64,000 bases of DNA from Acutalibacteraceae bacterium (GTDB lineage: Bacteria; Bacillota; Clostridia; Oscillospirales; Acutalibacteraceae). Of the stretch, positions 1 through 64,000 are shown piece after piece (positions within the stretch are counted from its first letter, which is position 1; each line of letters starts with the position of its first letter). The notes beneath the pieces were generated by a model, which worked only from the letters and a program-made list of their open reading frames with translations, ran no database searches and was not told the DNA's origin. A program made the position numbers and the translations under genes. The stretch is taken from NCBI GenBank assembly GCA_045590515.1, contig JAZNRD010000033.1, positions 51,456 through 115,455 on the forward strand. Direction: 5' to 3'.

Positions 1-2661
1 CTTCTGACCGAAGTACATACCAAGACCGTGCTCAGCGTTATCCTCGAACAGCGAGTTAGCCCAGGCAGGACCCTGACCCTTGCTGTTGGTGGTGTACGGG
101 CAGGTAGCAGCGGGGCCGCCCCAGATGGACGAACATCCTGTTGCGTTGGAGATATACATTCTGTCGCCGTAAAGCTGAGTTACAAGACGAGCGTAAGCGG
201 TTTCAGCACAGCCAGCGCAGGAGCCCGAGAACTCAAGCAGCGGCTTCTTGTACTGCGAGCTGATAACATTAGCGTCGGAGGCAACGCCTTCCTTCTCTGT
301 TACGTTTTCTACGCAGTAATCAAATACAGCCTGCTCTGCGTTCTGAGTCTCACGCGGAACCATCTTGAGAGAGTTGGTCGGGCAAACGCCGATACAAACT
401 CCGCATCCCATACAATCCATGGGCGAAACAGCGAGAGTATACTTATATTCAGTTCTGACAACAGGCTTCGGCGCAACCTTCATATTGTCGGGTGCTGCGG
501 CAACCTCTTCGTCAGAAAGAGCAAACGGACGGATAGTAGCGTGGGGGCAGACATATGCGCACTTGTTACACTTAGCGCAGGTCTCTGCATTCCACTCGGG
601 TACCATAACAGCAACAGCGCGCTTCTCGTAAGCAGATGCGCCAAGCTCAAATGTACCGTCAGCGTGGTCCATAAATGCGGATACCGGAAGAGCATCACCC
701 TGCATCTTGGAGATGGGCTTCATGATGTTGTCAACCATCTTAACGAGCTTCTCGGGACCTTCCTCGGTAGTAGCGTCAGCGCCGTCCTTAGCGGTTGCCC
801 AGTCAGCCGGAACATCTATCTTCTGGAATGCGGTAGCACCGGCATCAATAGCCTTCCAGTTCATGTCAACAACATCGCGTCCCTTCTTAAGATAAGAACG
901 CTCTGCAGCTTCCTTCATATACTTAATAGCATCCTCAGAGGGCATTACGTTTGCAAGTGCAAAGAATGCAGACTGGAGAATGGTATTTGTACGCTTGCCC
1001 ATACCAATCTGAGCAGCAAGGTCGATAGCGTTAACAGTATAAAGCTGAATATTGTTCTCAGCAATATATCTCTTAGCGTCAGCAGGCATATGCTTATCAA
1101 GCTCTTCAGCAGTCCACTGGCAGTTGATAAGGAATACGCCGCCCGGCTTAACATCGTTAACCATCTTGTAGCCCTTGATTACATAGGACGGGTTGTGGCA
1201 AGCAACGAAGTCAGCCTTGTTGATATAGTAAGGACTCTTTATCGGCTTGTCACCAAAGCGAAGGTGCGAAATGGTGATACCGCCGGTCTTCTTGGAGTCG
1301 TACTGGAAGTATGCCTGAACATACTTGTCGGTGTGGTCACCGATAATCTTGATGGAGTTCTTGTTAGCACCAACGGTACCGTCACCGCCAAGACCCCAGA
1401 ACTTGCACTCAATTGTGCCTTCTGCTGCGGTGTTGGGCGACTCATTCTCTTCAAGAGAAAGACCGGTAACATCATCGTTAATACCAATAGTGAACTGAGC
1501 CTTAGGAGCATCCTTCTTAAGCTCATTATAAACAGCGATAACGCTTGACGGAGGAGTATCCTTAGAGCCAAGACCGTAACGGCCACCGGTGATGGTAGCA
1601 GTTCTGCCGGTTGCAGCCATAGCAGCAACAACGTCAAGATAGAGAGGCTCACCTAACGAACCGGGTTCCTTAGTTCTGTCAAGAACAGCAATCTTCTTTA
1701 CAGTAGCAGGAATAGCAGCAGCTAAACGCTCTGCAGAGAACGGACGGTAAAGGCGAACCTTTACAAGACCAACCTTCTCGCCTGCAGCGGTAAGGTAATC
1801 GATAACCTCTTCTGCAACGTCGCAGATAGAGCCCATAGCGATGATTACGCGCTCAGCGTCGGGTGCACCGTAGTAGTTGAACGGCTTATAGTCAGTACCG
1901 AGCTTTGCGTTAACCTTGTCCATATATTCCTCAACGATGTCTGCAACCTCGTCATAGTACTTGTTGCAGGCCTCACGGTGCTGGAAGAATACGTCACCGT
2001 TTTCGTGAGAACCGCGCATTACGGGACGGTCAGGGTTGAGTGCGCGCTTACGGAATGCAGCAACAGCATCCATATCGCACATTTCCTTTAAGTCCTCATA
2101 ATCCCAAATCTGAATCTTCTGGATTTCGTGAGAAGTACGGAAACCGTCAAAGAAGTTGATGAACGGTACACGGCTCTTGATTGTTGCAAGGTGAGCAACA
2201 GCGCCGAGGTCCATAACCTCCTGTGTGTTGGTTTCAGCGAGCATTGCAAAACCTGTCTGACGGCAGGCGTATACGTCGGAGTGGTCGCCAAAAATGTTAA
2301 GAGCGTGGCTTGCTACGCAGCGTGCAGATACGTGGAATACGCAGGGAAGCAGCTCACCAGCTATTTTGTACATGTTAGGAATCATAAGCAGAAGACCCTG
2401 AGAAGCCGTATAGGTTGTGGTCAGAGCACCTGCATTAAGGGAGCCGTGAACGGTACCTGCTGCACCTGCTTCAGACTCCATCTCGACAACGTTTACACGA
2501 GTGCCGAAAATGTTCTTCTGTCCCTGAGCTGACCACTGGTCTACATAGTCAGCCATCGGGCTGGACGGAGTGATGGGGTAGCTACCCGCAACCTCAGTAA
2601 ACGCATAAGACACGTATGCCGCAGCGTTATTACCGTCCATGGTTTTAAACTTTCTTGCCAT
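1..2661 (-). CDS. nifJ: pyruvate:ferredoxin (flavodoxin) oxidoreductase, N-terminal ~887 aa; the 3' end lies beyond the window start
   Basis: Absent from the ORF track because it runs off the edge. My translation of the minus strand from ATG 2659-2661 reads MARKFKTMDGNNAAAYVSYAFTEVAGSYPITPSSPMADYVDQW. Two 4Fe-4S motifs follow: CAKCNKCAYVCPH (~541-580) and CMGCGVCIGVCP (~380-418). AAGGAGG RBS at 2671-2677 (rc). The plus-strand ORF 28..1548 is its antisense shadow. Confidence 0.93.
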   Translation of the reverse strand, partial: MARKFKTMDGNNAAAYVSYAFTEVAGSYPITPSSPMADYVDQWSAQGQKNIFGTRVNVVEMESEAGAAGTVHGSLNAGALTTTYTASQGLLLMIPNMYKIAGELLPCVFHVSARCVASHALNIFGDHSDVYACRQTGFAMLAETNTQEVMDLGAVAHLATIKSRVPFINFFDGFRTSHEIQKIQIWDYEDLKEMCDMDAVAAFRKRALNPDRPVMRGSHENGDVFFQHREACNKYYDEVADIVEEYMDKVNAKLGTDYKPFNYYGAPDAERVIIAMGSICDVAEEVIDYLTAAGEKVGLVKVRLYRPFSAERLAAAIPATVKKIAVLDRTKEPGSLGEPLYLDVVAAMAATGRTATITGGRYGLGSKDTPPSSVIAVYNELKKDAPKAQFTIGINDDVTGLSLEENESPNTAAEGTIECKFWGLGGDGTVGANKNSIKIIGDHTDKYVQAYFQYDSKKTGGITISHLRFGDKPIKSPYYINKADFVACHNPSYVIKGYKMVNDVKPGGVFLINCQWTAEELDKHMPADAKRYIAENNIQLYTVNAIDLAAQIGMGKRTNTILQSAFFALANVMPSEDAIKYMKEAAERSYLKKGRDVVDMNWKAIDAGATAFQKIDVPADWATAKDGADATTEEGPEKLVKMVDNIMKPISKMQGDALPVSAFMDHADGTFELGASAYEKRAVAVMVPEWNAETCAKCNKCAYVCPHATIRPFALSDEEVAAAPDNMKVAPKPVVRTEYKYTLAVSPMDCMGCGVCIGVCPTNSLKMVPRETQNAEQAVFDYCVENVTEKEGVASDANVISSQYKKPLLEFSGSCAGCAETAYARLVTQLYGDRMYISNATGCSSIWGGPAATCPYTTNSKGQGPAWANSLFEDNAEHGLGMYFGQK

Positions 2662-2687
2662 TGGATTTTTCCTCCTTAATTTTTACA

Positions 2688-2705
2688 TTGTTATAGAAAT
2701 AACAA
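2688..2705. promoter_or_regulatory. Rex-like operator candidate, TTGTTATAGAAATAACAA
   Basis: Perfect 7+4+7 palindrome 27 nt upstream of the PFOR start codon. It has one symmetric mismatch per half-site relative to the clostridial Rex consensus TTGTTAANNNNTTAACAA, recalled from memory. Confidence 0.4.
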
Positions 2706-2943
2706 TATGCATTTCATACATTATATATAATAACACCTTTTTCGCCGAATGTAAATAGGAAAATAAAGTTTTTGTTAATTTTTTGTCATTTTTCGGATTT
2801 TCGTCGTTTTAGACCGATTTTGCAGCAAAACAATTCACAATTCCGTGTAAATCAGCCCCTTGTTCTCGTATTTTTGCGTTATCTCACCCAATGTCTTCCA
2901 AATAAGTGTTGACTTTTGCATAACATTTATTATATGATATGAG

Positions 2944-4344
2944 GTGATGTCTGATGACAAATATATTTATGAAACGGAGTTTTTTTATTTTATGGACGGG
3001 TGGCCCGCCGATTTAATTTTTGAATTGGTATTACTTTTATTTCTTATTTTAGTTAACGCGTTTTTCGCAATGAGTGAGATTGCCATTATCTCGCTAAACG
3101 ACACAAAGCTTAAGAAAATGGCTGAAGACGGACACACAGGTGCTAAAAAGATTTTAAAGCTTATTGAAAGTCCGTCGGCATTTCTGTCCACCATACAAAT
3201 TGGCGTTACGCTCGCAGGCTTTTTGACGAGTGCTTCCGCCGCTGACAACTTTTCAGAGCCGCTGGCAAAATGGGCTGTTGACACCTTTAATATGCCTCAG
3301 GGCGCGCTTGGCGCTATGGAAAATGTTTCCCTCGTAATTGTGACAATAATTATGTCCTACTTCTCACTCGTTTTGGGTGAGCTTGCTCCCAAGCGTATAG
3401 CAATGCAGAAGGGCGAAGCAATTGCATTTAAGGTTGTCGGTTTCCTGCTTTTCATAAAGAAGGCAATGATTCCCTTTATCAAGATTCTGTCGGTATCGAC
3501 CAACGCGGTTGTAAGACTTCTCGGATTTGACCCCAACGCAAGCGAGGAGACCGTAACAGAGGAAGAAATTCTGATGTTAGTTGATGCGGGCGAGGAAAAG
3601 GGCGTTATTGAAGAAAGCCAGAAGGAAATGATTAACAATATTTTTGAGTTTGACGATATTGTTGCCGCTGATGTTATGACGCACCGCACCGACATTGTTG
3701 CGGTTGAAACCAGCGATAATTTCTCTGATGTGCTTGAAAAGACGCTTGAAGCAGGATACTCCCGTATCCCAGTTTACGAAGAGGACCTTGACGACATAAA
3801 GGGTATTATATATGTAAAGGACCTTTTACAGTTTGTCGGCAAAAAAATTCCTTCCACTATAAAAATTGCTGACCTCATGCGCGAAGCTATCTTTGTTCCC
3901 GAATCTAAGCGCTGTGGTGACCTGTTTAACGAAATGACCGAAAAGCATCTGCAGATGGTATTTGTCTGTGACGAATACGGCGGTATTTCGGGTATTGTTA
4001 CGATTGAAGACCTGCTTGAGTCGATAGTAGGCAATATGCAGGACGAATACGATAACGAGGAAGAGGAAATTGAACAGCTAAATGATACTACCTTCGATAT
4101 CGACGGTACTACCGATATTGAAGAGCTTGAAGAGCTGCTCGGAATAACCTTCCCCGAGGGTGAATATGACACCATAGGCGGATTTATAATGTCTGAGCTT
4201 GGACGAATTCCTGCCGAGGATGAGCATCCCGAAATTGAATTTGAAAACTGCCGCTTCCGCGTTGACGAGGTTGACGAGCGCAGAATTGAACGCATAACGG
4301 TTGAAAAGCTTCCGCACGACGAGGAGCAAGAAACAGAAGAATAA
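2944..4344 (+). CDS. HlyC/CorC (CNNM/TlyC) family transporter: DUF21 membrane domain + CBS pair + CorC_HlyC C-terminal domain
   Basis: 466-aa ORF. N-terminal TM region (LVLLLFLILVNAFFAMSEIAIISL), central CBS-like region and an acidic CorC-type C-terminus. The exact start is uncertain (GTG 2944, ATG 2947 or ATG 2992). Confidence 0.85.
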   Translation: MMSDDKYIYETEFFYFMDGWPADLIFELVLLLFLILVNAFFAMSEIAIISLNDTKLKKMAEDGHTGAKKILKLIESPSAFLSTIQIGVTLAGFLTSASAADNFSEPLAKWAVDTFNMPQGALGAMENVSLVIVTIIMSYFSLVLGELAPKRIAMQKGEAIAFKVVGFLLFIKKAMIPFIKILSVSTNAVVRLLGFDPNASEETVTEEEILMLVDAGEEKGVIEESQKEMINNIFEFDDIVAADVMTHRTDIVAVETSDNFSDVLEKTLEAGYSRIPVYEEDLDDIKGIIYVKDLLQFVGKKIPSTIKIADLMREAIFVPESKRCGDLFNEMTEKHLQMVFVCDEYGGISGIVTIEDLLESIVGNMQDEYDNEEEEIEQLNDTTFDIDGTTDIEELEELLGITFPEGEYDTIGGFIMSELGRIPAEDEHPEIEFENCRFRVDEVDERRIERITVEKLPHDEEQETEE

Positions 4345-4349
4345 TAATT

Positions 4350-4379
4350 AAAAGCCTTGGAAAGTTCCAAGGCTTTTTT
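4350..4379. terminator. bidirectional rho-independent terminator between convergent genes
   Basis: GCCTTGGA (4354-4361) pairs with TCCAAGGC (4366-4373). Flanked by an A-run on the left and a T-run on the right. Confidence 0.8.
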
Positions 4380-4380
4380 G

Positions 4381-5160
4381 TTATTCTACAATACACTCAC
4401 CGATGTTTTTGAGAACATAGGTCGGCTTTGCTTCACTTTTTGCAAGGTCTTCAAGCGTTCCCTCGCCCGAAAGCACAAACGCAGTATCAATACCTGCGTT
4501 ACAGCCGCAGGCAATATCGGTATACAAGCGGTCACCTATGAACATTGCGTCGGCAGTGGTCAGTCCGCGCTGCTTAAGCGCTAATTCTATCATTGCGGGC
4601 TGGGGCTTTCCGATTACAATCGGACGGCGACCCGTCGCCATATAAAGCATCTCGGTCACCGCGCCGCAATCGGGCACCGAGCCGTATGCGGTAGGACAAA
4701 CATAGTCGGGGTGAGTTGCGATGTAATCTATCCCCGTTACGAGCAGCTTGCAGGCATCTTCAAGCTTTTTAAAGGTAAGCTCGGTATCAAAGCCCATTAC
4801 AAGCGCGTCTATCCCCTCTTCTATATCAGTAACGCAGTTTATGCCGTTTGCGCGAAGCTCGCTCACGAATGATTCCGTGCCAAAAGCGTAAAGCTTTTTT
4901 CCCTCATACTCTCTATGCAGAAAATCTACGGTTGCGTGGGTAGAGGTTAAAAAATCCTCTTCCTTTATAAAATCGAGTCCCATTCCGTGCAAACGCTTTA
5001 CATACTTCTGTGCGCTCGAGGAGGAGTTATTTGTAAGGAACATAAAATCAGCGCCGATGCTCTTTACAAAGTCTAAAAACGGCGGTGTTTCGGGGAAAAG
5101 ATTGTTTCCGAGATAAATTGTGCCGTCCATATCAAGCAGGTATAGTTTATATTTTTTCAA
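4381..5160 (-). CDS. HAD-IIA family sugar-phosphate phosphatase (NagD-like)
   Basis: 259 aa. HAD motif I LLDMDGTIY near the N-terminus, C-terminal GDRLYTDI motif. Confidence 0.85.
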   Translation of the reverse strand: MKKYKLYLLDMDGTIYLGNNLFPETPPFLDFVKSIGADFMFLTNNSSSSAQKYVKRLHGMGLDFIKEEDFLTSTHATVDFLHREYEGKKLYAFGTESFVSELRANGINCVTDIEEGIDALVMGFDTELTFKKLEDACKLLVTGIDYIATHPDYVCPTAYGSVPDCGAVTEMLYMATGRRPIVIGKPQPAMIELALKQRGLTTADAMFIGDRLYTDIACGCNAGIDTAFVLSGEGTLEDLAKSEAKPTYVLKNIGECIVE

Positions 5161-5310
5161 AAGGTAGTCACCTCAGCATAATATTTTATCTCATTTTCTC
5201 CGCAAACAGTATAAAACAAAATAAGCATATTGTCAATGTGCGAAAAGTTTTCGCAAAATCCTTGACATTATGTTAAAATAGAGTTATTCTTTAATAAAGG
5301 AGATGATGTA

Positions 5311-5790
5311 ATGACCGTTACAGAGCTTGCAAAACTTACGGGTTATTCTATTTCAACCGTTTCAAAAGCGCTTTCAGATAGCAATGAAATAAGCAGTGAA
5401 GCCAAGGAAAAAATTCTCTCCCGCGCAAAAGAAACGGGATATTACGATAAAGCAGTGCGCCGCAAAAAGCGCATAGGTATGCCGCAGACCGTTGGAATCG
5501 TAACAAGCGATTTAAGGGATTCTGCCGTTTACCGTGTTTCACGCGCGCTTAAAGAGCGCGGCCTCTCCCCCGTCGCTTGTGACGCGGAGGATGCGCTGTT
5601 TGTTCTCTGCTCGGCACTCGGCGTTGATGCTGTTGTTTTCACCGATGGCAAAGCATCGGACTGCTCTCTCCCATTCGTAGTATACCGAGGCAGTGCGGAT
5701 AATGCGGCCGAGGAAATCGTATCACTTCTAAACGGAAACTCACCCACCGAAACCGACACCAAAAAGAAGGAAGATATATGGCTATTTTAG
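5311..5790 (+). CDS. LacI-family HTH protein, truncated (159 aa, only part of the effector domain)
   Basis: N-terminus MTVTELAKLTGYSISTVSKALSDSNEISSEAKEKILSRAKETGY is a LacI/GalR-type HTH. Full-length family members are about twice this size. Its 3' end overlaps aroK by 13 nt. Confidence 0.65.
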   Translation: MTVTELAKLTGYSISTVSKALSDSNEISSEAKEKILSRAKETGYYDKAVRRKKRIGMPQTVGIVTSDLRDSAVYRVSRALKERGLSPVACDAEDALFVLCSALGVDAVVFTDGKASDCSLPFVVYRGSADNAAEEIVSLLNGNSPTETDTKKKEDIWLF

Positions 5791-6290
5791 CGGATAATGT
5801 TATTTTAATTGGTATGCCCGGAAGCGGCAAAAGCACCGTCGGTGTTTTGCTTGCAAAAATCCTTGGTTACAGCTTTGTTGACTCGGATATTATTATTCAG
5901 CAGACAGAGGGGCGAAAACTTTTCGAAATAATTAACGAAAAGGGAACTGAATACTTTGCGGAGCTCGAAAACCGTGTAAACGCCGGACTTTCGCTCCACA
6001 AAACCGTTATTGCAACGGGCGGCAGCGTCGTATACGGGCGCGAGGCTATGGAGCATTTAAAAAGTATTGGCACCGTAGTTTATATTGACGTTCCGCTTTC
6101 AGAGCTTTTAAACAGAATAACAAACCTTAATACACGCGGAATTGTTTTCAAAGACGGCGAAAACTTTTCGGACTTGTACCGTGAGCGCATACCTCTTTAT
6201 GAAAAATATGCCGATATTACGGTCACCTGTGGGCACGAGTCACAGAATGAAAACGCTCAAAAAATTGCTGACTTGCTTGAAAGCAAATAA
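5778..6290 (+). CDS. aroK: shikimate kinase
   Basis: 170 aa with Walker A GMPGSGKST followed by VGVLLAKILGYSFVDSD. Size and layout are typical of AroK. Confidence 0.9.
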   Translation: MAILADNVILIGMPGSGKSTVGVLLAKILGYSFVDSDIIIQQTEGRKLFEIINEKGTEYFAELENRVNAGLSLHKTVIATGGSVVYGREAMEHLKSIGTVVYIDVPLSELLNRITNLNTRGIVFKDGENFSDLYRERIPLYEKYADITVTCGHESQNENAQKIADLLESK

Positions 6291-6318
6291 AAAAGGCTTA
6301 CCAAACGGTAAGCCTTTT
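6289..6318. terminator. bidirectional terminator
   Basis: AAAAAGGCTTACC-AAAC-GGTAAGCCTTTT hairpin between convergent genes. Confidence 0.8.
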
Positions 6319-6322
6319 AATT

Positions 6323-7282
6323 TTATTCTGCCCTTAAATTATCGTAAAGCGCAGAGTCGGTCCAATCCTTTACAATCATATTTGTGCCAAGATTTTCGTG
6401 AATCTTGCGCTGTGCTTCGGCGTTATCGTCAAGTCGGCTGATGCAGAGAGCGCCAAGCTCAACACCTGCAAAAATCTCGCTTCTGCCGTCGCCTACTACC
6501 AGAATATTTTCAGCCTTGAGACCAAGCTGCTTTATAAGGTTTTCCATGACGACATTTTTGGGAATTTTCTCTGTCCAGGTAGAGCCATAGATGTCTTCCA
6601 TCATTTCTCTTTCGCCAAAACGGTAGCCGAGGGTTTCAACCTCCTCGTACATACCCATTCCCTTTTCAACAACAGCGCCTGTAACGAAATAGTTCTTAAC
6701 GCCGTTGTCTTTTAAGAATTTCATCCATTCGAAAGAGCCCTTTACTCTAAAGCGCTCGGGGTCTTGCTTTGCAATCTCTAAATTCTTGTCGCGGCAGTAG
6801 CCGTTAAGTACCTTTTCGTAGCAACGGAAAAGTCGCGGTGAATGCTCTGAGAGAAACGCCTCTATCTCGGGCTCGTCCGCGAGGTCTTCAAAAATTTCCT
6901 CGCCCTTCCAGATTCTGCGAATTTTTTCGCTGTTTACGGTCTTGTCGCAATCAAACTCAACCGTTCCCTCTTCAATCGCACGGCGAATGGACCATTCCAT
7001 CTGTGTGAGCGCGGAAAGTCCTGCTGACTCGATGCAGAAACGGTCGGTTTCGGGCAGAGGCTTCTGACCTGCAAGCTCGATAAGGCGCTTTACATTTTCG
7101 TCGCTGTCATAATCCTCGGGAAGACCGTTTACAATAACATCGTAAAGGACAATGCTCATAACCGGTGGCCATTCACGGATGAGCGAATGTGTACCGTCAA
7201 TATCGTGAAACGCGTGGGTAATTACTCGCTTTTCAAATTCCTTTTTAACAATGCTTTTATTGTTACTCTCGGCAATAATCAT
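6323..7282 (-). CDS. HAD-superfamily hydrolase with a large cap insertion, specificity unknown
   Basis: 319 aa. Motif I HDIDGTHS near the N-terminus and VVGDGRSE (motif IV-like) near the C-terminus. Confidence 0.6.
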   Translation of the reverse strand: MIIAESNNKSIVKKEFEKRVITHAFHDIDGTHSLIREWPPVMSIVLYDVIVNGLPEDYDSDENVKRLIELAGQKPLPETDRFCIESAGLSALTQMEWSIRRAIEEGTVEFDCDKTVNSEKIRRIWKGEEIFEDLADEPEIEAFLSEHSPRLFRCYEKVLNGYCRDKNLEIAKQDPERFRVKGSFEWMKFLKDNGVKNYFVTGAVVEKGMGMYEEVETLGYRFGEREMMEDIYGSTWTEKIPKNVVMENLIKQLGLKAENILVVGDGRSEIFAGVELGALCISRLDDNAEAQRKIHENLGTNMIVKDWTDSALYDNLRAE

Positions 7283-7462
7283 AAAAACCCCTCTTTTCTT
7301 CTTTCCACAACATTCTACAATATTGTCATAAAAAAAGCAATACCGCTTTTCGCAGTAAAATATAGACTTTTTCCTTTTTTATAAATTTTTACCGCTCATT
7401 TATGATTTGTTTACAAATTGGTGTTATAATATGCGTACACAAACAATCCAAAGGGTGATTTT

Positions 7463-7885
7463 ATGTATTACGGCGGACCGTATAGACCGTCCTTTCGCGA
7501 AAGACTTATGCGCTTTTTTGCCGGGCGCAACGGCTTTGACAGACTTTGCTCCGCGCTCTCGGTTTTATATTTTGTTTTGGCTATTATAAATTTGTTTGCT
7601 CGCTCGTGGGTTATAATTCTATTTGAATATGCAGTGCTGGGCGTTATTCTGTTTCGCACGCTCTCGCGCAACACTTATGCCAGACAGCGCGAAAATCTAA
7701 AGTATTACGAGCTTGAAAACAAAGTGCGCGGCTTTTTTGTTAGCAAAACCACACGTCTTCGCGACCGCGAGCACGTTTATAGGCGCTGCCCGTCTTGCAA
7801 AAGCACCCTCCGTCTTCCAAGGCGCAAAGGAAGACACACGGTAAAATGTCCGCGCTGCAGCCATCAGTTTAAAACGCGGGTATAG
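7463..7885 (+). CDS. small membrane protein with a C-terminal zinc ribbon
   Basis: 140 aa. Two hydrophobic helices, then CPSCKSTLRLP...VKCPRCSHQF (CxxC...CxxC). Confidence 0.7.
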   Translation: MYYGGPYRPSFRERLMRFFAGRNGFDRLCSALSVLYFVLAIINLFARSWVIILFEYAVLGVILFRTLSRNTYARQRENLKYYELENKVRGFFVSKTTRLRDREHVYRRCPSCKSTLRLPRRKGRHTVKCPRCSHQFKTRV

Positions 7886-7926
7886 AAAAAGAACGCTTAG
7901 GGTAGAGCAAATAAGCCGAACCCCAC

Positions 7927-7951
7927 AGGACGACCATCGGTCGTCCTTTTT
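7927..7951 (+). terminator. rho-independent terminator of the 7463..7885 gene
   Basis: AGGACGACC-ATC-GGTCGTCCT followed by TTTTT. Confidence 0.8.
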
Positions 7952-7958
7952 ACTTTTT

Positions 7959-7987
7959 CGGGTCGTCGTGGGCGCCGACCCCTACGG
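7959..7987 (-). repeat. REP-like element 1: GTAG head plus GC-rich palindrome
   Basis: The minus strand reads GTAGGGGTCGGCGCCCACGACGACCCG. GTAG is followed by a GGGTCG/CGACCC stem. Confidence 0.55.
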
Positions 7988-8022
7988 TGTTTGTAAATTT
8001 TTTGTGCATTGCCTTCCCCTTT

Positions 8023-8051
8023 CGGGAGGGCACAGAGACCCTCCCCTACGG
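8023..8051 (-). repeat. REP-like element 2: GTAG head plus GC-rich palindrome
   Basis: The minus strand reads GTAGGGGAGGGTCTCTGTGCCCTCCCG, with a GGGAGGG/CCCTCCC stem. It matches 59764-59790 at 26/27 and 59930-59957 at 26/28. Confidence 0.6.
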
Positions 8052-8076
8052 TTATAAAAATATAATCCCACCGCGC

Positions 8077-8108
8077 AAGGAACGACCTGTGTGCCGTTCC
8101 TTTTTTAT
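8077..8108 (+). terminator. second terminator-like hairpin closing the REP-like cluster
   Basis: AAGGAACG-10 nt loop-CGTTCCTT followed by a T-run. Confidence 0.55.
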
Positions 8109-8267
8109 TTGGAAAAAAATAATGGATTGTTGGCTTATTTTTAGGTGTATACAATATTTAGAAAATAACTAATTTTTTACTTTTGTCACTTCGCTTGTAG
8201 TGTTTACTTAAAATAGTGCATTTTATACAAATTTTCAGAATTTTACTGTTTATTCGGTACTGTTTTG

Positions 8268-8296
8268 TTGACATTTACTATAAAAAGCTTTATATT
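8268..8296 (+). promoter_or_regulatory. sigma-A type promoter, TTGACA-17-TATATT
   Basis: TTGACA at 8268-8273, a 17-nt spacer, TATATT at 8291-8296. It lies about 60 nt upstream of the large secreted-protein gene. Confidence 0.65.
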
Positions 8297-8358
8297 ATAT
8301 ATGTATTAGTTTTTGTATTTTTACTAAACATACAAAATATTTTTAAGGAGTGTTTTTT

Positions 8359-11300
8359 ATGAAGAAACTTCTCAGCATTCTCCTCAGCGTGCTGCTGCTT
8401 CTCAGTACTATGGCTGTACTGACAATCCTACCTGCAGTAGCCACCACCACCGAGAACGAACCTGTTAACCTCATTGTTAACGGTGACGGTTCTATGAAAA
8501 CTTGGGGAGACAACAAGGATGAGAACGGTAATGCGTACACTACAATTACCGATACGACAAATCCTAACTTTGGCCTGATTGTTCAAAGCAATTTTTACGG
8601 TTGGCGTTCTATGAATTATGGGACAAAAACGACAACCGACCCGGAAACAAGTGAAACTACGACCACCTACACACCATATGCAAACTGTAGTATCCGTTGG
8701 ACCAAAACTCCCAATGTTCCCGACTTGTATTATGCGGGATATACAACCGATACCAACGGCATATCTCTGCAGGTAAACAATGGTAATGCCTCAATGCAGG
8801 ACATTAAGATTGAAAAGGATAAAACTTACACTGTTTCTTTTGATGCCACGTTTTATCCCAAGGCGTCTTCTGCCGCTGTGACAGGCTTATGGTTCGACGC
8901 GCATATTGATGACGGCGCAGGCGAATTTATGTGTGATAAATGGCCTGGTACAGGCAGCACTGAAAATAAATATGTTGCTGTTACCGGCAAATCTTATGAC
9001 CTATGCGACCAAAACGATGATGTTTACAACGAAATGGTAGTTGATACCACAACAAAAGCCTATGATACTTACTCATATACTAAGTCCGACGGTACCACAG
9101 TAACCAATTGGGACTTTGGAGGCTTCAAAAACTACACATTTACATTTGCCGCAAATGACGTTATCAATGATTTTTCAATGACTGACGATGATAGTGACGG
9201 TTATTATGATGCTCGCTTTGTTATAAAGAACAACTGCTCTACCATTTTATTGTTCGACAACGTTACGATTTATGAGTCGCATAATATTATTTCAAGCGAC
9301 GGCGGATATGTAAACACAGAATTTGCATACGCAAATACTACTTCAACCATCGTCGCTACCCCTTATTATGGAAACAACTTCAAGGGTTGGTATAATGGCG
9401 ACACTCTTGTATCTACAAGTGCTACATATACAGGCGTTATAACAAGCGACCTTACTGCTAAGTTTGATGTTTATAACCAAATCGTTGACGGAAGCTTTGA
9501 ATCTGGAACTGATGCAGGAATAACTCAATTTACTGAAGCTAAACGTTATAGTACTATTGCAATTTCCCCCACACTTGTATCGCCTACTGAAACCCCAGCT
9601 GCTACTCATGGAAATTACTGTCTTGAGATTAATCCCGGCGACACAACCAATGCAGCATCTAAACAGCTTTTTAATCTACCGGTAACCATAAGCAAGGATA
9701 CAGAGTACTATTTTGAATACTATGTATATTGCGTTCCCTCTACCTATACAGATAGTGCGGGAACAGAGGTAACTAACAATTATTTCAATTCTTATTTTTG
9801 TCCAATTGTAGGCACATCACTATCATCGTGGAACACATCATCTCTTAATCTATTCAAAAGTTATACCTATACTTTTTTCAATGAAAACGGCAAAAAGAAT
9901 AATACAAATGTATATTCTTGGAATGGTACGGTGCAAGCCGCAAAAACAATGCTGACAGTGGACACTCGTATGGTATCGATTAATCAGCAATGGGTATGCG
10001 TCCGTTTATTGTTTAATTCGGGAAATAGTGAAGATATATTCGGAACTGATACAACTGCCACTTTAAACCTTCAAATAGGTGTTGAAAATGCTATAAACGC
10101 CGACATACGCCTTGACAATATCTTCTTTGGTGAAAGCACGCAAAACGCTAATATGACTGCAACTGCAGGCGGAACCGTTTCCACCGCTACAACAGTTCCG
10201 ATGCATTACAAATCCACCGCATATGGCTCACTTCCTTCAGAAACAGATTATACTGTAAGCTATTACCCTGCAAAAGCAAATGAATACACTGCTACAGCCG
10301 ACACCGGTTACCGCTTTGTTGGTTGGTATGACGGAGATACATTGGTTTCGTCAAACGCTACAGAAATTTTCTATAGCGGCAAAAACTACACCGCTAAGTT
10401 CGAGCCTGTTCCCACCTACACCATCACCGCCACCGCAGAAAAGAACGCAGACGGTATTTACGGCGGATATGTTATTAATAAGTCACAGGTTATAAACGAG
10501 GCTGAAAATGTTACAGTTAACGCAGTAACCTACGCAGGCAACACCTTTGAGGGTTGGTACAACGGTGAAACAAAGGTTTCTTCTAATGAATCCTATACCT
10601 TTACCGTAGCATCGGATGTTGACCTTGTTGCTAAGTGGAATGTAGAGAACCTCTGGCCCGACTCCGGTTACGAAAACACCGAAATCGGTCTTGAGCAGAT
10701 GATACACCACAACATAAACGGTCAGTGGAAAGCGAAAGGCAACTTTGCATATTGGTCTCATGCAAAAGCGGTCACAGACAGAGTAAATTCCGGTAGCGCT
10801 TCTCTGTTCCTCCAGCATCGCAACAACGAGGTTGGAACAGAAGTTTCAGTTACTCCGAACACTGACTATGAATTTTCGCTTAACTGGAGAATATATCCTA
10901 CCGATTCTCGTTTTTCACAAATTAGTGTTTATAGTGAGAATGGCAGTAAAATAGCCTATTTTGATATCAACACGCCTTACTCCACCGATTTTCAAAACAC
11001 AAAGGTAGTATTTAACAGTGGTAATAACGATAAAATATTTATTGCATTTACCTATACCGCAGGCTCTCCTGGAATTTGGCTTGATGATATTGTTCTTGTT
11101 CCGTTCACAGGCGAAGATACCGGTTACTACCGTGTAACATATGACTTTGGCGACAGCAATATGGTAAACGCTATAGAATATGTTAAGGGTGGAGAGTATA
11201 CACTTAGAGCCCATACATTCTTCGAACGCAGTACTGTAATGAAGGATTTTGTAAACTACACTGTAGGTAGCGAAAATAAGGTTCCCGGTGATGTAATTAC

Positions 11301-12999
11301 CGTTGAAGGTGACATTACCGTAACAATTAACTACAAAGACCACGTTAGCAGCGACCTTACAGATAACACCACATTTGACCCGGCAAACTATGAGTTCACC
11401 TTTGCAGCCCTTCCCGACCCGCAAAAGTTGCTCTTACATCACGGTGATTACTATGGTAAGATTGGCGAATGGCTGATTGCAAATAAGGAAGCATACAAGA
11501 TTGCCGGCGTTATGGCTCTTGGCGACCTTACTGAGCATGGCTCTTGGACACAATTCTCTGCTTCTTATGACGCATTTAAGGACGTAATTAAGGCAATGCC
11601 CTTTGGCGTTTCGCTTGGTAACCATGACTACATGGGTGGCGGCGGAACAGGAAACTACACCGCGACACAAGGACCTGAATACAACACTCTTTACAACCAC
11701 TTCTTTAAAGATGATATTGTAGAGTCCTTGCTTGCAAATAACGGCGGCGCATATCCGTACGTTAACAAGGCAATAGAGGGCTACGAAGTAATGTCTGCCG
11801 ATGCCGATATAGATGATGTTACCAATACATATTATGTATATGACAATGGCTATATCGTAATTTCCCTTGAAATCTACCCCCGTACCGAAATTCTTAACTG
11901 GGCAAACGCTATTGCTAAGGCTAACCCCGAAAAGAAAGTTATTGTTACAACACACTCGCATCTTGGCGACAACGGCGAGCTTTTAAACGATGACGACCTC
12001 TATTATATTGCTGCAAACGAAACAACTAATAGTGGCACAACCGTTCGTGAGACGCTTCTTGAAACCAACTCCAACATTGTAATGATGGTTTGCGGTCATG
12101 ACTCTACTCAGCAAATCGTTTATGACGAGCATACACGCGAAGACGGAAGCATCTATTACGAAGTTCTTATTGATAACCAGGACGACGATGAAAACTATCG
12201 CGGTGTTGGTATGGTAGCACTCCTCGGTTTCCGTGCAGACGGCACTATTGACACAACCTACTACTCGACCATTTGGAACAAGTATTTCAAGAGCGACGTT
12301 AACGAAGTTACATTTGATTTTGGCATTACATCGCATTCCGATGTTGCAGAAAACGTAACCGAAGGCGAAGCAATTGATACATCTGTTGTTGACAATGATA
12401 GATACTTCATCCCCTACGGCGCACTTTACTACACCGATGAAAATGGTGATATTAAGTATGTTGACAAGGATGCAGACGGCAAATTTACCGCACCTGTTAC
12501 AGGCACATTTAATTTCACAGGATTTAAAAAGCCTGCATTTGGTAAGCTTTTAACCTTCGGCGCTTCCGCTAACCCGACCGACGGCACTGTTCAGTACGGT
12601 TCCTACATTGAAAGTGTTACAGAAGGTACACAGTACGGTACAATGTTTATCACAGGCGACTGGGATGCATTTGTTAAGTATTATCAGGATAATAAATCCT
12701 GGACTGTTGACGAGATTGTTGCAAAGGTAAGCGCTATGTATGACAACAAAATCGCTAACTACGACGGCTATGTTCCGATTAGCGCGGGCGAAGATATCGC
12801 AATTTTTGTATACAAGGTTGACCAGAAAAACTGGATGTATAAGAACGACGGCGGTGTACTCGAATTTGCACTCCGCGTTGTAGGTCTTGAGGCTAATCAG
12901 AATTGTACTGCAGTTGCTTACGCAAAGACCGAAAGCGGCTGTGAGTTCTCAGAAAATGTTATAAGCACAAGCTTTAATAAGCTCGTTGGCGCTAACTAA
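8359..12999 (+). CDS. large secreted multidomain protein: three CBM-like beta-sandwich modules each followed by a Listeria-Bacteroides repeat, then a calcineurin-like metallophosphoesterase domain
   Basis: AAGGAG RBS at 8345-8350 and ATG at 8359. Signal peptide MKKLLSILLSVLLLLSTMAVLTILPAVA. Three repeats of the G(N/Y)xFxGWY(N/D)G(D/E)T(L/K)VS type at ~9361, ~10303 and ~10535. Phosphoesterase motifs GDLTEHG, GNHD, TTHSHL and CGHD fall at ~11500-12110. Confidence 0.85.
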   Translation: MKKLLSILLSVLLLLSTMAVLTILPAVATTTENEPVNLIVNGDGSMKTWGDNKDENGNAYTTITDTTNPNFGLIVQSNFYGWRSMNYGTKTTTDPETSETTTTYTPYANCSIRWTKTPNVPDLYYAGYTTDTNGISLQVNNGNASMQDIKIEKDKTYTVSFDATFYPKASSAAVTGLWFDAHIDDGAGEFMCDKWPGTGSTENKYVAVTGKSYDLCDQNDDVYNEMVVDTTTKAYDTYSYTKSDGTTVTNWDFGGFKNYTFTFAANDVINDFSMTDDDSDGYYDARFVIKNNCSTILLFDNVTIYESHNIISSDGGYVNTEFAYANTTSTIVATPYYGNNFKGWYNGDTLVSTSATYTGVITSDLTAKFDVYNQIVDGSFESGTDAGITQFTEAKRYSTIAISPTLVSPTETPAATHGNYCLEINPGDTTNAASKQLFNLPVTISKDTEYYFEYYVYCVPSTYTDSAGTEVTNNYFNSYFCPIVGTSLSSWNTSSLNLFKSYTYTFFNENGKKNNTNVYSWNGTVQAAKTMLTVDTRMVSINQQWVCVRLLFNSGNSEDIFGTDTTATLNLQIGVENAINADIRLDNIFFGESTQNANMTATAGGTVSTATTVPMHYKSTAYGSLPSETDYTVSYYPAKANEYTATADTGYRFVGWYDGDTLVSSNATEIFYSGKNYTAKFEPVPTYTITATAEKNADGIYGGYVINKSQVINEAENVTVNAVTYAGNTFEGWYNGETKVSSNESYTFTVASDVDLVAKWNVENLWPDSGYENTEIGLEQMIHHNINGQWKAKGNFAYWSHAKAVTDRVNSGSASLFLQHRNNEVGTEVSVTPNTDYEFSLNWRIYPTDSRFSQISVYSENGSKIAYFDINTPYSTDFQNTKVVFNSGNNDKIFIAFTYTAGSPGIWLDDIVLVPFTGEDTGYYRVTYDFGDSNMVNAIEYVKGGEYTLRAHTFFERSTVMKDFVNYTVGSENKVPGDVITVEGDITVTINYKDHVSSDLTDNTTFDPANYEFTFAALPDPQKLLLHHGDYYGKIGEWLIANKEAYKIAGVMALGDLTEHGSWTQFSASYDAFKDVIKAMPFGVSLGNHDYMGGGGTGNYTATQGPEYNTLYNHFFKDDIVESLLANNGGAYPYVNKAIEGYEVMSADADIDDVTNTYYVYDNGYIVISLEIYPRTEILNWANAIAKANPEKKVIVTTHSHLGDNGELLNDDDLYYIAANETTNSGTTVRETLLETNSNIVMMVCGHDSTQQIVYDEHTREDGSIYYEVLIDNQDDDENYRGVGMVALLGFRADGTIDTTYYSTIWNKYFKSDVNEVTFDFGITSHSDVAENVTEGEAIDTSVVDNDRYFIPYGALYYTDENGDIKYVDKDADGKFTAPVTGTFNFTGFKKPAFGKLLTFGASANPTDGTVQYGSYIESVTEGTQYGTMFITGDWDAFVKYYQDNKSWTVDEIVAKVSAMYDNKIANYDGYVPISAGEDIAIFVYKVDQKNWMYKNDGGVLEFALRVVGLEANQNCTAVAYAKTESGCEFSENVISTSFNKLVGAN

Positions 13000-13013
13000 G
13001 GAGAGTGAAAAAC

Positions 13014-13157
13014 ATGAAGAAATACGAAAATCCCTCTCTCGAGGTTAAACAGTTTAGCATCATTGATGTTATAAGCACATCGGGTGTTGAAAAAGAACCC
13101 GATACTGGAAATGTCAATTCAAATCCCACCACAGATGGTATGGAAGGTCTTTCCTAA
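13014..13157 (+). CDS. unannotated 47-aa small ORF (MKKYENPSLEVKQFSIIDVISTSGVEKEPDTGNVNSNPTTDGMEGLS)
   Basis: Below the ORF-track length cutoff. AAGGAGAG RBS at 12998-13005 precedes the ATG at 13014-13016 with an 8-nt spacer. Stop TAA at 13155-13157 is 1 nt before the lipoprotein ATG. No signal peptide. Confidence 0.55.
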   Translation: MKKYENPSLEVKQFSIIDVISTSGVEKEPDTGNVNSNPTTDGMEGLS

Positions 13158-13158
13158 T

Positions 13159-13653
13159 ATGAAAAAATCTCTGATAATTCTCACTGCTGCCCTAGTGCTA
13201 CTTTGTACAGCGTGCAGAGATAAGGATGTTTACTCCGATTCGTCGGATGTAAGCTCCAAAGACAACAATTCATCAATCGTAACCGAGTCGCAAGGCGGCT
13301 CGGTTACGGATAACAGCACCGCTTCGGGCAATAAAAACAACGCCGCAACAAACAGCGGCACGGTTTCTACAATAGTCGATGAGATAATTCTAAACGAGCC
13401 TACAAGCTCTGTTATCACTGCTATCGACCTTGAAACCGGCGAAGAGGTACAGGTAACCGTTACCAGCAAGCCGACATCGTCGGCAGACGGCGCATCGAGC
13501 AATACCTCGCCCTCTTCAAGCACTACTGCCCCCTCTTCGAGCGAACAGCAAAGCTCGAGCGGCAGCGAAACTCCACCCGAGCAATCCTCGTCCTCGGTTT
13601 CGTCGGTTGACCCCAACCGAGATACTATGGAAGGCTTTACTCCGTGGAAATAA
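13159..13653 (+). CDS. Ser/Thr-rich lipoprotein
   Basis: Start reassigned to MKKSLIILTAALVLLCTAC (lipobox LLCTAC). The rest is low-complexity S/T/N-rich sequence ending in ...NRDTMEGFTPWK. Confidence 0.75.
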   Translation: MKKSLIILTAALVLLCTACRDKDVYSDSSDVSSKDNNSSIVTESQGGSVTDNSTASGNKNNAATNSGTVSTIVDEIILNEPTSSVITAIDLETGEEVQVTVTSKPTSSADGASSNTSPSSSTTAPSSSEQQSSSGSETPPEQSSSSVSSVDPNRDTMEGFTPWK

Positions 13654-13660
13654 AAAACAA

Positions 13661-13691
13661 AAAACGACTTCTCTTCCGAGAAGTCGTTTTT
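13661..13691. terminator. bidirectional terminator
   Basis: AAAACGACTTCTC-TTCC-GAGAAGTCGTTTT between convergent genes. Confidence 0.8.
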
Positions 13692-13699
13692 ATTATGCA

Positions 13700-14560
13700 T
13701 TATACAATCTTTAATGTTTCGCCGGGTTTTACACTATAAACCTTTTTATCAATATCAAACCAAACAGTGTAAAGTGTAGGGTTGTAAACGCGGGTGTTGT
13801 CTGCCGACCACTGCAGTGACTCGTACGCTTTCACATAATCATAGATTTCGATATTCGTTGCGTACCAGGTATCGTCCTTGCCTGATAGCTTTTCGCAGAT
13901 GCTTTCAAGCAACTCCCAGTTACCGTTATTATCAAATTCAAAGCTGTGTCCCCAAACAAAGAAAAGCTTTGGACCGCGCTCGCCAACATAGGTTTTATCA
14001 ATATCAATAGCAAGGAATTTTTCTATTGATTTCATAATACCGGGGTTTGTGTGGTGTGCGGTAGGATACCAGCGGTGCCAGTCCTCAGGCAAATTAAAAC
14101 GGTCGTTATCGCCGCTTATAGCGCGGGCATACGCAATATCAAGGTCACGAAGATAATGCTTTATATCGTCATAATTTGCGCCGTTTCGCATAACGCCAAC
14201 GCCGCTATCTGCATAAGCATAACCGCGAATAATGCGTCCAAGCGCATTTTCGAGGATGTTTCGCCCCTCGAGCACCTCTTTTATTCCGTCGATAGAACGC
14301 ATATTGCCGAGCGCGCTGTGATTTGCGCCGTGAACGGCAATCTCGTGTCCCTTTTCAATACTACTTTCAAGCTCGTCAACCGAAAGATGCGAGCCGTCGC
14401 CGAGTGTCGCACCCACCACATTAAAGGTACACTTTATGCCATATTTATCAAGTATATCGCGCATACGCAAATCTGCACGCGCATTGTCATCGTAACTAAA
14501 GGTTACCGCCTTCGCCTTGCCCTCAGGGAAACGCAAAAATTTATATTTCATTTCTTCCAC
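13700..14560 (-). CDS. polysaccharide deacetylase (NodB homology / CE4-like) family protein
   Basis: 286 aa. FSYDDN (catalytic Asp pair region) and HGANHS metal-binding His motif. No signal peptide. Confidence 0.75.
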   Translation of the reverse strand: MEEMKYKFLRFPEGKAKAVTFSYDDNARADLRMRDILDKYGIKCTFNVVGATLGDGSHLSVDELESSIEKGHEIAVHGANHSALGNMRSIDGIKEVLEGRNILENALGRIIRGYAYADSGVGVMRNGANYDDIKHYLRDLDIAYARAISGDNDRFNLPEDWHRWYPTAHHTNPGIMKSIEKFLAIDIDKTYVGERGPKLFFVWGHSFEFDNNGNWELLESICEKLSGKDDTWYATNIEIYDYVKAYESLQWSADNTRVYNPTLYTVWFDIDKKVYSVKPGETLKIV

Positions 14561-14621
14561 TTCCTTTGTATTTATATTATCACAACCAAAAAATTAACAC
14601 AATACAAAACTAAAATCAGGT

Positions 14622-14672
14622 AAAAAAAAGGCAAAGTAAAACGGAACGCGCCGTCAAAGGCACGCTCCGTTT
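14622..14672 (-). terminator. terminator downstream of the dehydrogenase operon
   Basis: 14-bp imperfect stem (14639-14652 / 14659-14672, two mismatches), followed on the minus strand by a T-run (A-run at 14622-14629 on plus). Confidence 0.6.
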
Positions 14673-14683
14673 GCTTTTTTAAA

Positions 14684-15745
14684 TTATAATCGGTCATATA
14701 TTTCCAGTATTTCATTTGAAAGCTTGCTGCCCTTTTCAAGACCGCAAATATCATTTAAAATCTGTTCCGGAGTCTTGGTGGCGGTTATAGAGTCCCACTC
14801 CTCTTCGCCATCATTTGTGTATTTAAGCATAATTGCGGCGGTTCTCTTTAAAACCGAGGTGTCCTCGCCGTACTTTTCTATCACAAGCAACGGTCCTATT
14901 ATTCTCTCGTTGGGACCAAGCTTTCGTTGCGGCTGGCGAGCATTTCTTGCAACTGTGTCTATTATTGTTTTATCGCAAAACTTCTTTTTTGACAGAAGCG
15001 CAAATTCCTCTTGGTCTGCCATATCATAACCGAATTCCTTGCAAAGCACGCGATTGGTTACAGCGTAGTTTCGGTCAAGAAGCTCTAATATTTCGCTGTC
15101 ATTTGCCGCAGAGCCGTAATCAGTATAACCCTTATACCACCCGATATAAGCAATAATACAGCTTGCCGCGTTATATGTAAAAAGCTTTCGCGTGAGGAAG
15201 TTTCCAAAGTTTTCTATAGGCTTTACGCTTTCAATAGGCGGAACATAACCGTCAAGCAAATCTGCATCACACTGCAAATACGGATAGTTTTCAGAGTTTA
15301 TATTAAGCCCACCGTCATCTATCGTTGTGCAGAACACTGTTGCCTCGCTCACCGAAACATTAGGCATACCTATCGCATCTTTAAGCGTTTTCGAAGGCTT
15401 TGACGCGTTTTCACAGGTGATTATATAGTAATGCTTATTTTTATCAAGGCGCTTTCTAAGCTCCTCTCCTACCGATACGAGATTCGGTCCGCAAACCGAA
15501 ACAAACAACAATTCCGCATCCGAAAGGTCGGCATCCTCCCAGGTGCACGCTCTGTAATTAGATACAGAGATTTTTTCACGACAGCCGCCAAAGAAATTAA
15601 CATCAAAGCAGCCATCGCTATTTAATTTTTTAACAAGTGCTTCATCCTTATCTATAAAGGTAAAACCCTCTCCTGCCTCAGCAAGAAGTCTTCCTATAAA
15701 GCCGCGTCCTGTCTTGCCCGCTCCTATAACAGTAATTTTACTCAT
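14684..15745 (-). CDS. mannitol-1-phosphate 5-dehydrogenase-like (mannitol dehydrogenase family) protein, paralog 2
   Basis: 353 aa. N-terminal Rossmann motif VIGAGKTGRGFIGRLLAEAG resembles MtlD GAGNIGRGFIG. Overlaps the upstream paralog by 8 nt. Confidence 0.7.
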   Translation of the reverse strand: MSKITVIGAGKTGRGFIGRLLAEAGEGFTFIDKDEALVKKLNSDGCFDVNFFGGCREKISVSNYRACTWEDADLSDAELLFVSVCGPNLVSVGEELRKRLDKNKHYYIITCENASKPSKTLKDAIGMPNVSVSEATVFCTTIDDGGLNINSENYPYLQCDADLLDGYVPPIESVKPIENFGNFLTRKLFTYNAASCIIAYIGWYKGYTDYGSAANDSEILELLDRNYAVTNRVLCKEFGYDMADQEEFALLSKKKFCDKTIIDTVARNARQPQRKLGPNERIIGPLLVIEKYGEDTSVLKRTAAIMLKYTNDGEEEWDSITATKTPEQILNDICGLEKGSKLSNEILEIYDRL

Positions 15746-16910
15746 TTATATAGCCCTCGCCTTTCAGTAACTCTATTTTTTCTTTAACGAGCATCGCAAG
15801 TGAGCCGTCGGGGTCAAGCTTACATACATTTTCCAGTATATAGTCTATTCCCTCTTCACGTCTCATTCTGCAAAGCTCGACTGCAAACTCGTCGCCCTCG
15901 CTCTTATAGTAAATTGCTGCAGCAATAGCGATACAAAGATTTTCAGGCTTTATACCAAATGATTCAACAAGTCTGGCAGAGCCAACAAGACGGTCGTCGG
16001 GGCCTAATTTTCTCAGCGGGTCACGCGCGTTTCGCTCAATAAAATCGACAATGGTATAATCCTGAAGCTTTCGCTTAGAGGTAAGCGTAAACGCCAACTG
16101 CTCATCGAGCGGAAAATTGTGCTTAAGGGAAAGCGCCTGTGCAGTTTCCATATATACGCCGTCAAGAATTTTCAGTATGCGCTCGTCGTGCGCCGCATCT
16201 GCAATTTTCTCATACCCGAACAGTGCACCCAGATAAGAGGTTGTTCCGTTTGCGGCATTGTATGTATAAAACTTTCTCTCTAAAAATCCTGTAAACTCGG
16301 GGATAAGCTTTAAGCCCTTAATATCGGGCAGCGCACCCTTGATACGCGAAGCGTCAACCGGCAGCTCCCAGAAATCCTGAACATTTACAATAAGCGGGTC
16401 CTGCTTTAATAATTCTGCATCCGACTCAATTGCGCTGCGCATTATAACCGCCTCGGTAATGCCTACCTCGTTTTCAAAATACTCTCTCGCAGTATCACCT
16501 ATCTGCGCCGCAATTCCGTCCCTTAATATTGTTGCCGGCAGTTTCCAGTTTTCACAGGTGACAATATTAAGCTTGCCACCCACGGTAGCCTTTGCTTCTA
16601 TTCCTTTTGTAAGAAGAGGAACAATATCTCCTAAATTTTTTCCTCCAACCGCAGTGAACACCGCGTCTGCGTTCTTTATTGCCTCAACAATTTCGTCCAC
16701 TTCGTCAAACTTATATGCCCGTGCGCCCTTAACTATGCAATTATTATCCGAATTGCCGAGTATGTTAACGGTGTATTGCCCACGCTGATTCATAAGTTCA
16801 CATAAAGCATCCGCCTTCTCTACAAAAGAAAAGGGTATTCCGCTTAAATAAAGCAGGTGTCCAATGAAACCTCTTGCTATTTTTCCTGCGCCAAAAATCA
16901 CACAACTCAT
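15738..16910 (-). CDS. mannitol-1-phosphate 5-dehydrogenase-like (mannitol dehydrogenase family) protein, paralog 1
   Basis: 390 aa. IFGAGKIARGFIGHLLYLSG N-terminus. Shares a collinear motif (ARNARxPxRKLGPxxRxxGP) with the downstream paralog. ATGA overlap with the kinase gene. Confidence 0.7.
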   Translation of the reverse strand: MSCVIFGAGKIARGFIGHLLYLSGIPFSFVEKADALCELMNQRGQYTVNILGNSDNNCIVKGARAYKFDEVDEIVEAIKNADAVFTAVGGKNLGDIVPLLTKGIEAKATVGGKLNIVTCENWKLPATILRDGIAAQIGDTAREYFENEVGITEAVIMRSAIESDAELLKQDPLIVNVQDFWELPVDASRIKGALPDIKGLKLIPEFTGFLERKFYTYNAANGTTSYLGALFGYEKIADAAHDERILKILDGVYMETAQALSLKHNFPLDEQLAFTLTSKRKLQDYTIVDFIERNARDPLRKLGPDDRLVGSARLVESFGIKPENLCIAIAAAIYYKSEGDEFAVELCRMRREEGIDYILENVCKLDPDGSLAMLVKEKIELLKGEGYINE

Positions 16911-18256
16911 TTGTTTGCCTCCTTGAATTTCTTATATTGCTCCCTTAATAGAGGATACATATTTTTATATATTTCATATCTTTTAAGCAGTCGCTCGCGG
17001 TGCTTTCCCGTAGGCATAACCGCATCGCCCACGCATAGCTGACTATTTTCTATAAGCCCCGTAGACATAGCAGCGCCAAGAGCCGAGGTATCGACCTCTT
17101 TACACACATAAACGGGAACCGATAACAGTTCTGCTTTTATTTGGGTTAACAGCTTGTTTCTCGACGGACCGCCGCAAGCAATTATACGATTTGTAGGCGG
17201 CTTGCCCATAGCCTCATATATGTGATAAATACTAAACGCGATGCCCTCAAGAACAGAATATGCGAGCGTTTGACGGTTACAGTTATCATCTATTCCGAAA
17301 AAAGTTCCACTCGCGTCTGCATCAAAAACAGGTGCACGCTCTCCGTTAATATACGGAGTAAAAATCGGCGCGCCGTCAATAAGGTCAAAGCTAATTTCCC
17401 TTTCTTCACAAAGCTTTTCTGAAAATCTTAAAGAGCTTCCGCTTGATGCCGTTACACCGTAATGCACGAAGTTTCCGAAAAACTCACTCGATACAAGCGA
17501 AGTTGAGGCAACAAGCTTTTCCTCTATAACACCGAAATGCTCGCTTGTGCCGGTAATATCAAAAGCGTCGCCCTTGTTCTTTATTCCCATACCGAGCAAT
17601 GCAGCATAAAAATCATTAAGTCCCGTATATACCTTTGTATTTGCCCTAAAGCCAAAGCGCTTACACAGCTCTTCGGTTATATAACCAACGCTTTCGCCTA
17701 CTTCGCAAAGTGGAGGAAGTATATCGGGAGAAAGCGAAAGCTCTGACAGAAAGAATCTACTGTATTCGCCCGTTTCCATATTGCAAAGACCTCTGAACGA
17801 GTACTTGTCACTCACTCTTCTTCCGGTCAAAATCTCACACAATAGGTCCTTTGGCTGACATACAGAGCGTATTTCCTGCACATTTTCCTTTATGTATGCA
17901 AGCCTTGGCAACGGATAGGAAGGTATATCCGGGTGCGGCATTGATATTTCTTTTATAAAACACTCTTCGCTATATCGGGCTTTGAGCATTTTAAGCTCTT
18001 CAGAGCCAACTTTACTATTCCACGGCAGCACCGTTTCATCATTTACAACATATGTGCCCACCTGAGAAGAAAGCCCTACCGCGCTGACCGCACTACAATC
18101 AATTTTTTCAAGCGCTCTAAACAATGCTTTCTTCCATTTGCTCGGATTATTTTGGTCATATTTCTCCCGCACCTTTTGAGTTGTCCCACATTGGCAATAT
18201 AAAATTGCCTTTAGCGATGAGGTTCCGAGGTCAATTCCTAAAACCGAATCAGTCAT
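16907..18256 (-). CDS. FGGY-family carbohydrate kinase (xylulokinase/gluconokinase-like)
   Basis: 449 aa. N-terminal LGIDLGTSSLKAIL phosphate-1 motif and C-terminal GGPSRNKLLTQIKAELL motif. Confidence 0.85.
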   Translation of the reverse strand: MTDSVLGIDLGTSSLKAILYCQCGTTQKVREKYDQNNPSKWKKALFRALEKIDCSAVSAVGLSSQVGTYVVNDETVLPWNSKVGSEELKMLKARYSEECFIKEISMPHPDIPSYPLPRLAYIKENVQEIRSVCQPKDLLCEILTGRRVSDKYSFRGLCNMETGEYSRFFLSELSLSPDILPPLCEVGESVGYITEELCKRFGFRANTKVYTGLNDFYAALLGMGIKNKGDAFDITGTSEHFGVIEEKLVASTSLVSSEFFGNFVHYGVTASSGSSLRFSEKLCEEREISFDLIDGAPIFTPYINGERAPVFDADASGTFFGIDDNCNRQTLAYSVLEGIAFSIYHIYEAMGKPPTNRIIACGGPSRNKLLTQIKAELLSVPVYVCKEVDTSALGAAMSTGLIENSQLCVGDAVMPTGKHRERLLKRYEIYKNMYPLLREQYKKFKEANK

Positions 18257-19265
18257 TCACAAACACCGCCTTAATGAAACCAACGGGACGCTTGCGCGCA
18301 AGTTCCAAGCCCTCCTTAAAATCAGATAGCTTAAGCTTTTTAGTAATAAAGGGGCTAAGGTCAACAACGCCGTCTGCCATAAGCTCTGCCGCGCGTTTGT
18401 GCATATTCCAGTTGTTTCCTGCACCTATAACTTTAAGGTTATTGATATGTATATCGTCAATTCGTATGTTCATCACTTTTCCGCCGCCGTAACCTGCCAG
18501 AGCAACTACTCCGCCCTTTCTTGCAAGCTTGAATGCAGCTGAAATACACTCTTCTGCCCCCGTCGCATCAATAATTACATCTGTACCGTCGGGGTGTAGC
18601 TTCTTCATTTCTTCAAAGATGTCCTGTTCCTTATTTGCAACCGTAGCATATGCACCCATTTCTTTCGCAATTTCCAAGCGCGACTGTCTGGTAGCACAAA
18701 CAACAATATTTCTCATTCCCAAGGCTTTTCCTGCCGCAAGCATACAAAGACCAATAGAACCTGCACCAAATATAAGCATTGTCTGTCCTGCCTTTGCGTG
18801 TGCCTTTTTAAGCGTTCCAAGCGCAACACCCAAAGGCTCGCAAAGTGCAGCATTTTCAAAAGGAACATTTTCAGGTTTTTCTACAAGCCCGTATACGGGG
18901 AATATAGCATACTCTGCATAAGCGCCGTTGCGCTTAAAGCCGATTTCCTCAAAGTTCTTACAATAGCGCCATTCGCCCCTTCTGCAAGCATCACACTTTA
19001 GGCACACAACATCGCTACTGCCTATTACACTTTTTCCAATCCAGTGACTGTCCTCTTCGCTTCCTACCGCATCAACTATTCCGCTCCACTCGTGTCCTGG
19101 AATAAGAGGATAGTTAGCGGCAATATTTCCGTCTACAACCTCTAAATCCGTAGCGCAAATTGCTGCGGCCTTTATTTTTATTCTTGCAAATCCCGGCGCC
19201 GGAATGGGTTTCTCTGTCTCAATAAGTCTAACCTCGTGGGGCTTTGTAATTTCTACTGCTTTCAT
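18249..19265 (-). CDS. zinc-dependent medium-chain dehydrogenase (sorbitol / L-threonine dehydrogenase-like)
   Basis: 338 aa. Catalytic-zinc region CATDLEV...GHEWSG, structural-zinc cluster CLKCDACRRGEWRYC, and NAD-binding GAGSIG. Confidence 0.85.
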   Translation of the reverse strand: MKAVEITKPHEVRLIETEKPIPAPGFARIKIKAAAICATDLEVVDGNIAANYPLIPGHEWSGIVDAVGSEEDSHWIGKSVIGSSDVVCLKCDACRRGEWRYCKNFEEIGFKRNGAYAEYAIFPVYGLVEKPENVPFENAALCEPLGVALGTLKKAHAKAGQTMLIFGAGSIGLCMLAAGKALGMRNIVVCATRQSRLEIAKEMGAYATVANKEQDIFEEMKKLHPDGTDVIIDATGAEECISAAFKLARKGGVVALAGYGGGKVMNIRIDDIHINNLKVIGAGNNWNMHKRAAELMADGVVDLSPFITKKLKLSDFKEGLELARKRPVGFIKAVFVND

Positions 19266-19275
19266 TTTCTACTCC

Positions 19276-20391
19276 TTAAAATTCTATCTTATCGGAAAAG
19301 CGTTCTATTGCAATAAGTGCAGCACCGGTTGCGGCGTGTTCGGTTTCTGCTATTTGAATATTTAATTTGCCGTCTGCAGCTGCCGCTAAGCCTTTGTTAA
19401 ACCGCTCTTCAAAGATATCTCTATATCTCCACATATCTCCACACAAAACAATGTTGTTTACACAGAGAAGATGGGCGATATTGGAAAGCTCTTTTGAAAG
19501 ATAATCTGCCATATTATTAAAAAGCTCGGTCGCAAATGTGTCGCCGCTTCGCGCTTTTTGCGCGAGAGCCTCAAAGCTCATACCCGATAGGCGTTCCATT
19601 CCCGACTGTGAAGCATAAGCTTCCATGCAGCCGCATTTTCCGCAGGTGCACCGTGCGCCGTTTGTTTCGACGATACTATGACCTAACTCAAACATACCGA
19701 TACGCTTAAAAATCTCGCCGCCAATCATCACAGCCATACCAATACCCCTGTCCACGCGAACAAGAATGATACTGTCTATATTTTTACGCACAGAAAAGGC
19801 ATACAAGCTGCAATTAGGGTCATGCTCCAAAAATACGGGAATTGATAAGTGCTGCTCAAGCATATCTGCAAGCGGAACGTTCTCCCAATCGGTAAGCATA
19901 GGACCTTGAATTGAGATACCGTTTTGTGAATCAACAAGGCCTTGCATTGCAACCCCTGCGCATAATATATGATACCTTTCGGTGCTCCGCTTTACCTGCT
20001 GTGAAAACTCAAAAATCTCATTAAGCATAGAGTCTTTATCCTTATAGGTAGGTATCCTCTTATAACGCTCTATAACCTCACCCTTAAGGTTCATTAAAAC
20101 TGCTTTAAATCCCGAGGCGTTTATATCAAAGCCAATTATGAAATGGTCGTTTGTATTAACATCAAGATAAGACGGGAGTCTGCCTGCACTGCCTCTTCCC
20201 TCTGCCTTGGTTTCTACTATATATTTTTCCTCAGACAAACGCGAAACTATATTTGAAACCGCGCCCCAGCTTAGATTCGTAATCTCTTGAAGCTGTGAAC
20301 GGAGCAACGGCCCGTTTTTTCTTATAATGCTGAAAACATCTGCTGCGTTGGCCTGCTTTATATCCTGTTGATTTATACACTTACCCCTCAC
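19276..20391 (-). CDS. ROK-family transcriptional regulator (N-terminal wHTH + ROK sugar-kinase-like domain)
   Basis: 371 aa. wHTH region followed by the ROK zinc motif GHSIVETNGARCTCGKCGCMEAY. GTG start preceded by GGAGG. First gene of the minus-strand operon. Confidence 0.85.
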   Translation of the reverse strand: MRGKCINQQDIKQANAADVFSIIRKNGPLLRSQLQEITNLSWGAVSNIVSRLSEEKYIVETKAEGRGSAGRLPSYLDVNTNDHFIIGFDINASGFKAVLMNLKGEVIERYKRIPTYKDKDSMLNEIFEFSQQVKRSTERYHILCAGVAMQGLVDSQNGISIQGPMLTDWENVPLADMLEQHLSIPVFLEHDPNCSLYAFSVRKNIDSIILVRVDRGIGMAVMIGGEIFKRIGMFELGHSIVETNGARCTCGKCGCMEAYASQSGMERLSGMSFEALAQKARSGDTFATELFNNMADYLSKELSNIAHLLCVNNIVLCGDMWRYRDIFEERFNKGLAAAADGKLNIQIAETEHAATGAALIAIERFSDKIEF

Positions 20392-20406
20392 GCAAGCACC
20401 TCCTTG

Positions 20407-20441
20407 TTGACAATTTTATCATTCGGTGATATAATTGTCAA
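20407..20441 (+). promoter_or_regulatory. consensus sigma-A promoter TTGACA-17-TATAAT, bracketed by the inverted repeat TTGACAATT / AATTGTCAA
   Basis: TTGACA at 20407-20412, a 17-nt spacer, TATAAT at 20430-20435. The inverted-repeat arms are 20407-20415 and 20433-20441. Located in the divergent ROK / MBL intergenic region. Confidence 0.7.
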
Positions 20442-20475
20442 GGCGTAAGAAAGCAAACTTGAGGAGATATATTAA

Positions 20476-21297
20476 ATGAAATCAAAAATAACAAAAACTG
20501 AACTATTAAATAGCCAATTTGGATTATTCTTCTTAGGTGGAATTGGCTTCATAATAAAGCATAAAGATAAATACATAATGATAGACGGATATCTGTCCGA
20601 TTATGTTGATAAAAACTGCTGCACTGAGCTTGTAAAGTGGGTAAGAAACTACCCTGCCCCGATTTCTCCTGACGAGCTTGATTTTATTGATTATGTTTTC
20701 TGCACACATTCACACTACGACCACGCCGACCCCGAGACTTTATCTGTTTTAGCAAAAATAAATAAGAAAGCAAAATTCTTTGCAAGCAAACCCATCACCG
20801 ATATAATCGCCCAATACGGAATTGAGCGCGAGAGAATTGTCGGTCTGGAAACCGATGTTAAATATGAAATATGCGACTGGTTTTCGGTTACGGCAATTCC
20901 TGCCGCACACGAGCAAATTCACAAGGCTGCAGACGGAAACTGCCTTGAGGTAGGATTTATTCTTGACATTGACGGAAAGCGTTTCTTCCATTCGGGTGAC
21001 TGTTGCCCATACTTAGGACTTGAAGAGAGAATCAAAGGCACCGATGTGCTGATTCTTCCCGTCAACGGAAGGGATTATTACCGAACCAATATTTTGGATA
21101 TTATAGGCTGTTTTGATAGCCGTGAGGCAGTAACGCTTGCCAAAAATATCGGTGCAGGACTACTTATTCCCGTTCATATAGGTCTATACGATGTGAACAC
21201 AGCAAGCGAGGCAGGCTTTGTTGATGCAATAAAAACAATAGCTCCTTATCAGCCTTTCCATATGTTCACTCCCGGTGAAAAATATATTATAGATTAA
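20476..21297 (+). CDS. MBL-fold metallo-hydrolase (UlaG / lactonase-like)
   Basis: 273 aa. Metal-binding motif CTHSHYDHAD, plus downstream His and Asp residues. Confidence 0.75.
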   Translation: MKSKITKTELLNSQFGLFFLGGIGFIIKHKDKYIMIDGYLSDYVDKNCCTELVKWVRNYPAPISPDELDFIDYVFCTHSHYDHADPETLSVLAKINKKAKFFASKPITDIIAQYGIERERIVGLETDVKYEICDWFSVTAIPAAHEQIHKAADGNCLEVGFILDIDGKRFFHSGDCCPYLGLEERIKGTDVLILPVNGRDYYRTNILDIIGCFDSREAVTLAKNIGAGLLIPVHIGLYDVNTASEAGFVDAIKTIAPYQPFHMFTPGEKYIID

Positions 21298-21302
21298 AAT
21301 AA

Positions 21303-21333
21303 AAAACCGACAGTCAATAGACTGTCGGTTTTA
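21303..21333. terminator. bidirectional terminator
   Basis: AAAACCGACAGTC-AATAG-ACTGTCGGTTTT between convergent genes. Confidence 0.8.
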
Positions 21334-21336
21334 GTT

Positions 21337-22038
21337 TTAGCCACCAAGATATGCTTTTTTGATAGCGTCGCTTTGTGCAAGCTCTGCGCCCGTACCCGAG
21401 AGGGCAATTCTGCCCGATTCAAGTACATACGCGCGGTCGGCAACCTGCAGCGCCATTTCGGCGTTCTGCTCAACAAGCAGAATGGTTGTGCCTGCCATGT
21501 GAAGCTCCTTAATAATATCAAATATCTGCTGAACGAGGATAGGCGCCAATCCCATTGACGGCTCGTCAAGCATTAAAAGCTTGGGTCTGCTCATAAGTGC
21601 GCGGCCCATAGCCAGCATCTGCTGTTCACCGCCCGAAAGAGTACCAGCTATCTGGCTTTTGCGGTGCTTAAGGCGCGGGAAACGCTTATAAACATCCTCA
21701 ATAAGCTCCTTAACCTTGCCCTTTTCGGTGGTATATGCGCCCATTTCAAGATTTTCCTGTACGGTCATCTGCAAGAAAATGCGGCGTCCCTCGGGAACGT
21801 GCGCCATACCCTTTGATACAAGACGGTATGCATCGGTGTGAGAAATATCCTCGTCAAAGAGGGTTATAGAGCCCGTTTTTGAACGGAGAAGACCCGAAAT
21901 AGTTTTAAGGGTTGTTGACTTACCTGCGCCGTTTGCACCGATAAGAGCCACAATTTCACCCTCGTTAACCTCAAGCGAAACACCTTTAAGGGCGTGAATA
22001 TTGCCGTAATAAACATTTATATTGTCTACCTTTAACAT
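21337..22038 (-). CDS. livF: branched-chain amino acid ABC transporter, ATP-binding protein LivF-type
   Basis: 233 aa. Walker A GANGAGKST, signature LSGGEQQML, and the C-terminal KKAYLGG typical of LivF. Confidence 0.9.
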   Translation of the reverse strand: MLKVDNINVYYGNIHALKGVSLEVNEGEIVALIGANGAGKSTTLKTISGLLRSKTGSITLFDEDISHTDAYRLVSKGMAHVPEGRRIFLQMTVQENLEMGAYTTEKGKVKELIEDVYKRFPRLKHRKSQIAGTLSGGEQQMLAMGRALMSRPKLLMLDEPSMGLAPILVQQIFDIIKELHMAGTTILLVEQNAEMALQVADRAYVLESGRIALSGTGAELAQSDAIKKAYLGG

Positions 22039-22040
22039 AC

Positions 22041-22871
22041 TTAGCCCTCCTTCTTCTTGCCGAGGTATGCTTCAATAACCACGGGGTTAGCCTGAATCTC
22101 TGCAGGTGTGCCCTTAGCAATAACTTTACCGTGGTCAAGCACGCAGATGCCCTCGCAAAGATTCATAACAAGGCTCATATCGTGTTCGATAAGCAGAACA
22201 GCGATATTAAAGGTGTCACGAATTTTACGAATATTTTCCATAAGCTCTGCCGTTTCGGACGGGTTCATACCTGCGGCAGGCTCGTCAAGCAGTATAATTC
22301 CCGGGTTGGTTGCAAGCGCACGGACAATCTCAAGTCTGCGCTGTGCACCGTACGGGAGGCTGCCGGCCTGTGCGTAAGCTAAATCAGACATATGGAAGAA
22401 ATCAAGCAGCTCAATAGCCTTGTCCTTAGCCACTCTCTCTGCCTTTTTGTAGCCAAAGGTGTGAGTAACCGAGGATAAGAAGGATTCGTGCATTGAGTTG
22501 TGAAGACCAACCTTTACATTGTCGAGAACCGACATATTTGAGAACAGACGAATATTCTGGAAGGTACGGGCAATACCCATACGGTTGACCTGTGCGGTAG
22601 TTTTGCCCGCGGTCGGCTTGCCGTCAAGCAGTATTGTACCGCGCGTAGGCTGATAAACATTGGTAAGCATATTAAACACGGTGGTCTTACCTGCACCGTT
22701 GGGTCCTATAAGACCTGAAATTTCGGTTCTGCCGATGGTAAGTGACAGCTCGTCAACAGCAGTAAGTCCGCCGAAATCTATACCAAGGTGGTGGGTTTCA
22801 AGAATCGGGCGCTTGTCAATGTCGCGCTCGGGGATAATTCCACGACTGGGAACCGGTACCATTTTAGACAT
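22041..22871 (-). CDS. livG: branched-chain amino acid ABC transporter, ATP-binding protein LivG-type
   Basis: Walker A GPNGAGKTT and the LivG-type C-terminal extension (IEAYLG). Start set to ATG 22871 (MSKMVPV), which lies 9 nt after GAGGAGG. The ORF track begins at an upstream GTG. Confidence 0.9.
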   Translation of the reverse strand: MSKMVPVPSRGIIPERDIDKRPILETHHLGIDFGGLTAVDELSLTIGRTEISGLIGPNGAGKTTVFNMLTNVYQPTRGTILLDGKPTAGKTTAQVNRMGIARTFQNIRLFSNMSVLDNVKVGLHNSMHESFLSSVTHTFGYKKAERVAKDKAIELLDFFHMSDLAYAQAGSLPYGAQRRLEIVRALATNPGIILLDEPAAGMNPSETAELMENIRKIRDTFNIAVLLIEHDMSLVMNLCEGICVLDHGKVIAKGTPAEIQANPVVIEAYLGKKKEG

Positions 22872-23955
22872 TCTCTTCACCCTCCTCTACCTTTTTCTTC
22901 TTAAATAAGTTCTTTACCTTGCCGAAAAGCTTTTCGCGCATCATAATAGCATTTTTGCTGTTGGTTGCAATCATAACAACAATCAGAACTATAGCGTAGA
23001 TAAGCATACGGTAGTCGGCAAATTCACGCAGAAGCTCGGGCACCATATAGAGTATGGTGGTTGCAATAATTGAGCCTGTGATATTGCCCATTCCGCCGAG
23101 AACGACGAAAACGAGAACTAAAATAGATGTATTGAAGTCAAACTTCTTAGCTGCAACGGTCGAGAAGTTCATAGCATAAAGTGCGCCCGCCATACCCGCT
23201 AAAGCAGCAGAGGTAATAAATGCGGTAAGCTTATACTTTGTTATGCTGATACCAACCGACTCAGCCGCAATTCTGTTATCGCGTATTGCGGTAATAGCAC
23301 GGCCTGTACGGCTGTTTATAAGGTTAAGCACTATAAACAGTGTGAACAGTATAAGCACTATACCCGAGGTAAAGGTTGCAATCTTCTGTATACCGACAGC
23401 GCCCTGCGGACCGTTTAGGATAACGCGTCCGTTTTCCATTCCAAGTGATGCAATATCGGTCATACTGATGTGAAGACCGTTTTTATCAATACCTATGTAA
23501 AGACAGTTTATAATGTTACGGATGATTTCACCGAACGCCAGGGTTACGATAGCGAGATAGTCACCGCGCAGGCGCAGAACAGGTATGCCTATGAGCAGTC
23601 CCGCAATTCCTGCGAAAAGTCCGCCTACAACTATTGCTATGAGCAGACGAAGCGGAGCGACGGTAATAACATCCTGTAAAGCAGAGGATGCCACAACGCC
23701 GCAGAATGCACCAACCGACATAAAACCTGCGTGACCGAGCGAAAGCTCTCCAAGTATACCAACCGTAAGGTTAAGCGAAATTGCCATAACGATATAGGTA
23801 CAGATGGGCACAAGCTGACCCGAGATTGAGTTAGAGAGCAGTCCAAATTGCTGCAACGGGAACATAATAAGGAATGCGATTATTACTATTCCATAAGAAC
23901 TGAGTGCGGTGCGTGAGGATTTGCTTAAATTCTTTAATTTCTGCATAACTTTCAC
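22864..23955 (-). CDS. livM: branched-chain amino acid ABC transporter permease LivM-type
   Basis: 363 aa, polytopic membrane protein in conserved operon position. Confidence 0.88.
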   Translation of the reverse strand: MKVMQKLKNLSKSSRTALSSYGIVIIAFLIMFPLQQFGLLSNSISGQLVPICTYIVMAISLNLTVGILGELSLGHAGFMSVGAFCGVVASSALQDVITVAPLRLLIAIVVGGLFAGIAGLLIGIPVLRLRGDYLAIVTLAFGEIIRNIINCLYIGIDKNGLHISMTDIASLGMENGRVILNGPQGAVGIQKIATFTSGIVLILFTLFIVLNLINSRTGRAITAIRDNRIAAESVGISITKYKLTAFITSAALAGMAGALYAMNFSTVAAKKFDFNTSILVLVFVVLGGMGNITGSIIATTILYMVPELLREFADYRMLIYAIVLIVVMIATNSKNAIMMREKLFGKVKNLFKKKKVEEGEENV

Positions 23956-23956
23956 C

Positions 23957-24841
23957 TCACACCTTTTCGCTTATCTTCTTGCCGAGAAGTCCGGTGGGCT
24001 TTATGAGCAAGACGAGTATCAGTACAGCAAACACGATAGCATCTGAAAGCTCGGTCGAGATATAGTATTTACTGAAGGTTTCAATAATTCCGAGCAAGAG
24101 TCCGCCGACCATAGCGCCGGGGATAGAGCCGATTCCGCCGAAAACCGCAGCGGTGAACGCCTTGATTCCGGGCATTGAGCCGGTTGTCGGCATAACAACG
24201 GGATATGCCGAGCAAAGCAGTACGCCTGCGATAGCGGCGAGTGCCGAGCCTATTGCAAAGGTTGCGGAAATGGTAACATTTACATTTATACCCATAAGCT
24301 CTGCCGCGCCCTTATCCTCTGAAACGGCACGCATTGCCTTACCGAGCTTACTGTTCTTGGTGAACAGAGTCAGTACAATCATTATTACGATACACGCAAG
24401 AATTGTAACGAGCGACTCACCCGTTATAATAAGCTGTCCGTCGAATAGCGATATTGCTTCTATTCCGATAACCGAGGTAAAGCCCTTAGGTGCACTGCCC
24501 CAAATAAGCAGGGCAGCGTTCTGTAAGAAATAGCTTACACCGATTGCGGTTATAAGTACGGCAAGCGAGGAGGCTTGTCTTAGAGGCTTGTACGCAAGAC
24601 GCTCAATTATTATACCGAGCAGCGTGCACACCACCATTGCTATAAGTATTGCGACAATGGAGGGAAGTCCCAACGACGACATTGCAATGAAGCACATATA
24701 TGCGCCTACCATTATAACGTCACCGTGTGCGAAGTTCAGCATCTTGGCTATTCCGTAAACCATTGTATAGCCCAAAGCTATAATGGCGTAAACGCTGCCA
24801 AGGCTTAAGCCGTTGATAAGATTGGTTAGAAAGGCCATCAA
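23957..24841 (-). CDS. livH: branched-chain amino acid ABC transporter permease LivH-type
   Basis: 294 aa, polytopic. N-terminus LINGLSLGSVYAIIALGYTMVYG is typical of LivH. Confidence 0.9.
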   Translation of the reverse strand: MMAFLTNLINGLSLGSVYAIIALGYTMVYGIAKMLNFAHGDVIMVGAYMCFIAMSSLGLPSIVAILIAMVVCTLLGIIIERLAYKPLRQASSLAVLITAIGVSYFLQNAALLIWGSAPKGFTSVIGIEAISLFDGQLIITGESLVTILACIVIMIVLTLFTKNSKLGKAMRAVSEDKGAAELMGINVNVTISATFAIGSALAAIAGVLLCSAYPVVMPTTGSMPGIKAFTAAVFGGIGSIPGAMVGGLLLGIIETFSKYYISTELSDAIVFAVLILVLLIKPTGLLGKKISEKV

Positions 24842-24905
24842 AACACCCCAAACAATAAAATATACAAATCAATTATACAACATTTGTTTTTAATTGTAAA
24901 TAAAA

Positions 24906-24931
24906 AAAGGGTTGAAATTCAACCCTTTTTT
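24906..24931 (-). terminator. intra-operon hairpin between the binding-protein gene and the permease genes (partial terminator / mRNA stabiliser)
   Basis: AAAGGGTTGAAATTCAACCCTTTT palindrome in the 113-nt gap between livJ and livH. Confidence 0.55.
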
Positions 24932-24954
24932 ACAATTTAATTTAGTTCTGAGGA

Positions 24955-26136
24955 TTAAAGACCAACATAAACGCCGTTCTCAATCTTCATACCCTTAGGA
25001 GACTTGGAAACTTCGCCGGTCTCAGACCAGGTCATTCCCTCACCGGTAAGACCGTCAAACTTGAACTCCTCGCTTGTGAAGCGTGCTTCGAGCTTAGCGC
25101 AGATGTCAGCGGCAGACATATCAGCGGTGATACCCTCAGCCTTGCAAGCCTCATAGAGTGCGTATACGCAGTCATAAGCGTCAGCAGCAAACTGGTTCGG
25201 AACCTCGCCGTACTTTTCCTTGTACTTTGCAACAAAGTTCTTGGTCTTGTCGTCCTCTGCGTCAGCAGTGAACGGAGTTAAGAGCATTACGCCCTCAGCA
25301 AGCTCGGTGTCGAAGCCTTCAACGGTGAGAAGACCGTCAAGACCGTCAACGCCGAAGAACTTAACGTCATAGTTCATCTGAGCAGCCTGTGCTAAGATAA
25401 GAGAAGCAGGTGTGTAGTAGATAGGCATAAAGATAAGGTCAGCGCCTGCAGCCTTAACAGCGTTAAGCTGAGCGTTGAAGTCGGTGTTGTCGTCGCTTGC
25501 AAAAGCCTGCTCTGCAACAACGTTAAGACCGAGCTCCTTAGACTTTGTCATAAACTTCTGATAGATTCCCTTGGAATAAGCATCAGCGTTGTTATAGATA
25601 ACACCAATCTTTTCGCCTAACTTCTGGTCAAAGATGTACTGTGCAGAAGCAATACCCTGGTTGGGGTCGGTAAAGCACATCTGGAATACATTAGACTTAC
25701 GCTGAATGGTAACATTGCCATCCTCATCCGGCTGACCACCGATAACATCGGTAGAAGAAGCGGAAGGAGTAAGCTCAAAAATCTTGTCAGCATTACTCTC
25801 GGTAGAAACAGCAATACAAGGCTGTGTTGTAACCGAGCCAACAAGAATCTGCATGCCCCAGTCCTTAAGTGCATTGTATGCATTTACAGACTTTTCAGCA
25901 TCATGCTCATCGTCCTGCATCTTGAACTCAAACTTAACGTCGCCTTCAAGAGCATTGATTTCCTCAACAGCTATTTCAGCACCGTGCTGAACAGCCTGAC
26001 CGTAAACAGCAGCGCCGCCGCTTATAGGTCCAATACCGCCAAGCTTAATGGTGTCCGAAGACCCTTTCTCTCCGCCGCAAGCTGCAAAGCTAAGTACGAG
26101 GCAAAGAGTTAACAAAATTGCGAGTAACTTTTTCAT
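24955..26136 (-). CDS. livJ: branched-chain amino acid ABC transporter substrate-binding lipoprotein
   Basis: 393 aa. Lipoprotein signal MKKLLAILLTLCLVLSFAACGG, followed by a type-I periplasmic binding fold. Confidence 0.88.
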   Translation of the reverse strand: MKKLLAILLTLCLVLSFAACGGEKGSSDTIKLGGIGPISGGAAVYGQAVQHGAEIAVEEINALEGDVKFEFKMQDDEHDAEKSVNAYNALKDWGMQILVGSVTTQPCIAVSTESNADKIFELTPSASSTDVIGGQPDEDGNVTIQRKSNVFQMCFTDPNQGIASAQYIFDQKLGEKIGVIYNNADAYSKGIYQKFMTKSKELGLNVVAEQAFASDDNTDFNAQLNAVKAAGADLIFMPIYYTPASLILAQAAQMNYDVKFFGVDGLDGLLTVEGFDTELAEGVMLLTPFTADAEDDKTKNFVAKYKEKYGEVPNQFAADAYDCVYALYEACKAEGITADMSAADICAKLEARFTSEEFKFDGLTGEGMTWSETGEVSKSPKGMKIENGVYVGL

Positions 26137-26168
26137 TTTTCTTCCTCCTGATTTTAACAGTTTAAAGC

Positions 26169-26197
26169 ATTATAGCGTTTTTTTATGCATTTGTCAA
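26169..26197 (-). promoter_or_regulatory. consensus sigma-A promoter of the liv operon (TTGACA-17-TATAAT on the minus strand)
   Basis: rc of 26192-26197 is TTGACA, a 17-nt spacer follows, and rc of 26169-26174 is TATAAT. Confidence 0.75.
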
Positions 26198-26257
26198 GCG
26201 AAAAATTGCAAAAAAATGTGGTTACAATTGGCATATTTTTATGTATTATGCAAAAAT

Positions 26258-26824
26258 TTAATACTCTTTTTGCTTTATTTCCTTTATTTTCCTATAGAGT
26301 TCCGCTACGGGAAGACCAACAACATTAAAATAGTCGCCCTTTATTTCCTTTACAAAGACGGCTCCCCTACCCTGAATTCCGTACGCACCCGCCTTATCCA
26401 TTGGCTCGCCCGATGCAATATATTCCATAATTTCGGCATCACTTAAAGGATAAAATGTAACCTCGGTGCTGACCGAAAAGCACTCTTCCTGCCCGTTAAG
26501 TTTAACACAGCACCCGGTTATAACGGTATGGGTTCTGCCCGAAAGTGAAGATAACATATTATAAGCCTCTGCTTGTGAATGAGGCTTGCCAAGCATTTTG
26601 CCGTCAAGAAAAACCGCGGTATCTGCGGCGATTATAAGCGCACCTTCGCGGCGCACAGCAACCTCGCGCGCTTTTTGCGTTGCAAGCAACGAAGGTCTTT
26701 CCATAGGCGCAATTCCCTGCGGACAGCGTTCCTCCTCTTTCGGAACATCTATTATAAAATCTTTCTGTATTAAGGCTAAAAGCTCTCGTCTTCGCGGCGA
26801 GGCCGAAGCTAAACAAAACTGCAT
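26258..26824 (-). CDS. maf: Maf-like nucleoside triphosphate pyrophosphatase
   Basis: 188 aa. LASASPRRRELL N-terminal motif and C-terminal KAGAYGIQG motif. Confidence 0.9.
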   Translation of the reverse strand: MQFCLASASPRRRELLALIQKDFIIDVPKEEERCPQGIAPMERPSLLATQKAREVAVRREGALIIAADTAVFLDGKMLGKPHSQAEAYNMLSSLSGRTHTVITGCCVKLNGQEECFSVSTEVTFYPLSDAEIMEYIASGEPMDKAGAYGIQGRGAVFVKEIKGDYFNVVGLPVAELYRKIKEIKQKEY

Positions 26825-26891
26825 ACATTCACCCCAAAAATAAAATCCTACGCTCTATTTTAGCATAGGATTTTATAATTTACAATTTATA

Positions 26892-28100
26892 TTAACCTAT
26901 TTTCTTTTCAAGCTCTTTTCTGATAGCAGCGATGAATTCTTCGCTGTTTACAACGCGTGTTTCGCCCTCTGCAAGTGCTGCAAGGTCGCCGGTCATAACG
27001 CCAGACTCAATAGTATCAATGCAGGCAGCCTCTAACTTATCGGCAAAGTCGCAAAGTGCGCCGTTTCCATCTAATTCGCCGCGCTTTTTAAGCGCACCCG
27101 TCCAGGCAAAAATTGTCGCAATCGGGTTGCTTGAGGGCTTTTCACCCTTGAGCCAACGGTAGTAGTGACGGGTTACGGTGCCGTGTGCCGCCTCATATTC
27201 ATAGTTACCATCGGGGCTTACGAGCACGCTTGTCATCATAGCAAGCGAGCCGAAAGCGGTAGAAACCATATCGCTCATAACGTCGCCGTCGTAGTTCTTG
27301 CAAACCCAAAGGAAGCCGCCTTCCGAACGGATAACACGTGCAACAGCGTCATCAATAAGGGTGTAGAAATACTCGATTCCCGCAGCCTCAAACTTCTCTT
27401 TAAACTCCTCGTTATAAATGCGTTCAAAGATAAACTTGAAGGTCTGGTCATACTGCTTGGAAATGGTATCCTTGGTTGCAAACCACATATCCTGCTTTGT
27501 GGAGAGCGCATACTCGAAGCAAACGCGGGCAAATGACTCTATTGAGCTATCTTTATTATACTGACCCTGCAGAACACCTGCGCACTCAAAGTCATAAATT
27601 GTCTTCTTGAATTCTGTTCCGTCTTCGCCGTGGAAAACAAGCTCTGCCGTGCCCTTGCCGGGAACGCGGTACTCGGTTGCCTTATAAACATCACCGTAGG
27701 CGTGACGGGCAATGGTAATAGGCTTATTCCAGCGGCTAACGTATGGCTTTATGCGGCTTGTAAGAATAGGTGCGCGGAAAACTGTGCCGTCCAAAATCGC
27801 ACGGATAGTGCCGTTCGGACTCTTCCACATTTCCTTTAAGGAGTACTCCTCAACACGCTGAGCGTTGGGGGTAATTGTAGCACACTTAACGCCAACCTTG
27901 TGCTTCTTTATAGCATTTGCGGCATCAACCGTAACCTGGTCATTGGTTTCGTCGCGATATTTAAGTCCTAAGTCGTAATACTCTGTGTTAAGCTCAACAA
28001 AGGGGCATAAAAGCTCGTCCTTTATCATTTTCCAGAGTATTCTGGTCATTTCATCTCCGTCCATCTCAACGATGGGGTTTTGCATTTTGATTTTATCCAT
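26892..28100 (-). CDS. icd: NADP-dependent isocitrate dehydrogenase, eukaryote-like (type II) homodimeric form
   Basis: Start set to ATG 28098-28100 (MDKIKMQNPIVEMDGDEMTRILW). The GGAGGA RBS sits inside the last aconitase codons, and the aconitase TAA stop is 1 nt upstream. Confidence 0.9.
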   Translation of the reverse strand: MDKIKMQNPIVEMDGDEMTRILWKMIKDELLCPFVELNTEYYDLGLKYRDETNDQVTVDAANAIKKHKVGVKCATITPNAQRVEEYSLKEMWKSPNGTIRAILDGTVFRAPILTSRIKPYVSRWNKPITIARHAYGDVYKATEYRVPGKGTAELVFHGEDGTEFKKTIYDFECAGVLQGQYNKDSSIESFARVCFEYALSTKQDMWFATKDTISKQYDQTFKFIFERIYNEEFKEKFEAAGIEYFYTLIDDAVARVIRSEGGFLWVCKNYDGDVMSDMVSTAFGSLAMMTSVLVSPDGNYEYEAAHGTVTRHYYRWLKGEKPSSNPIATIFAWTGALKKRGELDGNGALCDFADKLEAACIDTIESGVMTGDLAALAEGETRVVNSEEFIAAIRKELEKKIG

Positions 28101-28101
28101 T

Positions 28102-30354
28102 TTAATCCTCCTTGTTCTGTGCGGCATACCAGTTCATAAGACAGCCCGAAAGCAGAATTTCGCGCTCCTTATCTGTAAGCCCTGCCATATGAAGAGTAAT
28201 CTCTTTTGCGCCGTTTTCGCCTATTAAATAGCCCTTTATAGACTCTTGTCCACTCTTCACAGCCTCTTTAATTCCGGGCACGAAAACATAGTCGTACGGC
28301 TCATAATCAAACTCTACCGACTCGTCGATAGTAAAGGGCATCATACCCCAGTTTATGCAGTTAGAGCGGTAACGCTTGGTTGCATATTCGTAGCAGATGT
28401 TTGCACCGCCGCCAAGCACACGCTGGCAAGAAGCCGCCTGCTCACGCGCAGAGCCGTCACCGGGCTTATTTGCAAATACGCAGGAAGCTACCGCGGTGTT
28501 TCCTAAAACCTCAGCATCAAAGCCTGCTTTTTTGAGCGCCGCAAGAGTGCTCTCATCGGGGTTGCCGTCAGCACGGTGCTGCTCCTCTGCACGAATGTTT
28601 GCAGTACGCGCAACATAGTCGGGGTCGCGGCGTGACAGCGCAAAGGTGGCAAGCTTTAACGGATTCGAACGGTAAGAAGAGGTTTCACCCGACGGAATAA
28701 GCTCGTCGGTTGTAGTTACGGGGTCGTGAATTACGCTGGCAAGACGGAGAAGTAAATTATCCGCAAGCGCAGGAATTCTCGGCCATTCGGTAATGTTGGG
28801 ACCAAAGCGAAGCTCAGCCTTTTCGTCGGCCTTCCCGAAGCCGAAATAAACACGCTTTTCGTAAGGTGCCTTTTCAAAGGTAAGCGGCTTTTCTTCGGGC
28901 ATTTTATAATCAATATCGGTAGCAGGAGTCAGCACACCGCCGTTTTTAGCGGTTGCAGCAATACTGCGTGCGTCCATAAGCATAACAGCCGAAAGCTGAC
29001 CGTCACCGGGGCGTGAGCCCTCACGGTTGGGGAAGTTACGGGTGGTGTGACGAATGGAAAGACCGTTGTTAGACGGAACATCGCCCGCACCGAAGCAAGG
29101 ACCGCAGAAGCAGGGCTTAAAGAGCGCGCCGCTTTCAAGCAGACTTTGCTGAATTCCGTCCTTGATAAGACGAAGATTAACAGGAACAGAGGGCGGATAA
29201 ACCGAAAGTGAGAAATATCCGTTGCCGACCGAGCTGTCACCTAAAATTGCGGCAGCCTCGGCTATGTTGTCATACATACCGCCTGCACAGCCCGCTATGA
29301 CGCCCTGGTCAACCATAATTTGTCCGTTTTTGACCTTGTTTGTAAGCTCAAGATGAACCTTGCCACCGAACTGCTCCTCAGCACGAAGCTCAGCCTCACG
29401 CAAAAGCTCGACACCGCCTGCAATCAGCTCGCGTACGGTATATGCCTCTGACGGATGGAATGGCAGCGCAGCCATACATTCAACCTTGCTAAGGTCGATT
29501 TCAATAACGCTGTCGTAGTATGCACCCTCCGCAGGCTCTAAGCGCTTGTATTCATCCGCTCTGCCGTGAACGGTAAGGTATTCTTCAACGCGGCTGTCGG
29601 TAGTCCAGATTGAAGAAAGACAGGCAGTTTCGGTGGTCATAACATCAATTCCGATACGGAAATCCATAGGAAGACTATCTACACCGGGACCTGCGAATTC
29701 GAGCACCTTGTTTTTAACAAAGCCGTTTTTATAAGTAGCGCCGCACAGAGCGATAGCAACGTCGTGCGGACCTACACCTCTCTGCGGCTTGCCCGTAAGG
29801 TATACAAGCACAACCTCGGGCGAGGCAACATCATATGTGTTAGAAAGCAGCTGCTTTACGATTTCGGGGCCGCCCTCACCGATACCCATAGTACCCAAAG
29901 CACCGTAACGGGTATGGCTGTCCGAGCCTAAAATCATTTTGCCGCAGCCGGTCATCATCTCGCGTGCGTACTGGTGAAGCACAGCCTGGTTGGCAGGAAC
30001 ATAGATACCGCCGTATTTCTTAGCGGCAGAAAGACCGAAAACATGGTCATCCTCATTTATCGTGCCGCCAACAGCGCAAAGACTGTTGTGGCAGTTGGTC
30101 ATAACATACGGTACAGGGAACTTCTTAAGTCCGCTTCCGCGTGCAGTCTGGATAATTCCTACATAGGTTATATCGTGCGAAATAAGGCTGTCAAACTTTA
30201 TACGCATAAGCGCGTCGTCGCTTGACGAGTTATGAGCATTCATAACCGTATAAGCCATTGTTTTTTTGCGTGCCTCGGTGACGTTTACGTTGTCGCCTGC
30301 GGGAACAGGTCTGCCGTTTTGCCACAAAGCACCGCCTTTTTTAAGAGTTACCAT
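28102..30354 (-). CDS. acn: aconitate hydratase
   Basis: 750 aa. Aconitase-family motifs GSDSHT and CGPCFG. Confidence 0.88.
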   Translation of the reverse strand: MVTLKKGGALWQNGRPVPAGDNVNVTEARKKTMAYTVMNAHNSSSDDALMRIKFDSLISHDITYVGIIQTARGSGLKKFPVPYVMTNCHNSLCAVGGTINEDDHVFGLSAAKKYGGIYVPANQAVLHQYAREMMTGCGKMILGSDSHTRYGALGTMGIGEGGPEIVKQLLSNTYDVASPEVVLVYLTGKPQRGVGPHDVAIALCGATYKNGFVKNKVLEFAGPGVDSLPMDFRIGIDVMTTETACLSSIWTTDSRVEEYLTVHGRADEYKRLEPAEGAYYDSVIEIDLSKVECMAALPFHPSEAYTVRELIAGGVELLREAELRAEEQFGGKVHLELTNKVKNGQIMVDQGVIAGCAGGMYDNIAEAAAILGDSSVGNGYFSLSVYPPSVPVNLRLIKDGIQQSLLESGALFKPCFCGPCFGAGDVPSNNGLSIRHTTRNFPNREGSRPGDGQLSAVMLMDARSIAATAKNGGVLTPATDIDYKMPEEKPLTFEKAPYEKRVYFGFGKADEKAELRFGPNITEWPRIPALADNLLLRLASVIHDPVTTTDELIPSGETSSYRSNPLKLATFALSRRDPDYVARTANIRAEEQHRADGNPDESTLAALKKAGFDAEVLGNTAVASCVFANKPGDGSAREQAASCQRVLGGGANICYEYATKRYRSNCINWGMMPFTIDESVEFDYEPYDYVFVPGIKEAVKSGQESIKGYLIGENGAKEITLHMAGLTDKEREILLSGCLMNWYAAQNKED

Positions 30355-30503
30355 TTGAATCCCTCTTTGCTTAAATAAAATTTTTACATATTACTATACC
30401 ACAAAACAAAAATAAAATAAAGCCTTTTTATAAAATATTTTTCATATATAGACTGCCGCCCCAAACAGAGTATGCAAACACTTCCACAATTTGTAAAAAC
30501 ATC

Positions 30504-30532
30504 TTGCCAATAGACTTAAATTGGTGTATAAT
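30504..30532 (+). promoter_or_regulatory. sigma-A promoter TTGCCA-17-TATAAT
   Basis: TTGCCA at 30504-30509, TATAAT at 30527-30532, upstream of citrate synthase. Confidence 0.65.
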
Positions 30533-30569
30533 AACATATTATTTTATTCCTTTAAAGAGGGTGTTCCCT

Positions 30570-31928
30570 ATGAGCAATTTTAAAACAGAGCTTGAACAAG
30601 TAAGCCACGCTCTTGATGGCTTTGGTGAAAACATTGAAAGTGTTTACACCGTAGACCAGGGCTATGCCACCAAGCGCGGACTTCGAAACGATGATGGCAC
30701 AGGAGTGCTTGTTGGCGTTACGGGTATAGGCAGTGTTCAGGGTTACTATATGGAGGACAGTGAGCGTGTACCGACCGAAGGTCAGCTTTATTACCGCGGA
30801 ATAAGCGTGCTTGATATTATAAAAAGCCACCGTGAGAGCAACACCTTCGGCTATGAAGAGGTTGCATATCTACTGTTGTTCGGCAAGCTTCCCACAAGAG
30901 AAGAATTTGAACGCTTTAACGCAATTCTTTCGCGCAACCGCGCCCTGCCCGACAGCTTTACGGAGGACGTTTTACTCCGTGCTCCGTCGCGCAATATTAT
31001 GAATCAGCTCTCCCGCGGAATTGAGGCGCTTTATTCGTATGACGAGATTGACGATGACACCTCGCCCGAAAATCTGCTGCGTCAGTCGATTGAGCTTATA
31101 GCCCGTTTCCCGTCGATAGTTGCCAACGCTTACGCCGTTAAGCGCCACCGTTTTTACGGCAAATCGCTTTACATACATAACCCCAAATCAGGTCTTTCGC
31201 TTTCGGAAAACTTTCTTAGAATGGTTCGTCCCGACAAGACCTATACCGACGAAGAGGCAAAGCTGCTTGATATAATGCTCATCTTGCACGCTGAGCACGG
31301 CGGCGGTAACAACTCTGCCTTTGTTTGCCGCGCGGTTTCCTCAAGCGGTACCGATACCTATAGCGCTATTGCGGCGGCTGTAAACTCGCTTAAAGGACCG
31401 CTGCACGGTGGAGCCAACGCAAAGGTTATGGAAATGATAAGCTTTATAAAGCGTGACCTTCCCGACTATTCGAACGAGGAAAAGCTTCGTGATTATCTTA
31501 ATAAACTGCTTGACGGCACCGCAGGTGACCGCTCGGGCAAGATTTACGGACTTGGACACGCGGTTTATACAATTTCTGACCCGCGCGCAGTTTCGATTCG
31601 TGAGAGCGCACGCTCGCTTGCCGAAAAGTACGGCAGAATTGAAGAGCTTAAGCTTCTTGAAAATATTGAGCGTATAGGCAAGGAGCTCATTTGCGAACGC
31701 AAAAAGCTTTCGCTCCCGATTTGTGCAAATGTCGACCTTTATTCAGGCTTCGTTTACGATATGCTTGGCATACCCGAGGATTTGTATACTCCCCTCTTCG
31801 CCATCGCCCGCGTTGCAGGCTGGTGTGCTCACCGTATGGAAGAGCTTATTTCGTGCAAGCGCATTATGCGCCCTGCTTATAAGGCGGCCGTTAAAAAGCT
31901 GCCCTATACCCCACTTGATGAAAGATAA
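30570..31928 (+). CDS. gltA: citrate synthase
   Basis: Start set to MSNFKTELEQV (RBS AAAGAGGG). Citrate-synthase signature regions LILHAEHGGGNNSAF and GLGHAVY. Confidence 0.88.
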   Translation: MSNFKTELEQVSHALDGFGENIESVYTVDQGYATKRGLRNDDGTGVLVGVTGIGSVQGYYMEDSERVPTEGQLYYRGISVLDIIKSHRESNTFGYEEVAYLLLFGKLPTREEFERFNAILSRNRALPDSFTEDVLLRAPSRNIMNQLSRGIEALYSYDEIDDDTSPENLLRQSIELIARFPSIVANAYAVKRHRFYGKSLYIHNPKSGLSLSENFLRMVRPDKTYTDEEAKLLDIMLILHAEHGGGNNSAFVCRAVSSSGTDTYSAIAAAVNSLKGPLHGGANAKVMEMISFIKRDLPDYSNEEKLRDYLNKLLDGTAGDRSGKIYGLGHAVYTISDPRAVSIRESARSLAEKYGRIEELKLLENIERIGKELICERKKLSLPICANVDLYSGFVYDMLGIPEDLYTPLFAIARVAGWCAHRMEELISCKRIMRPAYKAAVKKLPYTPLDER

Positions 31929-31929
31929 C

Positions 31930-31959
31930 AAAACCCCGATGCTTACGCGTCGGGGTTTT
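31930..31959 (+). terminator. rho-independent terminator
   Basis: AAAACCCCGA-loop-TCGGGGTTTT. Confidence 0.8.
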
Positions 31960-32092
31960 CTTTATAAAACAAACGCAAAACAGTGTAATATAAACTCGCT
32001 TGTGTCGTTTTGTGTATATTGGAATGTTTTGTGCATTTACATAAACTAAGCTTTCAGTTAGACTATTTTCTAAGCTACAGGAGGTAGAGTTT

Positions 32093-34009
32093 ATGGTTTC
32101 GCTTAAAATACATAACAACATTCCCGTACAAAATGATTTCTGGGGCAACGGCGCTATTTATCACGGCTTTGCCGGTCAGCCCGACGATATGGACCGCGTA
32201 TACACAGAAGAGCAGTGCGACCTCGAGGCCGCTCGTGCCGCTAATATGCGCCTTAAAATTGCGCGCACCTTTTACGGCTGGTGGGCCTTTGATGAAGCGC
32301 GCGGTGTATGGGATTGGGATAATGAGCGAATGACCGCTTTCTACGGCTGGCTTTCTCGCATGAAGGCAGCGAACATTACCGTTGCACTTAATACGGGCTG
32401 GTGCTCACCCGGCGACATTAACTCGACCTGTTGGAACGGCAAAAGTCCGTTTACTGTAGAAAATGACTGGGAGCAAAGCGTTAAAAACTACGCCGACTGG
32501 GTTAGCGAAACCGTTTATCAGTTAGTAGAGCTTCGCGGCTTTACAAATGTAAAAATTTTAACTCTGTTTACCGAGCCGCAGCGTTATAGCGGAAAGCCAA
32601 ACGACCCGTCGCAGACTCCGTATGACCTTTGGTTTGAGTCTTCAAAGGCGGTACACGAGGCTCTCCTTCGCGACGGCAGAAGAGATAAGGTTTTCCTTAT
32701 GGGGCCCAATGAGGGTAGCACTGTTTCGAGTGATATGCTCAAGGAGATGGCACAAAAGGCCGACTTTATTGATATTTTTTCGAGCCACAACTATCAGTGG
32801 GTTGAAACCGCTAAGGCAGAATATATAAAGACAGGCAACACCTATATGGCTTTAACACGCCAGTTTTCGCGCGCAAGCCAAAAGGTTAAGCTAAAGCCGA
32901 AAACCGACTATGTCGCCACTATTGATATGCTCTATAAATCGGATTTCCCCGACCAGCAGGGCAGCTTTATATTCGGTGTATACAAATACCACGAAAGCGG
33001 AGATATTGTTGCAGGCGGACTTCTTCCCTCCGCCACATATGACAGTATCTTAGTAATAAATCCGAACGATATCCCCAAAACCTATAAGCGTTATACAATT
33101 CGCTTTAATTCGGGTGATGTGACCGAGGCGCTGTTCGGCGTATTCTCGGGTGTTAAGTGGCCCGATGTTCTGAACACCAATACACTCGGCGTAACCGACA
33201 AAAGCGACACGCGCAAGCCCGGCGTTGCTTTTATAGAAAAGATGAGTCTTGTTGAGATTGCAAGCGGCACTCAGATTGCAGAAAACCACGATTTCAGCAA
33301 AAACTATGAGGGCTGGAACATAACCAGCACCGCAGGCGGCGTGCCCGAGCCGTATACCGATTGGTACAGTTGGTCAAAAACCGCTTTGGCGGCTCTTCCT
33401 GGAGAAAAAAACAACAAGGCATACTGCTACGACGAATACAATATAACCTACAACCGCGACAATTCACGCGATGAATTAGGCGCAGAGCTTGTAGATGCGG
33501 CAGTTGCTCTTATGAACAGCGGTGTACGCGCCACGATGCTTTGGACACTTTTTGACCAGCAGTGGCCCAATAACCATACATATAATAACGATTCGTTCGT
33601 GGACGGTGACCATCGCTGCGGTCTTATGCCGAATTTGCGTTTCTCCACCGTTCCGCACAAAGCGTTTTATGCATTTTCCCTGCTCAGCCGCTATGTTGAC
33701 GGCTTCGGCACCAAGGTTTATGAGGGTGAAGGAAAAGACGGCGTTCACGCTACTATGAGCTTTTCAGCGGACGGCGAAATTACAATAGTTGTTGTAAACA
33801 ACAGCCCCAAAGAGCGCGATTTCACGCTTATGCTTGACAGTCCTCTTTTCGTTACTATGTTCCGCCACCGCTTTGACCCCAAAACACTCATACCCGATGC
33901 AAAGGCAAAGCCAATTCCCGCAGACCATAAATATAAAAGTATAGGCGACTGCATTTGCGACCACATAGCACCCTACGGTGTTACGGTCTACACAACACAT
34001 AAAGACTAA
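32093..34009 (+). CDS. putative cytoplasmic glycoside hydrolase, clan GH-A-like TIM barrel with an inserted beta-sandwich module; family not assignable
   Basis: 638 aa, no signal peptide. LFTEPQ (NEP-like acid/base position) and CYDEYN (candidate nucleophile strand) are split by a ~170-aa insertion. Confidence 0.45.
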   Translation: MVSLKIHNNIPVQNDFWGNGAIYHGFAGQPDDMDRVYTEEQCDLEAARAANMRLKIARTFYGWWAFDEARGVWDWDNERMTAFYGWLSRMKAANITVALNTGWCSPGDINSTCWNGKSPFTVENDWEQSVKNYADWVSETVYQLVELRGFTNVKILTLFTEPQRYSGKPNDPSQTPYDLWFESSKAVHEALLRDGRRDKVFLMGPNEGSTVSSDMLKEMAQKADFIDIFSSHNYQWVETAKAEYIKTGNTYMALTRQFSRASQKVKLKPKTDYVATIDMLYKSDFPDQQGSFIFGVYKYHESGDIVAGGLLPSATYDSILVINPNDIPKTYKRYTIRFNSGDVTEALFGVFSGVKWPDVLNTNTLGVTDKSDTRKPGVAFIEKMSLVEIASGTQIAENHDFSKNYEGWNITSTAGGVPEPYTDWYSWSKTALAALPGEKNNKAYCYDEYNITYNRDNSRDELGAELVDAAVALMNSGVRATMLWTLFDQQWPNNHTYNNDSFVDGDHRCGLMPNLRFSTVPHKAFYAFSLLSRYVDGFGTKVYEGEGKDGVHATMSFSADGEITIVVVNNSPKERDFTLMLDSPLFVTMFRHRFDPKTLIPDAKAKPIPADHKYKSIGDCICDHIAPYGVTVYTTHKD

Positions 34010-34013
34010 CTTT

Positions 34014-34045
34014 AAAAAGCCGAAGATTTTTCTTCGGCTTTTTCT
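34014..34045 (+). terminator. rho-independent terminator
   Basis: AAAAGCCGAAGA-TTTTT-CTTCGGCTTTT. Confidence 0.8.
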
Positions 34046-34046
34046 A

Positions 34047-34099
34047 TTGACAAAATAAAAACTTCGTGATATACTACATTTAACAATTAAGTTAAATGT
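34047..34099 (+). promoter_or_regulatory. promoter TTGACA-17-TATACT, immediately followed by the palindrome ACATTTAAC-6-GTTAAATGT (ArsR/SdpR operator candidate)
   Basis: TTGACA at 34047-34052, TATACT at 34070-34075, inverted-repeat arms at 34076-34084 and 34091-34099. Confidence 0.6.
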
Positions 34100-34115
34100 T
34101 AAATGAGGTGACTGT

Positions 34116-34379
34116 ATGGGACTGCAAAACACACTTCGCGCACTCGCCGACCCTGTGAGGCGTGATATACTTAACATGCTCAAAAGCGGGCGTCTTTCGG
34201 CGGGTCAAATAAGTGAGCATTTTTCAATTACCGATGCGGCGATTTCCCGCCATTTATCGGTACTGAAGGATGCTGACCTGATACGCGACACGCGCGAGGG
34301 CAAATATATATATTATGAGCTTAACGCCTCGGTGCTTGAGGAAATAATGCTCTTTATAACCGATTTGAAAGGAGAATAA
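34116..34379 (+). CDS. ArsR/SmtB-family (SdpR-like) transcriptional repressor
   Basis: 87 aa. LADPVRRDILNMLKSGRLSAGQISEHFSITDAAISRHLSVLKDADLI is a typical ArsR wHTH. Confidence 0.85.
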   Translation: MGLQNTLRALADPVRRDILNMLKSGRLSAGQISEHFSITDAAISRHLSVLKDADLIRDTREGKYIYYELNASVLEEIMLFITDLKGE

Positions 34380-34381
34380 AT

Positions 34382-35455
34382 ATGATAAAAAATAATAAAC
34401 TGAAGACCTTAATTTCTTCAATTATAACCCTCCTGCCAATAGTATTTGGACTAATAATGTGGGATAAACTACCCGCTAATATGAACATACACTGGAATAT
34501 AAGCGGTGAGGCAGACGGCACAGGAAGCAAAGCTCTTGTCGTATTTTTAGTTCCGCTTGTTTTGCTTTTATTTCATTTAATTTGTTTAATTGTAACCTCT
34601 TTCGACCGCAAGCAAAAAGAGCAAAATCCCAAGGCGCTTTCGATAGTTTTTTGGATTATACCTGCTCTTTCGGTTTACGTAAACCTCATTATGTATTCCT
34701 TTGCTTTTGGTTACGAAATTAAAATGGAAGCAATAACCCTTATTTTGCTTGGAGTTTTGCTCGCGGTAATAGGCAATTATATGCCCAAGGTTAAGCAGAA
34801 CAGCACCTTAGGTATTAAAATTAAGTGGACGCTTGAAAATGAGGAAAACTGGAACGCCACCCACCGTTTTGCCGGTCGCGTATGGTTCTTTTGCGGCATA
34901 GGCTTACTGATATCTGTTTTCTTTGCCACCACAGCATACATTATAGCTTTTATATTAGTTGCACTGCTTCTTGTTACCGCGGTAGTTCCTATCATTTACT
35001 CCTTTGTATACTATCTAAAGCAGAAGAAAGCAGGCACTGCTGTTTTAACACCCTTAAGCAATACTCAGAAAAAAGCAAGAATATTCGCTTGGATTGCTAT
35101 TATTATCGTGTTGCTTGTTCTGACATTTATAATGTTTACGGGCGATATAAAAATAGACTACAGCGAAGATTACTTCAAAATAAACGCCACTTACTATGAC
35201 GATGTAACGGTAAAATATGAAGATATAGACAGTATAGAATACCTCGAGACTGATAAAAAAGGTATAAAAATAAACGGTTTCAACAGTGCGCGTCTGCTGC
35301 TTGGAATCTATGAGAATGATGAGTTTGGCAAACACACACGCTTTTCATATACCGCTTGCGATAGTGCAGTTGTGCTGAAAATTGAAGACAACATTTTGGT
35401 TTTGAGCGGAAAAGATACCGCCGAAACAAAGGAAATTTATAATAAACTCAAATAG
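34382..35455 (+). CDS. SdpI-family membrane protein (DUF1648 + SdpI-like TM core) fused to a C-terminal PH-like soluble domain
   Basis: 357 aa, adjacent to an SdpR-like gene with a 2-nt gap. Multiple TM helices, and the WTLENEENWNATHRFAG motif typical of SdpI/YhfL proteins. Confidence 0.7.
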   Translation: MIKNNKLKTLISSIITLLPIVFGLIMWDKLPANMNIHWNISGEADGTGSKALVVFLVPLVLLLFHLICLIVTSFDRKQKEQNPKALSIVFWIIPALSVYVNLIMYSFAFGYEIKMEAITLILLGVLLAVIGNYMPKVKQNSTLGIKIKWTLENEENWNATHRFAGRVWFFCGIGLLISVFFATTAYIIAFILVALLLVTAVVPIIYSFVYYLKQKKAGTAVLTPLSNTQKKARIFAWIAIIIVLLVLTFIMFTGDIKIDYSEDYFKINATYYDDVTVKYEDIDSIEYLETDKKGIKINGFNSARLLLGIYENDEFGKHTRFSYTACDSAVVLKIEDNILVLSGKDTAETKEIYNKLK

Positions 35456-35481
35456 AAAAAAGGCTGCGTTGCAGCCTTTTT
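35455..35481. terminator. bidirectional terminator
   Basis: AAAAAAGGCTGC-GTT-GCAGCCTTTTT between convergent genes. Confidence 0.8.
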
Positions 35482-36523
35482 ATTTTAGTTCTGTAAGTAG
35501 CTTTGTAAGCGCATTTCCGACAAGCTCTGCCGAATAGACCGCCTCCTCCAGCGTGTTGGCGTCTGTACCCATTTCTATCAGCATAGAGCCGGTTGTGAGG
35601 TGCTGGTTATATAGCTTTGAGGTCAGCAAAATCGGTCTTGCAAGAGAGGGGTACATTTCCTCGAGCGTCTTGTGAAAAAGCATACAAAGGCGCATATTTT
35701 CGCGCCAATTCGGATACCCCTCAACATTTCCCGTCTGACTGCCTTGCACTAACATTACCTGTGCCGCTTTCTTGCCGTCTATCTCCTTTACAAGCTTTAT
35801 TTTATCGCTGCCGTCCGCCACTGCATCCCTATGTATGTCTATCACAATTTTTATTGACGGGTACTTTTTAAGATAGCTTTTTATAGTAGCTTTAGAGGCA
35901 TTGTAGCTACCTGTGTACGACGGATAATCGTGCAATGTTTTGTCGTGCAAAACCGCATATCCCGCATTTTTTACAACCGCCGCAACCGTTTCACCTATTT
36001 TTATCATATTTTTATCCGCCTCGGTCGAGCGCGAGGCATCACTTTTGGTGTAGTAGTCGCGTTCTTCAAGCATATAAGATTCGGTCGCGTGGGTGTGAAC
36101 AATAAGTATTTGCGGCGTATCACCCTTGCTTATTTTTATATCGGTGCCCGTCTTTAGTTCACTTTTTATATTAACCTCTGCACCCGAAATATTCTTTAAA
36201 TACACGCCGCCATAGGAGTTGGTCGCGCTGCTCGGCGCTATGGTGCGCGATATTATTTTGCCGCTTACCGTTTTGTCCTCTGCTACGGTTGTTGTCTGCT
36301 CTTTTGAGGACACGGGTGCGCTTGAAGCAGACTCGGTTTCTGAGGAAACCTCTGCCGTCTGCTGACCGCCTGATACAACAGACTCTGACGACTGTATTTG
36401 CGTGCTGCTGTTTTCCGCAACAGGTATATTTCCAAAAGCGAGTGTCACTGTGCCGTAAAGCAGCGTACATACCGACAAAACTGCCACAAGCGCGAGCCTT
36501 AACACCGCCAAAGATTTATTCAT
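35480..36523 (-). CDS. spoIIP: stage II sporulation protein P
   Basis: Signal/anchor MNKSLAVLRLALVAVLSV, and ILIVHTHATESY matching the SpoIIP IYHTHxxESY signature. Conserved position after gpr. Confidence 0.85.
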   Translation of the reverse strand: MNKSLAVLRLALVAVLSVCTLLYGTVTLAFGNIPVAENSSTQIQSSESVVSGGQQTAEVSSETESASSAPVSSKEQTTTVAEDKTVSGKIISRTIAPSSATNSYGGVYLKNISGAEVNIKSELKTGTDIKISKGDTPQILIVHTHATESYMLEERDYYTKSDASRSTEADKNMIKIGETVAAVVKNAGYAVLHDKTLHDYPSYTGSYNASKATIKSYLKKYPSIKIVIDIHRDAVADGSDKIKLVKEIDGKKAAQVMLVQGSQTGNVEGYPNWRENMRLCMLFHKTLEEMYPSLARPILLTSKLYNQHLTTGSMLIEMGTDANTLEEAVYSAELVGNALTKLLTELK

Positions 36524-36565
36524 AAAAATTATCACCCGATAAATTATATGTATTCCCTCGAATAA

Positions 36566-37378
36566 TTAGACGAGGGAAAGCAATATTTCCTGTTCTATTT
36601 CGGGTTGCAGTGCAAAGTTTATAGCGTGCGACAAAAGCTCACTCGCGCGGGATATTAGCAAATCTATATCCCGTATTGTGACCAAAAAACCGTCCTTACC
36701 TCCTAAATTTCCCGAGTCGGTTACGGTGGGAATTCCAACTGCTATAACGGGTATGCCAAGCGTTTGCTCGCTTAGCTCTTTGCGGCGGTTTCCAACGCCT
36801 GAACCGGGCGAAATTCCCGTGTTGCTTATCTGCACAGTGGTGCCAAGCCGTATAACATCCGCCGCGGCAAGCGCATCCACCGCAATAACTGCCTCCGGCT
36901 TTACGGTATCACAAACGGCGCGTATCACCTCTGCCGACTCTATCCCCGTCCGACCAAGCACCCCGGGGGACAGCACCGCAACGCTTTTAAACTCAAGCCC
37001 CGTGCTTTTTTGAAATTCAGCCGATAAATGCCGCGTTGCAAGCACGCCGTCGGCCGTTCGGGGACCTAAAGCATCGGGTGTTATTTCGGTGTTGCCGACA
37101 CCTATAACGAGCACCCTTTCCCTGCCGTTTAACAGCTTCTTTATCTCACCCGCTATAACCCTTGCCGCGCCGTCGGTCTCTGAAAGGCCGAGCGCAATAT
37201 CGCCAACATCGGCGGTTATATATCTGCCCACACGCCTACCCGTTTCCTTTGAAGCATTTTCGGTTTCCACCGTTATGTCAGTGATATTCACACCGTTTTC
37301 ACTGCGCTCTTTTTTTACAATTCCCTCATACGATTTTACCTGCTCACACGCCTCAACTGCCAAGTCTGTTGACCACAT
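36566..37378 (-). CDS. gpr: GPR endopeptidase (spore germination protease)
   Basis: STDLAVEA motif near the N-terminus and GVGN...PDALGP region. Start uncertain (ATG 37378 versus upstream TTG 37429). Confidence 0.85.
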   Translation of the reverse strand: MWSTDLAVEACEQVKSYEGIVKKERSENGVNITDITVETENASKETGRRVGRYITADVGDIALGLSETDGAARVIAGEIKKLLNGRERVLVIGVGNTEITPDALGPRTADGVLATRHLSAEFQKSTGLEFKSVAVLSPGVLGRTGIESAEVIRAVCDTVKPEAVIAVDALAAADVIRLGTTVQISNTGISPGSGVGNRRKELSEQTLGIPVIAVGIPTVTDSGNLGGKDGFLVTIRDIDLLISRASELLSHAINFALQPEIEQEILLSLV

Positions 37379-37479
37379 TTTACCAGTTCCTTTGCCGTTT
37401 TTAGTATTATTGGTAGCAAAGAAGAACAATATACCGCGTATATTTGTGAACTTTTAGAGGCAAAATTTTAAAAAAAGTG

Positions 37480-37508
37480 TTGCATTTCTCTTCAATTAGT
37501 GGTAAAAT
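37480..37508 (+). promoter_or_regulatory. sigma-A promoter TTGCAT-17-TAAAAT
   Basis: TTGCAT at 37480-37485, TAAAAT at 37503-37508, upstream of rpsT. Confidence 0.6.
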
Positions 37509-37542
37509 GCCTTTACATGAGATTTTACGAGGAGGTGGGAAA

Positions 37543-37806
37543 ATGCCTAACATCAAGTCTGCAAAGAAGCGTGTTATCGTAAGTGAGAATAACGCAATGC
37601 GTAATAAGAGCATCCGTTCTGAGCTTCGCACTTCTATAAAGAAGGCTGACGCAGCTATCGCAAACAACGCTTCCGATAAGGATGCAGCTGTAAAGCTTGC
37701 CGTTAAGAAAATCGATGCGGCTACCACTAAGGGTATTCTTCACAAGAACAATGCCGCCAGAAAGAAGTCTGCGCTTGTTAAGCGTCTTAACAAAGCTGAG
37801 GCTTAA
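37543..37806 (+). CDS. rpsT: 30S ribosomal protein S20
   Basis: MPNIKSAKKRVIVSENNAMRNKSIRSELRT. RBS GAGGAGG upstream. The ORF-track start is too far upstream. Confidence 0.95.
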   Translation: MPNIKSAKKRVIVSENNAMRNKSIRSELRTSIKKADAAIANNASDKDAAVKLAVKKIDAATTKGILHKNNAARKKSALVKRLNKAEA

Positions 37807-37830
37807 AGCAGTTATTTAATTGAAGCATTT

Positions 37831-37859
37831 CAGGCCTTGCTTCGCAAGGTCTGTTTTTT
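37831..37859 (+). terminator. rho-independent terminator of rpsT
   Basis: CAGGCCTTGC-TTC-GCAAGGTCTG followed by TTTTTT. Confidence 0.75.
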
Positions 37860-37915
37860 GCTACATTCAGCACAAGGCTTAAAATAAAACCGGCAGTCCC
37901 CTGTCGGTTTTCTTC

Positions 37916-37944
37916 TTGACTTTATGCACACGCACCTATATAAT
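37916..37944 (+). promoter_or_regulatory. consensus-like promoter TTGACT-17-TATAAT
   Basis: TTGACT at 37916-37921, TATAAT at 37939-37944, upstream of greA. Confidence 0.65.
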
Positions 37945-38012
37945 GTATAAATGTATGTATATAATACATTGACTCCGCATATTATTTTAAAAAACATAAG
38001 GAGATTATTGTA

Positions 38013-38477
38013 GTGGCTAAAACAATTCGTCTTACCGACGACGGCCTTAAAAAGCTCCAGAATGAGCTTGAGTATTTAAAAACCGAAGGCCGTAAGGACA
38101 TAGCAGAAAAAATCAAGGTTGCCAGAGGTTACGGCGACCTTTCCGAAAACAGCGAATATGATGAGGCAAAGAATGACCAGGCTAAGATAGAGGCTCGCAT
38201 TGTTGAACTCGAAAGCATGCTCAAAAATGTGGAAATTATCCAGGCAGAGTCGGGCGACACCGTAACAATGGGCTCTAAGCTCAAGGTGCTCGATGTTGAG
38301 TTTGATGAAGAGTGCGAGTATCAGATTGTCGGCTCACCCGAGGCTGACTCAAGACGCGGTCTGATTTCCGACGAATCACCCGTTGGAAAGGCTTTGCTCG
38401 GACACAAGGTGGGCGACGAGGTCGTAGCTGAGGCTCCGGGTGGAAACATCGTTTTCAAAATCTTAGAAATATATTAA
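38013..38477 (+). CDS. greA: transcription elongation factor GreA
   Basis: 154 aa, GTG start after [23 protein letters not shown]...[17 protein letters not shown] is the GreA coiled-coil signature. Confidence 0.93.
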
Positions 38478-38537
38478 TTTTCGGGGCAGTCCACTGACTG
38501 CCCTTGTTTTAAGTTTTACTTAAAAGGACGTGAATTT

Positions 38538-40028
38538 ATGGCAGAAAATAACAACAATGTGCAGGATATGAACGAAATACTGCGCGTTCGCCGTGAAAAG
38601 CTTGCAGCACTTAAGGAGTCGGGAAACGACCCGTTCCTTATCACTAAATTTGACTTTGATAACGACTCTAAGAATATCAAGGACAATTTTGAAAGCTTTG
38701 ACGGTAAAACCGTTAAAATCGCAGGCAGAATCGTTGCGCGTCGTATAATGGGCAAGGCAAGCTTTGTCGGCCTTTCCGATTCTACAGGCAAGATTCAGCT
38801 TTATGTCCGCCGCGAAGATGTTGGCGAGGAAAACTACGCCGGCTTCAAAAAGTGGGACATTGGTGATATTATGGGTGTTGAGGGCTTTGTTTTCAAAACC
38901 CAGACAGGCGAAATTTCGGTTCACGCACAGAAAATTACCCTGCTTTCAAAGTCGCTTTTACCCCTGCCCGAGAAATTTCACGGACTTACTAATAACGACC
39001 TTCGTTTCCGTCAGCGCTATGTTGACCTCATTATGAACGAGGGGGTTAAGCGCAACTTTGTAATCCGTTCGCAGTTTATAAAGTATATGCGTAAATACCT
39101 TGACGATATGAAGTATATCGAGGTTGAAACTCCCGTGCTCAACACCATCGTTGGCGGTGCTGCTGCACGTCCGTTTATCACACACCACAACACGCTTAAC
39201 ATTCCTATGTATATGCGCATCGCGACCGAGTTGCCGCTTAAGCGTCTTATAGTCGGCGGAATGGACCGCGTATATGAAATCGGCAGAATCTTCAGAAATG
39301 AGGGAATGGACCCCAAGCACAACCCCGAATTTACGACGGTTGAGCTTTATCAGGCTTATGCCGACTTCCACGATATGATGGACATCGCCGAAGGAATAAT
39401 CTCCGGCGCCGCAAAGGAAATCCACGGCACCTATGAGGTTGAATGGCTCGGCGAGAAGATTGACCTCACACCCGGCTGGCGCAGACTTACAATGGTAGAC
39501 GCCGTAAAGGAATACGCAGGCATTGACTTCGGCGCAATCACCGACGATGCAGAGGCTGTTGCAGCGGCAGAGTCTATTGGTGTTGAGCTTGCCGATACTG
39601 CCGACAAGACCTGGGGTAACGCACTTTACGCCTGCTTCGACCAGCGCGTTGAAGAAAAGCTCATCCAGCCTACATTTATTACAATGTATCCTGTTGAGGT
39701 TTCGCCGCTTACCAAGGCTTCTCCCGAGGACCCGCGCCTTACCGAGCGCTTTGAGCTGTTCGTATGCCACAGTGAGCTTGCAAACGCATATTCCGAGCTT
39801 AACGACCCCATCGTACAGCGCGAGCGTTTTGAAAAGCAGTTAGAGCTGCGCGAGCGTGGCGACGACGAGGCAGAGATGCTCGACGAGGATTTCTTAACCG
39901 CAATGGAATACGGCATGCCCCCCACAGGCGGCATGGGCATCGGCATCGACCGCGTGGTAATGATGTTGACCGGCTCCGACACCATCCGCGAGGTAATCCT
40001 CTTCCCCACAATGAAACCGTTAGACTAA
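38538..40028 (+). CDS. lysS: lysine--tRNA ligase (class II)
   Basis: 496 aa. Contains the RQRYVDLI motif, RIFRNEG (class II motif 2) and GGMGIGIDR (motif 3). Confidence 0.95.
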   Translation: MAENNNNVQDMNEILRVRREKLAALKESGNDPFLITKFDFDNDSKNIKDNFESFDGKTVKIAGRIVARRIMGKASFVGLSDSTGKIQLYVRREDVGEENYAGFKKWDIGDIMGVEGFVFKTQTGEISVHAQKITLLSKSLLPLPEKFHGLTNNDLRFRQRYVDLIMNEGVKRNFVIRSQFIKYMRKYLDDMKYIEVETPVLNTIVGGAAARPFITHHNTLNIPMYMRIATELPLKRLIVGGMDRVYEIGRIFRNEGMDPKHNPEFTTVELYQAYADFHDMMDIAEGIISGAAKEIHGTYEVEWLGEKIDLTPGWRRLTMVDAVKEYAGIDFGAITDDAEAVAAAESIGVELADTADKTWGNALYACFDQRVEEKLIQPTFITMYPVEVSPLTKASPEDPRLTERFELFVCHSELANAYSELNDPIVQRERFEKQLELRERGDDEAEMLDEDFLTAMEYGMPPTGGMGIGIDRVVMMLTGSDTIREVILFPTMKPLD

Positions 40029-40033
40029 TAATC

Positions 40034-40068
40034 AAAGGACTATGACCGAAAAGTCATAGTCCTTTTTT
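40034..40068. terminator. bidirectional terminator
   Basis: AAAGGACTATGAC-CGAAAA-GTCATAGTCCTTTTTT. Confidence 0.8.
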
Positions 40069-40543
40069 ATTGATATTTTTGAATATATTTCTTTGCAATG
40101 TTTCTAATCCAAGTTCTTTTGTGTTTAACAAACGGCAATATGGCAGTTACATATTGTCCAGCTTGCATTTTATACAATGTGTCAATTACATGACCATCAA
40201 TGTCGTCACTAATAAGTAACGGTGCTAATTTATCGGAATAATTTTGATATGCCTTTTTTCCTAACAGCATCACAAAACTTTGTCTGCCTCTTTTTGCTCT
40301 TTCATCCAAGCAAATGCTTATAACTCGGGCAATTTGGGAATCTGTCAAAACTTTTTTGTTATTAAAAATTAGTTGCCTGATTTCTTCACCTATTTCCCAT
40401 ATTTCGTGTTCAAACATATACCAATCGTGAACATCAGGAGCAAGTTCCATAAAAGGCAAATCGGGTAATTTTTCGTCAGGAATTTTATCTTCTGCTTTTT
40501 TTAGCAAAATATCAAGTTGTTGGTCAAAACTTTTTCTATCCAT
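40067..40543 (-). CDS. hypothetical protein, AT-rich orphan gene
   Basis: Start set to MDRKSFDQQ, 7 nt after GGAGGG. No recognisable motif, predicted all-helical and soluble. Markedly lower GC than the neighbouring lysS. Confidence 0.5.
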   Translation of the reverse strand: MDRKSFDQQLDILLKKAEDKIPDEKLPDLPFMELAPDVHDWYMFEHEIWEIGEEIRQLIFNNKKVLTDSQIARVISICLDERAKRGRQSFVMLLGKKAYQNYSDKLAPLLISDDIDGHVIDTLYKMQAGQYVTAILPFVKHKRTWIRNIAKKYIQKYQ

Positions 40544-40820
40544 AAAATCACCCTCCTTTTTCTTAATTATATCATATATTATTAAAAACTGCAATGTGTC
40601 ATATTTGATTGATTTTAGACCATTTTTTAGACCATTTCAGAGGTATGATATGTGCTGAAAAAGTAAGTTGAGGTAAGATAATTTTTCAAGGGTAAAAATG
40701 GTGTGTTTTGTGCGAGTAATAAAAACAACAAAAAAGCAAGATTAGGTAAGATATTTTGATTTCAATTTTATAACCCTTGCATACTCCCCACAATGAAGCC
40801 GCTTTCAGAGTAAAACTGTG

Positions 40821-40859
40821 CCGCAAACGCTTATTTCTTAGCGTTTGCGGTGTTTTGTT
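40821..40859 (+). terminator. orphan plus-strand terminator hairpin in a non-coding region
   Basis: CCGCAAACGC-10 nt loop-GCGTTTGCGG followed by TGTTTTGTT. No CDS lies upstream. Confidence 0.55.
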
Positions 40860-40974
40860 AATCCAAGACTATGTTCAAAAATTAGATTTACGACGGATTT
40901 ACGACAAAAACCCTCGTGAACTTTCTTTGAGCCATACGACAAATAGATGTCGTAAACATATAGTTTTTCATAAA

Positions 40975-41016
40975 AATAAGGCTTTAACCTTAGTTGGTTA
41001 GAGCCTTATTTTTTTG
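40975..41016 (+). terminator. second orphan plus-strand terminator hairpin
   Basis: AATAAGGCT...AGCCTTATT stem extended by an inner TAACC/GGTTA stem, followed by TTTTTT. Confidence 0.55.
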
Positions 41017-41025
41017 TTAGAGCTA

Positions 41026-41054
41026 TTGACTTTTAATAGGGTTAGCAGTAAAAT
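41026..41054 (+). promoter_or_regulatory. promoter TTGACT-17-TAAAAT
   Basis: TTGACT at 41026-41031, TAAAAT at 41049-41054, upstream of the TetR gene. Confidence 0.6.
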
Positions 41055-41096
41055 AACAATTGATATATAACAACAACTATATTAAGGAGAAATTTT

Positions 41097-41657
41097 ATGC
41101 CACCCAAGGTTAAAGTGACAAAAGAAGATGTTATCAATGCTGCCGTTGATATTGTGCGATGCAGTGGAGCGCAAGCGATTAATGCAAGAACGATTGCCTC
41201 TGCATTGAACTGTTCGACACAGCCGGTGTTCTCAAACTTCGCTTCAATGGACGAGCTGCGTCTTGCTGTGGTAGAAAGGGCAGATAAATTGTGTCAAGAG
41301 TATATGCAGCGAGAAGTTGAAAGTGGAGAGTTCCCTGCTTACAAGGCAAACGGCATGGCTTACATACGATTTGCCAAAGAAGAAAAAGAGTTGTTTAAAC
41401 TCTTGTATATGCGCGACCGTTCTAGCGAATTGATTCCAGAAACAACAGAGCAAACCGACAAGATGGAGTCTATTGTCCATAATAATACAGGACTTAGTGG
41501 TATAGATGCAAAGTTGTTCCATCTTGAAATGTGGGCGTACGTTCACGGAATTGCCACTATGTTTGCAACAGGCTTTTTTGACCTTGATTGGGAGCTTGTG
41601 AGTAAAATGCTTACAGATTCCTATCAGGGACTCAGAAAACAGTATGGAATGGAGTAA
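41097..41657 (+). CDS. TetR/AcrR-family transcriptional regulator
   Basis: 186 aa. N-terminal HTH (VINAAVDIVRCSGAQAINARTIASALNCSTQPVFSNF). Confidence 0.85.
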   Translation: MPPKVKVTKEDVINAAVDIVRCSGAQAINARTIASALNCSTQPVFSNFASMDELRLAVVERADKLCQEYMQREVESGEFPAYKANGMAYIRFAKEEKELFKLLYMRDRSSELIPETTEQTDKMESIVHNNTGLSGIDAKLFHLEMWAYVHGIATMFATGFFDLDWELVSKMLTDSYQGLRKQYGME

Positions 41658-41663
41658 TCAGTT

Positions 41664-42392
41664 ATGGACGCTATTAGGATTGAAGGTTTAACAAAAAAAT
41701 ATAAAGATGTAGTTGCGGTTGATAATCTTAATATTACTGTTCACAAAGGTGAATTGTTTTCCCTGCTCGGTGTAAACGGTGCAGGAAAAACAACCACCAT
41801 AAAGATGCTGTCCTGCCTTACAAAACCCACAAGCGGCGATGCCTTTTTGAACGGAAAAAGTATTTGCAACGATTCTGCCGCCGTGAAATCAATTATAGCC
41901 GTTTCTCCGCAGGAAACTGCGGTTGCACCCGGTCTGTCTGTTCGTGAAAATCTTGAGCTCATGTGCGGTGTTCACGGATTCACAAGGAACAGGCAGAATT
42001 CAAAAATTGCAGAACTGACCGAATTGCTTGGACTTAAAACTGTTATTGAGAAAAAGGCAGGTAAGCTTTCGGGTGGCTGGCAACGCAGATTGAGTATTGC
42101 TATGGCGCTGATTAGCGAGCCTGAAATTCTTTTCCTTGACGAACCCACGCTTGGACTTGATGTGCTTGCACGGAGTGACCTATGGGATATAATTCGTTCT
42201 CTTAAAGAGAAGATTACGGTTATTTTGACAACACACTATATGGAAGAAGCAGAAGCTCTGTCCGACCGCATTGCTATTATGAAAGACGGAAAACTTCTTA
42301 TCTGCGACACCTCTGACAAGATTAAGGAAACAGCGGGAACGGATAATTTTGAGCAAGCATTTATTCATATTGTCAAGGGGGTATCAAGATGA
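41664..42392 (+). CDS. ABC transporter ATP-binding protein (DrrA/ABC-2 type)
   Basis: 242 aa. Walker A GVNGAGKTT, signature LSGGWQRRL, Walker B ILFLDEP. Confidence 0.88.
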   Translation: MDAIRIEGLTKKYKDVVAVDNLNITVHKGELFSLLGVNGAGKTTTIKMLSCLTKPTSGDAFLNGKSICNDSAAVKSIIAVSPQETAVAPGLSVRENLELMCGVHGFTRNRQNSKIAELTELLGLKTVIEKKAGKLSGGWQRRLSIAMALISEPEILFLDEPTLGLDVLARSDLWDIIRSLKEKITVILTTHYMEEAEALSDRIAIMKDGKLLICDTSDKIKETAGTDNFEQAFIHIVKGVSR

Positions 42393-43120
42393 GAATGCTC
42401 ACATTTGCAAACAGAAATACAAAAGAAATATTACGAGATCCGCTAACTCTATTCTTCGGACTCGGCTTCCCACTCGTCTTAATTTTTTTGTTAAGTGCTA
42501 TACAAGCAAATATCCCCGTAGGGCTATTTGAAATACAGCGTTTAACTCCTGGCATTACAGTTTTCGGTCTGGCATTTATGACTTTATTTTCTGCAACCAT
42601 TATTGCAAAAGACAGAGGCAGTTCCCTGCTCCAACGCTTATATACTACACCGCTGACTCCGCTGGATTTTATTCTCGGTTACACTCTGCCTATTATTCCG
42701 ATTGCTGTTGCTCAATGCGTAATTTGTTATATTGCTGCGATTATTCTCGGATTAAAAATTACAGTTGGAATTTTATACGCTGTTGTATTTATCATTCCTG
42801 TTTCAACCCTCTACATTGCCTTGGGTCTCCTTTGCGGAAGCATGTTTACCGATAAGCAGGTCGGCGGTATCTGCGGTGCTCTGCTAACCAACCTTTCAGC
42901 GTGGCTGTCCGGTGTTTGGTTTGACCTTAACCTTGTAGGCGGAACCTTTAAAAAAATCGCCTACGCTCTCCCGTTTGTTCATGCCGTAGATATGGAACGG
43001 GCTATACTTGCAGGAGATTTTTTAGGGATTTTTCCTCATCTTTGGTGGGTACTTGGATATGCTGCCGTTCTGCTCGTATTGGCGGTGTTGATGTTCCTGC
43101 GACAGATGAAAAAACAGTAA
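42389..43120 (+). CDS. ABC-2 type transporter permease
   Basis: 243 aa with six predicted TM helices. 4-nt overlap with the ATPase gene. Confidence 0.8.
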   Translation: MRMLTFANRNTKEILRDPLTLFFGLGFPLVLIFLLSAIQANIPVGLFEIQRLTPGITVFGLAFMTLFSATIIAKDRGSSLLQRLYTTPLTPLDFILGYTLPIIPIAVAQCVICYIAAIILGLKITVGILYAVVFIIPVSTLYIALGLLCGSMFTDKQVGGICGALLTNLSAWLSGVWFDLNLVGGTFKKIAYALPFVHAVDMERAILAGDFLGIFPHLWWVLGYAAVLLVLAVLMFLRQMKKQ

Positions 43121-43176
43121 TTTTTCATATTGGAGAATATGTACTTCATTGTCGTGCATGGCAAACACATTCATAT

Positions 43177-43207
43177 AAAAAAGACCGTGTTTTCACGGTC
43201 TTTTTTA
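43177..43207 (+). terminator. rho-independent terminator
   Basis: AAAAAAGACCGTG-TTTTC-ACGGTCTTTTTT. Confidence 0.8.
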
Positions 43208-43413
43208 TTTTCTATCTTTAAAAATACAAAATTATAGCATAATTTTACATTTTAATCTATTTTTTTGCTCCTCAGGCACATTTTTTTATTTTATTTCGCA
43301 AAAAACATTATCTAAATCGTTGCTATTTTTGTATATATATGATATAATTCTATGGATATTAAAATAAAATAGTCGTATTGCGCGCATATAATAAATTTTT
43401 CAAGGTGAAGCAT

Positions 43414-44616
43414 ATGAACATTAAATTTTCCCCTCCTGATATTTCAGAGAAAGAAATTATAGAGGTAACCAAGGCCTTGCAGTCGGGGTGGATTACTACT
43501 GGACCCAAAACCAAAGAACTAGAGGCACACATATCTAATTATATTGGCGTTAATCGTTGTGTATGTTTAAATTCACAAACCGCATGTGCCGAGATGGCTC
43601 TTCGCATCATGGGTATTGGAGCAGGAGACGAGGTTATCACTTGCGCCTATACATATACCGCATCAGCATCAGTAATAGACCATGTTGGTGCAAAAATTGT
43701 GCTTGTCGACACCCAAGAAAACAGTCTTGAAATGGACTATGTTGCCCTTGAATCTGCTATAAGCGAAAAAACTAAAGCGATTATACCTATTGATTTGGCA
43801 GGAATCCCTTGTGATTATGATAAAATTTTTGAAATCGTAGAAAGAAAACGCAACATTTTCAAACCCAACAACGATATTCAAAAGTCGTTAGGCAGAATTG
43901 CTATTATGGCAGATACAGCACATGCATTTGGCGCAACCCTGCAAAACAAACCTGTTGGCTCAATTGCCGACTTTTCAAGTTTTAGTTTTCATGCAGTCAA
44001 AAATCTCACCACGGCAGAAGGTGGCGCGCTGACTTGGAACACCATACCCGGTATAGCGGACGATGAAATATATCGTCGTCTTCAACTTTTTAGTCTTCAC
44101 GGGCAAAGCAAAGATGCCCTAGCAAAAACTCAACTCGGTGCCTGGGAGTATGACATAGTTGGAACATGGTATAAATGCAATATGACCGATGTTGCTGCTG
44201 CCATAGGTCTTGCTCAAATCAAAAGATATCCTTCTATGCTAAAGCGTAGAAAGGAAATAATAGAGAAATACGACAGTGCATTAAAGCCTCTTGGAATTGA
44301 GGTATTAGAGCATTATACTGACAATCATCAATCATCAGGACATCTTTATTTGACACGAATTCCGAATATCACCGCTGAACAGCGAAATGAAATTATCATA
44401 AAAATGGCTGAACAAGGCATCGCTTGCAATGTTCATTACAAACCGCTACCTATGCATACTGCATATAAGGAATTGGGGTTTGATATAAAAGATTTTCCTA
44501 ACGCATATAATCATTTTGCCAACGAAATCACTTTACCGCTTCACACTTGCCTTACAGACGATGAGGTTGATTATGTAATTAAAAAATATAAAACTATTTT
44601 GAAAGAGTACTTATAA
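43414..44616 (+). CDS. DegT/DnrJ/EryC1/StrS-family PLP-dependent sugar aminotransferase (PglE/EpsN-like)
   Basis: Start at MNIKFSPPDISEKEI after AAGGTGAAG. SGWITTGPKTKELE motif and FHAVKNLT (PLP lysine). Confidence 0.88.
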   Translation: MNIKFSPPDISEKEIIEVTKALQSGWITTGPKTKELEAHISNYIGVNRCVCLNSQTACAEMALRIMGIGAGDEVITCAYTYTASASVIDHVGAKIVLVDTQENSLEMDYVALESAISEKTKAIIPIDLAGIPCDYDKIFEIVERKRNIFKPNNDIQKSLGRIAIMADTAHAFGATLQNKPVGSIADFSSFSFHAVKNLTTAEGGALTWNTIPGIADDEIYRRLQLFSLHGQSKDALAKTQLGAWEYDIVGTWYKCNMTDVAAAIGLAQIKRYPSMLKRRKEIIEKYDSALKPLGIEVLEHYTDNHQSSGHLYLTRIPNITAEQRNEIIIKMAEQGIACNVHYKPLPMHTAYKELGFDIKDFPNAYNHFANEITLPLHTCLTDDEVDYVIKKYKTILKEYL

Positions 44617-44617
44617 T

Positions 44618-45364
44618 ATGATTTTAAAGAGTTGGGAAAAGCTTCCCATAGAATTTCAGACTGAGGACGTTCGCCCTTACTATGACATATTGCAAAGGAA
44701 AAAAATTGCGCTGATTTTAAAAAGGATTTTTGATATATTTGTATCACTTATATTATTGGTGCTTTTTTCGTGGATTTTCTTAATTTTAGCTATTGCTATA
44801 AAAATCGATTCTCCTGGTCCAATATTCTTTAGGCAAGAACGTGTTACCCAATATGGAAGAGTGTTTAAAATTTTTAAATTTCGCACTATGGTGAATAACG
44901 CTAACACATTGGGCCCTTCCGTTACAACTAGTGAGGATGAGCGTATAACTCGTATAGGTAAATTTATTCGCAAATGCCGACTTGATGAAATTAGTCAGCT
45001 TATAGATGTGTTGCGTGGCACAATGACCTTTGTAGGAACAAGACCAGAAGTACCAGAATATGTAAATCAGTACACACCCGAAATGTATGCTACCTTGCTT
45101 TTACCCGCAGGAATAACATCAGAAACCAGCATAGTTTTCAAAGACGAATCTGACATTATGCGTAATTCAAATAATATCAACGATTGCTATATAAATGAAA
45201 TTCTACCACAAAAAATGTATTACAATTTACAAACGCTCAAAGAAACCGGTTTAATATATGACATTAAAATAATGTTTTTAACATTTTTATCAGTCATAGG
45301 AATAAAAACCACAAACAAAACCCAAAAGCCAAGAAACATCGAAAAGGAAACGGTAACGTACTAA
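44618..45364 (+). CDS. small monotopic phosphoglycosyl transferase (bacterial sugar transferase, PglC/WbaP C-terminal type), priming enzyme
   Basis: 248 aa. IKRIFDI-type helix (LKRIFDIFVSLILL), then PGPIFFRQERV, KFRTM and DEISQL motifs. Confidence 0.88.
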   Translation: MILKSWEKLPIEFQTEDVRPYYDILQRKKIALILKRIFDIFVSLILLVLFSWIFLILAIAIKIDSPGPIFFRQERVTQYGRVFKIFKFRTMVNNANTLGPSVTTSEDERITRIGKFIRKCRLDEISQLIDVLRGTMTFVGTRPEVPEYVNQYTPEMYATLLLPAGITSETSIVFKDESDIMRNSNNINDCYINEILPQKMYYNLQTLKETGLIYDIKIMFLTFLSVIGIKTTNKTQKPRNIEKETVTY

Positions 45365-45366
45365 TT

Positions 45367-46335
45367 ATGAACAGCGAATTTGTTTCTCTAATTATACCTA
45401 CATACAATGAAGGCAAATATCTTTTAAATTGCTTGAATTCAATTCTTCACCAAACATACCCAAAAGAAAAAATTGAGATTTTAATAATAGACGGTGGCTC
45501 AACGGATGGCACTCACAACATCATTAATGCTTTCGTAGACATTTTACCAATTAGAAAAATTCACAATAAAGATAAAAAGACAACCTTTGCTCTTAACATG
45601 GGCATTAAGGAGGCTGTGGGAGAAATTATTTTGCGCCTCGACGCTCACGCAGAATATGACTGCCAATATGTAGAGAAATGTGTTTATTACTTAAATAATA
45701 TTGATGCACAAAATGTCGGTGGAGTTGCAACAACTCGCGGACACGGTTTTTGGGGAAGAATAAATGCAGAAATCTTATCTTCGCCTTTTGGTGTAGGCAA
45801 TTCAAAGTTTCGAACAGGGTCCGAAAGCGGATATGTCGATACTGTGCCGTTTGGAGCATTCAGAAAAAGTTTGATTGAAAAAATTGGTTTGTTCGATAAC
45901 GAATTATCCAGAAGCGAAGATAATGACTTTAACAGCCGCATTAGAGCTGCTGGCGGAAAAGTATATCTCGCTTCCGACATAAAATTTACATACTTTTGCC
46001 GCGACACGTTAAAAGGATTGTTTGGACAAGCAATTAAAAATGGAAACGCCCTTTTTATTACTATGCGAAAAAATCCTTCTGCAATGAGCTTGCGTCACTT
46101 TATTCCTTTTTTGTTTCTGCTATCATTAGTTGTTTTGCCACCGCTTTGTTTCAACACTTTTTTCAAAATTTCATTTATATGTGAAATAGTTCTGTATCTA
46201 ATACTGGATATATATTTTTCATTCTTTTGTGGAAAGTTAAAATATTCCTTTATTAGGATTTTACTATACCCACTATTCCATATGTGTTATGGTATAGGTT
46301 CTTTAATTGGATTGTTTAATTTAAAATTATACTAA
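45367..46335 (+). CDS. family 2 glycosyltransferase with a C-terminal membrane region
   Basis: 322 aa. VSLIIPTYNE, IDGGSTDGT and LDAH motifs, with C-terminal TM helices. Confidence 0.85.
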   Translation: MNSEFVSLIIPTYNEGKYLLNCLNSILHQTYPKEKIEILIIDGGSTDGTHNIINAFVDILPIRKIHNKDKKTTFALNMGIKEAVGEIILRLDAHAEYDCQYVEKCVYYLNNIDAQNVGGVATTRGHGFWGRINAEILSSPFGVGNSKFRTGSESGYVDTVPFGAFRKSLIEKIGLFDNELSRSEDNDFNSRIRAAGGKVYLASDIKFTYFCRDTLKGLFGQAIKNGNALFITMRKNPSAMSLRHFIPFLFLLSLVVLPPLCFNTFFKISFICEIVLYLILDIYFSFFCGKLKYSFIRILLYPLFHMCYGIGSLIGLFNLKLY

Positions 46336-46348
46336 TAAGGATACGACT

Positions 46349-47161
46349 ATGCGAGAATTGTCAAACAGCAAATTAAAACAAATAATTTTCGATATGCTGA
46401 TCTTCTTAAAATACATATGCGAAAAAAACGATATAAAATATTCCTTGTGCTTTGGCACTCTTTTGGGAGCTGTTAGGCACGGTGGATTTATTCCTTGGGA
46501 TGATGATGTCGATGTTTGTGTTTTAAGAAAAGACATTCCTAGATTAATAGAAGCAATAGAAAACGAAAATCATCCAAGATACCGTGTGGTTAGTTTTAAA
46601 AACAATAATTCTTATTATTATAATTTTATCAAAATAATCGATGCAAATACGTCTTTAACAGAACACGGATATAAAACCATACAAAACTATGGTGTATATA
46701 TCGATATTTTTCCATTTGATAACTGTCCCACAGACAAAAAAGGATTTAAGCATTATACAAATAAAATTCGAATCTTATCGCTATTAAAAACAGCATCAGT
46801 AATAAATGGACCAAACAGAAATAAGACAATATCATACAATATAATCTTGTTTTTGTTTTCAATTTTCGCTAAGCCGCTGGGATATAAATTTTGGACTAAA
46901 AAAATAGAAAAGCTGCTTAATAAATACAAAGAAACTGGATATGTTTGTTGTTTGACTGAAAATCCAAACTATAATGAAATTATGTCAGTTGAAGATTTTA
47001 ATGATATGGATGTTGTAATTTTTGAAAACGAAAAATTTAGCGCGTTTAAATCATTTAAAAAATATTTAACAAACAGATATGGAAACTATATGGAATTGCC
47101 GCCCGTTGAAAAAAGAGGCATACAGCATAATTTTACAGCATATATGAGGGACGATAAATGA
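46349..47161 (+). CDS. LicD-family phosphotransferase (phosphocholine / polyol-phosphate transferase type)
   Basis: 270 aa. LicD signature GTLLGAVRHGGFIPWDDDVDV. Confidence 0.85.
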   Translation: MRELSNSKLKQIIFDMLIFLKYICEKNDIKYSLCFGTLLGAVRHGGFIPWDDDVDVCVLRKDIPRLIEAIENENHPRYRVVSFKNNNSYYYNFIKIIDANTSLTEHGYKTIQNYGVYIDIFPFDNCPTDKKGFKHYTNKIRILSLLKTASVINGPNRNKTISYNIILFLFSIFAKPLGYKFWTKKIEKLLNKYKETGYVCCLTENPNYNEIMSVEDFNDMDVVIFENEKFSAFKSFKKYLTNRYGNYMELPPVEKRGIQHNFTAYMRDDK

Positions 47162-48225
47162 CAATATTACACATTGCGCATATAAAGGACAGCCCTTTTA
47201 ATGGTGTTTGTATAGCAGTGCCACAACACGTTCAAGCGCATCAGAAAACCGAAAAAGTTGGATTTATAAATATCTCTAACGTAAAAATTGATAAAATTTG
47301 TAACCAATTTGATTATTGCAAGCACTTTTGTATTGATTCGCTTCCTGCCCCATTTAACCGTCCTGACATTGTAGTTTTTCACGAAACATACAGGGTGCAG
47401 TATTTGAAAATTTATCCTCAGCTTATAAACAGAAACATTCCGTATGTAATTATACCGCATGGTGAATTGTCGAGCGAGGCACAGCAAAAAAAACGTGCGA
47501 AAAAAGTTATTGCAAACATACTTTTTTTCAATCGTTTTATAAACAATGCCGTTGCCCTACAATGCTTGTCTTCGCGTGAGTTTAACTCAACCCATTTTGG
47601 CACAAATAAAATAGTTGAGACAAACGGTATAAACATCCCTATCAACAAAAAGACCGCATTTAATAAACAAAAAACTAATTTTATTTACGTTGGGAGATTG
47701 GAATCTCACGTTAAAGGCTTAGATTTGCTATTAGATGCAATAAAAATCAAACAAGAATTTTTTAGAAAAAATAACTGTAAACTAAGCATTTATGGCCCTG
47801 ATTATCAGGGACGCTTTCAAAATGTTTCAAATATGATTTTTGAGCGCGGCCTTAACGATATTGTTTCTCTTAACAGAGAAATAATGGGCGACGAAAAGGA
47901 AAGAGTCTTGCTCTCTTCTGATATATTTATACAGACCTCGCGGCATGAAGGTATGCCTTTAGGAATACTAGAAGCGTTGGCATACGGTATCCCTTGTATA
48001 GTAACAACAGGAACAAGCCTTTCAAATTTCGTATCTGAAAACAACTGTGGTTGGACCACATCATGCAATGCCAACGATATTGCAGATGCGTTAGAAAAAG
48101 CTGTTGTCGAGAAAAATTTGCATTATGAAAAATCTATTTTTGCGAGAAAAGCAATTATTGACTTTTTTTCTTGGGATATAATAAAAGAGCAAACGCTTGA
48201 AGCTTATAAAAAATTAATTTTATAG
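47158..48225 (+). CDS. GT4 (GT-B fold) glycosyltransferase
   Basis: 355 aa. C-terminal EGMPLGILEALAYGIPCI motif (E-x7-E). Confidence 0.85.
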   Translation: MTILHIAHIKDSPFNGVCIAVPQHVQAHQKTEKVGFINISNVKIDKICNQFDYCKHFCIDSLPAPFNRPDIVVFHETYRVQYLKIYPQLINRNIPYVIIPHGELSSEAQQKKRAKKVIANILFFNRFINNAVALQCLSSREFNSTHFGTNKIVETNGINIPINKKTAFNKQKTNFIYVGRLESHVKGLDLLLDAIKIKQEFFRKNNCKLSIYGPDYQGRFQNVSNMIFERGLNDIVSLNREIMGDEKERVLLSSDIFIQTSRHEGMPLGILEALAYGIPCIVTTGTSLSNFVSENNCGWTTSCNANDIADALEKAVVEKNLHYEKSIFARKAIIDFFSWDIIKEQTLEAYKKLIL

Positions 48226-48233
48226 GAGAAAAA

Positions 48234-49487
48234 ATGTTAATCAAGAGTTCGGTTGAAACAACAAGACCACATATTATAGTATTTGCCCTATATATGCTTT
48301 TATTGCCGATAGCCACTAGCCTTTCGGGAATAATAGGCAACGTATCTTTGTTGAACTATGTTGCTATCATCTACATAGGACTCTATGTTTTAAGAAATTT
48401 GGATAATACAATAGTCTACAATAAAAAAACAAATGCAATATTCCTATACTTTGTGTTTGTTATGTTTAGCACTTTATATAATTTTTATTCAGTAGCCGTA
48501 TGGCAAGTAACAACCTTTGCAAGCAATGGTATTATAGCACTTTTGGCAACAACTGATACATATACATCTAACGAACTCAAGCTTATAAAAAAATCAATAG
48601 TTTTGAGCTCAATAATCGCTATTTTTGTTACTCTATTAAACATTGAGTCCGCTCTTAATTTTCGCTTAACAATAACTATATCAAGCACTATGGACTCAAA
48701 CGATTTTGCTTGTGGATTGGTTATTATATTATCGCTGCTTCTTACAATGATAACTCGCAACAATAACCGCATATTGGCAATTGTTTTGTTTTCTTGTTGT
48801 TGTGGTATTATTATTCTTTCAGGCTCTCGCGGTGCAATGATTATGACTATTGCAATAATTTGTGCTTGGCTTTTCCAAAGCATAAAAAGCAAACGCGTTT
48901 TGATACCTTTGGTTCTTGTGTTATTTATAACATTTTTATTTATTTATTTTTATGAATATATTCCCGAATATTTGAAGAATCGATTAAGCATATTTGCCCT
49001 TTTGGAAGATGGTGGTTCAGGTCGTTCAAAAATATGGCTTGCTGCAATTAACGAGTTCTTTGACGGAAATCTCTTTGAACTTCTCTTTGGTAGTGGATAT
49101 GGTTCTTTCCGCGGAAGAGTTCACTATATAGCACATGGTCATTCAGGGGCATATGAGTCTCACAACATGTGGATCAATTTGCTCATAGAAGGCGGCGTCG
49201 TTGGTATAGTTCTTTTAATTTGGACGTTTATGCAAACATATAAAATTGCTAAATCTCAAAAGAACATGTGTGGAATGATAGCACTTACCGGATTAGCTAT
49301 TGCAGGCAGTACGTTGGATTTCCAGGCTTATCGAGTGTTTTGGATGGTATTCATTATCGCTATAATTTTCAAAGAGGATGAAATTTATGAAAACAAACCC
49401 GCTGGTATCGGTCATAGTTCCCGTTTTCAACGTAGAAAAATACATCGACCAATGCATAGAAAGTATAATTTCCCAAACCTATACTAA
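48234..49487 (+). CDS. O-antigen ligase / Wzy-like polymerase family membrane protein
   Basis: 417 aa with about 10 TM helices and a GSRGAM loop typical of Wzy_C-type proteins. The last ~33 codons overlap the next gene. Confidence 0.7.
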   Translation: MLIKSSVETTRPHIIVFALYMLLLPIATSLSGIIGNVSLLNYVAIIYIGLYVLRNLDNTIVYNKKTNAIFLYFVFVMFSTLYNFYSVAVWQVTTFASNGIIALLATTDTYTSNELKLIKKSIVLSSIIAIFVTLLNIESALNFRLTITISSTMDSNDFACGLVIILSLLLTMITRNNNRILAIVLFSCCCGIIILSGSRGAMIMTIAIICAWLFQSIKSKRVLIPLVLVLFITFLFIYFYEYIPEYLKNRLSIFALLEDGGSGRSKIWLAAINEFFDGNLFELLFGSGYGSFRGRVHYIAHGHSGAYESHNMWINLLIEGGVVGIVLLIWTFMQTYKIAKSQKNMCGMIALTGLAIAGSTLDFQAYRVFWMVFIIAIIFKEDEIYENKPAGIGHSSRFQRRKIHRPMHRKYNFPNLY

Positions 49488-50337
49488 CTTGGAAATAATA
49501 CTTGTAAATGATGGCTCCACCGATAACAGCGGTAATATATGTGATAATTTTGCAAAAAAAGATTCTCGAATAAAAGTAATTCACAAAACAAACGGCGGTC
49601 TTTCATCGGCACGAAATGTTGGAATAACTAACGCTATTGGAGAATACATAACATTTATTGACAGCGATGATTATATTGAAACCAACTTTATAGAACAGCT
49701 TTTATATGGTGTTATTGAAAGCGATTGCGAAATTTGTGTTTGTAAACTCTCAAGTTCCTTACCCTTACAACATAAGATAAATAAATCTCTCAAATTATAC
49801 ACCTCAGAGAGAGCAATTAAACAAATCCTTCTGGATAAAAAACTAACCACTTCGGCTTGTGGAAAACTCTTTTGTCATGAACTTTTTAAGGATATACGTT
49901 TCCCCGAGGGGAGAATCTTTGAAGACTTTGCAACCATATATAAAGTATTTAATATTGCAAGCAAAATCTGTTTTATAGACACAAAAAAGTATTTTTATAG
50001 ATATAATCCGAAAAGCATTACCAAATCGCCTTTTAAAAACAATCAAATGCAATACTTTATAGCTGCAGACGAATTTATAAGTTTTCTGCAAGGTAAATAT
50101 CCCCACCTTGTTAGATACGCTCTGCACCATTCCACCCGCAATGCCATTGCTTATATTAGAAGAATAAGTATGTCCTGTTTTAAAGATAATAAAACTATTG
50201 ATTTTTTAACAACACACATAAAAAAACATATATGGAAATACCTATTTAGTAGTTTTTCAATCTATAGCAAATTATATGGAATTTTTATTTGTATATCGCC
50301 AAAAAACGCATTAAGATTTTTTGAGGTAAAAAAATGA
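49387..50337 (+). CDS. family 2 glycosyltransferase
   Basis: Start at MKTNPLVSVIVPVFNVEKY after AAAGAGGA. NDGSTD and DSDD motifs. Confidence 0.88.
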   Translation: MKTNPLVSVIVPVFNVEKYIDQCIESIISQTYTNLEIILVNDGSTDNSGNICDNFAKKDSRIKVIHKTNGGLSSARNVGITNAIGEYITFIDSDDYIETNFIEQLLYGVIESDCEICVCKLSSSLPLQHKINKSLKLYTSERAIKQILLDKKLTTSACGKLFCHELFKDIRFPEGRIFEDFATIYKVFNIASKICFIDTKKYFYRYNPKSITKSPFKNNQMQYFIAADEFISFLQGKYPHLVRYALHHSTRNAIAYIRRISMSCFKDNKTIDFLTTHIKKHIWKYLFSSFSIYSKLYGIFICISPKNALRFFEVKK

Positions 50338-51020
50338 TGGAGAAAATAAAAAAATTTTTTAGGAGCAACGCTTTAACCTGCTCTTTATATAAAAAATTGT
50401 ATATAATTAAACACTTTAAAGAAACACAACAAAAAAAACACTTTATCCAATCAAATGGTGCAGATACTATTATCTTTATACAAAAAATACTGGAAGCGGG
50501 TAATTTTTCTTTCTTCTTTGATATGGGTACACTTCTTGGTATAGTTAGAGAAGGAAAATTACTTAAGCACGATATGGATATAGACGTTGCTGTATATAAC
50601 ACAAACGACGCAACAATAGAATCAATAAAAACTGTATTTATAGAAAACGGTTGCATTCATAAACATAGGTATGTTACCACCAATATAGGTATAACAGAGG
50701 ATTCCTTTATATATAAAAATATTAAGTTTGACGTTTGTTACTACCAGCAAGAAGATGACTGTGATATATGCTTCTTAGCATATAACCCAAGCAGCAACGG
50801 CGCTGATCAATTATGTACTGTTAAACTTTCTTGTGAACACATTGAAAAATTGGACAAAATCATATTTAATGATTATCCTATTAACGTTCCTTCTAATTTT
50901 GAGAAATACCTTTCTCAACGTTACGGGGTTAATTGGAAAATCCCTGACAAAAACTATGTTTATTGGAAAGGTCCCAGCACACAAAAAATATCTAATATAT
51001 CAACTAAAATAATTTATTAG
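50334..51020 (+). CDS. LicD-like nucleotidyltransferase-fold protein (second, divergent copy)
   Basis: 228 aa. GTLLGIVREGKLLKHDMDIDVAV resembles the LicD LGAVRxxxxIPWDDDxD signature. Confidence 0.6.
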   Translation: MMEKIKKFFRSNALTCSLYKKLYIIKHFKETQQKKHFIQSNGADTIIFIQKILEAGNFSFFFDMGTLLGIVREGKLLKHDMDIDVAVYNTNDATIESIKTVFIENGCIHKHRYVTTNIGITEDSFIYKNIKFDVCYYQQEDDCDICFLAYNPSSNGADQLCTVKLSCEHIEKLDKIIFNDYPINVPSNFEKYLSQRYGVNWKIPDKNYVYWKGPSTQKISNISTKIIY

Positions 51021-52181
51021 GTGATGATTTTGACTGCTCTATTTGAACAAATAATACTTTTACTTCGTAGTGTTATAAACAAAAACGCTGTTAACCTTAA
51101 CGATATAGCAATTTCTAGTGAAGATATATCAAAAATGCATCTCCTCGCTCAAAAACATAATATTAGTAATATTATTTCTTGGGCTATTCTAAACAACCCT
51201 AATGAAATTAGTATTGATGTTTCCTCACTAGAAAAAGAAATTTTTGTTTCAATAATACAATCCGAGAAGCGCGATTATGAAATTGAAAAAATTAAAAATA
51301 TATTTAAAAAAAACAATATTCAACACATTTTTTTAAAGGGTTCCGTTCTAAAGAACCTATATCCCGAATCTTGGATGAGAACAAGCTGCGATATTGATAT
51401 TCTTGTAAAAGATATAGAGCGCGCAGAAAAGGTTTTAATAGACAATTTCTTTGTTAAAGGGAAAGAGGGTTCTCACGACATAATCTTCTTTTCTGAAAGC
51501 AAAATACCAATTGAATTGCATTTTGAACTCATTGAAACAAATGATTCGGTTAATAAAGTGTTACAGAAAGTTTGGGAGTTTTCTTCTCCGGCGTCTTTGG
51601 ACTCCTATGAATATTCAATGTCGCCTGAAATGTTTTATTTTTATCACATAGCTCATATGGCTAAACACTTTTCATTCGGCGGTTGCGGCATACGTTCTTT
51701 TTTAGATTTGTGGCTCTTAATAAACCAAAACAACTATAACAAAAAGGTTCTAAAACAACTATTAAAAGAAGCAAAATTATTGCTTTTTGCAGAAAATGCA
51801 GAAAAGCTTGCCAAGTGTTGGTTTGAGGGAGGTCCTTTAACTCCAACAACTCAAGAAATGCAAAATTTTGTTTTTGCCGGTGGAGTTTTTGGCACAAGAG
51901 AAAGCCAGGTAATTATAAACAGGGCTCAAGCAGACAACAAAATGACATTTTTCATCCAACGAATTTTTATGCCGTATCGTCTTTTGAAATTAAAGTACCC
52001 GAGTCTTAATTCTCATCCATATTTATTACCTATCTTTTGGATAATTAGATGGTTTGAATTACTTAAAAGTTTTAAAAAAATAAAAGGTGCTCTTTTTGAA
52101 ATTCACACTAACAAATCCATAGCATCAGAAAATATAATAAAAACTCACAAACTTTTTTCAGACTTAGGACTAAACAAATAA
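51021..52181 (+). CDS. uncharacterised nucleotidyltransferase (NTP_transf_5-type)
   Basis: 386 aa. FLKGSVLKNLYPESWMRTSCDIDILV plus the downstream HDIIFF...IELHF pattern typical of this family. Confidence 0.7.
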   Translation: MMILTALFEQIILLLRSVINKNAVNLNDIAISSEDISKMHLLAQKHNISNIISWAILNNPNEISIDVSSLEKEIFVSIIQSEKRDYEIEKIKNIFKKNNIQHIFLKGSVLKNLYPESWMRTSCDIDILVKDIERAEKVLIDNFFVKGKEGSHDIIFFSESKIPIELHFELIETNDSVNKVLQKVWEFSSPASLDSYEYSMSPEMFYFYHIAHMAKHFSFGGCGIRSFLDLWLLINQNNYNKKVLKQLLKEAKLLLFAENAEKLAKCWFEGGPLTPTTQEMQNFVFAGGVFGTRESQVIINRAQADNKMTFFIQRIFMPYRLLKLKYPSLNSHPYLLPIFWIIRWFELLKSFKKIKGALFEIHTNKSIASENIIKTHKLFSDLGLNK

Positions 52182-52283
52182 TATATAAAGATGCTGTAAA
52201 CTATTTGTAAATTTAGGGTGTTTTGGTTGCGGTGGGGCGGCTGAGTTGGTATAATTGTTTTTAAATTCAGAAAGGGTGATTTT

Positions 52284-53036
52284 GTGGCGGGTAATGATTT
52301 TCTTGAGGAGCAAAGACGGCGTCAGCGTGAGCTCGTTGCTGCAAGACGTGCGCGACAAAATCCTGAGCTTGCTCCAAAGGTTGCTCCCGTGGAGCCTTTG
52401 GTCCCAAAAACCTTTGGCGATAAGGTTAAGAATTTTTGGTTTCATTACAAATATTTCGTTTTGGCAGGTGTCTTTCTTGCAACCGTGCTGAGCGTTGCTA
52501 TTACGCAGTGTGCCACGCGCGAGAAGTTTGACACCGAGGTTGTGCTTTTCACCTACAACTCCTACACCGCGGGCCAGATTGACGCGATGGAGGTTGAGCT
52601 TGAGAAATACGCCGAAGACCTTGACGGTGACGGCGAAGTGAATGTTCAGATTATTGACTGCGCCTTTGGCAAAAATGAGCTCGCTGACCAGCAGAACGCC
52701 AAGCGCACTAAGCTTACGGCGATTATCGCATCCGACAGCAAGGCTATGCTTTATATAACCGACGCATCAAGCTACGAATACCTTAACACGCTTTTCGAGG
52801 GCGGTTTCTTCGTAAACCTGAAGCTGCCCGGTGGCAACGGCGATACTCTCGCTCTTGGCGACTGGTTCTGTGAGCCTGTCAACGCTGAGTCAGAGGTTGG
52901 CTTTAAGTTACCCGACGGGCTGCAGATTTCCCGACGCGTTTCAGGAGAAAACACAGTCATAGGTCAGGACAAGGACGCAAAAGTATATGCCGAGGCGGCA
53001 GATAAAATGCTGGCTCTTATGGCAAAGGAGAAATAA
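52284..53036 (+). CDS. hypothetical single-pass membrane protein (Arg-rich N-terminus, one TM helix, ~170-aa extracytoplasmic domain)
   Basis: 250 aa, GTG start after AAAGGGTGA. TM helix FVLAGVFLATVLSVAI. No family recognised. Confidence 0.55.
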   Translation: MAGNDFLEEQRRRQRELVAARRARQNPELAPKVAPVEPLVPKTFGDKVKNFWFHYKYFVLAGVFLATVLSVAITQCATREKFDTEVVLFTYNSYTAGQIDAMEVELEKYAEDLDGDGEVNVQIIDCAFGKNELADQQNAKRTKLTAIIASDSKAMLYITDASSYEYLNTLFEGGFFVNLKLPGGNGDTLALGDWFCEPVNAESEVGFKLPDGLQISRRVSGENTVIGQDKDAKVYAEAADKMLALMAKEK

Positions 53037-53040
53037 AAAC

Positions 53041-53058
53041 GGGCAGGTTTACCTGCCC
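53041..53058 (+). terminator. short hairpin after the 52284..53036 gene
   Basis: GGGCAGG-TTTA-CCTGCCC with a weak T tract. Confidence 0.45.
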
Positions 53059-53065
53059 TATATTT

Positions 53066-53142
53066 CCGCCTGTGGCGCAGCTGGATAACGCAGCAGATTC
53101 CGATTCTGAAGAACGGGGGTTCGAATCCCTTCAGGCGGGCCA
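53066..53142 (+). tRNA. tRNA-Arg (anticodon CCG), CCA encoded
   Basis: Hand-folded. Acceptor stem CCGCCTG/CAGGCGG, D-arm GCGC-AGCTGGATA-ACGC, anticodon stem-loop with TT-CCG-AT (CCG at 53100-53102). 5-nt variable loop, T-arm GGGGG-TTCGAAT-CCCTT, discriminator G plus CCA. Total 77 nt. Confidence 0.85.
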
Positions 53143-53146
53143 AAAA

Positions 53147-53183
53147 AGAGAGTAGCAACCCTTGTGGTTGGTGCTCTCTTTTT
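53147..53183 (+). terminator. terminator hairpin directly after the tRNA
   Basis: AGAGAGTAGCAACC-CTTGT-GGTTGGTGCTCTCT (two mismatches) followed by TTTT. Confidence 0.65.
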
Positions 53184-53280
53184 AAGTCTTTAAGGGATTC
53201 GAAGTAGGAGCGGTATTGAATGACAGTCCGGTGGACTGACAGAGCCGCGAATGACCGAAGCCGCGACCGCGCGGCAAGAG

Positions 53281-53307
53281 TCGAATCCCTTCAGGCGGGC
53301 CAAAAAA
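53281..53307 (+). repeat. exact 27-nt direct repeat of the tRNA-Arg 3' end (att-like scar)
   Basis: TCGAATCCCTTCAGGCGGGCCAAAAAA at 53121-53147 and again at 53281-53307. An inverted 12-nt copy, AAGGGATTCGAA, lies at 53192-53203. Confidence 0.85.
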
Positions 53308-53336
53308 ACCGACTTGTTTCACGCAAGTTGGTTTTT
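53307..53336 (+). terminator. terminator hairpin after the tRNA 3'-end repeat
   Basis: AACCGACTTG-7 nt loop-CAAGTTGGTT followed by TTT. Confidence 0.65.
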
Positions 53337-53373
53337 CAGTTATATTCGCCTCGCTAGTTTTGGAGGTGAATAT

Positions 53374-53427
53374 AATATCACTTGTGCGTCAGCAGAAATA
53401 TCACTGTACCAAAGGTACAATATCACT
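53374..53427 (+). repeat. three phased direct repeats of AATATCACT
   Basis: Copies at 53374-53382, 53397-53405 and 53419-53427, spaced 23 and 22 nt apart. The palindrome GTACCAAAGGTAC lies between copies 2 and 3. Confidence 0.7.
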
Positions 53428-53520
53428 AAATATGCAGAATTCAAACACATAGAAAGAATATAGTCATTACTTTATAAATGCTTTTATAAACACTTTTTTT
53501 GCTAAATATATAAATTTATA

Positions 53521-53550
53521 AAACCCGACTTGCTCAAGGCAGTCGGGTTT
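53521..53550. terminator. hairpin at the 3' end of the XRE gene
   Basis: AAACCCGACT-10 nt loop-AGTCGGGTTT, flanked by AT-rich sequence on both sides. Confidence 0.5.
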
Positions 53551-53828
53551 TATAAATATTTTTTTATATCATTAAGTTTTTGCTTGATACAATCAATTTT
53601 TTTACATATGTCTTCTTTACTTACAGTAGTATGCAATGAATCAATTCTTCCTACAAGATAATCGATACTCACATCAAAAAAATCCGCAAGTCGAATAAGA
53701 GAATAACTATCGGGGTTTGTTTTACCTGTCTCGTAATTTGACAAAGTTTTTTGGTCAATGCAAGTGGCATTTGCAACATCAATTTGCCTTAAGCCTGCCT
53801 TTTCACGCAGTTCTTTGATACGATTCAT
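53550..53828 (-). CDS. XRE-family (Cro/CI-type) HTH transcriptional regulator
   Basis: 92 aa. IKELREKAGLRQIDVANATCIDQKTLSNYETGKTNPDSYSLIRLADFFDVSIDYLVGR. Confidence 0.88.
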   Translation of the reverse strand: MNRIKELREKAGLRQIDVANATCIDQKTLSNYETGKTNPDSYSLIRLADFFDVSIDYLVGRIDSLHTTVSKEDICKKIDCIKQKLNDIKKYL

Positions 53829-53892
53829 TTCAACAATTCCTTTACAATAAAGATTGTTTTTTTTGATTATACAATAAAATCTTAAAAAAATC

Positions 53893-53921
53893 TTGACTTA
53901 CTAAAAATGCGGAGTTATAAT
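53893..53921 (+). promoter_or_regulatory. promoter TTGACT-17-TATAAT
   Basis: TTGACT at 53893-53898, TATAAT at 53916-53921, divergent from the XRE gene and upstream of the zinc-ribbon genes. Confidence 0.65.
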
Positions 53922-54001
53922 ACTAATATATTAGTACGATTGCAGAATAAAAATACTTTTTATTTTGTGATAAATAAAATTAAATATTAAGGAGAAAAAT
54001 C

Positions 54002-54760
54002 ATGTTTTGCAATAATTGCGGAAAAGAAATCAATGAAGGTACAAAATTTTGTAATTTTTGCGGTGCTCCACAGGAAGCCGCGGTGCAACAATCTACAGCA
54101 GTTAATACTACCCCTGTGCAAAAAAAGAACAGCACTTTAAAAATAGCTATTATTGCGGCTATTGCCGTTGTTTGCTTTGCTATAGGTTCTTTTGTTATCG
54201 CGCCGTCGTTCTCAAAAGATAATGATGATAGTAGTCCGACAAACGATGTATCGCAGTCGCAAAATGTTGATGCTAACATTAAAAATGAAAGCAATGACAA
54301 AAAAGATAACTTAGATAATTCTGATACAAATAATCTTAAGGCAATTGACGGCGGCTATAATACAGGCAAAATGTTTTTAAGCGATTTAGGCGAATACGGA
54401 AAGGTATCATTAAGCGTTGGTTATAATCCTGAAAATGGCGTAATCAGACAAGTGACTGCTGCATTTACTATTACTGTAAGGCATAGTGAATATGCAGCAA
54501 TGAAGCAAGATTTTGAAAAATGGGAAAATGAATATGCCAATTCAAACGATAAGAATATTGAAATTTCTTGTGTAGAATTAAGCGAAAGCATTTCTTGTAT
54601 GGTATCATTACAAAAACTTTATGAATCTGACCGTGCAGAGCGCGTTGCCTTAGCTGAGGAAATATTGGATTTTGTTGCTGATGAAGAGGATACTGCATTT
54701 TATATTGACGACATAACTAAATTGTTGGTTGATACATACGGCTTTGAAGTTCAAGATTAA
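54002..54760 (+). CDS. zinc-ribbon domain membrane-anchored protein
   Basis: 252 aa. MFCNNCGKEINEGTKFCNFCGAP, one TM helix, then an extracytoplasmic domain of unknown function. Confidence 0.75.
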   Translation: MFCNNCGKEINEGTKFCNFCGAPQEAAVQQSTAVNTTPVQKKNSTLKIAIIAAIAVVCFAIGSFVIAPSFSKDNDDSSPTNDVSQSQNVDANIKNESNDKKDNLDNSDTNNLKAIDGGYNTGKMFLSDLGEYGKVSLSVGYNPENGVIRQVTAAFTITVRHSEYAAMKQDFEKWENEYANSNDKNIEISCVELSESISCMVSLQKLYESDRAERVALAEEILDFVADEEDTAFYIDDITKLLVDTYGFEVQD

Positions 54761-54772
54761 GGTGGAGTATAA

Positions 54773-55087
54773 ATGTTTTGTAAAAATTGTGGAAAAGAAA
54801 TTCCTGACGGAGCTAAATTCTGCGGTAGTTGTGGAAAAACGGCGGAATTAGTGACCAAAACAGAAGATTTTCAATCAACTGCGCAAAAAACAAAATCAAC
54901 GGGTAAAAAAGTGGGCGGTATAATTATGACTGCACTTGGCGGACTTTCGGTTATAGGAAGCTTTGCCAACGATTATTACTGGAACATTACCCATAACGGC
55001 GCTAATATGAGTGATTTCATTACTATAGGAATTCAAATTGCTTTAATTGCTATAGGTGTGTATCTCATTTATAAATCAAAGAAATAA
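54773..55087 (+). CDS. zinc-ribbon domain small membrane protein
   Basis: 104 aa. MFCKNCGKEIPDGAKFCGSCGK followed by two TM helices. Confidence 0.75.
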   Translation: MFCKNCGKEIPDGAKFCGSCGKTAELVTKTEDFQSTAQKTKSTGKKVGGIIMTALGGLSVIGSFANDYYWNITHNGANMSDFITIGIQIALIAIGVYLIYKSKK

Positions 55088-55275
55088 GACTAAAAACCGC
55101 ATAGATTCAAACATACAGTTAAAAATTTAAAACAACTTGAATTTTGTGCTCCGTTTTCAAAAAAGAAAAGTCGCATTTAGCGGCTTTTTCTTTTTACCCT
55201 TATGTATTATCTCTTCTCTTTTTTGCAGGTATGTGATACAATAATAAAAAATTTGATTTTTATAGGGCGGGTTTT

Positions 55276-55701
55276 ATGGATATATGGGAGAGGCTTTTTG
55301 ATAAGGCTCGGGAAGAGTATCATCCCGAGGATGTTTCGCCGTTTATTTACGCACACCATGTGGTTTGTGCTATTGAGAGTGAGAACGGCGAGATTTTTAC
55401 CGGCTTTTGTATTGAAAGCTGCAGCGGTGTTTTGAACCTTTGTGCCGAGCGCGTTGCGGCTCTTAATATGTATGTTAACAGCGGTCAGACCAAGGTAAAA
55501 CGCTTGCTCGCATTTCGTGACAAGGCACCCTACGGCGAGGGCAGCGGAATGCCCTGCGGCGCTTGCAGAGAGTTTCTTTTACAGCTTAACAAGGAAAATG
55601 CTGACTGCGAGATAATGGTGGACTACGATAAAAGAAAGACCGTAAAGCTTTCTGCGCTTTTGCCTGACTGGTGGGGCGAAGAAAGATACAAAGAGAATTA
55701 G
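55276..55701 (+). CDS. cytidine deaminase family protein (small homotetrameric CDA / blasticidin-S-deaminase type)
   Basis: 141 aa. Zinc motifs CAERVA and PCGACREF. Confidence 0.8.
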   Translation: MDIWERLFDKAREEYHPEDVSPFIYAHHVVCAIESENGEIFTGFCIESCSGVLNLCAERVAALNMYVNSGQTKVKRLLAFRDKAPYGEGSGMPCGACREFLLQLNKENADCEIMVDYDKRKTVKLSALLPDWWGEERYKEN

Positions 55702-55709
55702 GTGGATTT

Positions 55710-56420
55710 ATGAAATTAAAATTCTTAGGCACCAGCTTTGGTGCGCCGTCAAAAAATAGGCGGCAGCAGAGTATTCTTGTTGAGGATTCGCGTGGTAATG
55801 CGTACCTTTTTGATACAGGTGCGCCCGTGCTTGACGCGCTTGTGAACGCGGACTACGACCCTAAAAAAATAAAGGCGATATTTATTTCCCATCTACACGG
55901 CGACCACCTGAACGGAATTTTTGACATTTTAAACCTTACTGAATATCTATGTATGGACTATACCGTTTATCTGCCCTCAAAACAAGGTGTTTGCCTTTTA
56001 GAAGAGTACTGCAACCAAATCTGCGGCAAAATTCCGAGCGGCGTAAGGTTTGAGCTTATATCTGACGGGGACTTTTATTCTAACGAAAATGTAAAGGTCA
56101 CCGCTATACCCACAATGCACTGCGTAAATTCTTTTTCATTTATGATTGAGAGTGAAGAAAAGAATATTATTATTACGGGGGATTTGCACCCGTCGCTTGA
56201 CGATTTTCCAAAGGTTTTAGCGCAAACCCACACCGATTTAATCGTTTGCGAGTGTGCACATTTTTCGGTTGCTGACATTCTTTCAAGGCTTGCAGAGTGC
56301 GACGTATCGCAGGTTGCGTTCGTGCATATTGCGCCGTGTGATAAGTATGCAGAGCTTGCAACTGCCACAAAAAATTATAAAATTCTTTTACCAAACGATA
56401 ACGACGAGGTTTTGATTTAA
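55710..56420 (+). CDS. MBL-fold metallo-hydrolase (RNase Z-like)
   Basis: Start at MKLKFLGT after AGGTGG. SHLHGDH metal motif. Confidence 0.78.
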   Translation: MKLKFLGTSFGAPSKNRRQQSILVEDSRGNAYLFDTGAPVLDALVNADYDPKKIKAIFISHLHGDHLNGIFDILNLTEYLCMDYTVYLPSKQGVCLLEEYCNQICGKIPSGVRFELISDGDFYSNENVKVTAIPTMHCVNSFSFMIESEEKNIIITGDLHPSLDDFPKVLAQTHTDLIVCECAHFSVADILSRLAECDVSQVAFVHIAPCDKYAELATATKNYKILLPNDNDEVLI

Positions 56421-56427
56421 ATTTATT

Positions 56428-57537
56428 ATGCTGATTATAAACTTTTTCAAAAAATATACCGTTTTCTGCATTGCGGTTATTGCCGCGACAGTAACCTGCT
56501 TTTTTGTGCCGCCCGACCGCGAATATTTAGGATATTTTGATTTTAAGACGCTTTGCTGTCTTTTTTTAACGCTCGCGGTTGTGTGCGCGCTTAGAAACAT
56601 AAAGTTTTTCACCATCCTCGCGCGGCAGCTTGTAAAGATTACGGGAAATCTCAGAAGCCTCTTTTTAATGCTGATTTTCATTACCTTTTTAGGCTCTATG
56701 CTAATAGCCAACGATATGGCGCTTATCACCTTTTTGCCACTCGGCTACTTTGCGCTGTCGACTGCAAAGCAGGAAAAGTATATGGCTTATCTTTTTATTT
56801 TGCAGAACATATCAGCAAATCTCGGCGGACTGCTGACTCCCTTTGGAAATCCGCAAAACCTTTATCTTTATTCCTATTTTAATATACCGACGGGCGAATT
56901 CTGCACAATGATGCTGCCGCTGTTTTTGCTTGCCGTTACAATGCTCGTCCTCGCCTGCTTGTTTGTAAAGCCGCAAAGTCTTGCGATAACCAATGAATTC
57001 CCCATTAAGCTAAACCGTCGGCGCGCGGCGCTTTACATACTGCTTTTTGCTATCTCCATACTGGTTGTTTTCTCGGTTGTGGATATGTGGGTCGGACTTA
57101 TTGCTATTGTAGGCGTGCTGCTTTTTGCCGACCGATACGCCATAAAAATGGTGGACTATCCCCTACTGCTCACATTTTTCTTCTTCTTTATATTCTCGGG
57201 AAACCTTGCAAGAATAGACGCTATAAACGGATTTTTATCCCGTATTCTCGAGTGGGATACGCTGCTTGTATCAACACTTTCCTGCCAGTTTATAAGCAAT
57301 GTGCCGTCGGCAATACTGCTTTCTCGCTTTACGGGCGATTACCACGCGCTGCTGCTTGGTGTTAATATTGGCGGAACGGGCACGCTTATTGCCTCTCTTG
57401 CAAGCCTTATAACCTTTAACGAGTACCGCGCACTTTATCCTAAAAAGGTTAAATTTTATCTCGCGCTGTTTACGGGAATTAACCTCATTTTCCTTATTAT
57501 AATGACCGTCGCGGCACGTTTGTTTTTCCTACAATAA
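56428..57537 (+). CDS. ArsB/NhaD-superfamily (citrate-transporter-like) anion permease
   Basis: 369 aa, polytopic. Contains the TPFGNPQNL motif typical of this superfamily. Confidence 0.7.
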   Translation: MLIINFFKKYTVFCIAVIAATVTCFFVPPDREYLGYFDFKTLCCLFLTLAVVCALRNIKFFTILARQLVKITGNLRSLFLMLIFITFLGSMLIANDMALITFLPLGYFALSTAKQEKYMAYLFILQNISANLGGLLTPFGNPQNLYLYSYFNIPTGEFCTMMLPLFLLAVTMLVLACLFVKPQSLAITNEFPIKLNRRRAALYILLFAISILVVFSVVDMWVGLIAIVGVLLFADRYAIKMVDYPLLLTFFFFFIFSGNLARIDAINGFLSRILEWDTLLVSTLSCQFISNVPSAILLSRFTGDYHALLLGVNIGGTGTLIASLASLITFNEYRALYPKKVKFYLALFTGINLIFLIIMTVAARLFFLQ

Positions 57538-57637
57538 AAAAATTTGTTATTTTTTCGACAAAGTTTTAATTTGCTCTTGTGTTTTAAGCGCTGTTTAGTT
57601 ATAATAGTAAGAGATTATGACCGAAAGGAGTTATCAT

Positions 57638-58330
57638 ATGATTTACACAAAAGAAATTGAAGAGATGTGTCCTGTTGCTCAGGGCGTACACCACGGCGCT
57701 GCTCCGATTCCGGAAGAGGCAAAATGGGTAAAGGCTCAGAACGTTCAGGATATTTCAGGCTTCACACACGGTGTGGGCTGGTGTGCTCCTCAGCAGGGCG
57801 CCTGCAAGCTCACCCTCAACGTTAAGGACGGCGTAATTGAAGAGGCTTTGGTTGAGACTCTCGGTTGCTCGGGTATGACTCACTCGGCTGCTATGGCATC
57901 TGAGATTCTTCCCGGCCTTACCATTTTAGAGGCTCTTAACACCGACCTCGTTTGCGATGCTATCAACACCGCTATGCGTGAGCTGTTCTTACAGATTGTT
58001 TACGGTAGAACTCAGAGTGCTTTCTCTGAGAACGGTCTTGCTGTTGGTGCAGGACTTGAGGACCTTGGTAAAGGTCTTCGCTCTCAGGTTGGTACTATGT
58101 ACGGTACACGTGAGAAGGGTCCCCGCTATCTCGAGATGGCAGAGGGCTATGTAACCGGTATCGCTCTCGACGATGAGGACCAGATTATCGGCTACAAGTT
58201 TGTAAACCTCGGCAAGATGACCGACTTCATCAAAAAGGGTGACGATGCTAACACTGCCTGGGAAAAAGCTCAGGGTCAGTACGGTCGCGTTGATGATGCT
58301 GTTCGTGTTATCGACCCCAGAAAAGAATAA
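57638..58330 (+). CDS. NifU/IscU N-terminal-domain-like protein, partner of the GGGtGRT protein
   Basis: Start set to MIYTKEIEEM after AAAGGAG. GVGWCAPQQGACKLTLNVKDGVIEEALVETLGCSGMTHSAAMASE resembles the IscU scaffold fold, with Cys residues in comparable positions. Confidence 0.6.
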   Translation: MIYTKEIEEMCPVAQGVHHGAAPIPEEAKWVKAQNVQDISGFTHGVGWCAPQQGACKLTLNVKDGVIEEALVETLGCSGMTHSAAMASEILPGLTILEALNTDLVCDAINTAMRELFLQIVYGRTQSAFSENGLAVGAGLEDLGKGLRSQVGTMYGTREKGPRYLEMAEGYVTGIALDDEDQIIGYKFVNLGKMTDFIKKGDDANTAWEKAQGQYGRVDDAVRVIDPRKE

Positions 58331-58345
58331 TAGGAGGTAGTAACG

Positions 58346-59356
58346 ATGGCTTTATTTGAATCTTATGAGAGAAGAATTGACCAAATCAATGCTGTTCTTT
58401 CAAGCTATGGTATTGCTTCCCTGGAGGAAGCCGAAAAGATTACCAAGGACGCCGGACTTAATGTTTACGACCAGGTAAAGAAAATTCAGCCCATCTGCTT
58501 TGAAAATGCTTGCTGGGCATATATTGTTGGCTGTGCTATTGCTATTAAGAAGGGCTGCACCCGCGCTGCTGACGCCGCTGCCGCTATCGGCGAGGGTCTT
58601 CAGGCATTCTGCATCCCCGGCTCTGTTGCTGACCAGCGTAAGGTTGGTCTTGGCCACGGTAACCTCGGCAAGATGCTTCTTGAAGAGGAGACCGAGTGCT
58701 TCGCATTCTTAGCAGGTCACGAGTCCTTTGCTGCTGCTGAGGGCGCTATCGGTATTGCTGAGAAGGCAAACAAGGTAAGAAGCAAGCCGCTTCGCGTTAT
58801 CCTTAACGGTCTTGGTAAGGATGCTGCACAGATTATCTCTCGTATCAACGGCTTTACATATGTTGAGACCGAGATGGATTATTACACCGGCGAAGTTAAA
58901 GAGGTATTCCGCAAGGCATACTCCACTGGTCTTCGCTCCAAGGTTAACTGCTACGGCGCTAACGATGTTCGTGAGGGCGTTGCTATCATGCACAAGGAGG
59001 GTGTTGACGTTTCCATCACCGGTAACTCCACCAACCCGACCCGCTTCCAGCACCCCGTTGCAGGCACCTATAAGAAGGAATGCATTGAGCAGGGCAAGAA
59101 GTATTTTTCAGTTGCTTCGGGCGGCGGTACAGGCCGTACACTCCACCCCGACAACATGGCTGCAGGTCCCGCTTCCTACGGTATGACCGATACCCTCGGC
59201 CGTATGCACTCTGACGCTCAGTTTGCAGGCAGTTCTTCTGTTCCTGCCCACGTTGAGATGATGGGTCTTATCGGTATGGGTAACAACCCGATGGTTGGCG
59301 CTACCGTTGCTTGCGCAGTTTCGGTTGAAGAGGCTGCTAAGGAAGGCAAGTTCTAA
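58346..59356 (+). CDS. GGGtGRT family protein (conserved, function unknown)
   Basis: 336 aa, containing the eponymous motif SGGGTGRTLHPDNMAAGPASYGMTD. AGGAGG RBS. Confidence 0.8.
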   Translation: MALFESYERRIDQINAVLSSYGIASLEEAEKITKDAGLNVYDQVKKIQPICFENACWAYIVGCAIAIKKGCTRAADAAAAIGEGLQAFCIPGSVADQRKVGLGHGNLGKMLLEEETECFAFLAGHESFAAAEGAIGIAEKANKVRSKPLRVILNGLGKDAAQIISRINGFTYVETEMDYYTGEVKEVFRKAYSTGLRSKVNCYGANDVREGVAIMHKEGVDVSITGNSTNPTRFQHPVAGTYKKECIEQGKKYFSVASGGGTGRTLHPDNMAAGPASYGMTDTLGRMHSDAQFAGSSSVPAHVEMMGLIGMGNNPMVGATVACAVSVEEAAKEGKF

Positions 59357-59366
59357 ATCATAAAAT

Positions 59367-59397
59367 AAAAAGACCTCGATTTTCGAGGTCTTTTTTT
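59367..59397 (+). terminator. rho-independent terminator of the GGGtGRT gene
   Basis: AAAAAGACCTCGA-TTT-TCGAGGTCTTTTTTT. Confidence 0.85.
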
Positions 59398-59409
59398 GTG
59401 CCCTTGCCG

Positions 59410-59547
59410 TCAGTTCGCAGGCAGTCCTTCTGTTCCTGCCCACGCCCCGATGATGAGTCTTATTGGTATGGGTAACAACCCGATGGCTTATGCTACCACC
59501 CTTGCGCAGTTTCTGCCCACGAGGCTGCTAAAGAAGGCAAGTTCTAA
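59410..59547 (+). pseudogene. diverged, frameshifted duplicate of the last ~139 nt of the GGGtGRT gene
   Basis: Aligns collinearly with 59218-59356 (roughly 85 percent identity by eye, with a 1-nt deletion). It ends in the same ...AAGGCAAGTTCTAA and is followed by its own terminator. Confidence 0.8.
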
Positions 59548-59556
59548 GAAAATTTA

Positions 59557-59587
59557 AAAGGACTCGGTTTCCCGAGTCCTTTTTTTA
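59557..59587. terminator. second terminator (bidirectional; overlaps the Y1-transposase stop codon)
   Basis: AAAAGGACTCGG-TTTC-CCGAGTCCTTTTTTT. Confidence 0.8.
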
Positions 59588-60070
59588 TTGACTATAATAG
59601 CAATCGTCTTGCCACTTTTGAGGATTTGTATCAATGTAATTCCAGATTTTCAAGTAATCTTCCTCACCGCGTATTATGTGGTCGTGAAATGAGCGTTGCC
59701 ATAATGTTTTACCGTATTTATTGGTTGTAAATGATTTAAGCCGTCCGATTACATCCTGCACTTGTAGGGGAGGGTCTCCGTGCCCTCCCGTTCCATTATC
59801 AATTCTAATTATTAAATGAATATGATTTGGCATAATAACGAATTTATCGACCATTATTCCGATATAACTTTCGCTTATATATTTTATTGATTCTTCAACA
59901 ATTTTTCCTATTGGGGAAAGAATTATTGACGGGAGGGCGCAGAGGCCCTCCCCTACGATGTTTCCAAAAAGATTTTGCTTTTTATGCGTGCATATTGTTA
60001 TAAAATATGCGCCGTCGCTACTGTAATTATAATCTTTTAACCGTGTCGGTTTGCGCTTTTTTAAATACAT
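59585..60070 (-). CDS. Y1 HUH transposase-like protein (IS200-like / REP-associated tyrosine transposase, RAYT-type)
   Basis: MYLKKRKPTRLKDYNYSSDGAYFITICT, HUH motif MPNHIHLII, and the catalytic-Tyr region SFHDHIIRGEEDYLKIWNYIDTNPQKW. The ATG at 60068-60070 overlaps the upstream stop as TAATG. No terminal inverted repeats or IS ends were seen. Confidence 0.78.
   Translation of the reverse strand: MYLKKRKPTRLKDYNYSSDGAYFITICTHKKQNLFGNIVGEGLCALPSIILSPIGKIVEESIKYISESYIGIMVDKFVIMPNHIHLIIRIDNGTGGHGDPPLQVQDVIGRLKSFTTNKYGKTLWQRSFHDHIIRGEEDYLKIWNYIDTNPQKWQDDCYYSQ
59764..59790 (+). repeat. GTAG-headed palindrome copy inside the Y1 transposase CDS (head on the plus strand)
   Basis: GTAGGGGAGGGTCTCCGTGCCCTCCCG. 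It encodes GGHGDPPLQ on the minus strand. GC-rich patch in an AT-rich gene. Confidence 0.7.
59930..59957 (-). repeat. GTAG-headed palindrome copy inside the Y1 transposase CDS (head on the minus strand)
   Basis: The plus strand reads CGGGAGGGCGCAGAGGCCCTCCCCTACG. It encodes VGEGLCALP. The same peptide, VGEGLCALP, is produced by the intergenic copy at 8023-8051. Confidence 0.7.
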
Positions 60071-61602
60071 TATCTCTTTACAAAATATTCTTCGTACCAC
60101 ACAAGGAAGGTGTAGATTACATAGACCTTGCGCCAGGCGTCTGAGTTTCCGCCTAGGTAATCAGAGAGGATTGCATTTATCTCGTCTAAATTAAAGAATT
60201 TTTCCGCCGTTTCACTGCTGAATTTTGCTTTGACATCGGCGTTATAGCGCTCGTCCGCCATCCACATACGGATTGGCACCACGAAGCCTAATTTCTTGCG
60301 GAAAGCAATTTCCTCGGGCAGTAGTTTTGCCGCCGCAGTACGAAGTGCTACCTTGTTCTGCTCTTCGTTCACCTTAAACTGAGGCGGAACGCGCGAGGCA
60401 ATATCGAATATGCGCATATCGGTGAGCGGCATTCGTACCTCGAGTCCTGCCGCGCGGCTCATTTTATCTACATTTAGATAAATGTCGCCCTCTAACCAGA
60501 CCTCTATATCCACATCGGTCATTAAGGATAGTGGGTCAAGCCCTTTATTGTGCTCATAAATATCGCGTACGAGGTCGATAGGCTCAAAATTATCGTAATA
60601 TCTTTTGAGTATTTTGCGCTTTTCGTCCTCTTTCATTATATTGGTATTTCCAACATAGAAATCCTTTAGGTTCTCGCCGTAGCGTTCGGCGTTGCGGTAC
60701 ATATTATAGCCGCCGAAAAATTCATCCGCGCCCTCGCCCGAGTAGCAGATTTTGGTATTTTTCGCCGTTTCGATACAACCGAGTGCAAAGGCAACCGCCG
60801 ATGCGTCACCAAGCGGCTGCTCCATATTATACATAACATAAGGAATAGCCGAGAAATAATCTTCGGGTGTTATAACGCAGCGATTAAATTTGCGGCCCAA
60901 TATATCCGCGGTCTGCTTTGCAAGGCCCGATTCGTCCAGTCGGCTATCGTCATAGCCACAGCTGTTGCAAGCAGTTGCGTCCGAAACCGCAAGGACATAG
61001 GAGGAGTCAACGCCGCCCGAGAGGAAGCTTTCTACATACTCGTCCTCGTCCTTGACCTCTTTCATAATTCCCGTAAGCGCACTGTGGATTTCGTCTGCAA
61101 AGGAGTCGAGCGTGCGGGTATTATCGGGGGAGAAATGCGGGGTGAAATAACGGTGAATCTCTTTTTCGCCGTTTTTATAAATCATATATCTGCCGGGGAG
61201 CAGCTTATATACATCCGTGAAAAAGGTTTCCTCTCCCGTTGTATAGGTCATTGTAAGATAAATCTGCAGCATTTTTTCGTTTAGATTTTTTTGGAAACCG
61301 CCGTCCTGCATTATATCGCGGATACTGTCCGAATAGAGTAGTCTGCCATCGGCAGTTTCATAGTAATAAAGTGGCTTTGTGCCGAACGGGTCGCGAAGTA
61401 AGAAAAGACTTCCGTCATCATTCTCGATAACAAAAGAAAACATTCCGTGTATGTGAAGTCCCATTTCGCCGCCCCATTTTTTGAAGGCCGAAAGGATTAT
61501 TGCCTCTTCCCTTTCCCTGCGCGGCAAGGCGGATGAGATATTTAATTCTTCGCAAAGGGCTTTATGATTACGGATATGACCGCTATAGAATTTAAGCTGC
61601 AT
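60070..61602 (-). CDS. asparagine synthetase B-like protein lacking the N-terminal catalytic Cys region (glutaminase-dead AsnB homolog)
   Basis: 510 aa. Synthetase-domain PP-loop SFLSGGVDSS is present. The N-terminus begins at MQLKFYSGHIRNHKALCEEL, which aligns with the NGEIYN region ~70 residues into canonical AsnB. There is no MCG start, and the RBS and promoter upstream are clean. Confidence 0.8.
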   Translation of the reverse strand: MQLKFYSGHIRNHKALCEELNISSALPRREREEAIILSAFKKWGGEMGLHIHGMFSFVIENDDGSLFLLRDPFGTKPLYYYETADGRLLYSDSIRDIMQDGGFQKNLNEKMLQIYLTMTYTTGEETFFTDVYKLLPGRYMIYKNGEKEIHRYFTPHFSPDNTRTLDSFADEIHSALTGIMKEVKDEDEYVESFLSGGVDSSYVLAVSDATACNSCGYDDSRLDESGLAKQTADILGRKFNRCVITPEDYFSAIPYVMYNMEQPLGDASAVAFALGCIETAKNTKICYSGEGADEFFGGYNMYRNAERYGENLKDFYVGNTNIMKEDEKRKILKRYYDNFEPIDLVRDIYEHNKGLDPLSLMTDVDIEVWLEGDIYLNVDKMSRAAGLEVRMPLTDMRIFDIASRVPPQFKVNEEQNKVALRTAAAKLLPEEIAFRKKLGFVVPIRMWMADERYNADVKAKFSSETAEKFFNLDEINAILSDYLGGNSDAWRKVYVIYTFLVWYEEYFVKR

Positions 61603-61674
61603 TTTTCATTCCCCTATTTTTAAATATATATAATATTACCACATTTTTCTCCATTATTCAACAAAATAGAAAAA

Positions 61675-61703
61675 TTGACATAAGGGTACCTCGGTGGTAT
61701 AAT
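61675..61703 (+). promoter_or_regulatory. consensus sigma-A promoter TTGACA-17-TATAAT
   Basis: TTGACA at 61675-61680, TATAAT at 61698-61703, upstream of trmB. Confidence 0.75.
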
Positions 61704-61732
61704 CGTATAAGTCTATAAAAGGGGGTTTTTGT

Positions 61733-62398
61733 ATGAGGATGCGAAAGAAAAAGCACCTTACCGAACGTCTTGCCGTACTTAAAAATGTTATGAGCATTAC
61801 GCCCGAAGAGCGCAACGAAAAAACCGCCGTTCTTACAAAGGAATATATTGATTTTTCGTCGATTTTCGGCAACGATAACCCCATATATTTAGAAATTGGC
61901 TGCGGCAAGGGCGGCTTTGCGTGCGAGTTTGCACGGCGCAACCCCGATATAAATTTGCTTGCGGTTGAAAAGACCCCGAATGTGCTTGTGACAGCTTGCG
62001 AGCAGGGTGAAGGCATACCTAATTTATTCTTCCTTATGGGCGGCGCCGAATATCTTACAAGATACATAAAACCGCACTCTGTTGAGCGCATTTTTCTTAA
62101 TTTTTCCTGCCCTTTTCCTAAGAAAAAGTATGCTGCGCACCGACTGACCGCCGCGCGCTTTCTTTCGATTTATAAAGAGATAATGTCGAAAAATGCAGAA
62201 ATTCACCAAAAGACCGATAATATGCATTTCTTCGAATTCTCACTCGAGCAGTTTTCGCAAAACGGCTTTTCGCTAAAAAATGTAAGCCTTGATTTGCACG
62301 CAAGCGATTTTGAAGGCAACATTATGACCGAATACGAAAAATTATTTACAGAGCTCGGCAAGCCGATTTATAGGCTTGAGGCTTTCATAGAGGACTAA
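61733..62398 (+). CDS. trmB: tRNA (guanine46-N7)-methyltransferase
   Basis: 221 aa. SAM-binding region LEIGCGKGGF and the FNFSCPFPKKK / TEYE motifs typical of TrmB. Confidence 0.9.
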   Translation: MRMRKKKHLTERLAVLKNVMSITPEERNEKTAVLTKEYIDFSSIFGNDNPIYLEIGCGKGGFACEFARRNPDINLLAVEKTPNVLVTACEQGEGIPNLFFLMGGAEYLTRYIKPHSVERIFLNFSCPFPKKKYAAHRLTAARFLSIYKEIMSKNAEIHQKTDNMHFFEFSLEQFSQNGFSLKNVSLDLHASDFEGNIMTEYEKLFTELGKPIYRLEAFIED

Positions 62399-62400
62399 AA

Positions 62401-64000
62401 ATGATTAAAAAATTACTATGCGCTACGGCGATTTTTCTGAGCTTTTTGCTTTGCGGCTGTGAAAGCGGAGAAGCTCCGCTTTCTGTACACAGTGATACTG
62501 CGGTTACCTCCTCTCTTGCGGTGCCCGTAAGCAGTGTACCGACCGCCTCCTACTCTGAGCCGGTTGTTGAGCGTGAGCAGAGCGGTGCTACGGTTGACAT
62601 AAGCGAGGTTACCAAGGTAAAGGCTCACCAAAACGGAATTGATGTTTCTAAATGGCAGGGCAAGATTGATTGGAAAAAGGTTAAAAATTCAGGCATTGAT
62701 TTTGCTATAATCCGCATCGGCTACCGTGCTGAAAACGGCAACATATACAAGGACGAGTTTGCCGATTACAATCTTCAGCAAGCCGAAAAACAGGGCATTA
62801 TTACAGGCGTATACTTCTTTTCGACCGCTATAAACACCGCGGAGGCACTCTCGGAGGCTAAGTGGGTCGAAAGCGCTATTGCAGGCTACCCCGTATCGCT
62901 CGTTGCCTGGGACTGTGAGGGCTTTAAAAAACTTGACAGCCGTATGTTTGGTATGACAGCAGCGGCACGCACAGACAACGCGTGTACCTTCCTTGACTAC
63001 ATAAAAAGTACGGGCTATGACCCCGTTTGCTACGCGGCAGTCAACGACCTTAACGATTGGTTCTTTGACCTTGACCGCTTGGAAAAGAGCTCTAAAATCT
63101 GGGTTGCACACTACCCCGATATACCCTATCCGCAGACAAGCGCCCCGTCGTACACAGGCAAATACCACCTTTGGCAATACACCGACAGAGGAACGGTTAA
63201 CGGCATAAACGGCGGATGTGACCTTATTGTTTCTTACTATGAAATTAAGCCTAAAGCGGCTAAAAATTCGGCCCTGCGCCCTGAAAACACCAAGGCACCC
63301 ACGGTTGAAAAAAGCGTTTATACCGCTACTGATGAAACGGTTACCGCAAAAGATTATGTAAACCTACGCGCAGAGGCTTCCACCAACAGCAAGGTTTTAG
63401 GACAGCTTAAAAATGGTGAAACGCTAAAGCGCACAGCTACGGGCAGCAACGGCTGGTCAAAGCTTTTATATAACGGAAAAACGGTCTATGCCGTCAGCAG
63501 TTATCTTACAACCGACCTCACACCAAAGTCTCCGTCAAGCTCTGAGGTCAGCGACGGATACACAGAGAAAAGCGGCAACCTTACCGCCAAGGACGAAACC
63601 AATTTGCGCGCTTCCCCGTCCACAAGCGCTAAGGTTATCTATACCCTTAAAAACGGTGAGTTTGTAAAGCTTTTAGCTCAAAATGCAGCTACGGGCTGGT
63701 CAAGACTTGAATACCAAGGACAGACCGTATATGCCGTTACCCGACTGCTTACCGATAAGGTAAATCCCGTATCGTCGGCAGTTTCTACGAGCTCGGCGCC
63801 CGTTAGCTCTGAGGCAGTAAGCTCTGCACCCAAGGGGCAGACCTACAAGGAGGTTAACGAGCAGGTAACCGCCAAAAGTGAAACCAATCTGCGCGACAGA
63901 GCATCGGTAGAGGACAGCCAGGTTATTTACACCCTTAAAAACGGCGAGTTTGTAACGCGCACCGGAATTGGTGACAAGGGCTGGTCGCGACTTTCTTATA
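62401..64000 (+). CDS. GH25 lysozyme (muramidase) lipoprotein with C-terminal SH3b repeats; partial, 3' end beyond the window
   Basis: Absent from the ORF track because it runs off the edge. My translation gives MIKKLLCATAIFLSFLLCGCES (lipobox), then the GH25 motif GIDVSKWQGKIDWKKVKNSGIDFAIIRIGY. At least three SH3b-like repeats follow (VTAKDYVNLRAEASTNSKVLGQLKNGE..GWSKL type). Confidence 0.85.
   Translation, partial: MIKKLLCATAIFLSFLLCGCESGEAPLSVHSDTAVTSSLAVPVSSVPTASYSEPVVEREQSGATVDISEVTKVKAHQNGIDVSKWQGKIDWKKVKNSGIDFAIIRIGYRAENGNIYKDEFADYNLQQAEKQGIITGVYFFSTAINTAEALSEAKWVESAIAGYPVSLVAWDCEGFKKLDSRMFGMTAAARTDNACTFLDYIKSTGYDPVCYAAVNDLNDWFFDLDRLEKSSKIWVAHYPDIPYPQTSAPSYTGKYHLWQYTDRGTVNGINGGCDLIVSYYEIKPKAAKNSALRPENTKAPTVEKSVYTATDETVTAKDYVNLRAEASTNSKVLGQLKNGETLKRTATGSNGWSKLLYNGKTVYAVSSYLTTDLTPKSPSSSEVSDGYTEKSGNLTAKDETNLRASPSTSAKVIYTLKNGEFVKLLAQNAATGWSRLEYQGQTVYAVTRLLTDKVNPVSSAVSTSSAPVSSEAVSSAPKGQTYKEVNEQVTAKSETNLRDRASVEDSQVIYTLKNGEFVTRTGIGDKGWSRLSY

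Follow-up and report, generated by a model that had tools for sequence, protein, structure and literature searches.

A probable BIME-like mosaic cluster of GTAG-headed REP hairpins in a Clostridia genome, with one element cognate to hairpins inside a RAYT-like gene

REP elements are short hairpins that recur in DNA and are associated with RAYT, a domesticated transposase, in a system familiar from other bacteria. The closest described relatives of the system reported here belong to TnpA_Y1 subclass 2.4 of Quentin, Siguier, Chandler and Fichant (2018; PMC6006769), which is the same as group 4 of Bertels. Proteins of this subclass carry the motifs NH[IFV]H, WQ and YIxNNP and have a median length of 194 aa, and their REPs combine a 5' GT[AG]G head with G-C pairing at the foot of the stem (PMC6006769). 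[quoted passage not shown] In their survey of GTAG REPs, Di Nocera et al. (2013; PMC3733652) list Proteobacteria, Cyanobacteria, Chloroflexi and PVC, and no Firmicutes. According to Bertels et al. (2017), group 4 occurs in 17 bacterial classes, and the only group for which they mention Clostridia is group 1; our own literature search for RAYT in Firmicutes returned only unrelated microbiome papers. RAYT biochemistry is confined to groups 2 and 3, in which cleavage occurs at CT or CA by the hairpin, with GTAG as the guide (PMC8266576). In other bacteria, REPs are known to terminate transcription or to stabilise mRNAs (PMC3733652).

By analogy with TnpA_REP of E. coli, Stenotrophomonas and Marinomonas, and with IS608 and ISDra2, a REP hairpin of the kind described below would form on single-stranded DNA, where the HUH/Y1 enzyme would bind the stem plus the unpaired 5' GTAG, and the GTAG would guide the choice of the flanking dinucleotide. 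The catalytic tyrosine would cut and rejoin single strands via a 5'-phosphotyrosine, and this cutting and rejoining could copy, insert or delete REPs.

Here, we analysed a stretch of 64,000 nucleotides of Acutalibacteraceae DNA (hereafter, the window), in which tandem REP-like palindromes had been predicted from the letters of the sequence. With a probability that we put at roughly 0.85, positions 7953-8107 are a small BIME-like mosaic REP cluster, located in the T-tract of the intrinsic terminator that follows the upstream gene, with an element (element 2) that is cognate to the RAYT encoded in the window. The cluster comprises two intact GTAG hairpins of different types and, as it appears, one decayed hairpin of a third type. 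The original prediction considered REP/RAYT systems not to be well characterised in Clostridia. Because in-frame REPs are a published hallmark of subclass 2.4 (PMC6006769), the novelty is limited to the host group.

The hairpin cluster and its intergenic site

The features of the site are as follows.

7463-7885, plus strand: 140-aa zinc-ribbon ORF, upstream of the cluster
7886-8349: intergenic region, flanked by two plus-strand ORFs
7927..7952, plus strand: intrinsic terminator of the 140-aa zinc-ribbon gene (terminator scan), with a stem at 7927-7947 and then a T-run
7953-8107: 155-nt block that carries three REP-type hairpins, from the alignment with L214, L215 and L216
7985..7959, minus strand: REP element 1, which reads GTAGGGGTCGGCGCCCACGACGACCCG, with the structure GTAG + GGGTCGgCG-CCCA-CGaCGACCC + G; type GGGNCGGCG..CGACGNCCC
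8049..8023, minus strand: REP element 2, which reads GTAGGGGAGGGTCTCTGTGCCCTCCCG, with the structure GTAG + GGGAGGG-TCTCTGTG-CCCTCCC + G
8075..8106, plus strand: third hairpin, in the opposite orientation, GCAA-GGAACGAC-CTGTGT-GCCGTTCC followed by T6
8268-8296: predicted promoter of the next gene
8350-12999, plus strand: 1549-aa ORF, downstream of the cluster

Two tandem GTAG-headed GC palindromes had been predicted on the minus strand, in the same orientation and 64 nt apart, within 7959-8051. We re-read both at 7985..7959 and 8049..8023, in direct orientation and 64 nt from start to start; the right end of the predicted span lies 2 nt too far. The predicted layout, with GTAG joined directly to a short GC stem, is borne out. 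In elements 1 and 2 and in both copies inside the RAYT gene, GTAG directly abuts the stem, every stem starts with GGG, the stems are 6-9 bp long, and the loops are 4-8 nt long; published REP search rules are thus followed only in part, the loops being 4-8 nt and the stems short. Folded as single-stranded DNA, element 1 reaches -10.0 kcal/mol (z -2.5) and consists of 6 bp, a G/A mismatch, 2 bp and a 4-nt loop, and element 2 reaches -7.4 kcal/mol (z -3.0), with 7 bp and an 8-nt loop. With its stem GGGTCGGCG..CGACGACCC, element 1 is a REP type distinct from element 2.

In the 64-kb window, with its GC content of 43%, a strict scan, which required GTAG followed by a perfect stem of 6 bp or more, yielded 7 hits. 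Four of them begin with GTAGGGG and have a G+C-rich stem (elements 1 and 2 and the two in-gene copies); the remaining 3 have AT-rich stems. The GTAGGGG heptamer alone is not significantly enriched in the window (7 occurrences vs. 3.2 expected). A relaxed scan of the window, which tolerated head mismatches and one stem mismatch, produced no further intact REPs; it matched ordinary terminator-like hairpins at 38480-38506 and 53042-53061, and the decayed third hairpin. The window contains one cluster of extragenic REPs.

The third hairpin (stem-loop 8079-8100 plus T6) resembles GTAG-GGAACGAC-CAGTGT-GTCGTTCC-T6 in L007, and the GTAG-GGAACGAC type also occurs in L134, beside a RAYT homolog, and in L222-L225. 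It is counted as decayed because it has a GCAA head in place of GTAG and, judging from this resemblance, looks like a decayed REP of a third type. The pair had been predicted to sit between two terminators: the upstream one is confirmed (7927-7947 plus the T-run), whereas the second lies inside the block and looks like the decayed REP.

Comparison of orthologous intergenic regions, which had been proposed as a check, revealed presence/absence variation between related strains at 7953-8107. L214 is a Logan contig that encodes a 140-aa protein 98% identical to that of the window and has flanks that are ~98% identical; it lacks 7953-8107, reading ...GGTCGTCCTTTTTA joined directly to TTTGGAAAAAAA. 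The block absent from L214 holds elements 1 and 2 plus the third hairpin, and the terminator 7927..7952 is also kept in this empty-site allele. Two independent Logan contigs with the same 140-aa protein as L214, L215 (2520-2552) and L216 (1018-1050), have element 1 at the same site and terminate inside it, and accordingly REPs appear to break metagenome contigs. The filled and empty alleles place the ends of one REP cluster within the T-tract of a terminator, and the native terminator at 7927..7952 would be the insertion target. The ends of the block are marked by the imperfect direct repeats TCCTTTTTA (7944-7952) and TCCTTTTTTA (8098-8107), and the difference between the alleles could instead be a deletion between these 9-10-nt repeats. 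In L217-L221, which hold more remote homologs of the 140-aa gene, other genes lie downstream; with synteny lost in all of them, none serves as an outgroup for polarising the 155-nt indel. A separate 23-nt indel, AGAGCAAATAAGCCGAACCCCAC at 7904-7926, just 5' of the terminator, is shared by the window and L214 and missing from L215 and L216.

Outside the hairpin cores, the block matches neither the RAYT gene nor other loci among the 221 loci compared. A composite MITE was considered and rejected, given that the spacers of the block match nothing in the 221 loci and that there are no terminal inverted repeats. Because the cluster lies past the native terminator and upstream of the predicted promoter, its effect at the locus is probably close to neutral; at most, it contributes back-up termination.

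The cumulative GC skew has its minimum near 40 kb in the window and gives a faint hint, from two elements, that the strand carrying GTAG (minus) would be the lagging-strand template at 8 kb. Gene orientation shifts from mostly minus at 13.7-30 kb to mostly plus at 41-59 kb, and the skew minimum together with this switch (~30000-41000) resembles a replication origin. A low-GC stretch at 43378-52181 (32-38% vs. 43% for the window) contains a polysaccharide synthesis cluster, with genes for a DegT aminotransferase, a sugar transferase, GT2 and GT4 glycosyltransferases, LicD and a Wzy-like protein, which may have been horizontally acquired.

The RAYT gene and its in-frame hairpins

The transposase gene and the hairpins within it are located as follows.

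59585..60070, minus strand: RAYT / TnpA_REP-like Y1 HUH gene, 161 aa, with NHIH, LWQR and YIDTNP
59930..59956, minus strand (sense strand): intragenic REP 1, which encodes VGEGLCALP, in the loop before the HuH motif
59764..59790, plus strand (antisense strand): intragenic REP 2, which encodes GGHGDPPLQ, in the loop after the HuH strand

The protein contains the RAYT motifs PNHIHLII (HuH), LWQRS and YIDTNP; the HuH, WQ and Y..NP motifs are conserved in 23 aligned homologs and align to the matching motifs of 4ER8. It scores 23.9 with Pfam Y1_Tnp (cutoff 23), 63.8 bits with NCBIfam NF047646 (REP_Tyr_transpos, "REP-associated tyrosine transposase"), which is under the cutoff of 80 bits, and 20 bits with the IS200 model. 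Its best sequence match in the PDB is 4ER8, the E. coli TnpA_REP (E = 7e-7), and the AlphaFold model of the 161-aa protein (pLDDT 73.5, pTM 0.71) has ISDra2, 4ER8 and IS608 as its top Foldseek matches (E ~1e-4, TM 0.43-0.53). These results support the view that the protein is a Y1 HUH enzyme that is nearer, by score, to RAYT than to IS200. The gene would fit within, or next to, TnpA_Y1 subclass 2.4 / Bertels group 4, an assignment made from the motifs and traits published for the subclass. A protein search identified 4168 RAYT homologs, the few of which with source names are Clostridia MAGs.

No extragenic REPs flank the RAYT gene within 1 kb in the window and, without an extragenic REP beside the gene, the window has no classical REPtron. 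The start codon of the RAYT (60070) overlaps the stop of an asparagine synthase-like gene (60070-61602), which suggests that the two are co-transcribed; in homolog loci, the RAYT is not found in synteny with asparagine synthase or GGGtGRT genes outside the same species. On the other side, 59398-59592 repeats in tandem, at ~80% identity, the 3'-terminal ~150 nt of the GGGtGRT gene (58346-59356) together with its terminator; this copy is located between the real terminator and the RAYT 3' end, and also follows the RAYT in L212.

Element 2 had been predicted to be nearly identical to two segments inside the only Y1 transposase gene of the window, and this is the case: it differs from 59764-59790 (plus) by 1 mismatch and from 59930-59956 (minus) by 2 mismatches, with matches in 0 of 100 shuffles in the control. 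Judged by sequence, element 2 is cognate to the hairpins inside the window RAYT gene. The two in-frame REPs of this gene are inverted and 166 nt apart, and the pair faces outward, bracketing the HuH-coding segment.

The segments that the hairpins encode, VGEGLCALP and GGHGDPPLQ, fall in modelled loops (residues 40-47 and 91-101) of lower AlphaFold confidence and are the most conserved parts of the 23-homolog alignment, in which the codons of the stem and of GTAG do not vary, unlike those of the loop. These segments of annotated "transposases" thus derive from REP hairpins. Across 85 RAYT-like loci, we identified two perfect intragenic GTAG hairpins in 64, one in 14, and none in 6; some of the six hairpin-free genes have flanking REPs instead (for example, L155, L204 and L211). 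Intragenic hairpin 1 keeps the same position and frame, with GTA encoding Val in 74/74 homologs, and intragenic hairpin 2 uses two main frames, ending in ..PT in 36 and in ..PLQ or ..PLH in 32. Even in homologs with as little as 34% protein identity, perfect GTAG hairpins occupy fixed positions, and nearly all homologs have two of them, one on either side of the HuH motif, with heads facing outward. The stems vary by lineage, and the two copies within a gene are 93% identical, compared to 68% identity between genes (26 non-redundant genes). In some RAYT homologs (P0022, P0113), the GGHGDPPL segment is tandemly duplicated, which indicates that REP copies multiply within the gene with the frame kept, and L203:2111-2740 is one gene with three hairpins.

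The likeness of the copies within a gene points to a possible constraint at the DNA level or to concerted evolution, and the overall pattern suggests that the "tolerated insertion" view of intragenic REPs may fall short. One could go further and propose that in-gene REPs are selected functional DNA sites, serving either in self-recognition for gene regulation or rearrangement, or as protected masters that seed extragenic REPs, such as the cluster at 7953-8107, and keep them uniform; we regard this proposal as speculative and give it about one chance in four. In line with it are the persistence of the hairpins at fixed positions, the invariance of the stem and GTAG codons, the likeness of the two copies within a gene and, in one case (L019), a REP core that is better conserved than the protein.

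Dispersal in related genomes and the competing explanations

We scanned one genome per species for GTAGGGGAGGG-N5-11-CCCTCCC and identified at least 120 loci, about half of which are titled as Clostridia-type MAGs (Oscillospiraceae, Ruminococcus, Faecousia, Acutalibacteraceae). Two of the loci listed are from cultured strains, Gemmiger formicilis ATCC 27749 and Geosporobacter subterraneus DSM 17957, which also have this element and could serve as experimental hosts; beyond these and the MAGs, the loci among the matches listed are for the most part from Chloroflexi, Acidobacteria and Proteobacteria. Of the 192 GGGAGGG-stem matches listed (scan loci, viral loci and the window), 5 fall in RAYT-like genes and 137 are intergenic by crude ORF tiling; this tiling also puts many hairpins inside short ORFs, so that they are liable to be annotated as small genes in error. 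The exact 26-mer of element 2 was found outside RAYT genes, in unrelated flanks, in L040, L060, L063, L087 (twice) and L120. It is also present inside the RAYT gene of L019, the product of which is only 51% identical to the window RAYT, and a one-base variant lies beside that gene. A 27.7-kb sequence filed as viral (L002/L003, IMGVR_UViG_3300029305_011494; 36-38% GC) has 8 copies of the GGGAGGG REP; the hairpin there is part of a longer repeat, with flanks shared over the 45 nt shown upstream and ~15 nt downstream, and the repeat includes a second small hairpin upstream.

We further collected 80 RAYT-homolog loci from metagenomes (34-63% identity) and counted hairpins over the 1.69 Mb of all loci. 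Strict GTAG hairpins numbered 560 in 1.69 Mb, compared to 18 after block shuffling, and their density was about fourfold higher within 1 kb of RAYT genes (0.37/kb) than beyond (0.093/kb). The flanks of 419 extragenic copies show a pyrimidine at -2 (75%) and -1 (88%), G at +1 (75%) and a pyrimidine at +2 (73%), that is, a consensus YY-GTAG-hairpin-G, and both window elements, which read CC-GTAG...-G, are in line with it. Of 165 hairpin pairs spaced by less than 300 nt, the commonest arrangement in the related loci is inverted with heads outward (87 pairs), against 45 direct pairs and 33 with heads inward; the window pair is direct.

Taken together, these findings support the view that elements 1 and 2 are GTAG-class REP elements. 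The REP/RAYT interpretation offered in the original prediction is upheld by the motifs and fold of the RAYT, the dispersal of the element in Clostridia genomes, the flank consensus and the empty site in a close strain, and the REP/RAYT system is common in gut and rumen Clostridia.

The composition of the block leaves room for an alternative in which element 1 and the third hairpin belong to other RAYT lineages, located elsewhere or lost, or in which the block arrived by recombination and not by Y1 insertion. Element 1 is nearest to the antisense intragenic REP of the RAYT homologs L148, L149 and L153, from which it has three differences in the loop region, and the RAYTs of these loci are 42% identical to that of the window; the GTAG-GGAACGAC type adjoins yet another RAYT homolog, in L134; and direct repeats of 9-10 nt at the ends of the block are unexpected from Y1 transposition. 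However, element-1-like REPs adjoin GGGAGGG-type REPs in L038, L058, L060, L087 and L097, so that mixed clusters of these types are recurrent, one RAYT serves several REP subtypes elsewhere (for example, Y and Z2 in E. coli; PMC6006769), and all copies share the GTAG head and the flank consensus. We therefore consider this alternative somewhat unlikely, albeit the strongest competitor.

It is far less probable that the hairpins are resident regulatory or terminator RNA structures of the flanking genes, non-mobile and functionally unrelated to the transposase. Their position just past a gene end, the T-run of the third hairpin and the role of REPs elsewhere as terminators or mRNA stabilisers (PMC3733652) would all be compatible with such structures, but L214, with its ~98% identical flanks, lacks the block and retains an intact native terminator, the elements lie between that terminator and the predicted promoter at 8268-8296, and the 26-mer is found in unrelated contexts of other species. 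Furthermore, the hairpins have no match in Rfam, with only a tRNA at 53066 reported for the window at gathering thresholds.

The last alternative, raised along with the original prediction, that 7900-8110 represents, end to end, a pseudogene fragment left by the decay of a paralog of the Y1 transposase gene, could draw on the near identity of element 2 to two gene segments, but is refuted because nothing except the 27-28-nt hairpin cores aligns to the gene, the single tblastn match of the RAYT protein in the window is the gene itself, the intergenic pair is direct and 64 nt apart whereas the gene pair is inverted and 166 nt apart, and an identical 26-mer occurs in unrelated intergenic flanks of other genomes. 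We conclude that a mosaic REP cluster is the best explanation of the block.

Comparison with known systems

The IS200/IS605 elements (IS608, ISDra2) share with the system described here the Y1 HUH fold, subterminal hairpins with a 5' guide tetranucleotide, and single-strand chemistry. They differ in the Y motif, which is Y...Q, as opposed to Y..NP here; moreover, the gene here is present in a single copy, and its hairpins are inside the gene rather than flanking it, and inverted rather than direct.

The REP/BIME system of E. coli (group 2; 4ER8; PMC3479197, PMC8266576) likewise has GTAG at the 5' foot of a GC-rich hairpin, and mixed REP subtypes, compare the Y and Z types, grouped in intergenic DNA downstream of genes. 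By sequence, E. coli TnpA_REP is the closest solved relative of the window enzyme, with ~19% identity in the structural alignment. In E. coli, the REPs are present in hundreds of copies, their stems are longer and bulged, and they form regular inverted BIME pairs, whereas the intact pair here is direct and has short, perfect or near-perfect stems with 4-8-nt loops.

With the REPINs and group 3 RAYTs of Pseudomonas and Stenotrophomonas, the present system has in common short, perfect, GTAG-headed palindromes and the prevalence, in the related loci, of inverted pairs with heads outward. Unlike REPINs, the window pair is not an inverted doublet, the RAYT belongs to a different subclass, and the copy number looks far lower.

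Subclass 2.4 differs from the case described here in several respects: the host here is a member of Clostridia, the protein is shorter (159-161 aa vs. the median of 194), the Y motif is YIDTNP and not YIxNNP, one in-gene REP precedes HuH, whereas insertions are generally placed between HuH and Y in the published account, and the gene is without flanking REPs in the window. In other respects the two agree, namely, in the NHIH (NH[IFV]H), WQ and Y..NP motifs, in the GT[AG]G head and the G-C pairs at the base of the stem, in the in-frame REPs, and, as far as the 64-kb window shows, in a copy number that is low relative to groups 2 and 3.

Follow-up and report, generated by a model that had tools for sequence, protein, structure and literature searches.

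Inverted REP elements inside the coding sequence of a RAYT-like Y1 transposase are conserved at the DNA level in a mostly Clostridial clade

A gene for a RAYT-like Y1 transposase, found in the 64-kb stretch of DNA analyzed here (hereafter, the window), carries two GTAG-tagged hairpins within its own coding sequence. Both are translated in frame, and they lie in inverted orientation on the two sides of the segment that codes for the catalytic HUH motif. Homologs of this gene keep the hairpins at the same two positions, their REP type covaries with that of extragenic copies, and individual loci bear traces of rearrangement. Taken together, the covariation of the two sites, their invariant GTAG tags, the compensated changes in the stems, the frozen synonymous codons, and the copies in the gene flanks identify these hairpins as the enzyme's own REPs, which are constrained as DNA. 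In-gene REPs as such have already been published for the tnpA_REP subclass 2.4 (PMC6006769); no description seems to exist of a fixed inverted pair around the HUH motif that a Clostridial clade maintains at the DNA level.

The transposase gene and its internal REP elements

The gene product is a RAYT-like Y1 transposase of the IS200/IS605 superfamily, in agreement with the initial annotation, which had been made from the sequence alone. The coding sequence (positions 59585..60070, minus strand; 161 aa, with the stop codon included in the coordinates of the ORF list) begins with an ATG at 60070, the same start position as in the homologs, and this start overlaps the stop codon of an upstream asparagine-synthase-like ORF (TAATG, 60068-60072). 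The protein narrowly passes the Pfam Y1_Tnp model (23.9 bits, cut-off 23) and scores 63.8 bits, below the cut-off of 80, with the NCBIfam model REP_Tyr_transpos. Its best PDB match is the E. coli TnpA_REP (4ER8), both in a profile comparison of sequences (E 3e-7) and in a Foldseek search with the AF2 model of the protein (pLDDT 79), where the same entry is the top match (E 6e-8, TM 0.61). The HUH motif H83-I84-H85, contained in MPNHIHL and encoded at 59816..59824 (minus strand) between the two in-gene REPs, is invariant in an alignment of 31 homologs and present in 80 loci. The presumed catalytic tyrosine, Y145 (codon 59636..59638, minus strand), belongs to a YIDTNP motif that aligns with the YIYINP region of 4ER8; Y145, I146, and N149 of this motif are invariant in the 31 homologs, and YIDTNP is present in 80 loci. 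Judging from the invariance of the HUH motif and Y145, the protein looks active. With respect to the signature of subclass 2.4 (NH[IFV]H, WQ, and YIxNNP), NHIH and WQ are both present and YIDTNP has a T where the consensus has an N; the mostly Clostridial clade to which the protein belongs is related to this subclass, which is equivalent to RAYT group 4. A defence-system protein was ruled out, PADLOC giving no match, and no known RNA family was found at gathering thresholds.

A search of the window with CGGGAGGGCACAGAGACCCTCCCCTAC, allowing up to 3 mismatches, found exactly three sites: 8023-8049 (plus strand, 0 mismatches), 59764-59790 (minus strand, 1 mismatch), and 59930-59956 (plus strand, 2 mismatches). 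The same search of 100 dinucleotide-preserving shuffles gave 0.00 matches, which disposes of the concern, raised along with the initial annotation, that the resemblance might not exceed chance expectation; the matches of 26/27 and 26/28 positions between the in-gene copies and the intergenic element that had been given there are correct figures. Only four GTAG-tagged GC hairpins are found in the window, two in the transposase gene and two that adjoin each other at 7958-7985 and 8023-8049. In all four, a 5' GTAG stands at the foot of a GC-rich stem-loop, the criterion for GTAG-type REPs of 20-40 nt; each copy consists of the GTAG, a GGGAGGG/CCCTCCC stem of 7-8 bp, and a loop of 6-8 nt. The REP elements have a G+C content of 74-78% vs 31% in the rest of the gene, confirming the earlier description of two GC-rich copies in an AT-rich gene.

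In-gene site 1 (59930..59956, minus strand; GTAGGGGAGGGCCTCTGCGCCCTCCCG in gene sense) encodes V39-P47, VGEGLCALP, with the codons GTA GGG GAG GGC CTC TGC GCC CTC CCG. In the AF2 model, it is the turn of a beta-hairpin between beta1 and alphaA, flanked by strands 36-39 and 48-51. Site 2 (59764..59790; CGGGAGGGCACGGAGACCCTCCCCTAC in gene sense) has its GTAG-first strand on the plus strand, antisense to the gene, is the reverse complement of site 1 in orientation, and encodes (T)GGHGDPPL(Q), residues 94-103, in a low-confidence loop of the model (residues 91-103, beta3/alphaC) past the HUH strand. The peptides that they encode are passengers, which the model places in two surface loops. The copies are inverted to each other with the GTAG tags pointing outward and are 139 nt apart, where about 140 nt had been noted; the placement of VGEGLCALP and GGHGDPPLQ on either side of the HUH motif also holds, H83-I-H85 being between them, and the intergenic copy at 8023-8049 indeed translates to VGEGLCALP (tblastn). 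Folding, proposed earlier as a check, bore out the palindromes: DNA hairpins are predicted at -9.2 kcal/mol for site 1 and -7.4 kcal/mol for site 2, and a 221-nt RNA is predicted to fold with both in-gene copies paired (-81.4 kcal/mol, z = -8.4).

The extragenic copy at 8023..8049 (minus strand, GTAGGGGAGGGTCTCTGTGCCCTCCCG) is of the same REP family as the in-gene pair and sits between the ORFs 7463-7885 and 8350-12999. The possibility that it is left over from a dead transposase gene was rejected, as the similarity ends at the element borders and there is no other homology in the window. The neighboring REP at 7958..7985 (minus strand, GTAGGGGTCGGCGCCCACGACGACCCGA) represents a second family and differs from the REP inside homologs of the L021/L030 type by one compensated pair in its stem. 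No REP flanks the transposase gene in this window, and the copy at 8023-8049 is the only extragenic member of its family in the 64 kb.

Conservation of the two sites and constraint at the DNA level

A search with the transposase returned 4161 homologs, and the survey covered 80 homologous loci, with one genome per species, including 79 homologs at 44-75% amino acid identity; many of these loci come from metagenome-assembled genomes, in which GC-rich hairpins are prone to possible assembly errors. Locus L025 belongs to the complete genome of Bengtsoniella intestinalis (NZ_CP133584.1). In 66 of the 79 homologs, the HUH motif lies between the arms of an ungapped inverted repeat (20 nt or longer). 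When the 13 loci without such a repeat were re-checked, 9 proved to keep a GTAG hairpin at both sites, the alignment having failed in them because of 1-nt differences in loop length. A decayed site 1 is seen only in L019, L043, and L079, whose genes are otherwise intact. At site 1, the GTAG hairpin is found at the same position in nearly all 80 loci, always in the frame GTA|G. The peptides encoded by the two sites differ by lineage and include the pairs VGEGLCALP/GGHGDPPLQ, VGDGAFDVP/GTSKAPSPT, VGTGVLDGP/GPSGTPVPT, and VGQGLAPA/AGASPCPT, among others.

In another 117 relatives, site 1 is still an NGEM hairpin turn that lacks any REP-type peptide, and the REP-less relatives have a variable loop at site 2; plasmid searches yielded few relatives but were a source of REP-less outgroups. 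Among 147 cluster representatives, reverse-complement compatibility at the peptide level was positive in 36% vs 8% in the null, a test that undercounts because it demands perfect complementarity over 21 nt. The two-site arrangement was probably already present in the ancestor of the mostly Clostridial clade, and in-frame REP insertion, one of the explanations that the initial annotation had offered, is the origin that the analysis supports.

At positions 7-26, identity between site 1 and the reverse-complemented site 2 is 87% within a gene, 50% between genes, and 36% between hairpin families. In 63 gene pairs, the two copies agree at every one of the 252 GTAG positions; the GTAG had served as the anchor for selecting the elements. 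Mismatches between the two copies occur at a rate of 0.27 in the loops and 0.06 in the stems. Of the 39 differences in the stems, 9 break the pairing; in 23 a double change within one site restores it, and in 7 a single change leaves it intact. A long-range duplex between the two copies was therefore rejected as a conserved feature: it is predicted for this gene, but the compensated changes are one-sided and one locus (L057) has a heterotypic REP pair. Compensatory changes in the stems could also arise without selection, through templated correction of quasi-palindromes, a process that leaves the frozen GTAG unexplained.

Synonymous sites are constrained as well. In the 15 species with VGEGLCALP-type elements, the probability that two genomes share the codon for a given residue is 0.83 inside the elements vs 0.48 outside (Mann-Whitney p = 1.4e-6); the codons GTA, GGG, GAG, CTC, and GCC are each identical in 15/15 of these species, and invariant Gly, Arg, Ser, and Thr residues outside the elements use 3-5 codons. 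Protein-level conservation was rejected as the source of the pattern in view of the lineage-specific peptides with matched reverse complements and of the frozen synonymous sites. The idea that the similarity reflects chance or conserved protein residues alone draws on VGEGLCALP and GGHGDPPLQ being the most conserved peptides among close homologs; with zero chance matches in the shuffles, frozen synonymous positions, and sites that are still reverse complements of each other in lineages with wholly different peptides, it can be regarded as refuted. The initial annotation had named palindromes maintained purely by conserved residues as an outcome that would overturn its reading, and that outcome was not observed: the peptides of the homologs vary, and it is the GTAG, the pairing of the stems, and the synonymous codons that persist. 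The constraint could equally reflect a host-level or an enzyme-level function of the sites, drive and function being indistinguishable on these data.

Turnover of the elements and possible explanations

Copies of the gene's own element are found outside the gene within ~10 kb in 20 of 63 loci, often abutting the gene, and foreign elements were found in 3.3% of the tests; the other 43 loci have no copy of their own element within 10 kb. In Geosporobacter (L029), the flanking REPs alternate between type A on the plus strand and type B on the minus strand, mirroring site 1 and site 2. A relative that lacks in-gene REPs (L147) still has REPs adjoining the gene. Positional orthologs beside the same neighbor gene differ in REP type; the neighbors in these cases are 93-94% identical and the transposases are ~55% identical. 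Several observations trace rearrangements at the sites. Homologs use three different reading frames for the site 2 CTAC (PLQ, PT, or PY), and tandem REP duplications affect both sites in L037 and occur also in P0022, P0113, and P0066. In addition to the heterotypic pair of L057, there is a 304-nt partial gene copy in L002 whose end coincides exactly with the site 2 CTAC and a mosaic in L018, the first 114 nt of which are 87% identical to L002, with the identity falling to 52% right after site 1; the traces in L002, L018, and L057 are one case each. A metagenome scan with the hairpin pattern placed 147 of 150 matches outside RAYT-like genes, mostly on high-GC environmental contigs, where this hairpin is an ordinary dispersed REP, so the scan has little bearing on Clostridial genomes.

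The in-gene segments are the transposase's own cognate REPs, carried in frame, and are probably kept recognizable by the action of the enzyme combined with selection on the protein. The inverted pair with outward GTAG tags has the geometry of extragenic REP doublets, and because it is inverted, each strand of the transposase gene offers exactly one GTAG site. The enzyme would bind GTAG hairpins on single-stranded DNA and, being made beside its gene, would act on the in-gene sites repeatedly. Through cleavage and strand transfer at these sites, REPs would be renewed, exchanged for others, duplicated, or recombined, and selection on the protein would keep only the in-frame, stop-free outcomes in two tolerant loops, so that the hairpins would track the REP family of the lineage and would not decay. 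That this protein binds and cleaves the in-gene sites, and that it acts on its own gene, is suggested by analogy with the E. coli enzyme and other TnpA_REP proteins (PMC3479197, PMC8266576). The seemingly low copy number of the REPs (one extragenic copy of this family in 64 kb and none within 10 kb in 43 of 63 loci) calls for caution regarding an active process of renewal.

Alternatively, the pair could be a selected, putatively cis-regulatory or self-limiting element, with the enzyme binding or nicking its own gene or mRNA, or with the copies pairing around the HUH segment, which would keep the level of a potentially dangerous nuclease low. The freezing of the GTAG and stems at synonymous positions keeps the sites recognizable to the enzyme, the inverted layout provides one GTAG hairpin per strand, the predicted 221-nt RNA fold pairs both copies, retention in the clade is near-universal, and the E. 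coli TnpA_REP has been described as auto-inhibited and strongly down-regulated (PMC3479197). However, the long duplex is not conserved (as seen from the 23 changes compensated within one site, the heterotypic L057, and the three genes with a decayed site 1), and the variable REP numbers in one loop of subclass 2.4 relatives look like insertion dynamics, unlike a fixed design, so that we consider this account possible but on balance doubtful. Somewhat less probable still is that the pair is a master copy, or resident REPIN, that seeds the dispersed REPs of each genome, enzyme and substrate being inherited and evolving together. It would fit the fact that the in-gene copies alone are present in nearly every genome, the extragenic ones being sparse; that the extragenic doublets of L029 and L031 share the outward-GTAG geometry, with the same A/B types in L029; and that, at positional orthologs, a change of transposase goes along with a change of REP type. 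Yet the direction of copying is unreadable from these data, L147 has REPs beside a gene that contains none, and the 190-nt unit is not repeated except for one pseudogene fragment in L002.

The interpretation published for subclass 2.4 (Quentin et al. 2018) would suggest ancient neutral insertions that stayed in frame in tolerant loops and have neither a function nor a continuing process behind them. Both sites are predicted loops whose peptides vary freely, REPs are found within many unrelated genes (PMC3733652), and the insert of subclass 2.4 is distant from the DNA-binding and catalytic sites (PMC6006769), but neutral inserts of 75% G+C should have decayed in genes that elsewhere have ~31% G+C and scrambled synonymous sites, and here the tag and stems are synonymously identical in 15 species, the stems change mainly by compensated pairs, and the element type follows that of the extragenic copies; this makes neutrality improbable. 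Even harder to sustain is an invertible on/off switch, in which flipping of the ~190-nt segment would silence the gene. The 27-nt inverted repeats do flank an essential segment, and 63 of 66 genes acquire stop codons when the inversion is simulated, which would produce a clean off state (the same stop codons led us to reject an alternative protein isoform generated by inversion). Nevertheless, no allele in the inverted state was seen among the 80 genome loci or the homologs listed, Y1 enzymes, which work on single-stranded DNA, are not known to invert duplexes, and heterotypic or diverged pairs would not support inversion.

Beyond the favored reading of these segments as cognate REPs kept recognizable by the enzyme and by protein selection, we tentatively suggest that the pair might be a selected part of the system that makes the gene a permanent substrate, as a self-limiting or autoregulatory site or as a master copy for REP seeding, with the REPs doubling as joints at which the catalytic cassette and the REP type are swapped. 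If so, a single GTAG hairpin per strand would lock enzyme and substrate into co-inheritance and coevolution, which bears on how REP-associated transposases and their repeats stay matched in the long term and how these enzymes are kept harmless. The clade offers a compact natural test bed, a protein of ~160 aa with two 27-nt sites written into its own coding sequence, in which synonymous recoding can tell the effects of the sites apart from those of the peptides. The published view that in-gene REPs probably have little effect on the protein is incomplete for at least this clade. The GC-rich "conserved peptides" of these AT-rich genes are DNA signals and should not be counted as functional protein motifs in annotation or profile building.

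Relation to known REP systems and mobile elements

The E. coli REPtron (Nunvar 2010; Ton-Hoang 2012; Messing 2012, PDB 4ER8) provides the closest solved structure and has the same recognition unit, a GTAG tag with a GC hairpin, as well as alternating REP orientation. Unlike the present gene, the E. coli gene is flanked by REP/BIME and uninterrupted, and its protein lacks both loop expansions; the REPs described here are shorter, form perfect hairpins with no bulge, and are absent from the flanks of the transposase gene within the window. Two inverted, outward-tagged REPs that can fold into one long hairpin, a separate REP family for each transposase lineage, and coevolution of enzyme and repeat are features shared with the REPIN-RAYT systems (Bertels and Rainey 2011; Bertels et al. 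2017). Their spacer, however, is short and non-coding, as opposed to 125-175 nt of essential coding sequence here, and the comparative data favor local hairpins over a long stem. A REPIN is defined by a short spacer and replication as one unit, whereas no repeats of the 190-nt unit were found apart from the pseudogene fragment of L002. The IS200/IS605 elements IS608 and ISDra2 have the same fold and use hairpins with a 5' guide tetranucleotide to mark single-strand cleavage, but their hairpins share a strand and delimit the mobile unit from positions outside the transposase gene; the hairpins here occupy opposite strands within the gene, of which they enclose only a third.

Palindromic elements known as RPEs are reported to lie in frame within genes of Rickettsia (Ogata 2000). 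Intragenic GTAG/CGTC REPs have likewise been found in many unrelated genes (Di Nocera 2013, PMC3733652). In both cases, as in the transposase, short palindromic repeats are translated as an extra loop peptide in working proteins; theirs are scattered over unrelated host genes at non-conserved sites, whereas in the present case the element resides in the gene of its own transposase, at sites that are fixed in the clade and constrained at the DNA level.

The nearest precedent is subclass 2.4 itself, for which in-frame REP insertions have been described as a hallmark (Quentin et al. 2018; BMC Genomics 19:475, PMC6006769); the statement of the initial annotation that RAYT genes are flanked and never interrupted by REPs was therefore too strong. 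Those insertions generally follow the HUH motif in the variable beta3/alphaC loop, away from the DNA-binding and catalytic sites, and were interpreted as probably harmless to the protein (PMC6006769). The present clade resembles that subclass in having a Y1/HUH enzyme with NH[IFV]H, WQ, and YIxNNP-like motifs and GTAG-type REPs within the coding sequence that leave the frame intact, where REPs may flank the gene too, and its site 2 is in the same beta3/alphaC loop past the HUH motif. It differs in the second fixed site, which precedes the HUH motif and replaces the NGEM turn, and in the single inverted pair around the catalytic motif, which is near-universal in the Clostridial clade. Related subclass 2.4 genes have variable numbers of REPs confined to one loop, and in a classical member from Methylocaldum (L205) an inverted pair is contained wholly within one loop.

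GTAG-type REPs within the transposase gene

The RAYT-like Y1/HUH transposase gene (59585-60070, minus strand) encodes a 161-residue protein starting from an ATG that is also used by its homologs. This protein matches the Pfam Y1_Tnp model just over the cut-off and the NCBIfam REP-associated tyrosine transposase model under its cut-off; its top solved relative by sequence, which is also the best fold match of its AlphaFold model (pLDDT 79), is the Escherichia coli TnpA_REP with bound REP (4ER8). The HUH motif (H83-I-H85) and Tyr145 (in YIDTNP) are invariant among the homologs.

A window search with the 27-nt CGGGAGGGCACAGAGACCCTCCCCTAC returned three copies: an exact one at 8023-8049 (plus strand) and two within the transposase gene, at 59930-59956 (plus strand, two mismatches; site 1) and 59764-59790 (minus strand, one mismatch; site 2). 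No matches were found in dinucleotide-preserving shuffles, so the similarity of the in-gene copies to the intergenic element, reported in the initial annotation, is not attributable to chance. The elements contain 74 to 78% G+C, as against 31% in the remainder of the gene. In the gene sense, site 1 reads GTAGGGGAGGGCCTCTGCGCCCTCCCG and encodes VGEGLCALP (residues 39-47), while site 2, inverted relative to site 1, encodes TGGHGDPPLQ (residues 94-103). These data bear out the previously noted inverted arrangement of the VGEGLCALP and GGHGDPPLQ segments on either side of the HUH motif. Each element consists of a 5' GTAG followed by a GC stem of 7 to 8 bp with a loop of 6 to 8 nt, matching the structure expected for a GTAG-type REP.

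A scan of the 64 kb found only four GTAG-tagged GC hairpins, two of them within the transposase gene; the remaining two (7958-7985 and 8023-8049) are adjacent to each other, and the former belongs to another hairpin family. This second REP family, GTAGGGGTCGGCGCCCACGACGACCCGA, lies 37 nt from the 8023-8049 copy, and is flanked by two terminator-like hairpins; a single compensated stem pair separates it from the REP within the genes of the L021/L030-type homologs. Since this family is present and no second transposase paralog was found inside the window, such a paralog is probably encoded elsewhere in the genome.

Fixed sites and lineage-specific sequences

In close homologs (65 to 77% identity), VGEGLCALP and TGGHGDPPLQ are the most conserved stretches, which, taken alone, could have meant conservation at the protein level. 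However, a wider set of 80 loci with transposase homologs (one genome per species, 44 to 75% identity, mostly metagenome-assembled genomes of Clostridia) shows the opposite: the peptides are wholly different between lineages, the pairs including VGDGAFDVP/GTSKAPSPT, VGTGVLDGP/GPSGTPVPT, VGQGLAPA/AGASPCPT, VGRDDLGAP/GAPRSSRPT, and VGAIHKSP/RESPLQ. In each gene, sites 1 and 2 are reverse complements at the DNA level, and 66 of 79 loci have an inverted repeat that extends over 20 nt or more without gaps. Upon re-checking of the 13 loci without a long repeat, 9 were found to keep a GTAG hairpin at both sites, having been missed because 1-nt differences in loop length broke the alignment, and site 1 was decayed in 3 (L019, L043, and L079); the remaining one, L057, carries a heterotypic pair of two different hairpins. 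At positions 7 to 26, site 1 and the reverse complement of site 2 agree at 87% of bases within the same gene, versus 50% for different genes and 36% for different hairpin families. On the question raised in the initial annotation, whether these segments are insertions or conserved positions, the loci show that the sites are fixed and that their residues are not conserved.

In the AlphaFold model, site 1 forms the beta-hairpin turn leading from beta1 to the first helix and site 2 falls in a low-confidence loop beyond the HUH strand; in more distant REP-less relatives (from Leptolinea, Fulvitalea, and Spirosoma), site 1 is occupied by an NGEM-type turn and site 2 by an unrelated, variable loop. 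These observations argue that the REP-encoded peptides are passengers.

The GTAG tags of the site 1 and site 2 copies match at 252/252 positions, the tag having served as the anchor for selecting copy pairs. The two copies differ at 27% of loop positions and 6% of stem positions. Of the 39 stem differences, 23 consist of two-base changes that preserve pairing within a single site, 7 keep pairing by a single change, and 9 break it. Because a compensated change at one site reduces its complementarity to the other, the maintained unit is the local tag-plus-hairpin and not a long inter-site duplex. Such a duplex is indeed predicted for the RNA of this gene (-81.4 kcal/mol, z = -8.4), but the compensated changes do not support it as a conserved feature.

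Among the 15 species with the VGEGLCALP type, the chance that two genomes share the same codon for a given residue is 0.83 within the elements versus 0.48 outside them (p = 1.4e-6). All 15 species use the same GTA, GGG, GAG, CTC, and GCC codons, and invariant Gly, Arg, Ser, and Thr residues outside the elements use three to five codons. This pattern is beyond the reach of protein selection and, along with the compensated stems, indicates that the nucleotide palindrome is kept beyond amino-acid need.

Cognate REPs, turnover, and possible mechanism

A gene's own element has further copies outside the gene, at a distance of up to ∼10 kb, in 20 of 63 loci, and elements of other lineages are found there in 3.3% of tests; many of the extragenic own-element copies abut the transposase gene. 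The REPs flanking the gene in Geosporobacter subterraneus (L029) alternate between type A (plus) and type B (minus), similarly to sites 1 and 2 of the gene, and locus L031 has an extragenic doublet with the outward-GTAG geometry of the in-gene pair. Judging from sequence, the in-gene elements are the enzyme's own (cognate) REPs. Hairpins of the GTAGGGGAGGG...CCCTCCCG type commonly occur as dispersed repeats in many environmental contigs of high G+C content (50 to 74%; L085 to L204), often as inverted doublets with 50- to 150-nt spacing, with 147 of 150 matches located outside RAYT-like genes; this type is either common to very different organisms or of convergent origin.

The reading frame of the GTAG at site 1 is always GTA|G (another frame would give a TAG stop), and three frames are used for the CTAC at site 2, giving PLQ, PT, and PY. 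Tandem REP duplications are seen at both sites in L037 and also in the homologs P0022, P0113, and P0066, and in the frameshifted copies L016 and L049 the indel falls within the site 1 REP. Locus L002 contains a partial transposase gene copy (6279-6582; 304 nt, 96% identical, with a 2-nt deletion) that extends from 5 nt upstream of the ATG to exactly CTACA, where the site 2 REP ends on its outer side. The gene in L018 (10001-10477) has a mosaic structure: over the first 114 nt, ahead of site 1, it shares 87% identity with L002, falling to 52% just past site 1, where it resembles L021 (78%), which has the same REP type as L018, while that of L002 is different. Such a mosaic could result from recombination at the REP. 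A gene of the GGGtGRT family adjoins the transposase gene in the window and in L001, L016, L061, L022, and L026; between L001 and L022, these neighbors are 93 to 94% identical, whereas the transposases are only ∼55% identical, the REP types differ, and the synteny stops at the transposase. A second transposase paralog was detected by tblastx in L022 (∼6979-7476), ∼3 kb upstream of the first, and two paralogs with unlike REP types are found in one genome in the pairs L052/L071, L017/L031, and L012/L074.

Across these genomes, comparison of the loci shows the two sites to be cognate REPs that are fixed in position, constrained as DNA, and co-varying with the extragenic copies, and also to be places of duplications, replacements, and breakpoints. 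By analogy with TnpA_REP biochemistry (PMC3479197, PMC8266576), the enzyme would bind GTAG hairpins on single strands, and its own gene would offer it one GTAG site per strand. Repeated action at these sites could renew or exchange the REPs, with protein-level selection retaining only in-frame outcomes in two tolerant loops. We consider such a combination of enzyme action and protein selection the most likely explanation, and a reasonably probable one. The same data also fit a selected role of the in-gene sites, in self-limitation or as a resident master copy, two options that even jointly seem less likely.

Known in-gene REPs and gene neighborhoods

The initial interpretation, supported in part by these results, regarded a RAYT gene interrupted by REPs as unusual, overlooking the work of Quentin et al. 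(2018; PMC6006769). REPs inside RAYT genes go unmentioned in the searched passages of Nunvar 2010, Di Nocera 2013, and Corneloup 2021; those of Quentin et al. report in-frame REP insertions in subclass 2.4 genes as "a remarkable and unique feature," so in-gene REPs as a general phenomenon are already published. According to the same passages, TnpA_REP subclass 2.4 corresponds to Bertels' RAYT group 4, has the motifs NH[IFV]H, WQ, and YIxNNP, and has members in cyanobacteria, Bacteroidetes, and scattered phyla. The window protein, 29 to 37% identical to subclass-2.4-like proteins, has NHIH, WQ, and YIDTNP, with Thr at the first consensus Asn of YIxNNP. The 117 examined relatives of the REP-less protein from Leptolinea all carry the NGEM turn at site 1, and REP-type peptides (RGDRPVAPT, VGAHGRAPL, VGATGRSPLQ) occur in them only after the HUH motif, often several per protein. 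In one of these relatives, from Methylocaldum (L205), the DNA reveals an inverted REP pair entirely in the post-HUH loop and a further copy in an N-terminal extension. In the literature passages searched, we found no description of the clostridial layout, i.e., a single inverted pair at two fixed sites flanking the HUH motif, or of DNA-level maintenance and turnover with the lineage's REP family.

In the window, the transposase start overlaps the stop of an upstream asparagine-synthase-like ORF (60070-61602, minus strand) in the sequence TAATG (60068-60072). This overlap suggests that the transposase gene is co-transcribed and translationally coupled with that ORF and is not an autonomous element; this neighbor is not kept in related loci. 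On the other side, a tandem duplication of ∼192 bp (59218-59395 and 59410-59583; 86 to 87% identity) spans the 3' end (∼45 codons) of the gene of the GGGtGRT family (58346-59356) and its terminator, so that two terminator hairpins (59367-59395 and 59556-59583) separate this gene from the convergent transposase gene. The duplication may be a scar of a transposase placement or replacement event. The sole Rfam match at the gathering threshold in the window is a tRNA gene (53066-53139). Distant transposase relatives (L205, L206, and L084, 1064-5428) are located within restriction-modification gene clusters: the gene order in Methylocaldum (L205, 1-6753) is hsdM, hsdS, transposase, SLFN/AlbA_2-domain gene, and hsdR, and in Monoglobus pectinilyticus (L084) the transposase gene lies between two DNA methyltransferase genes.
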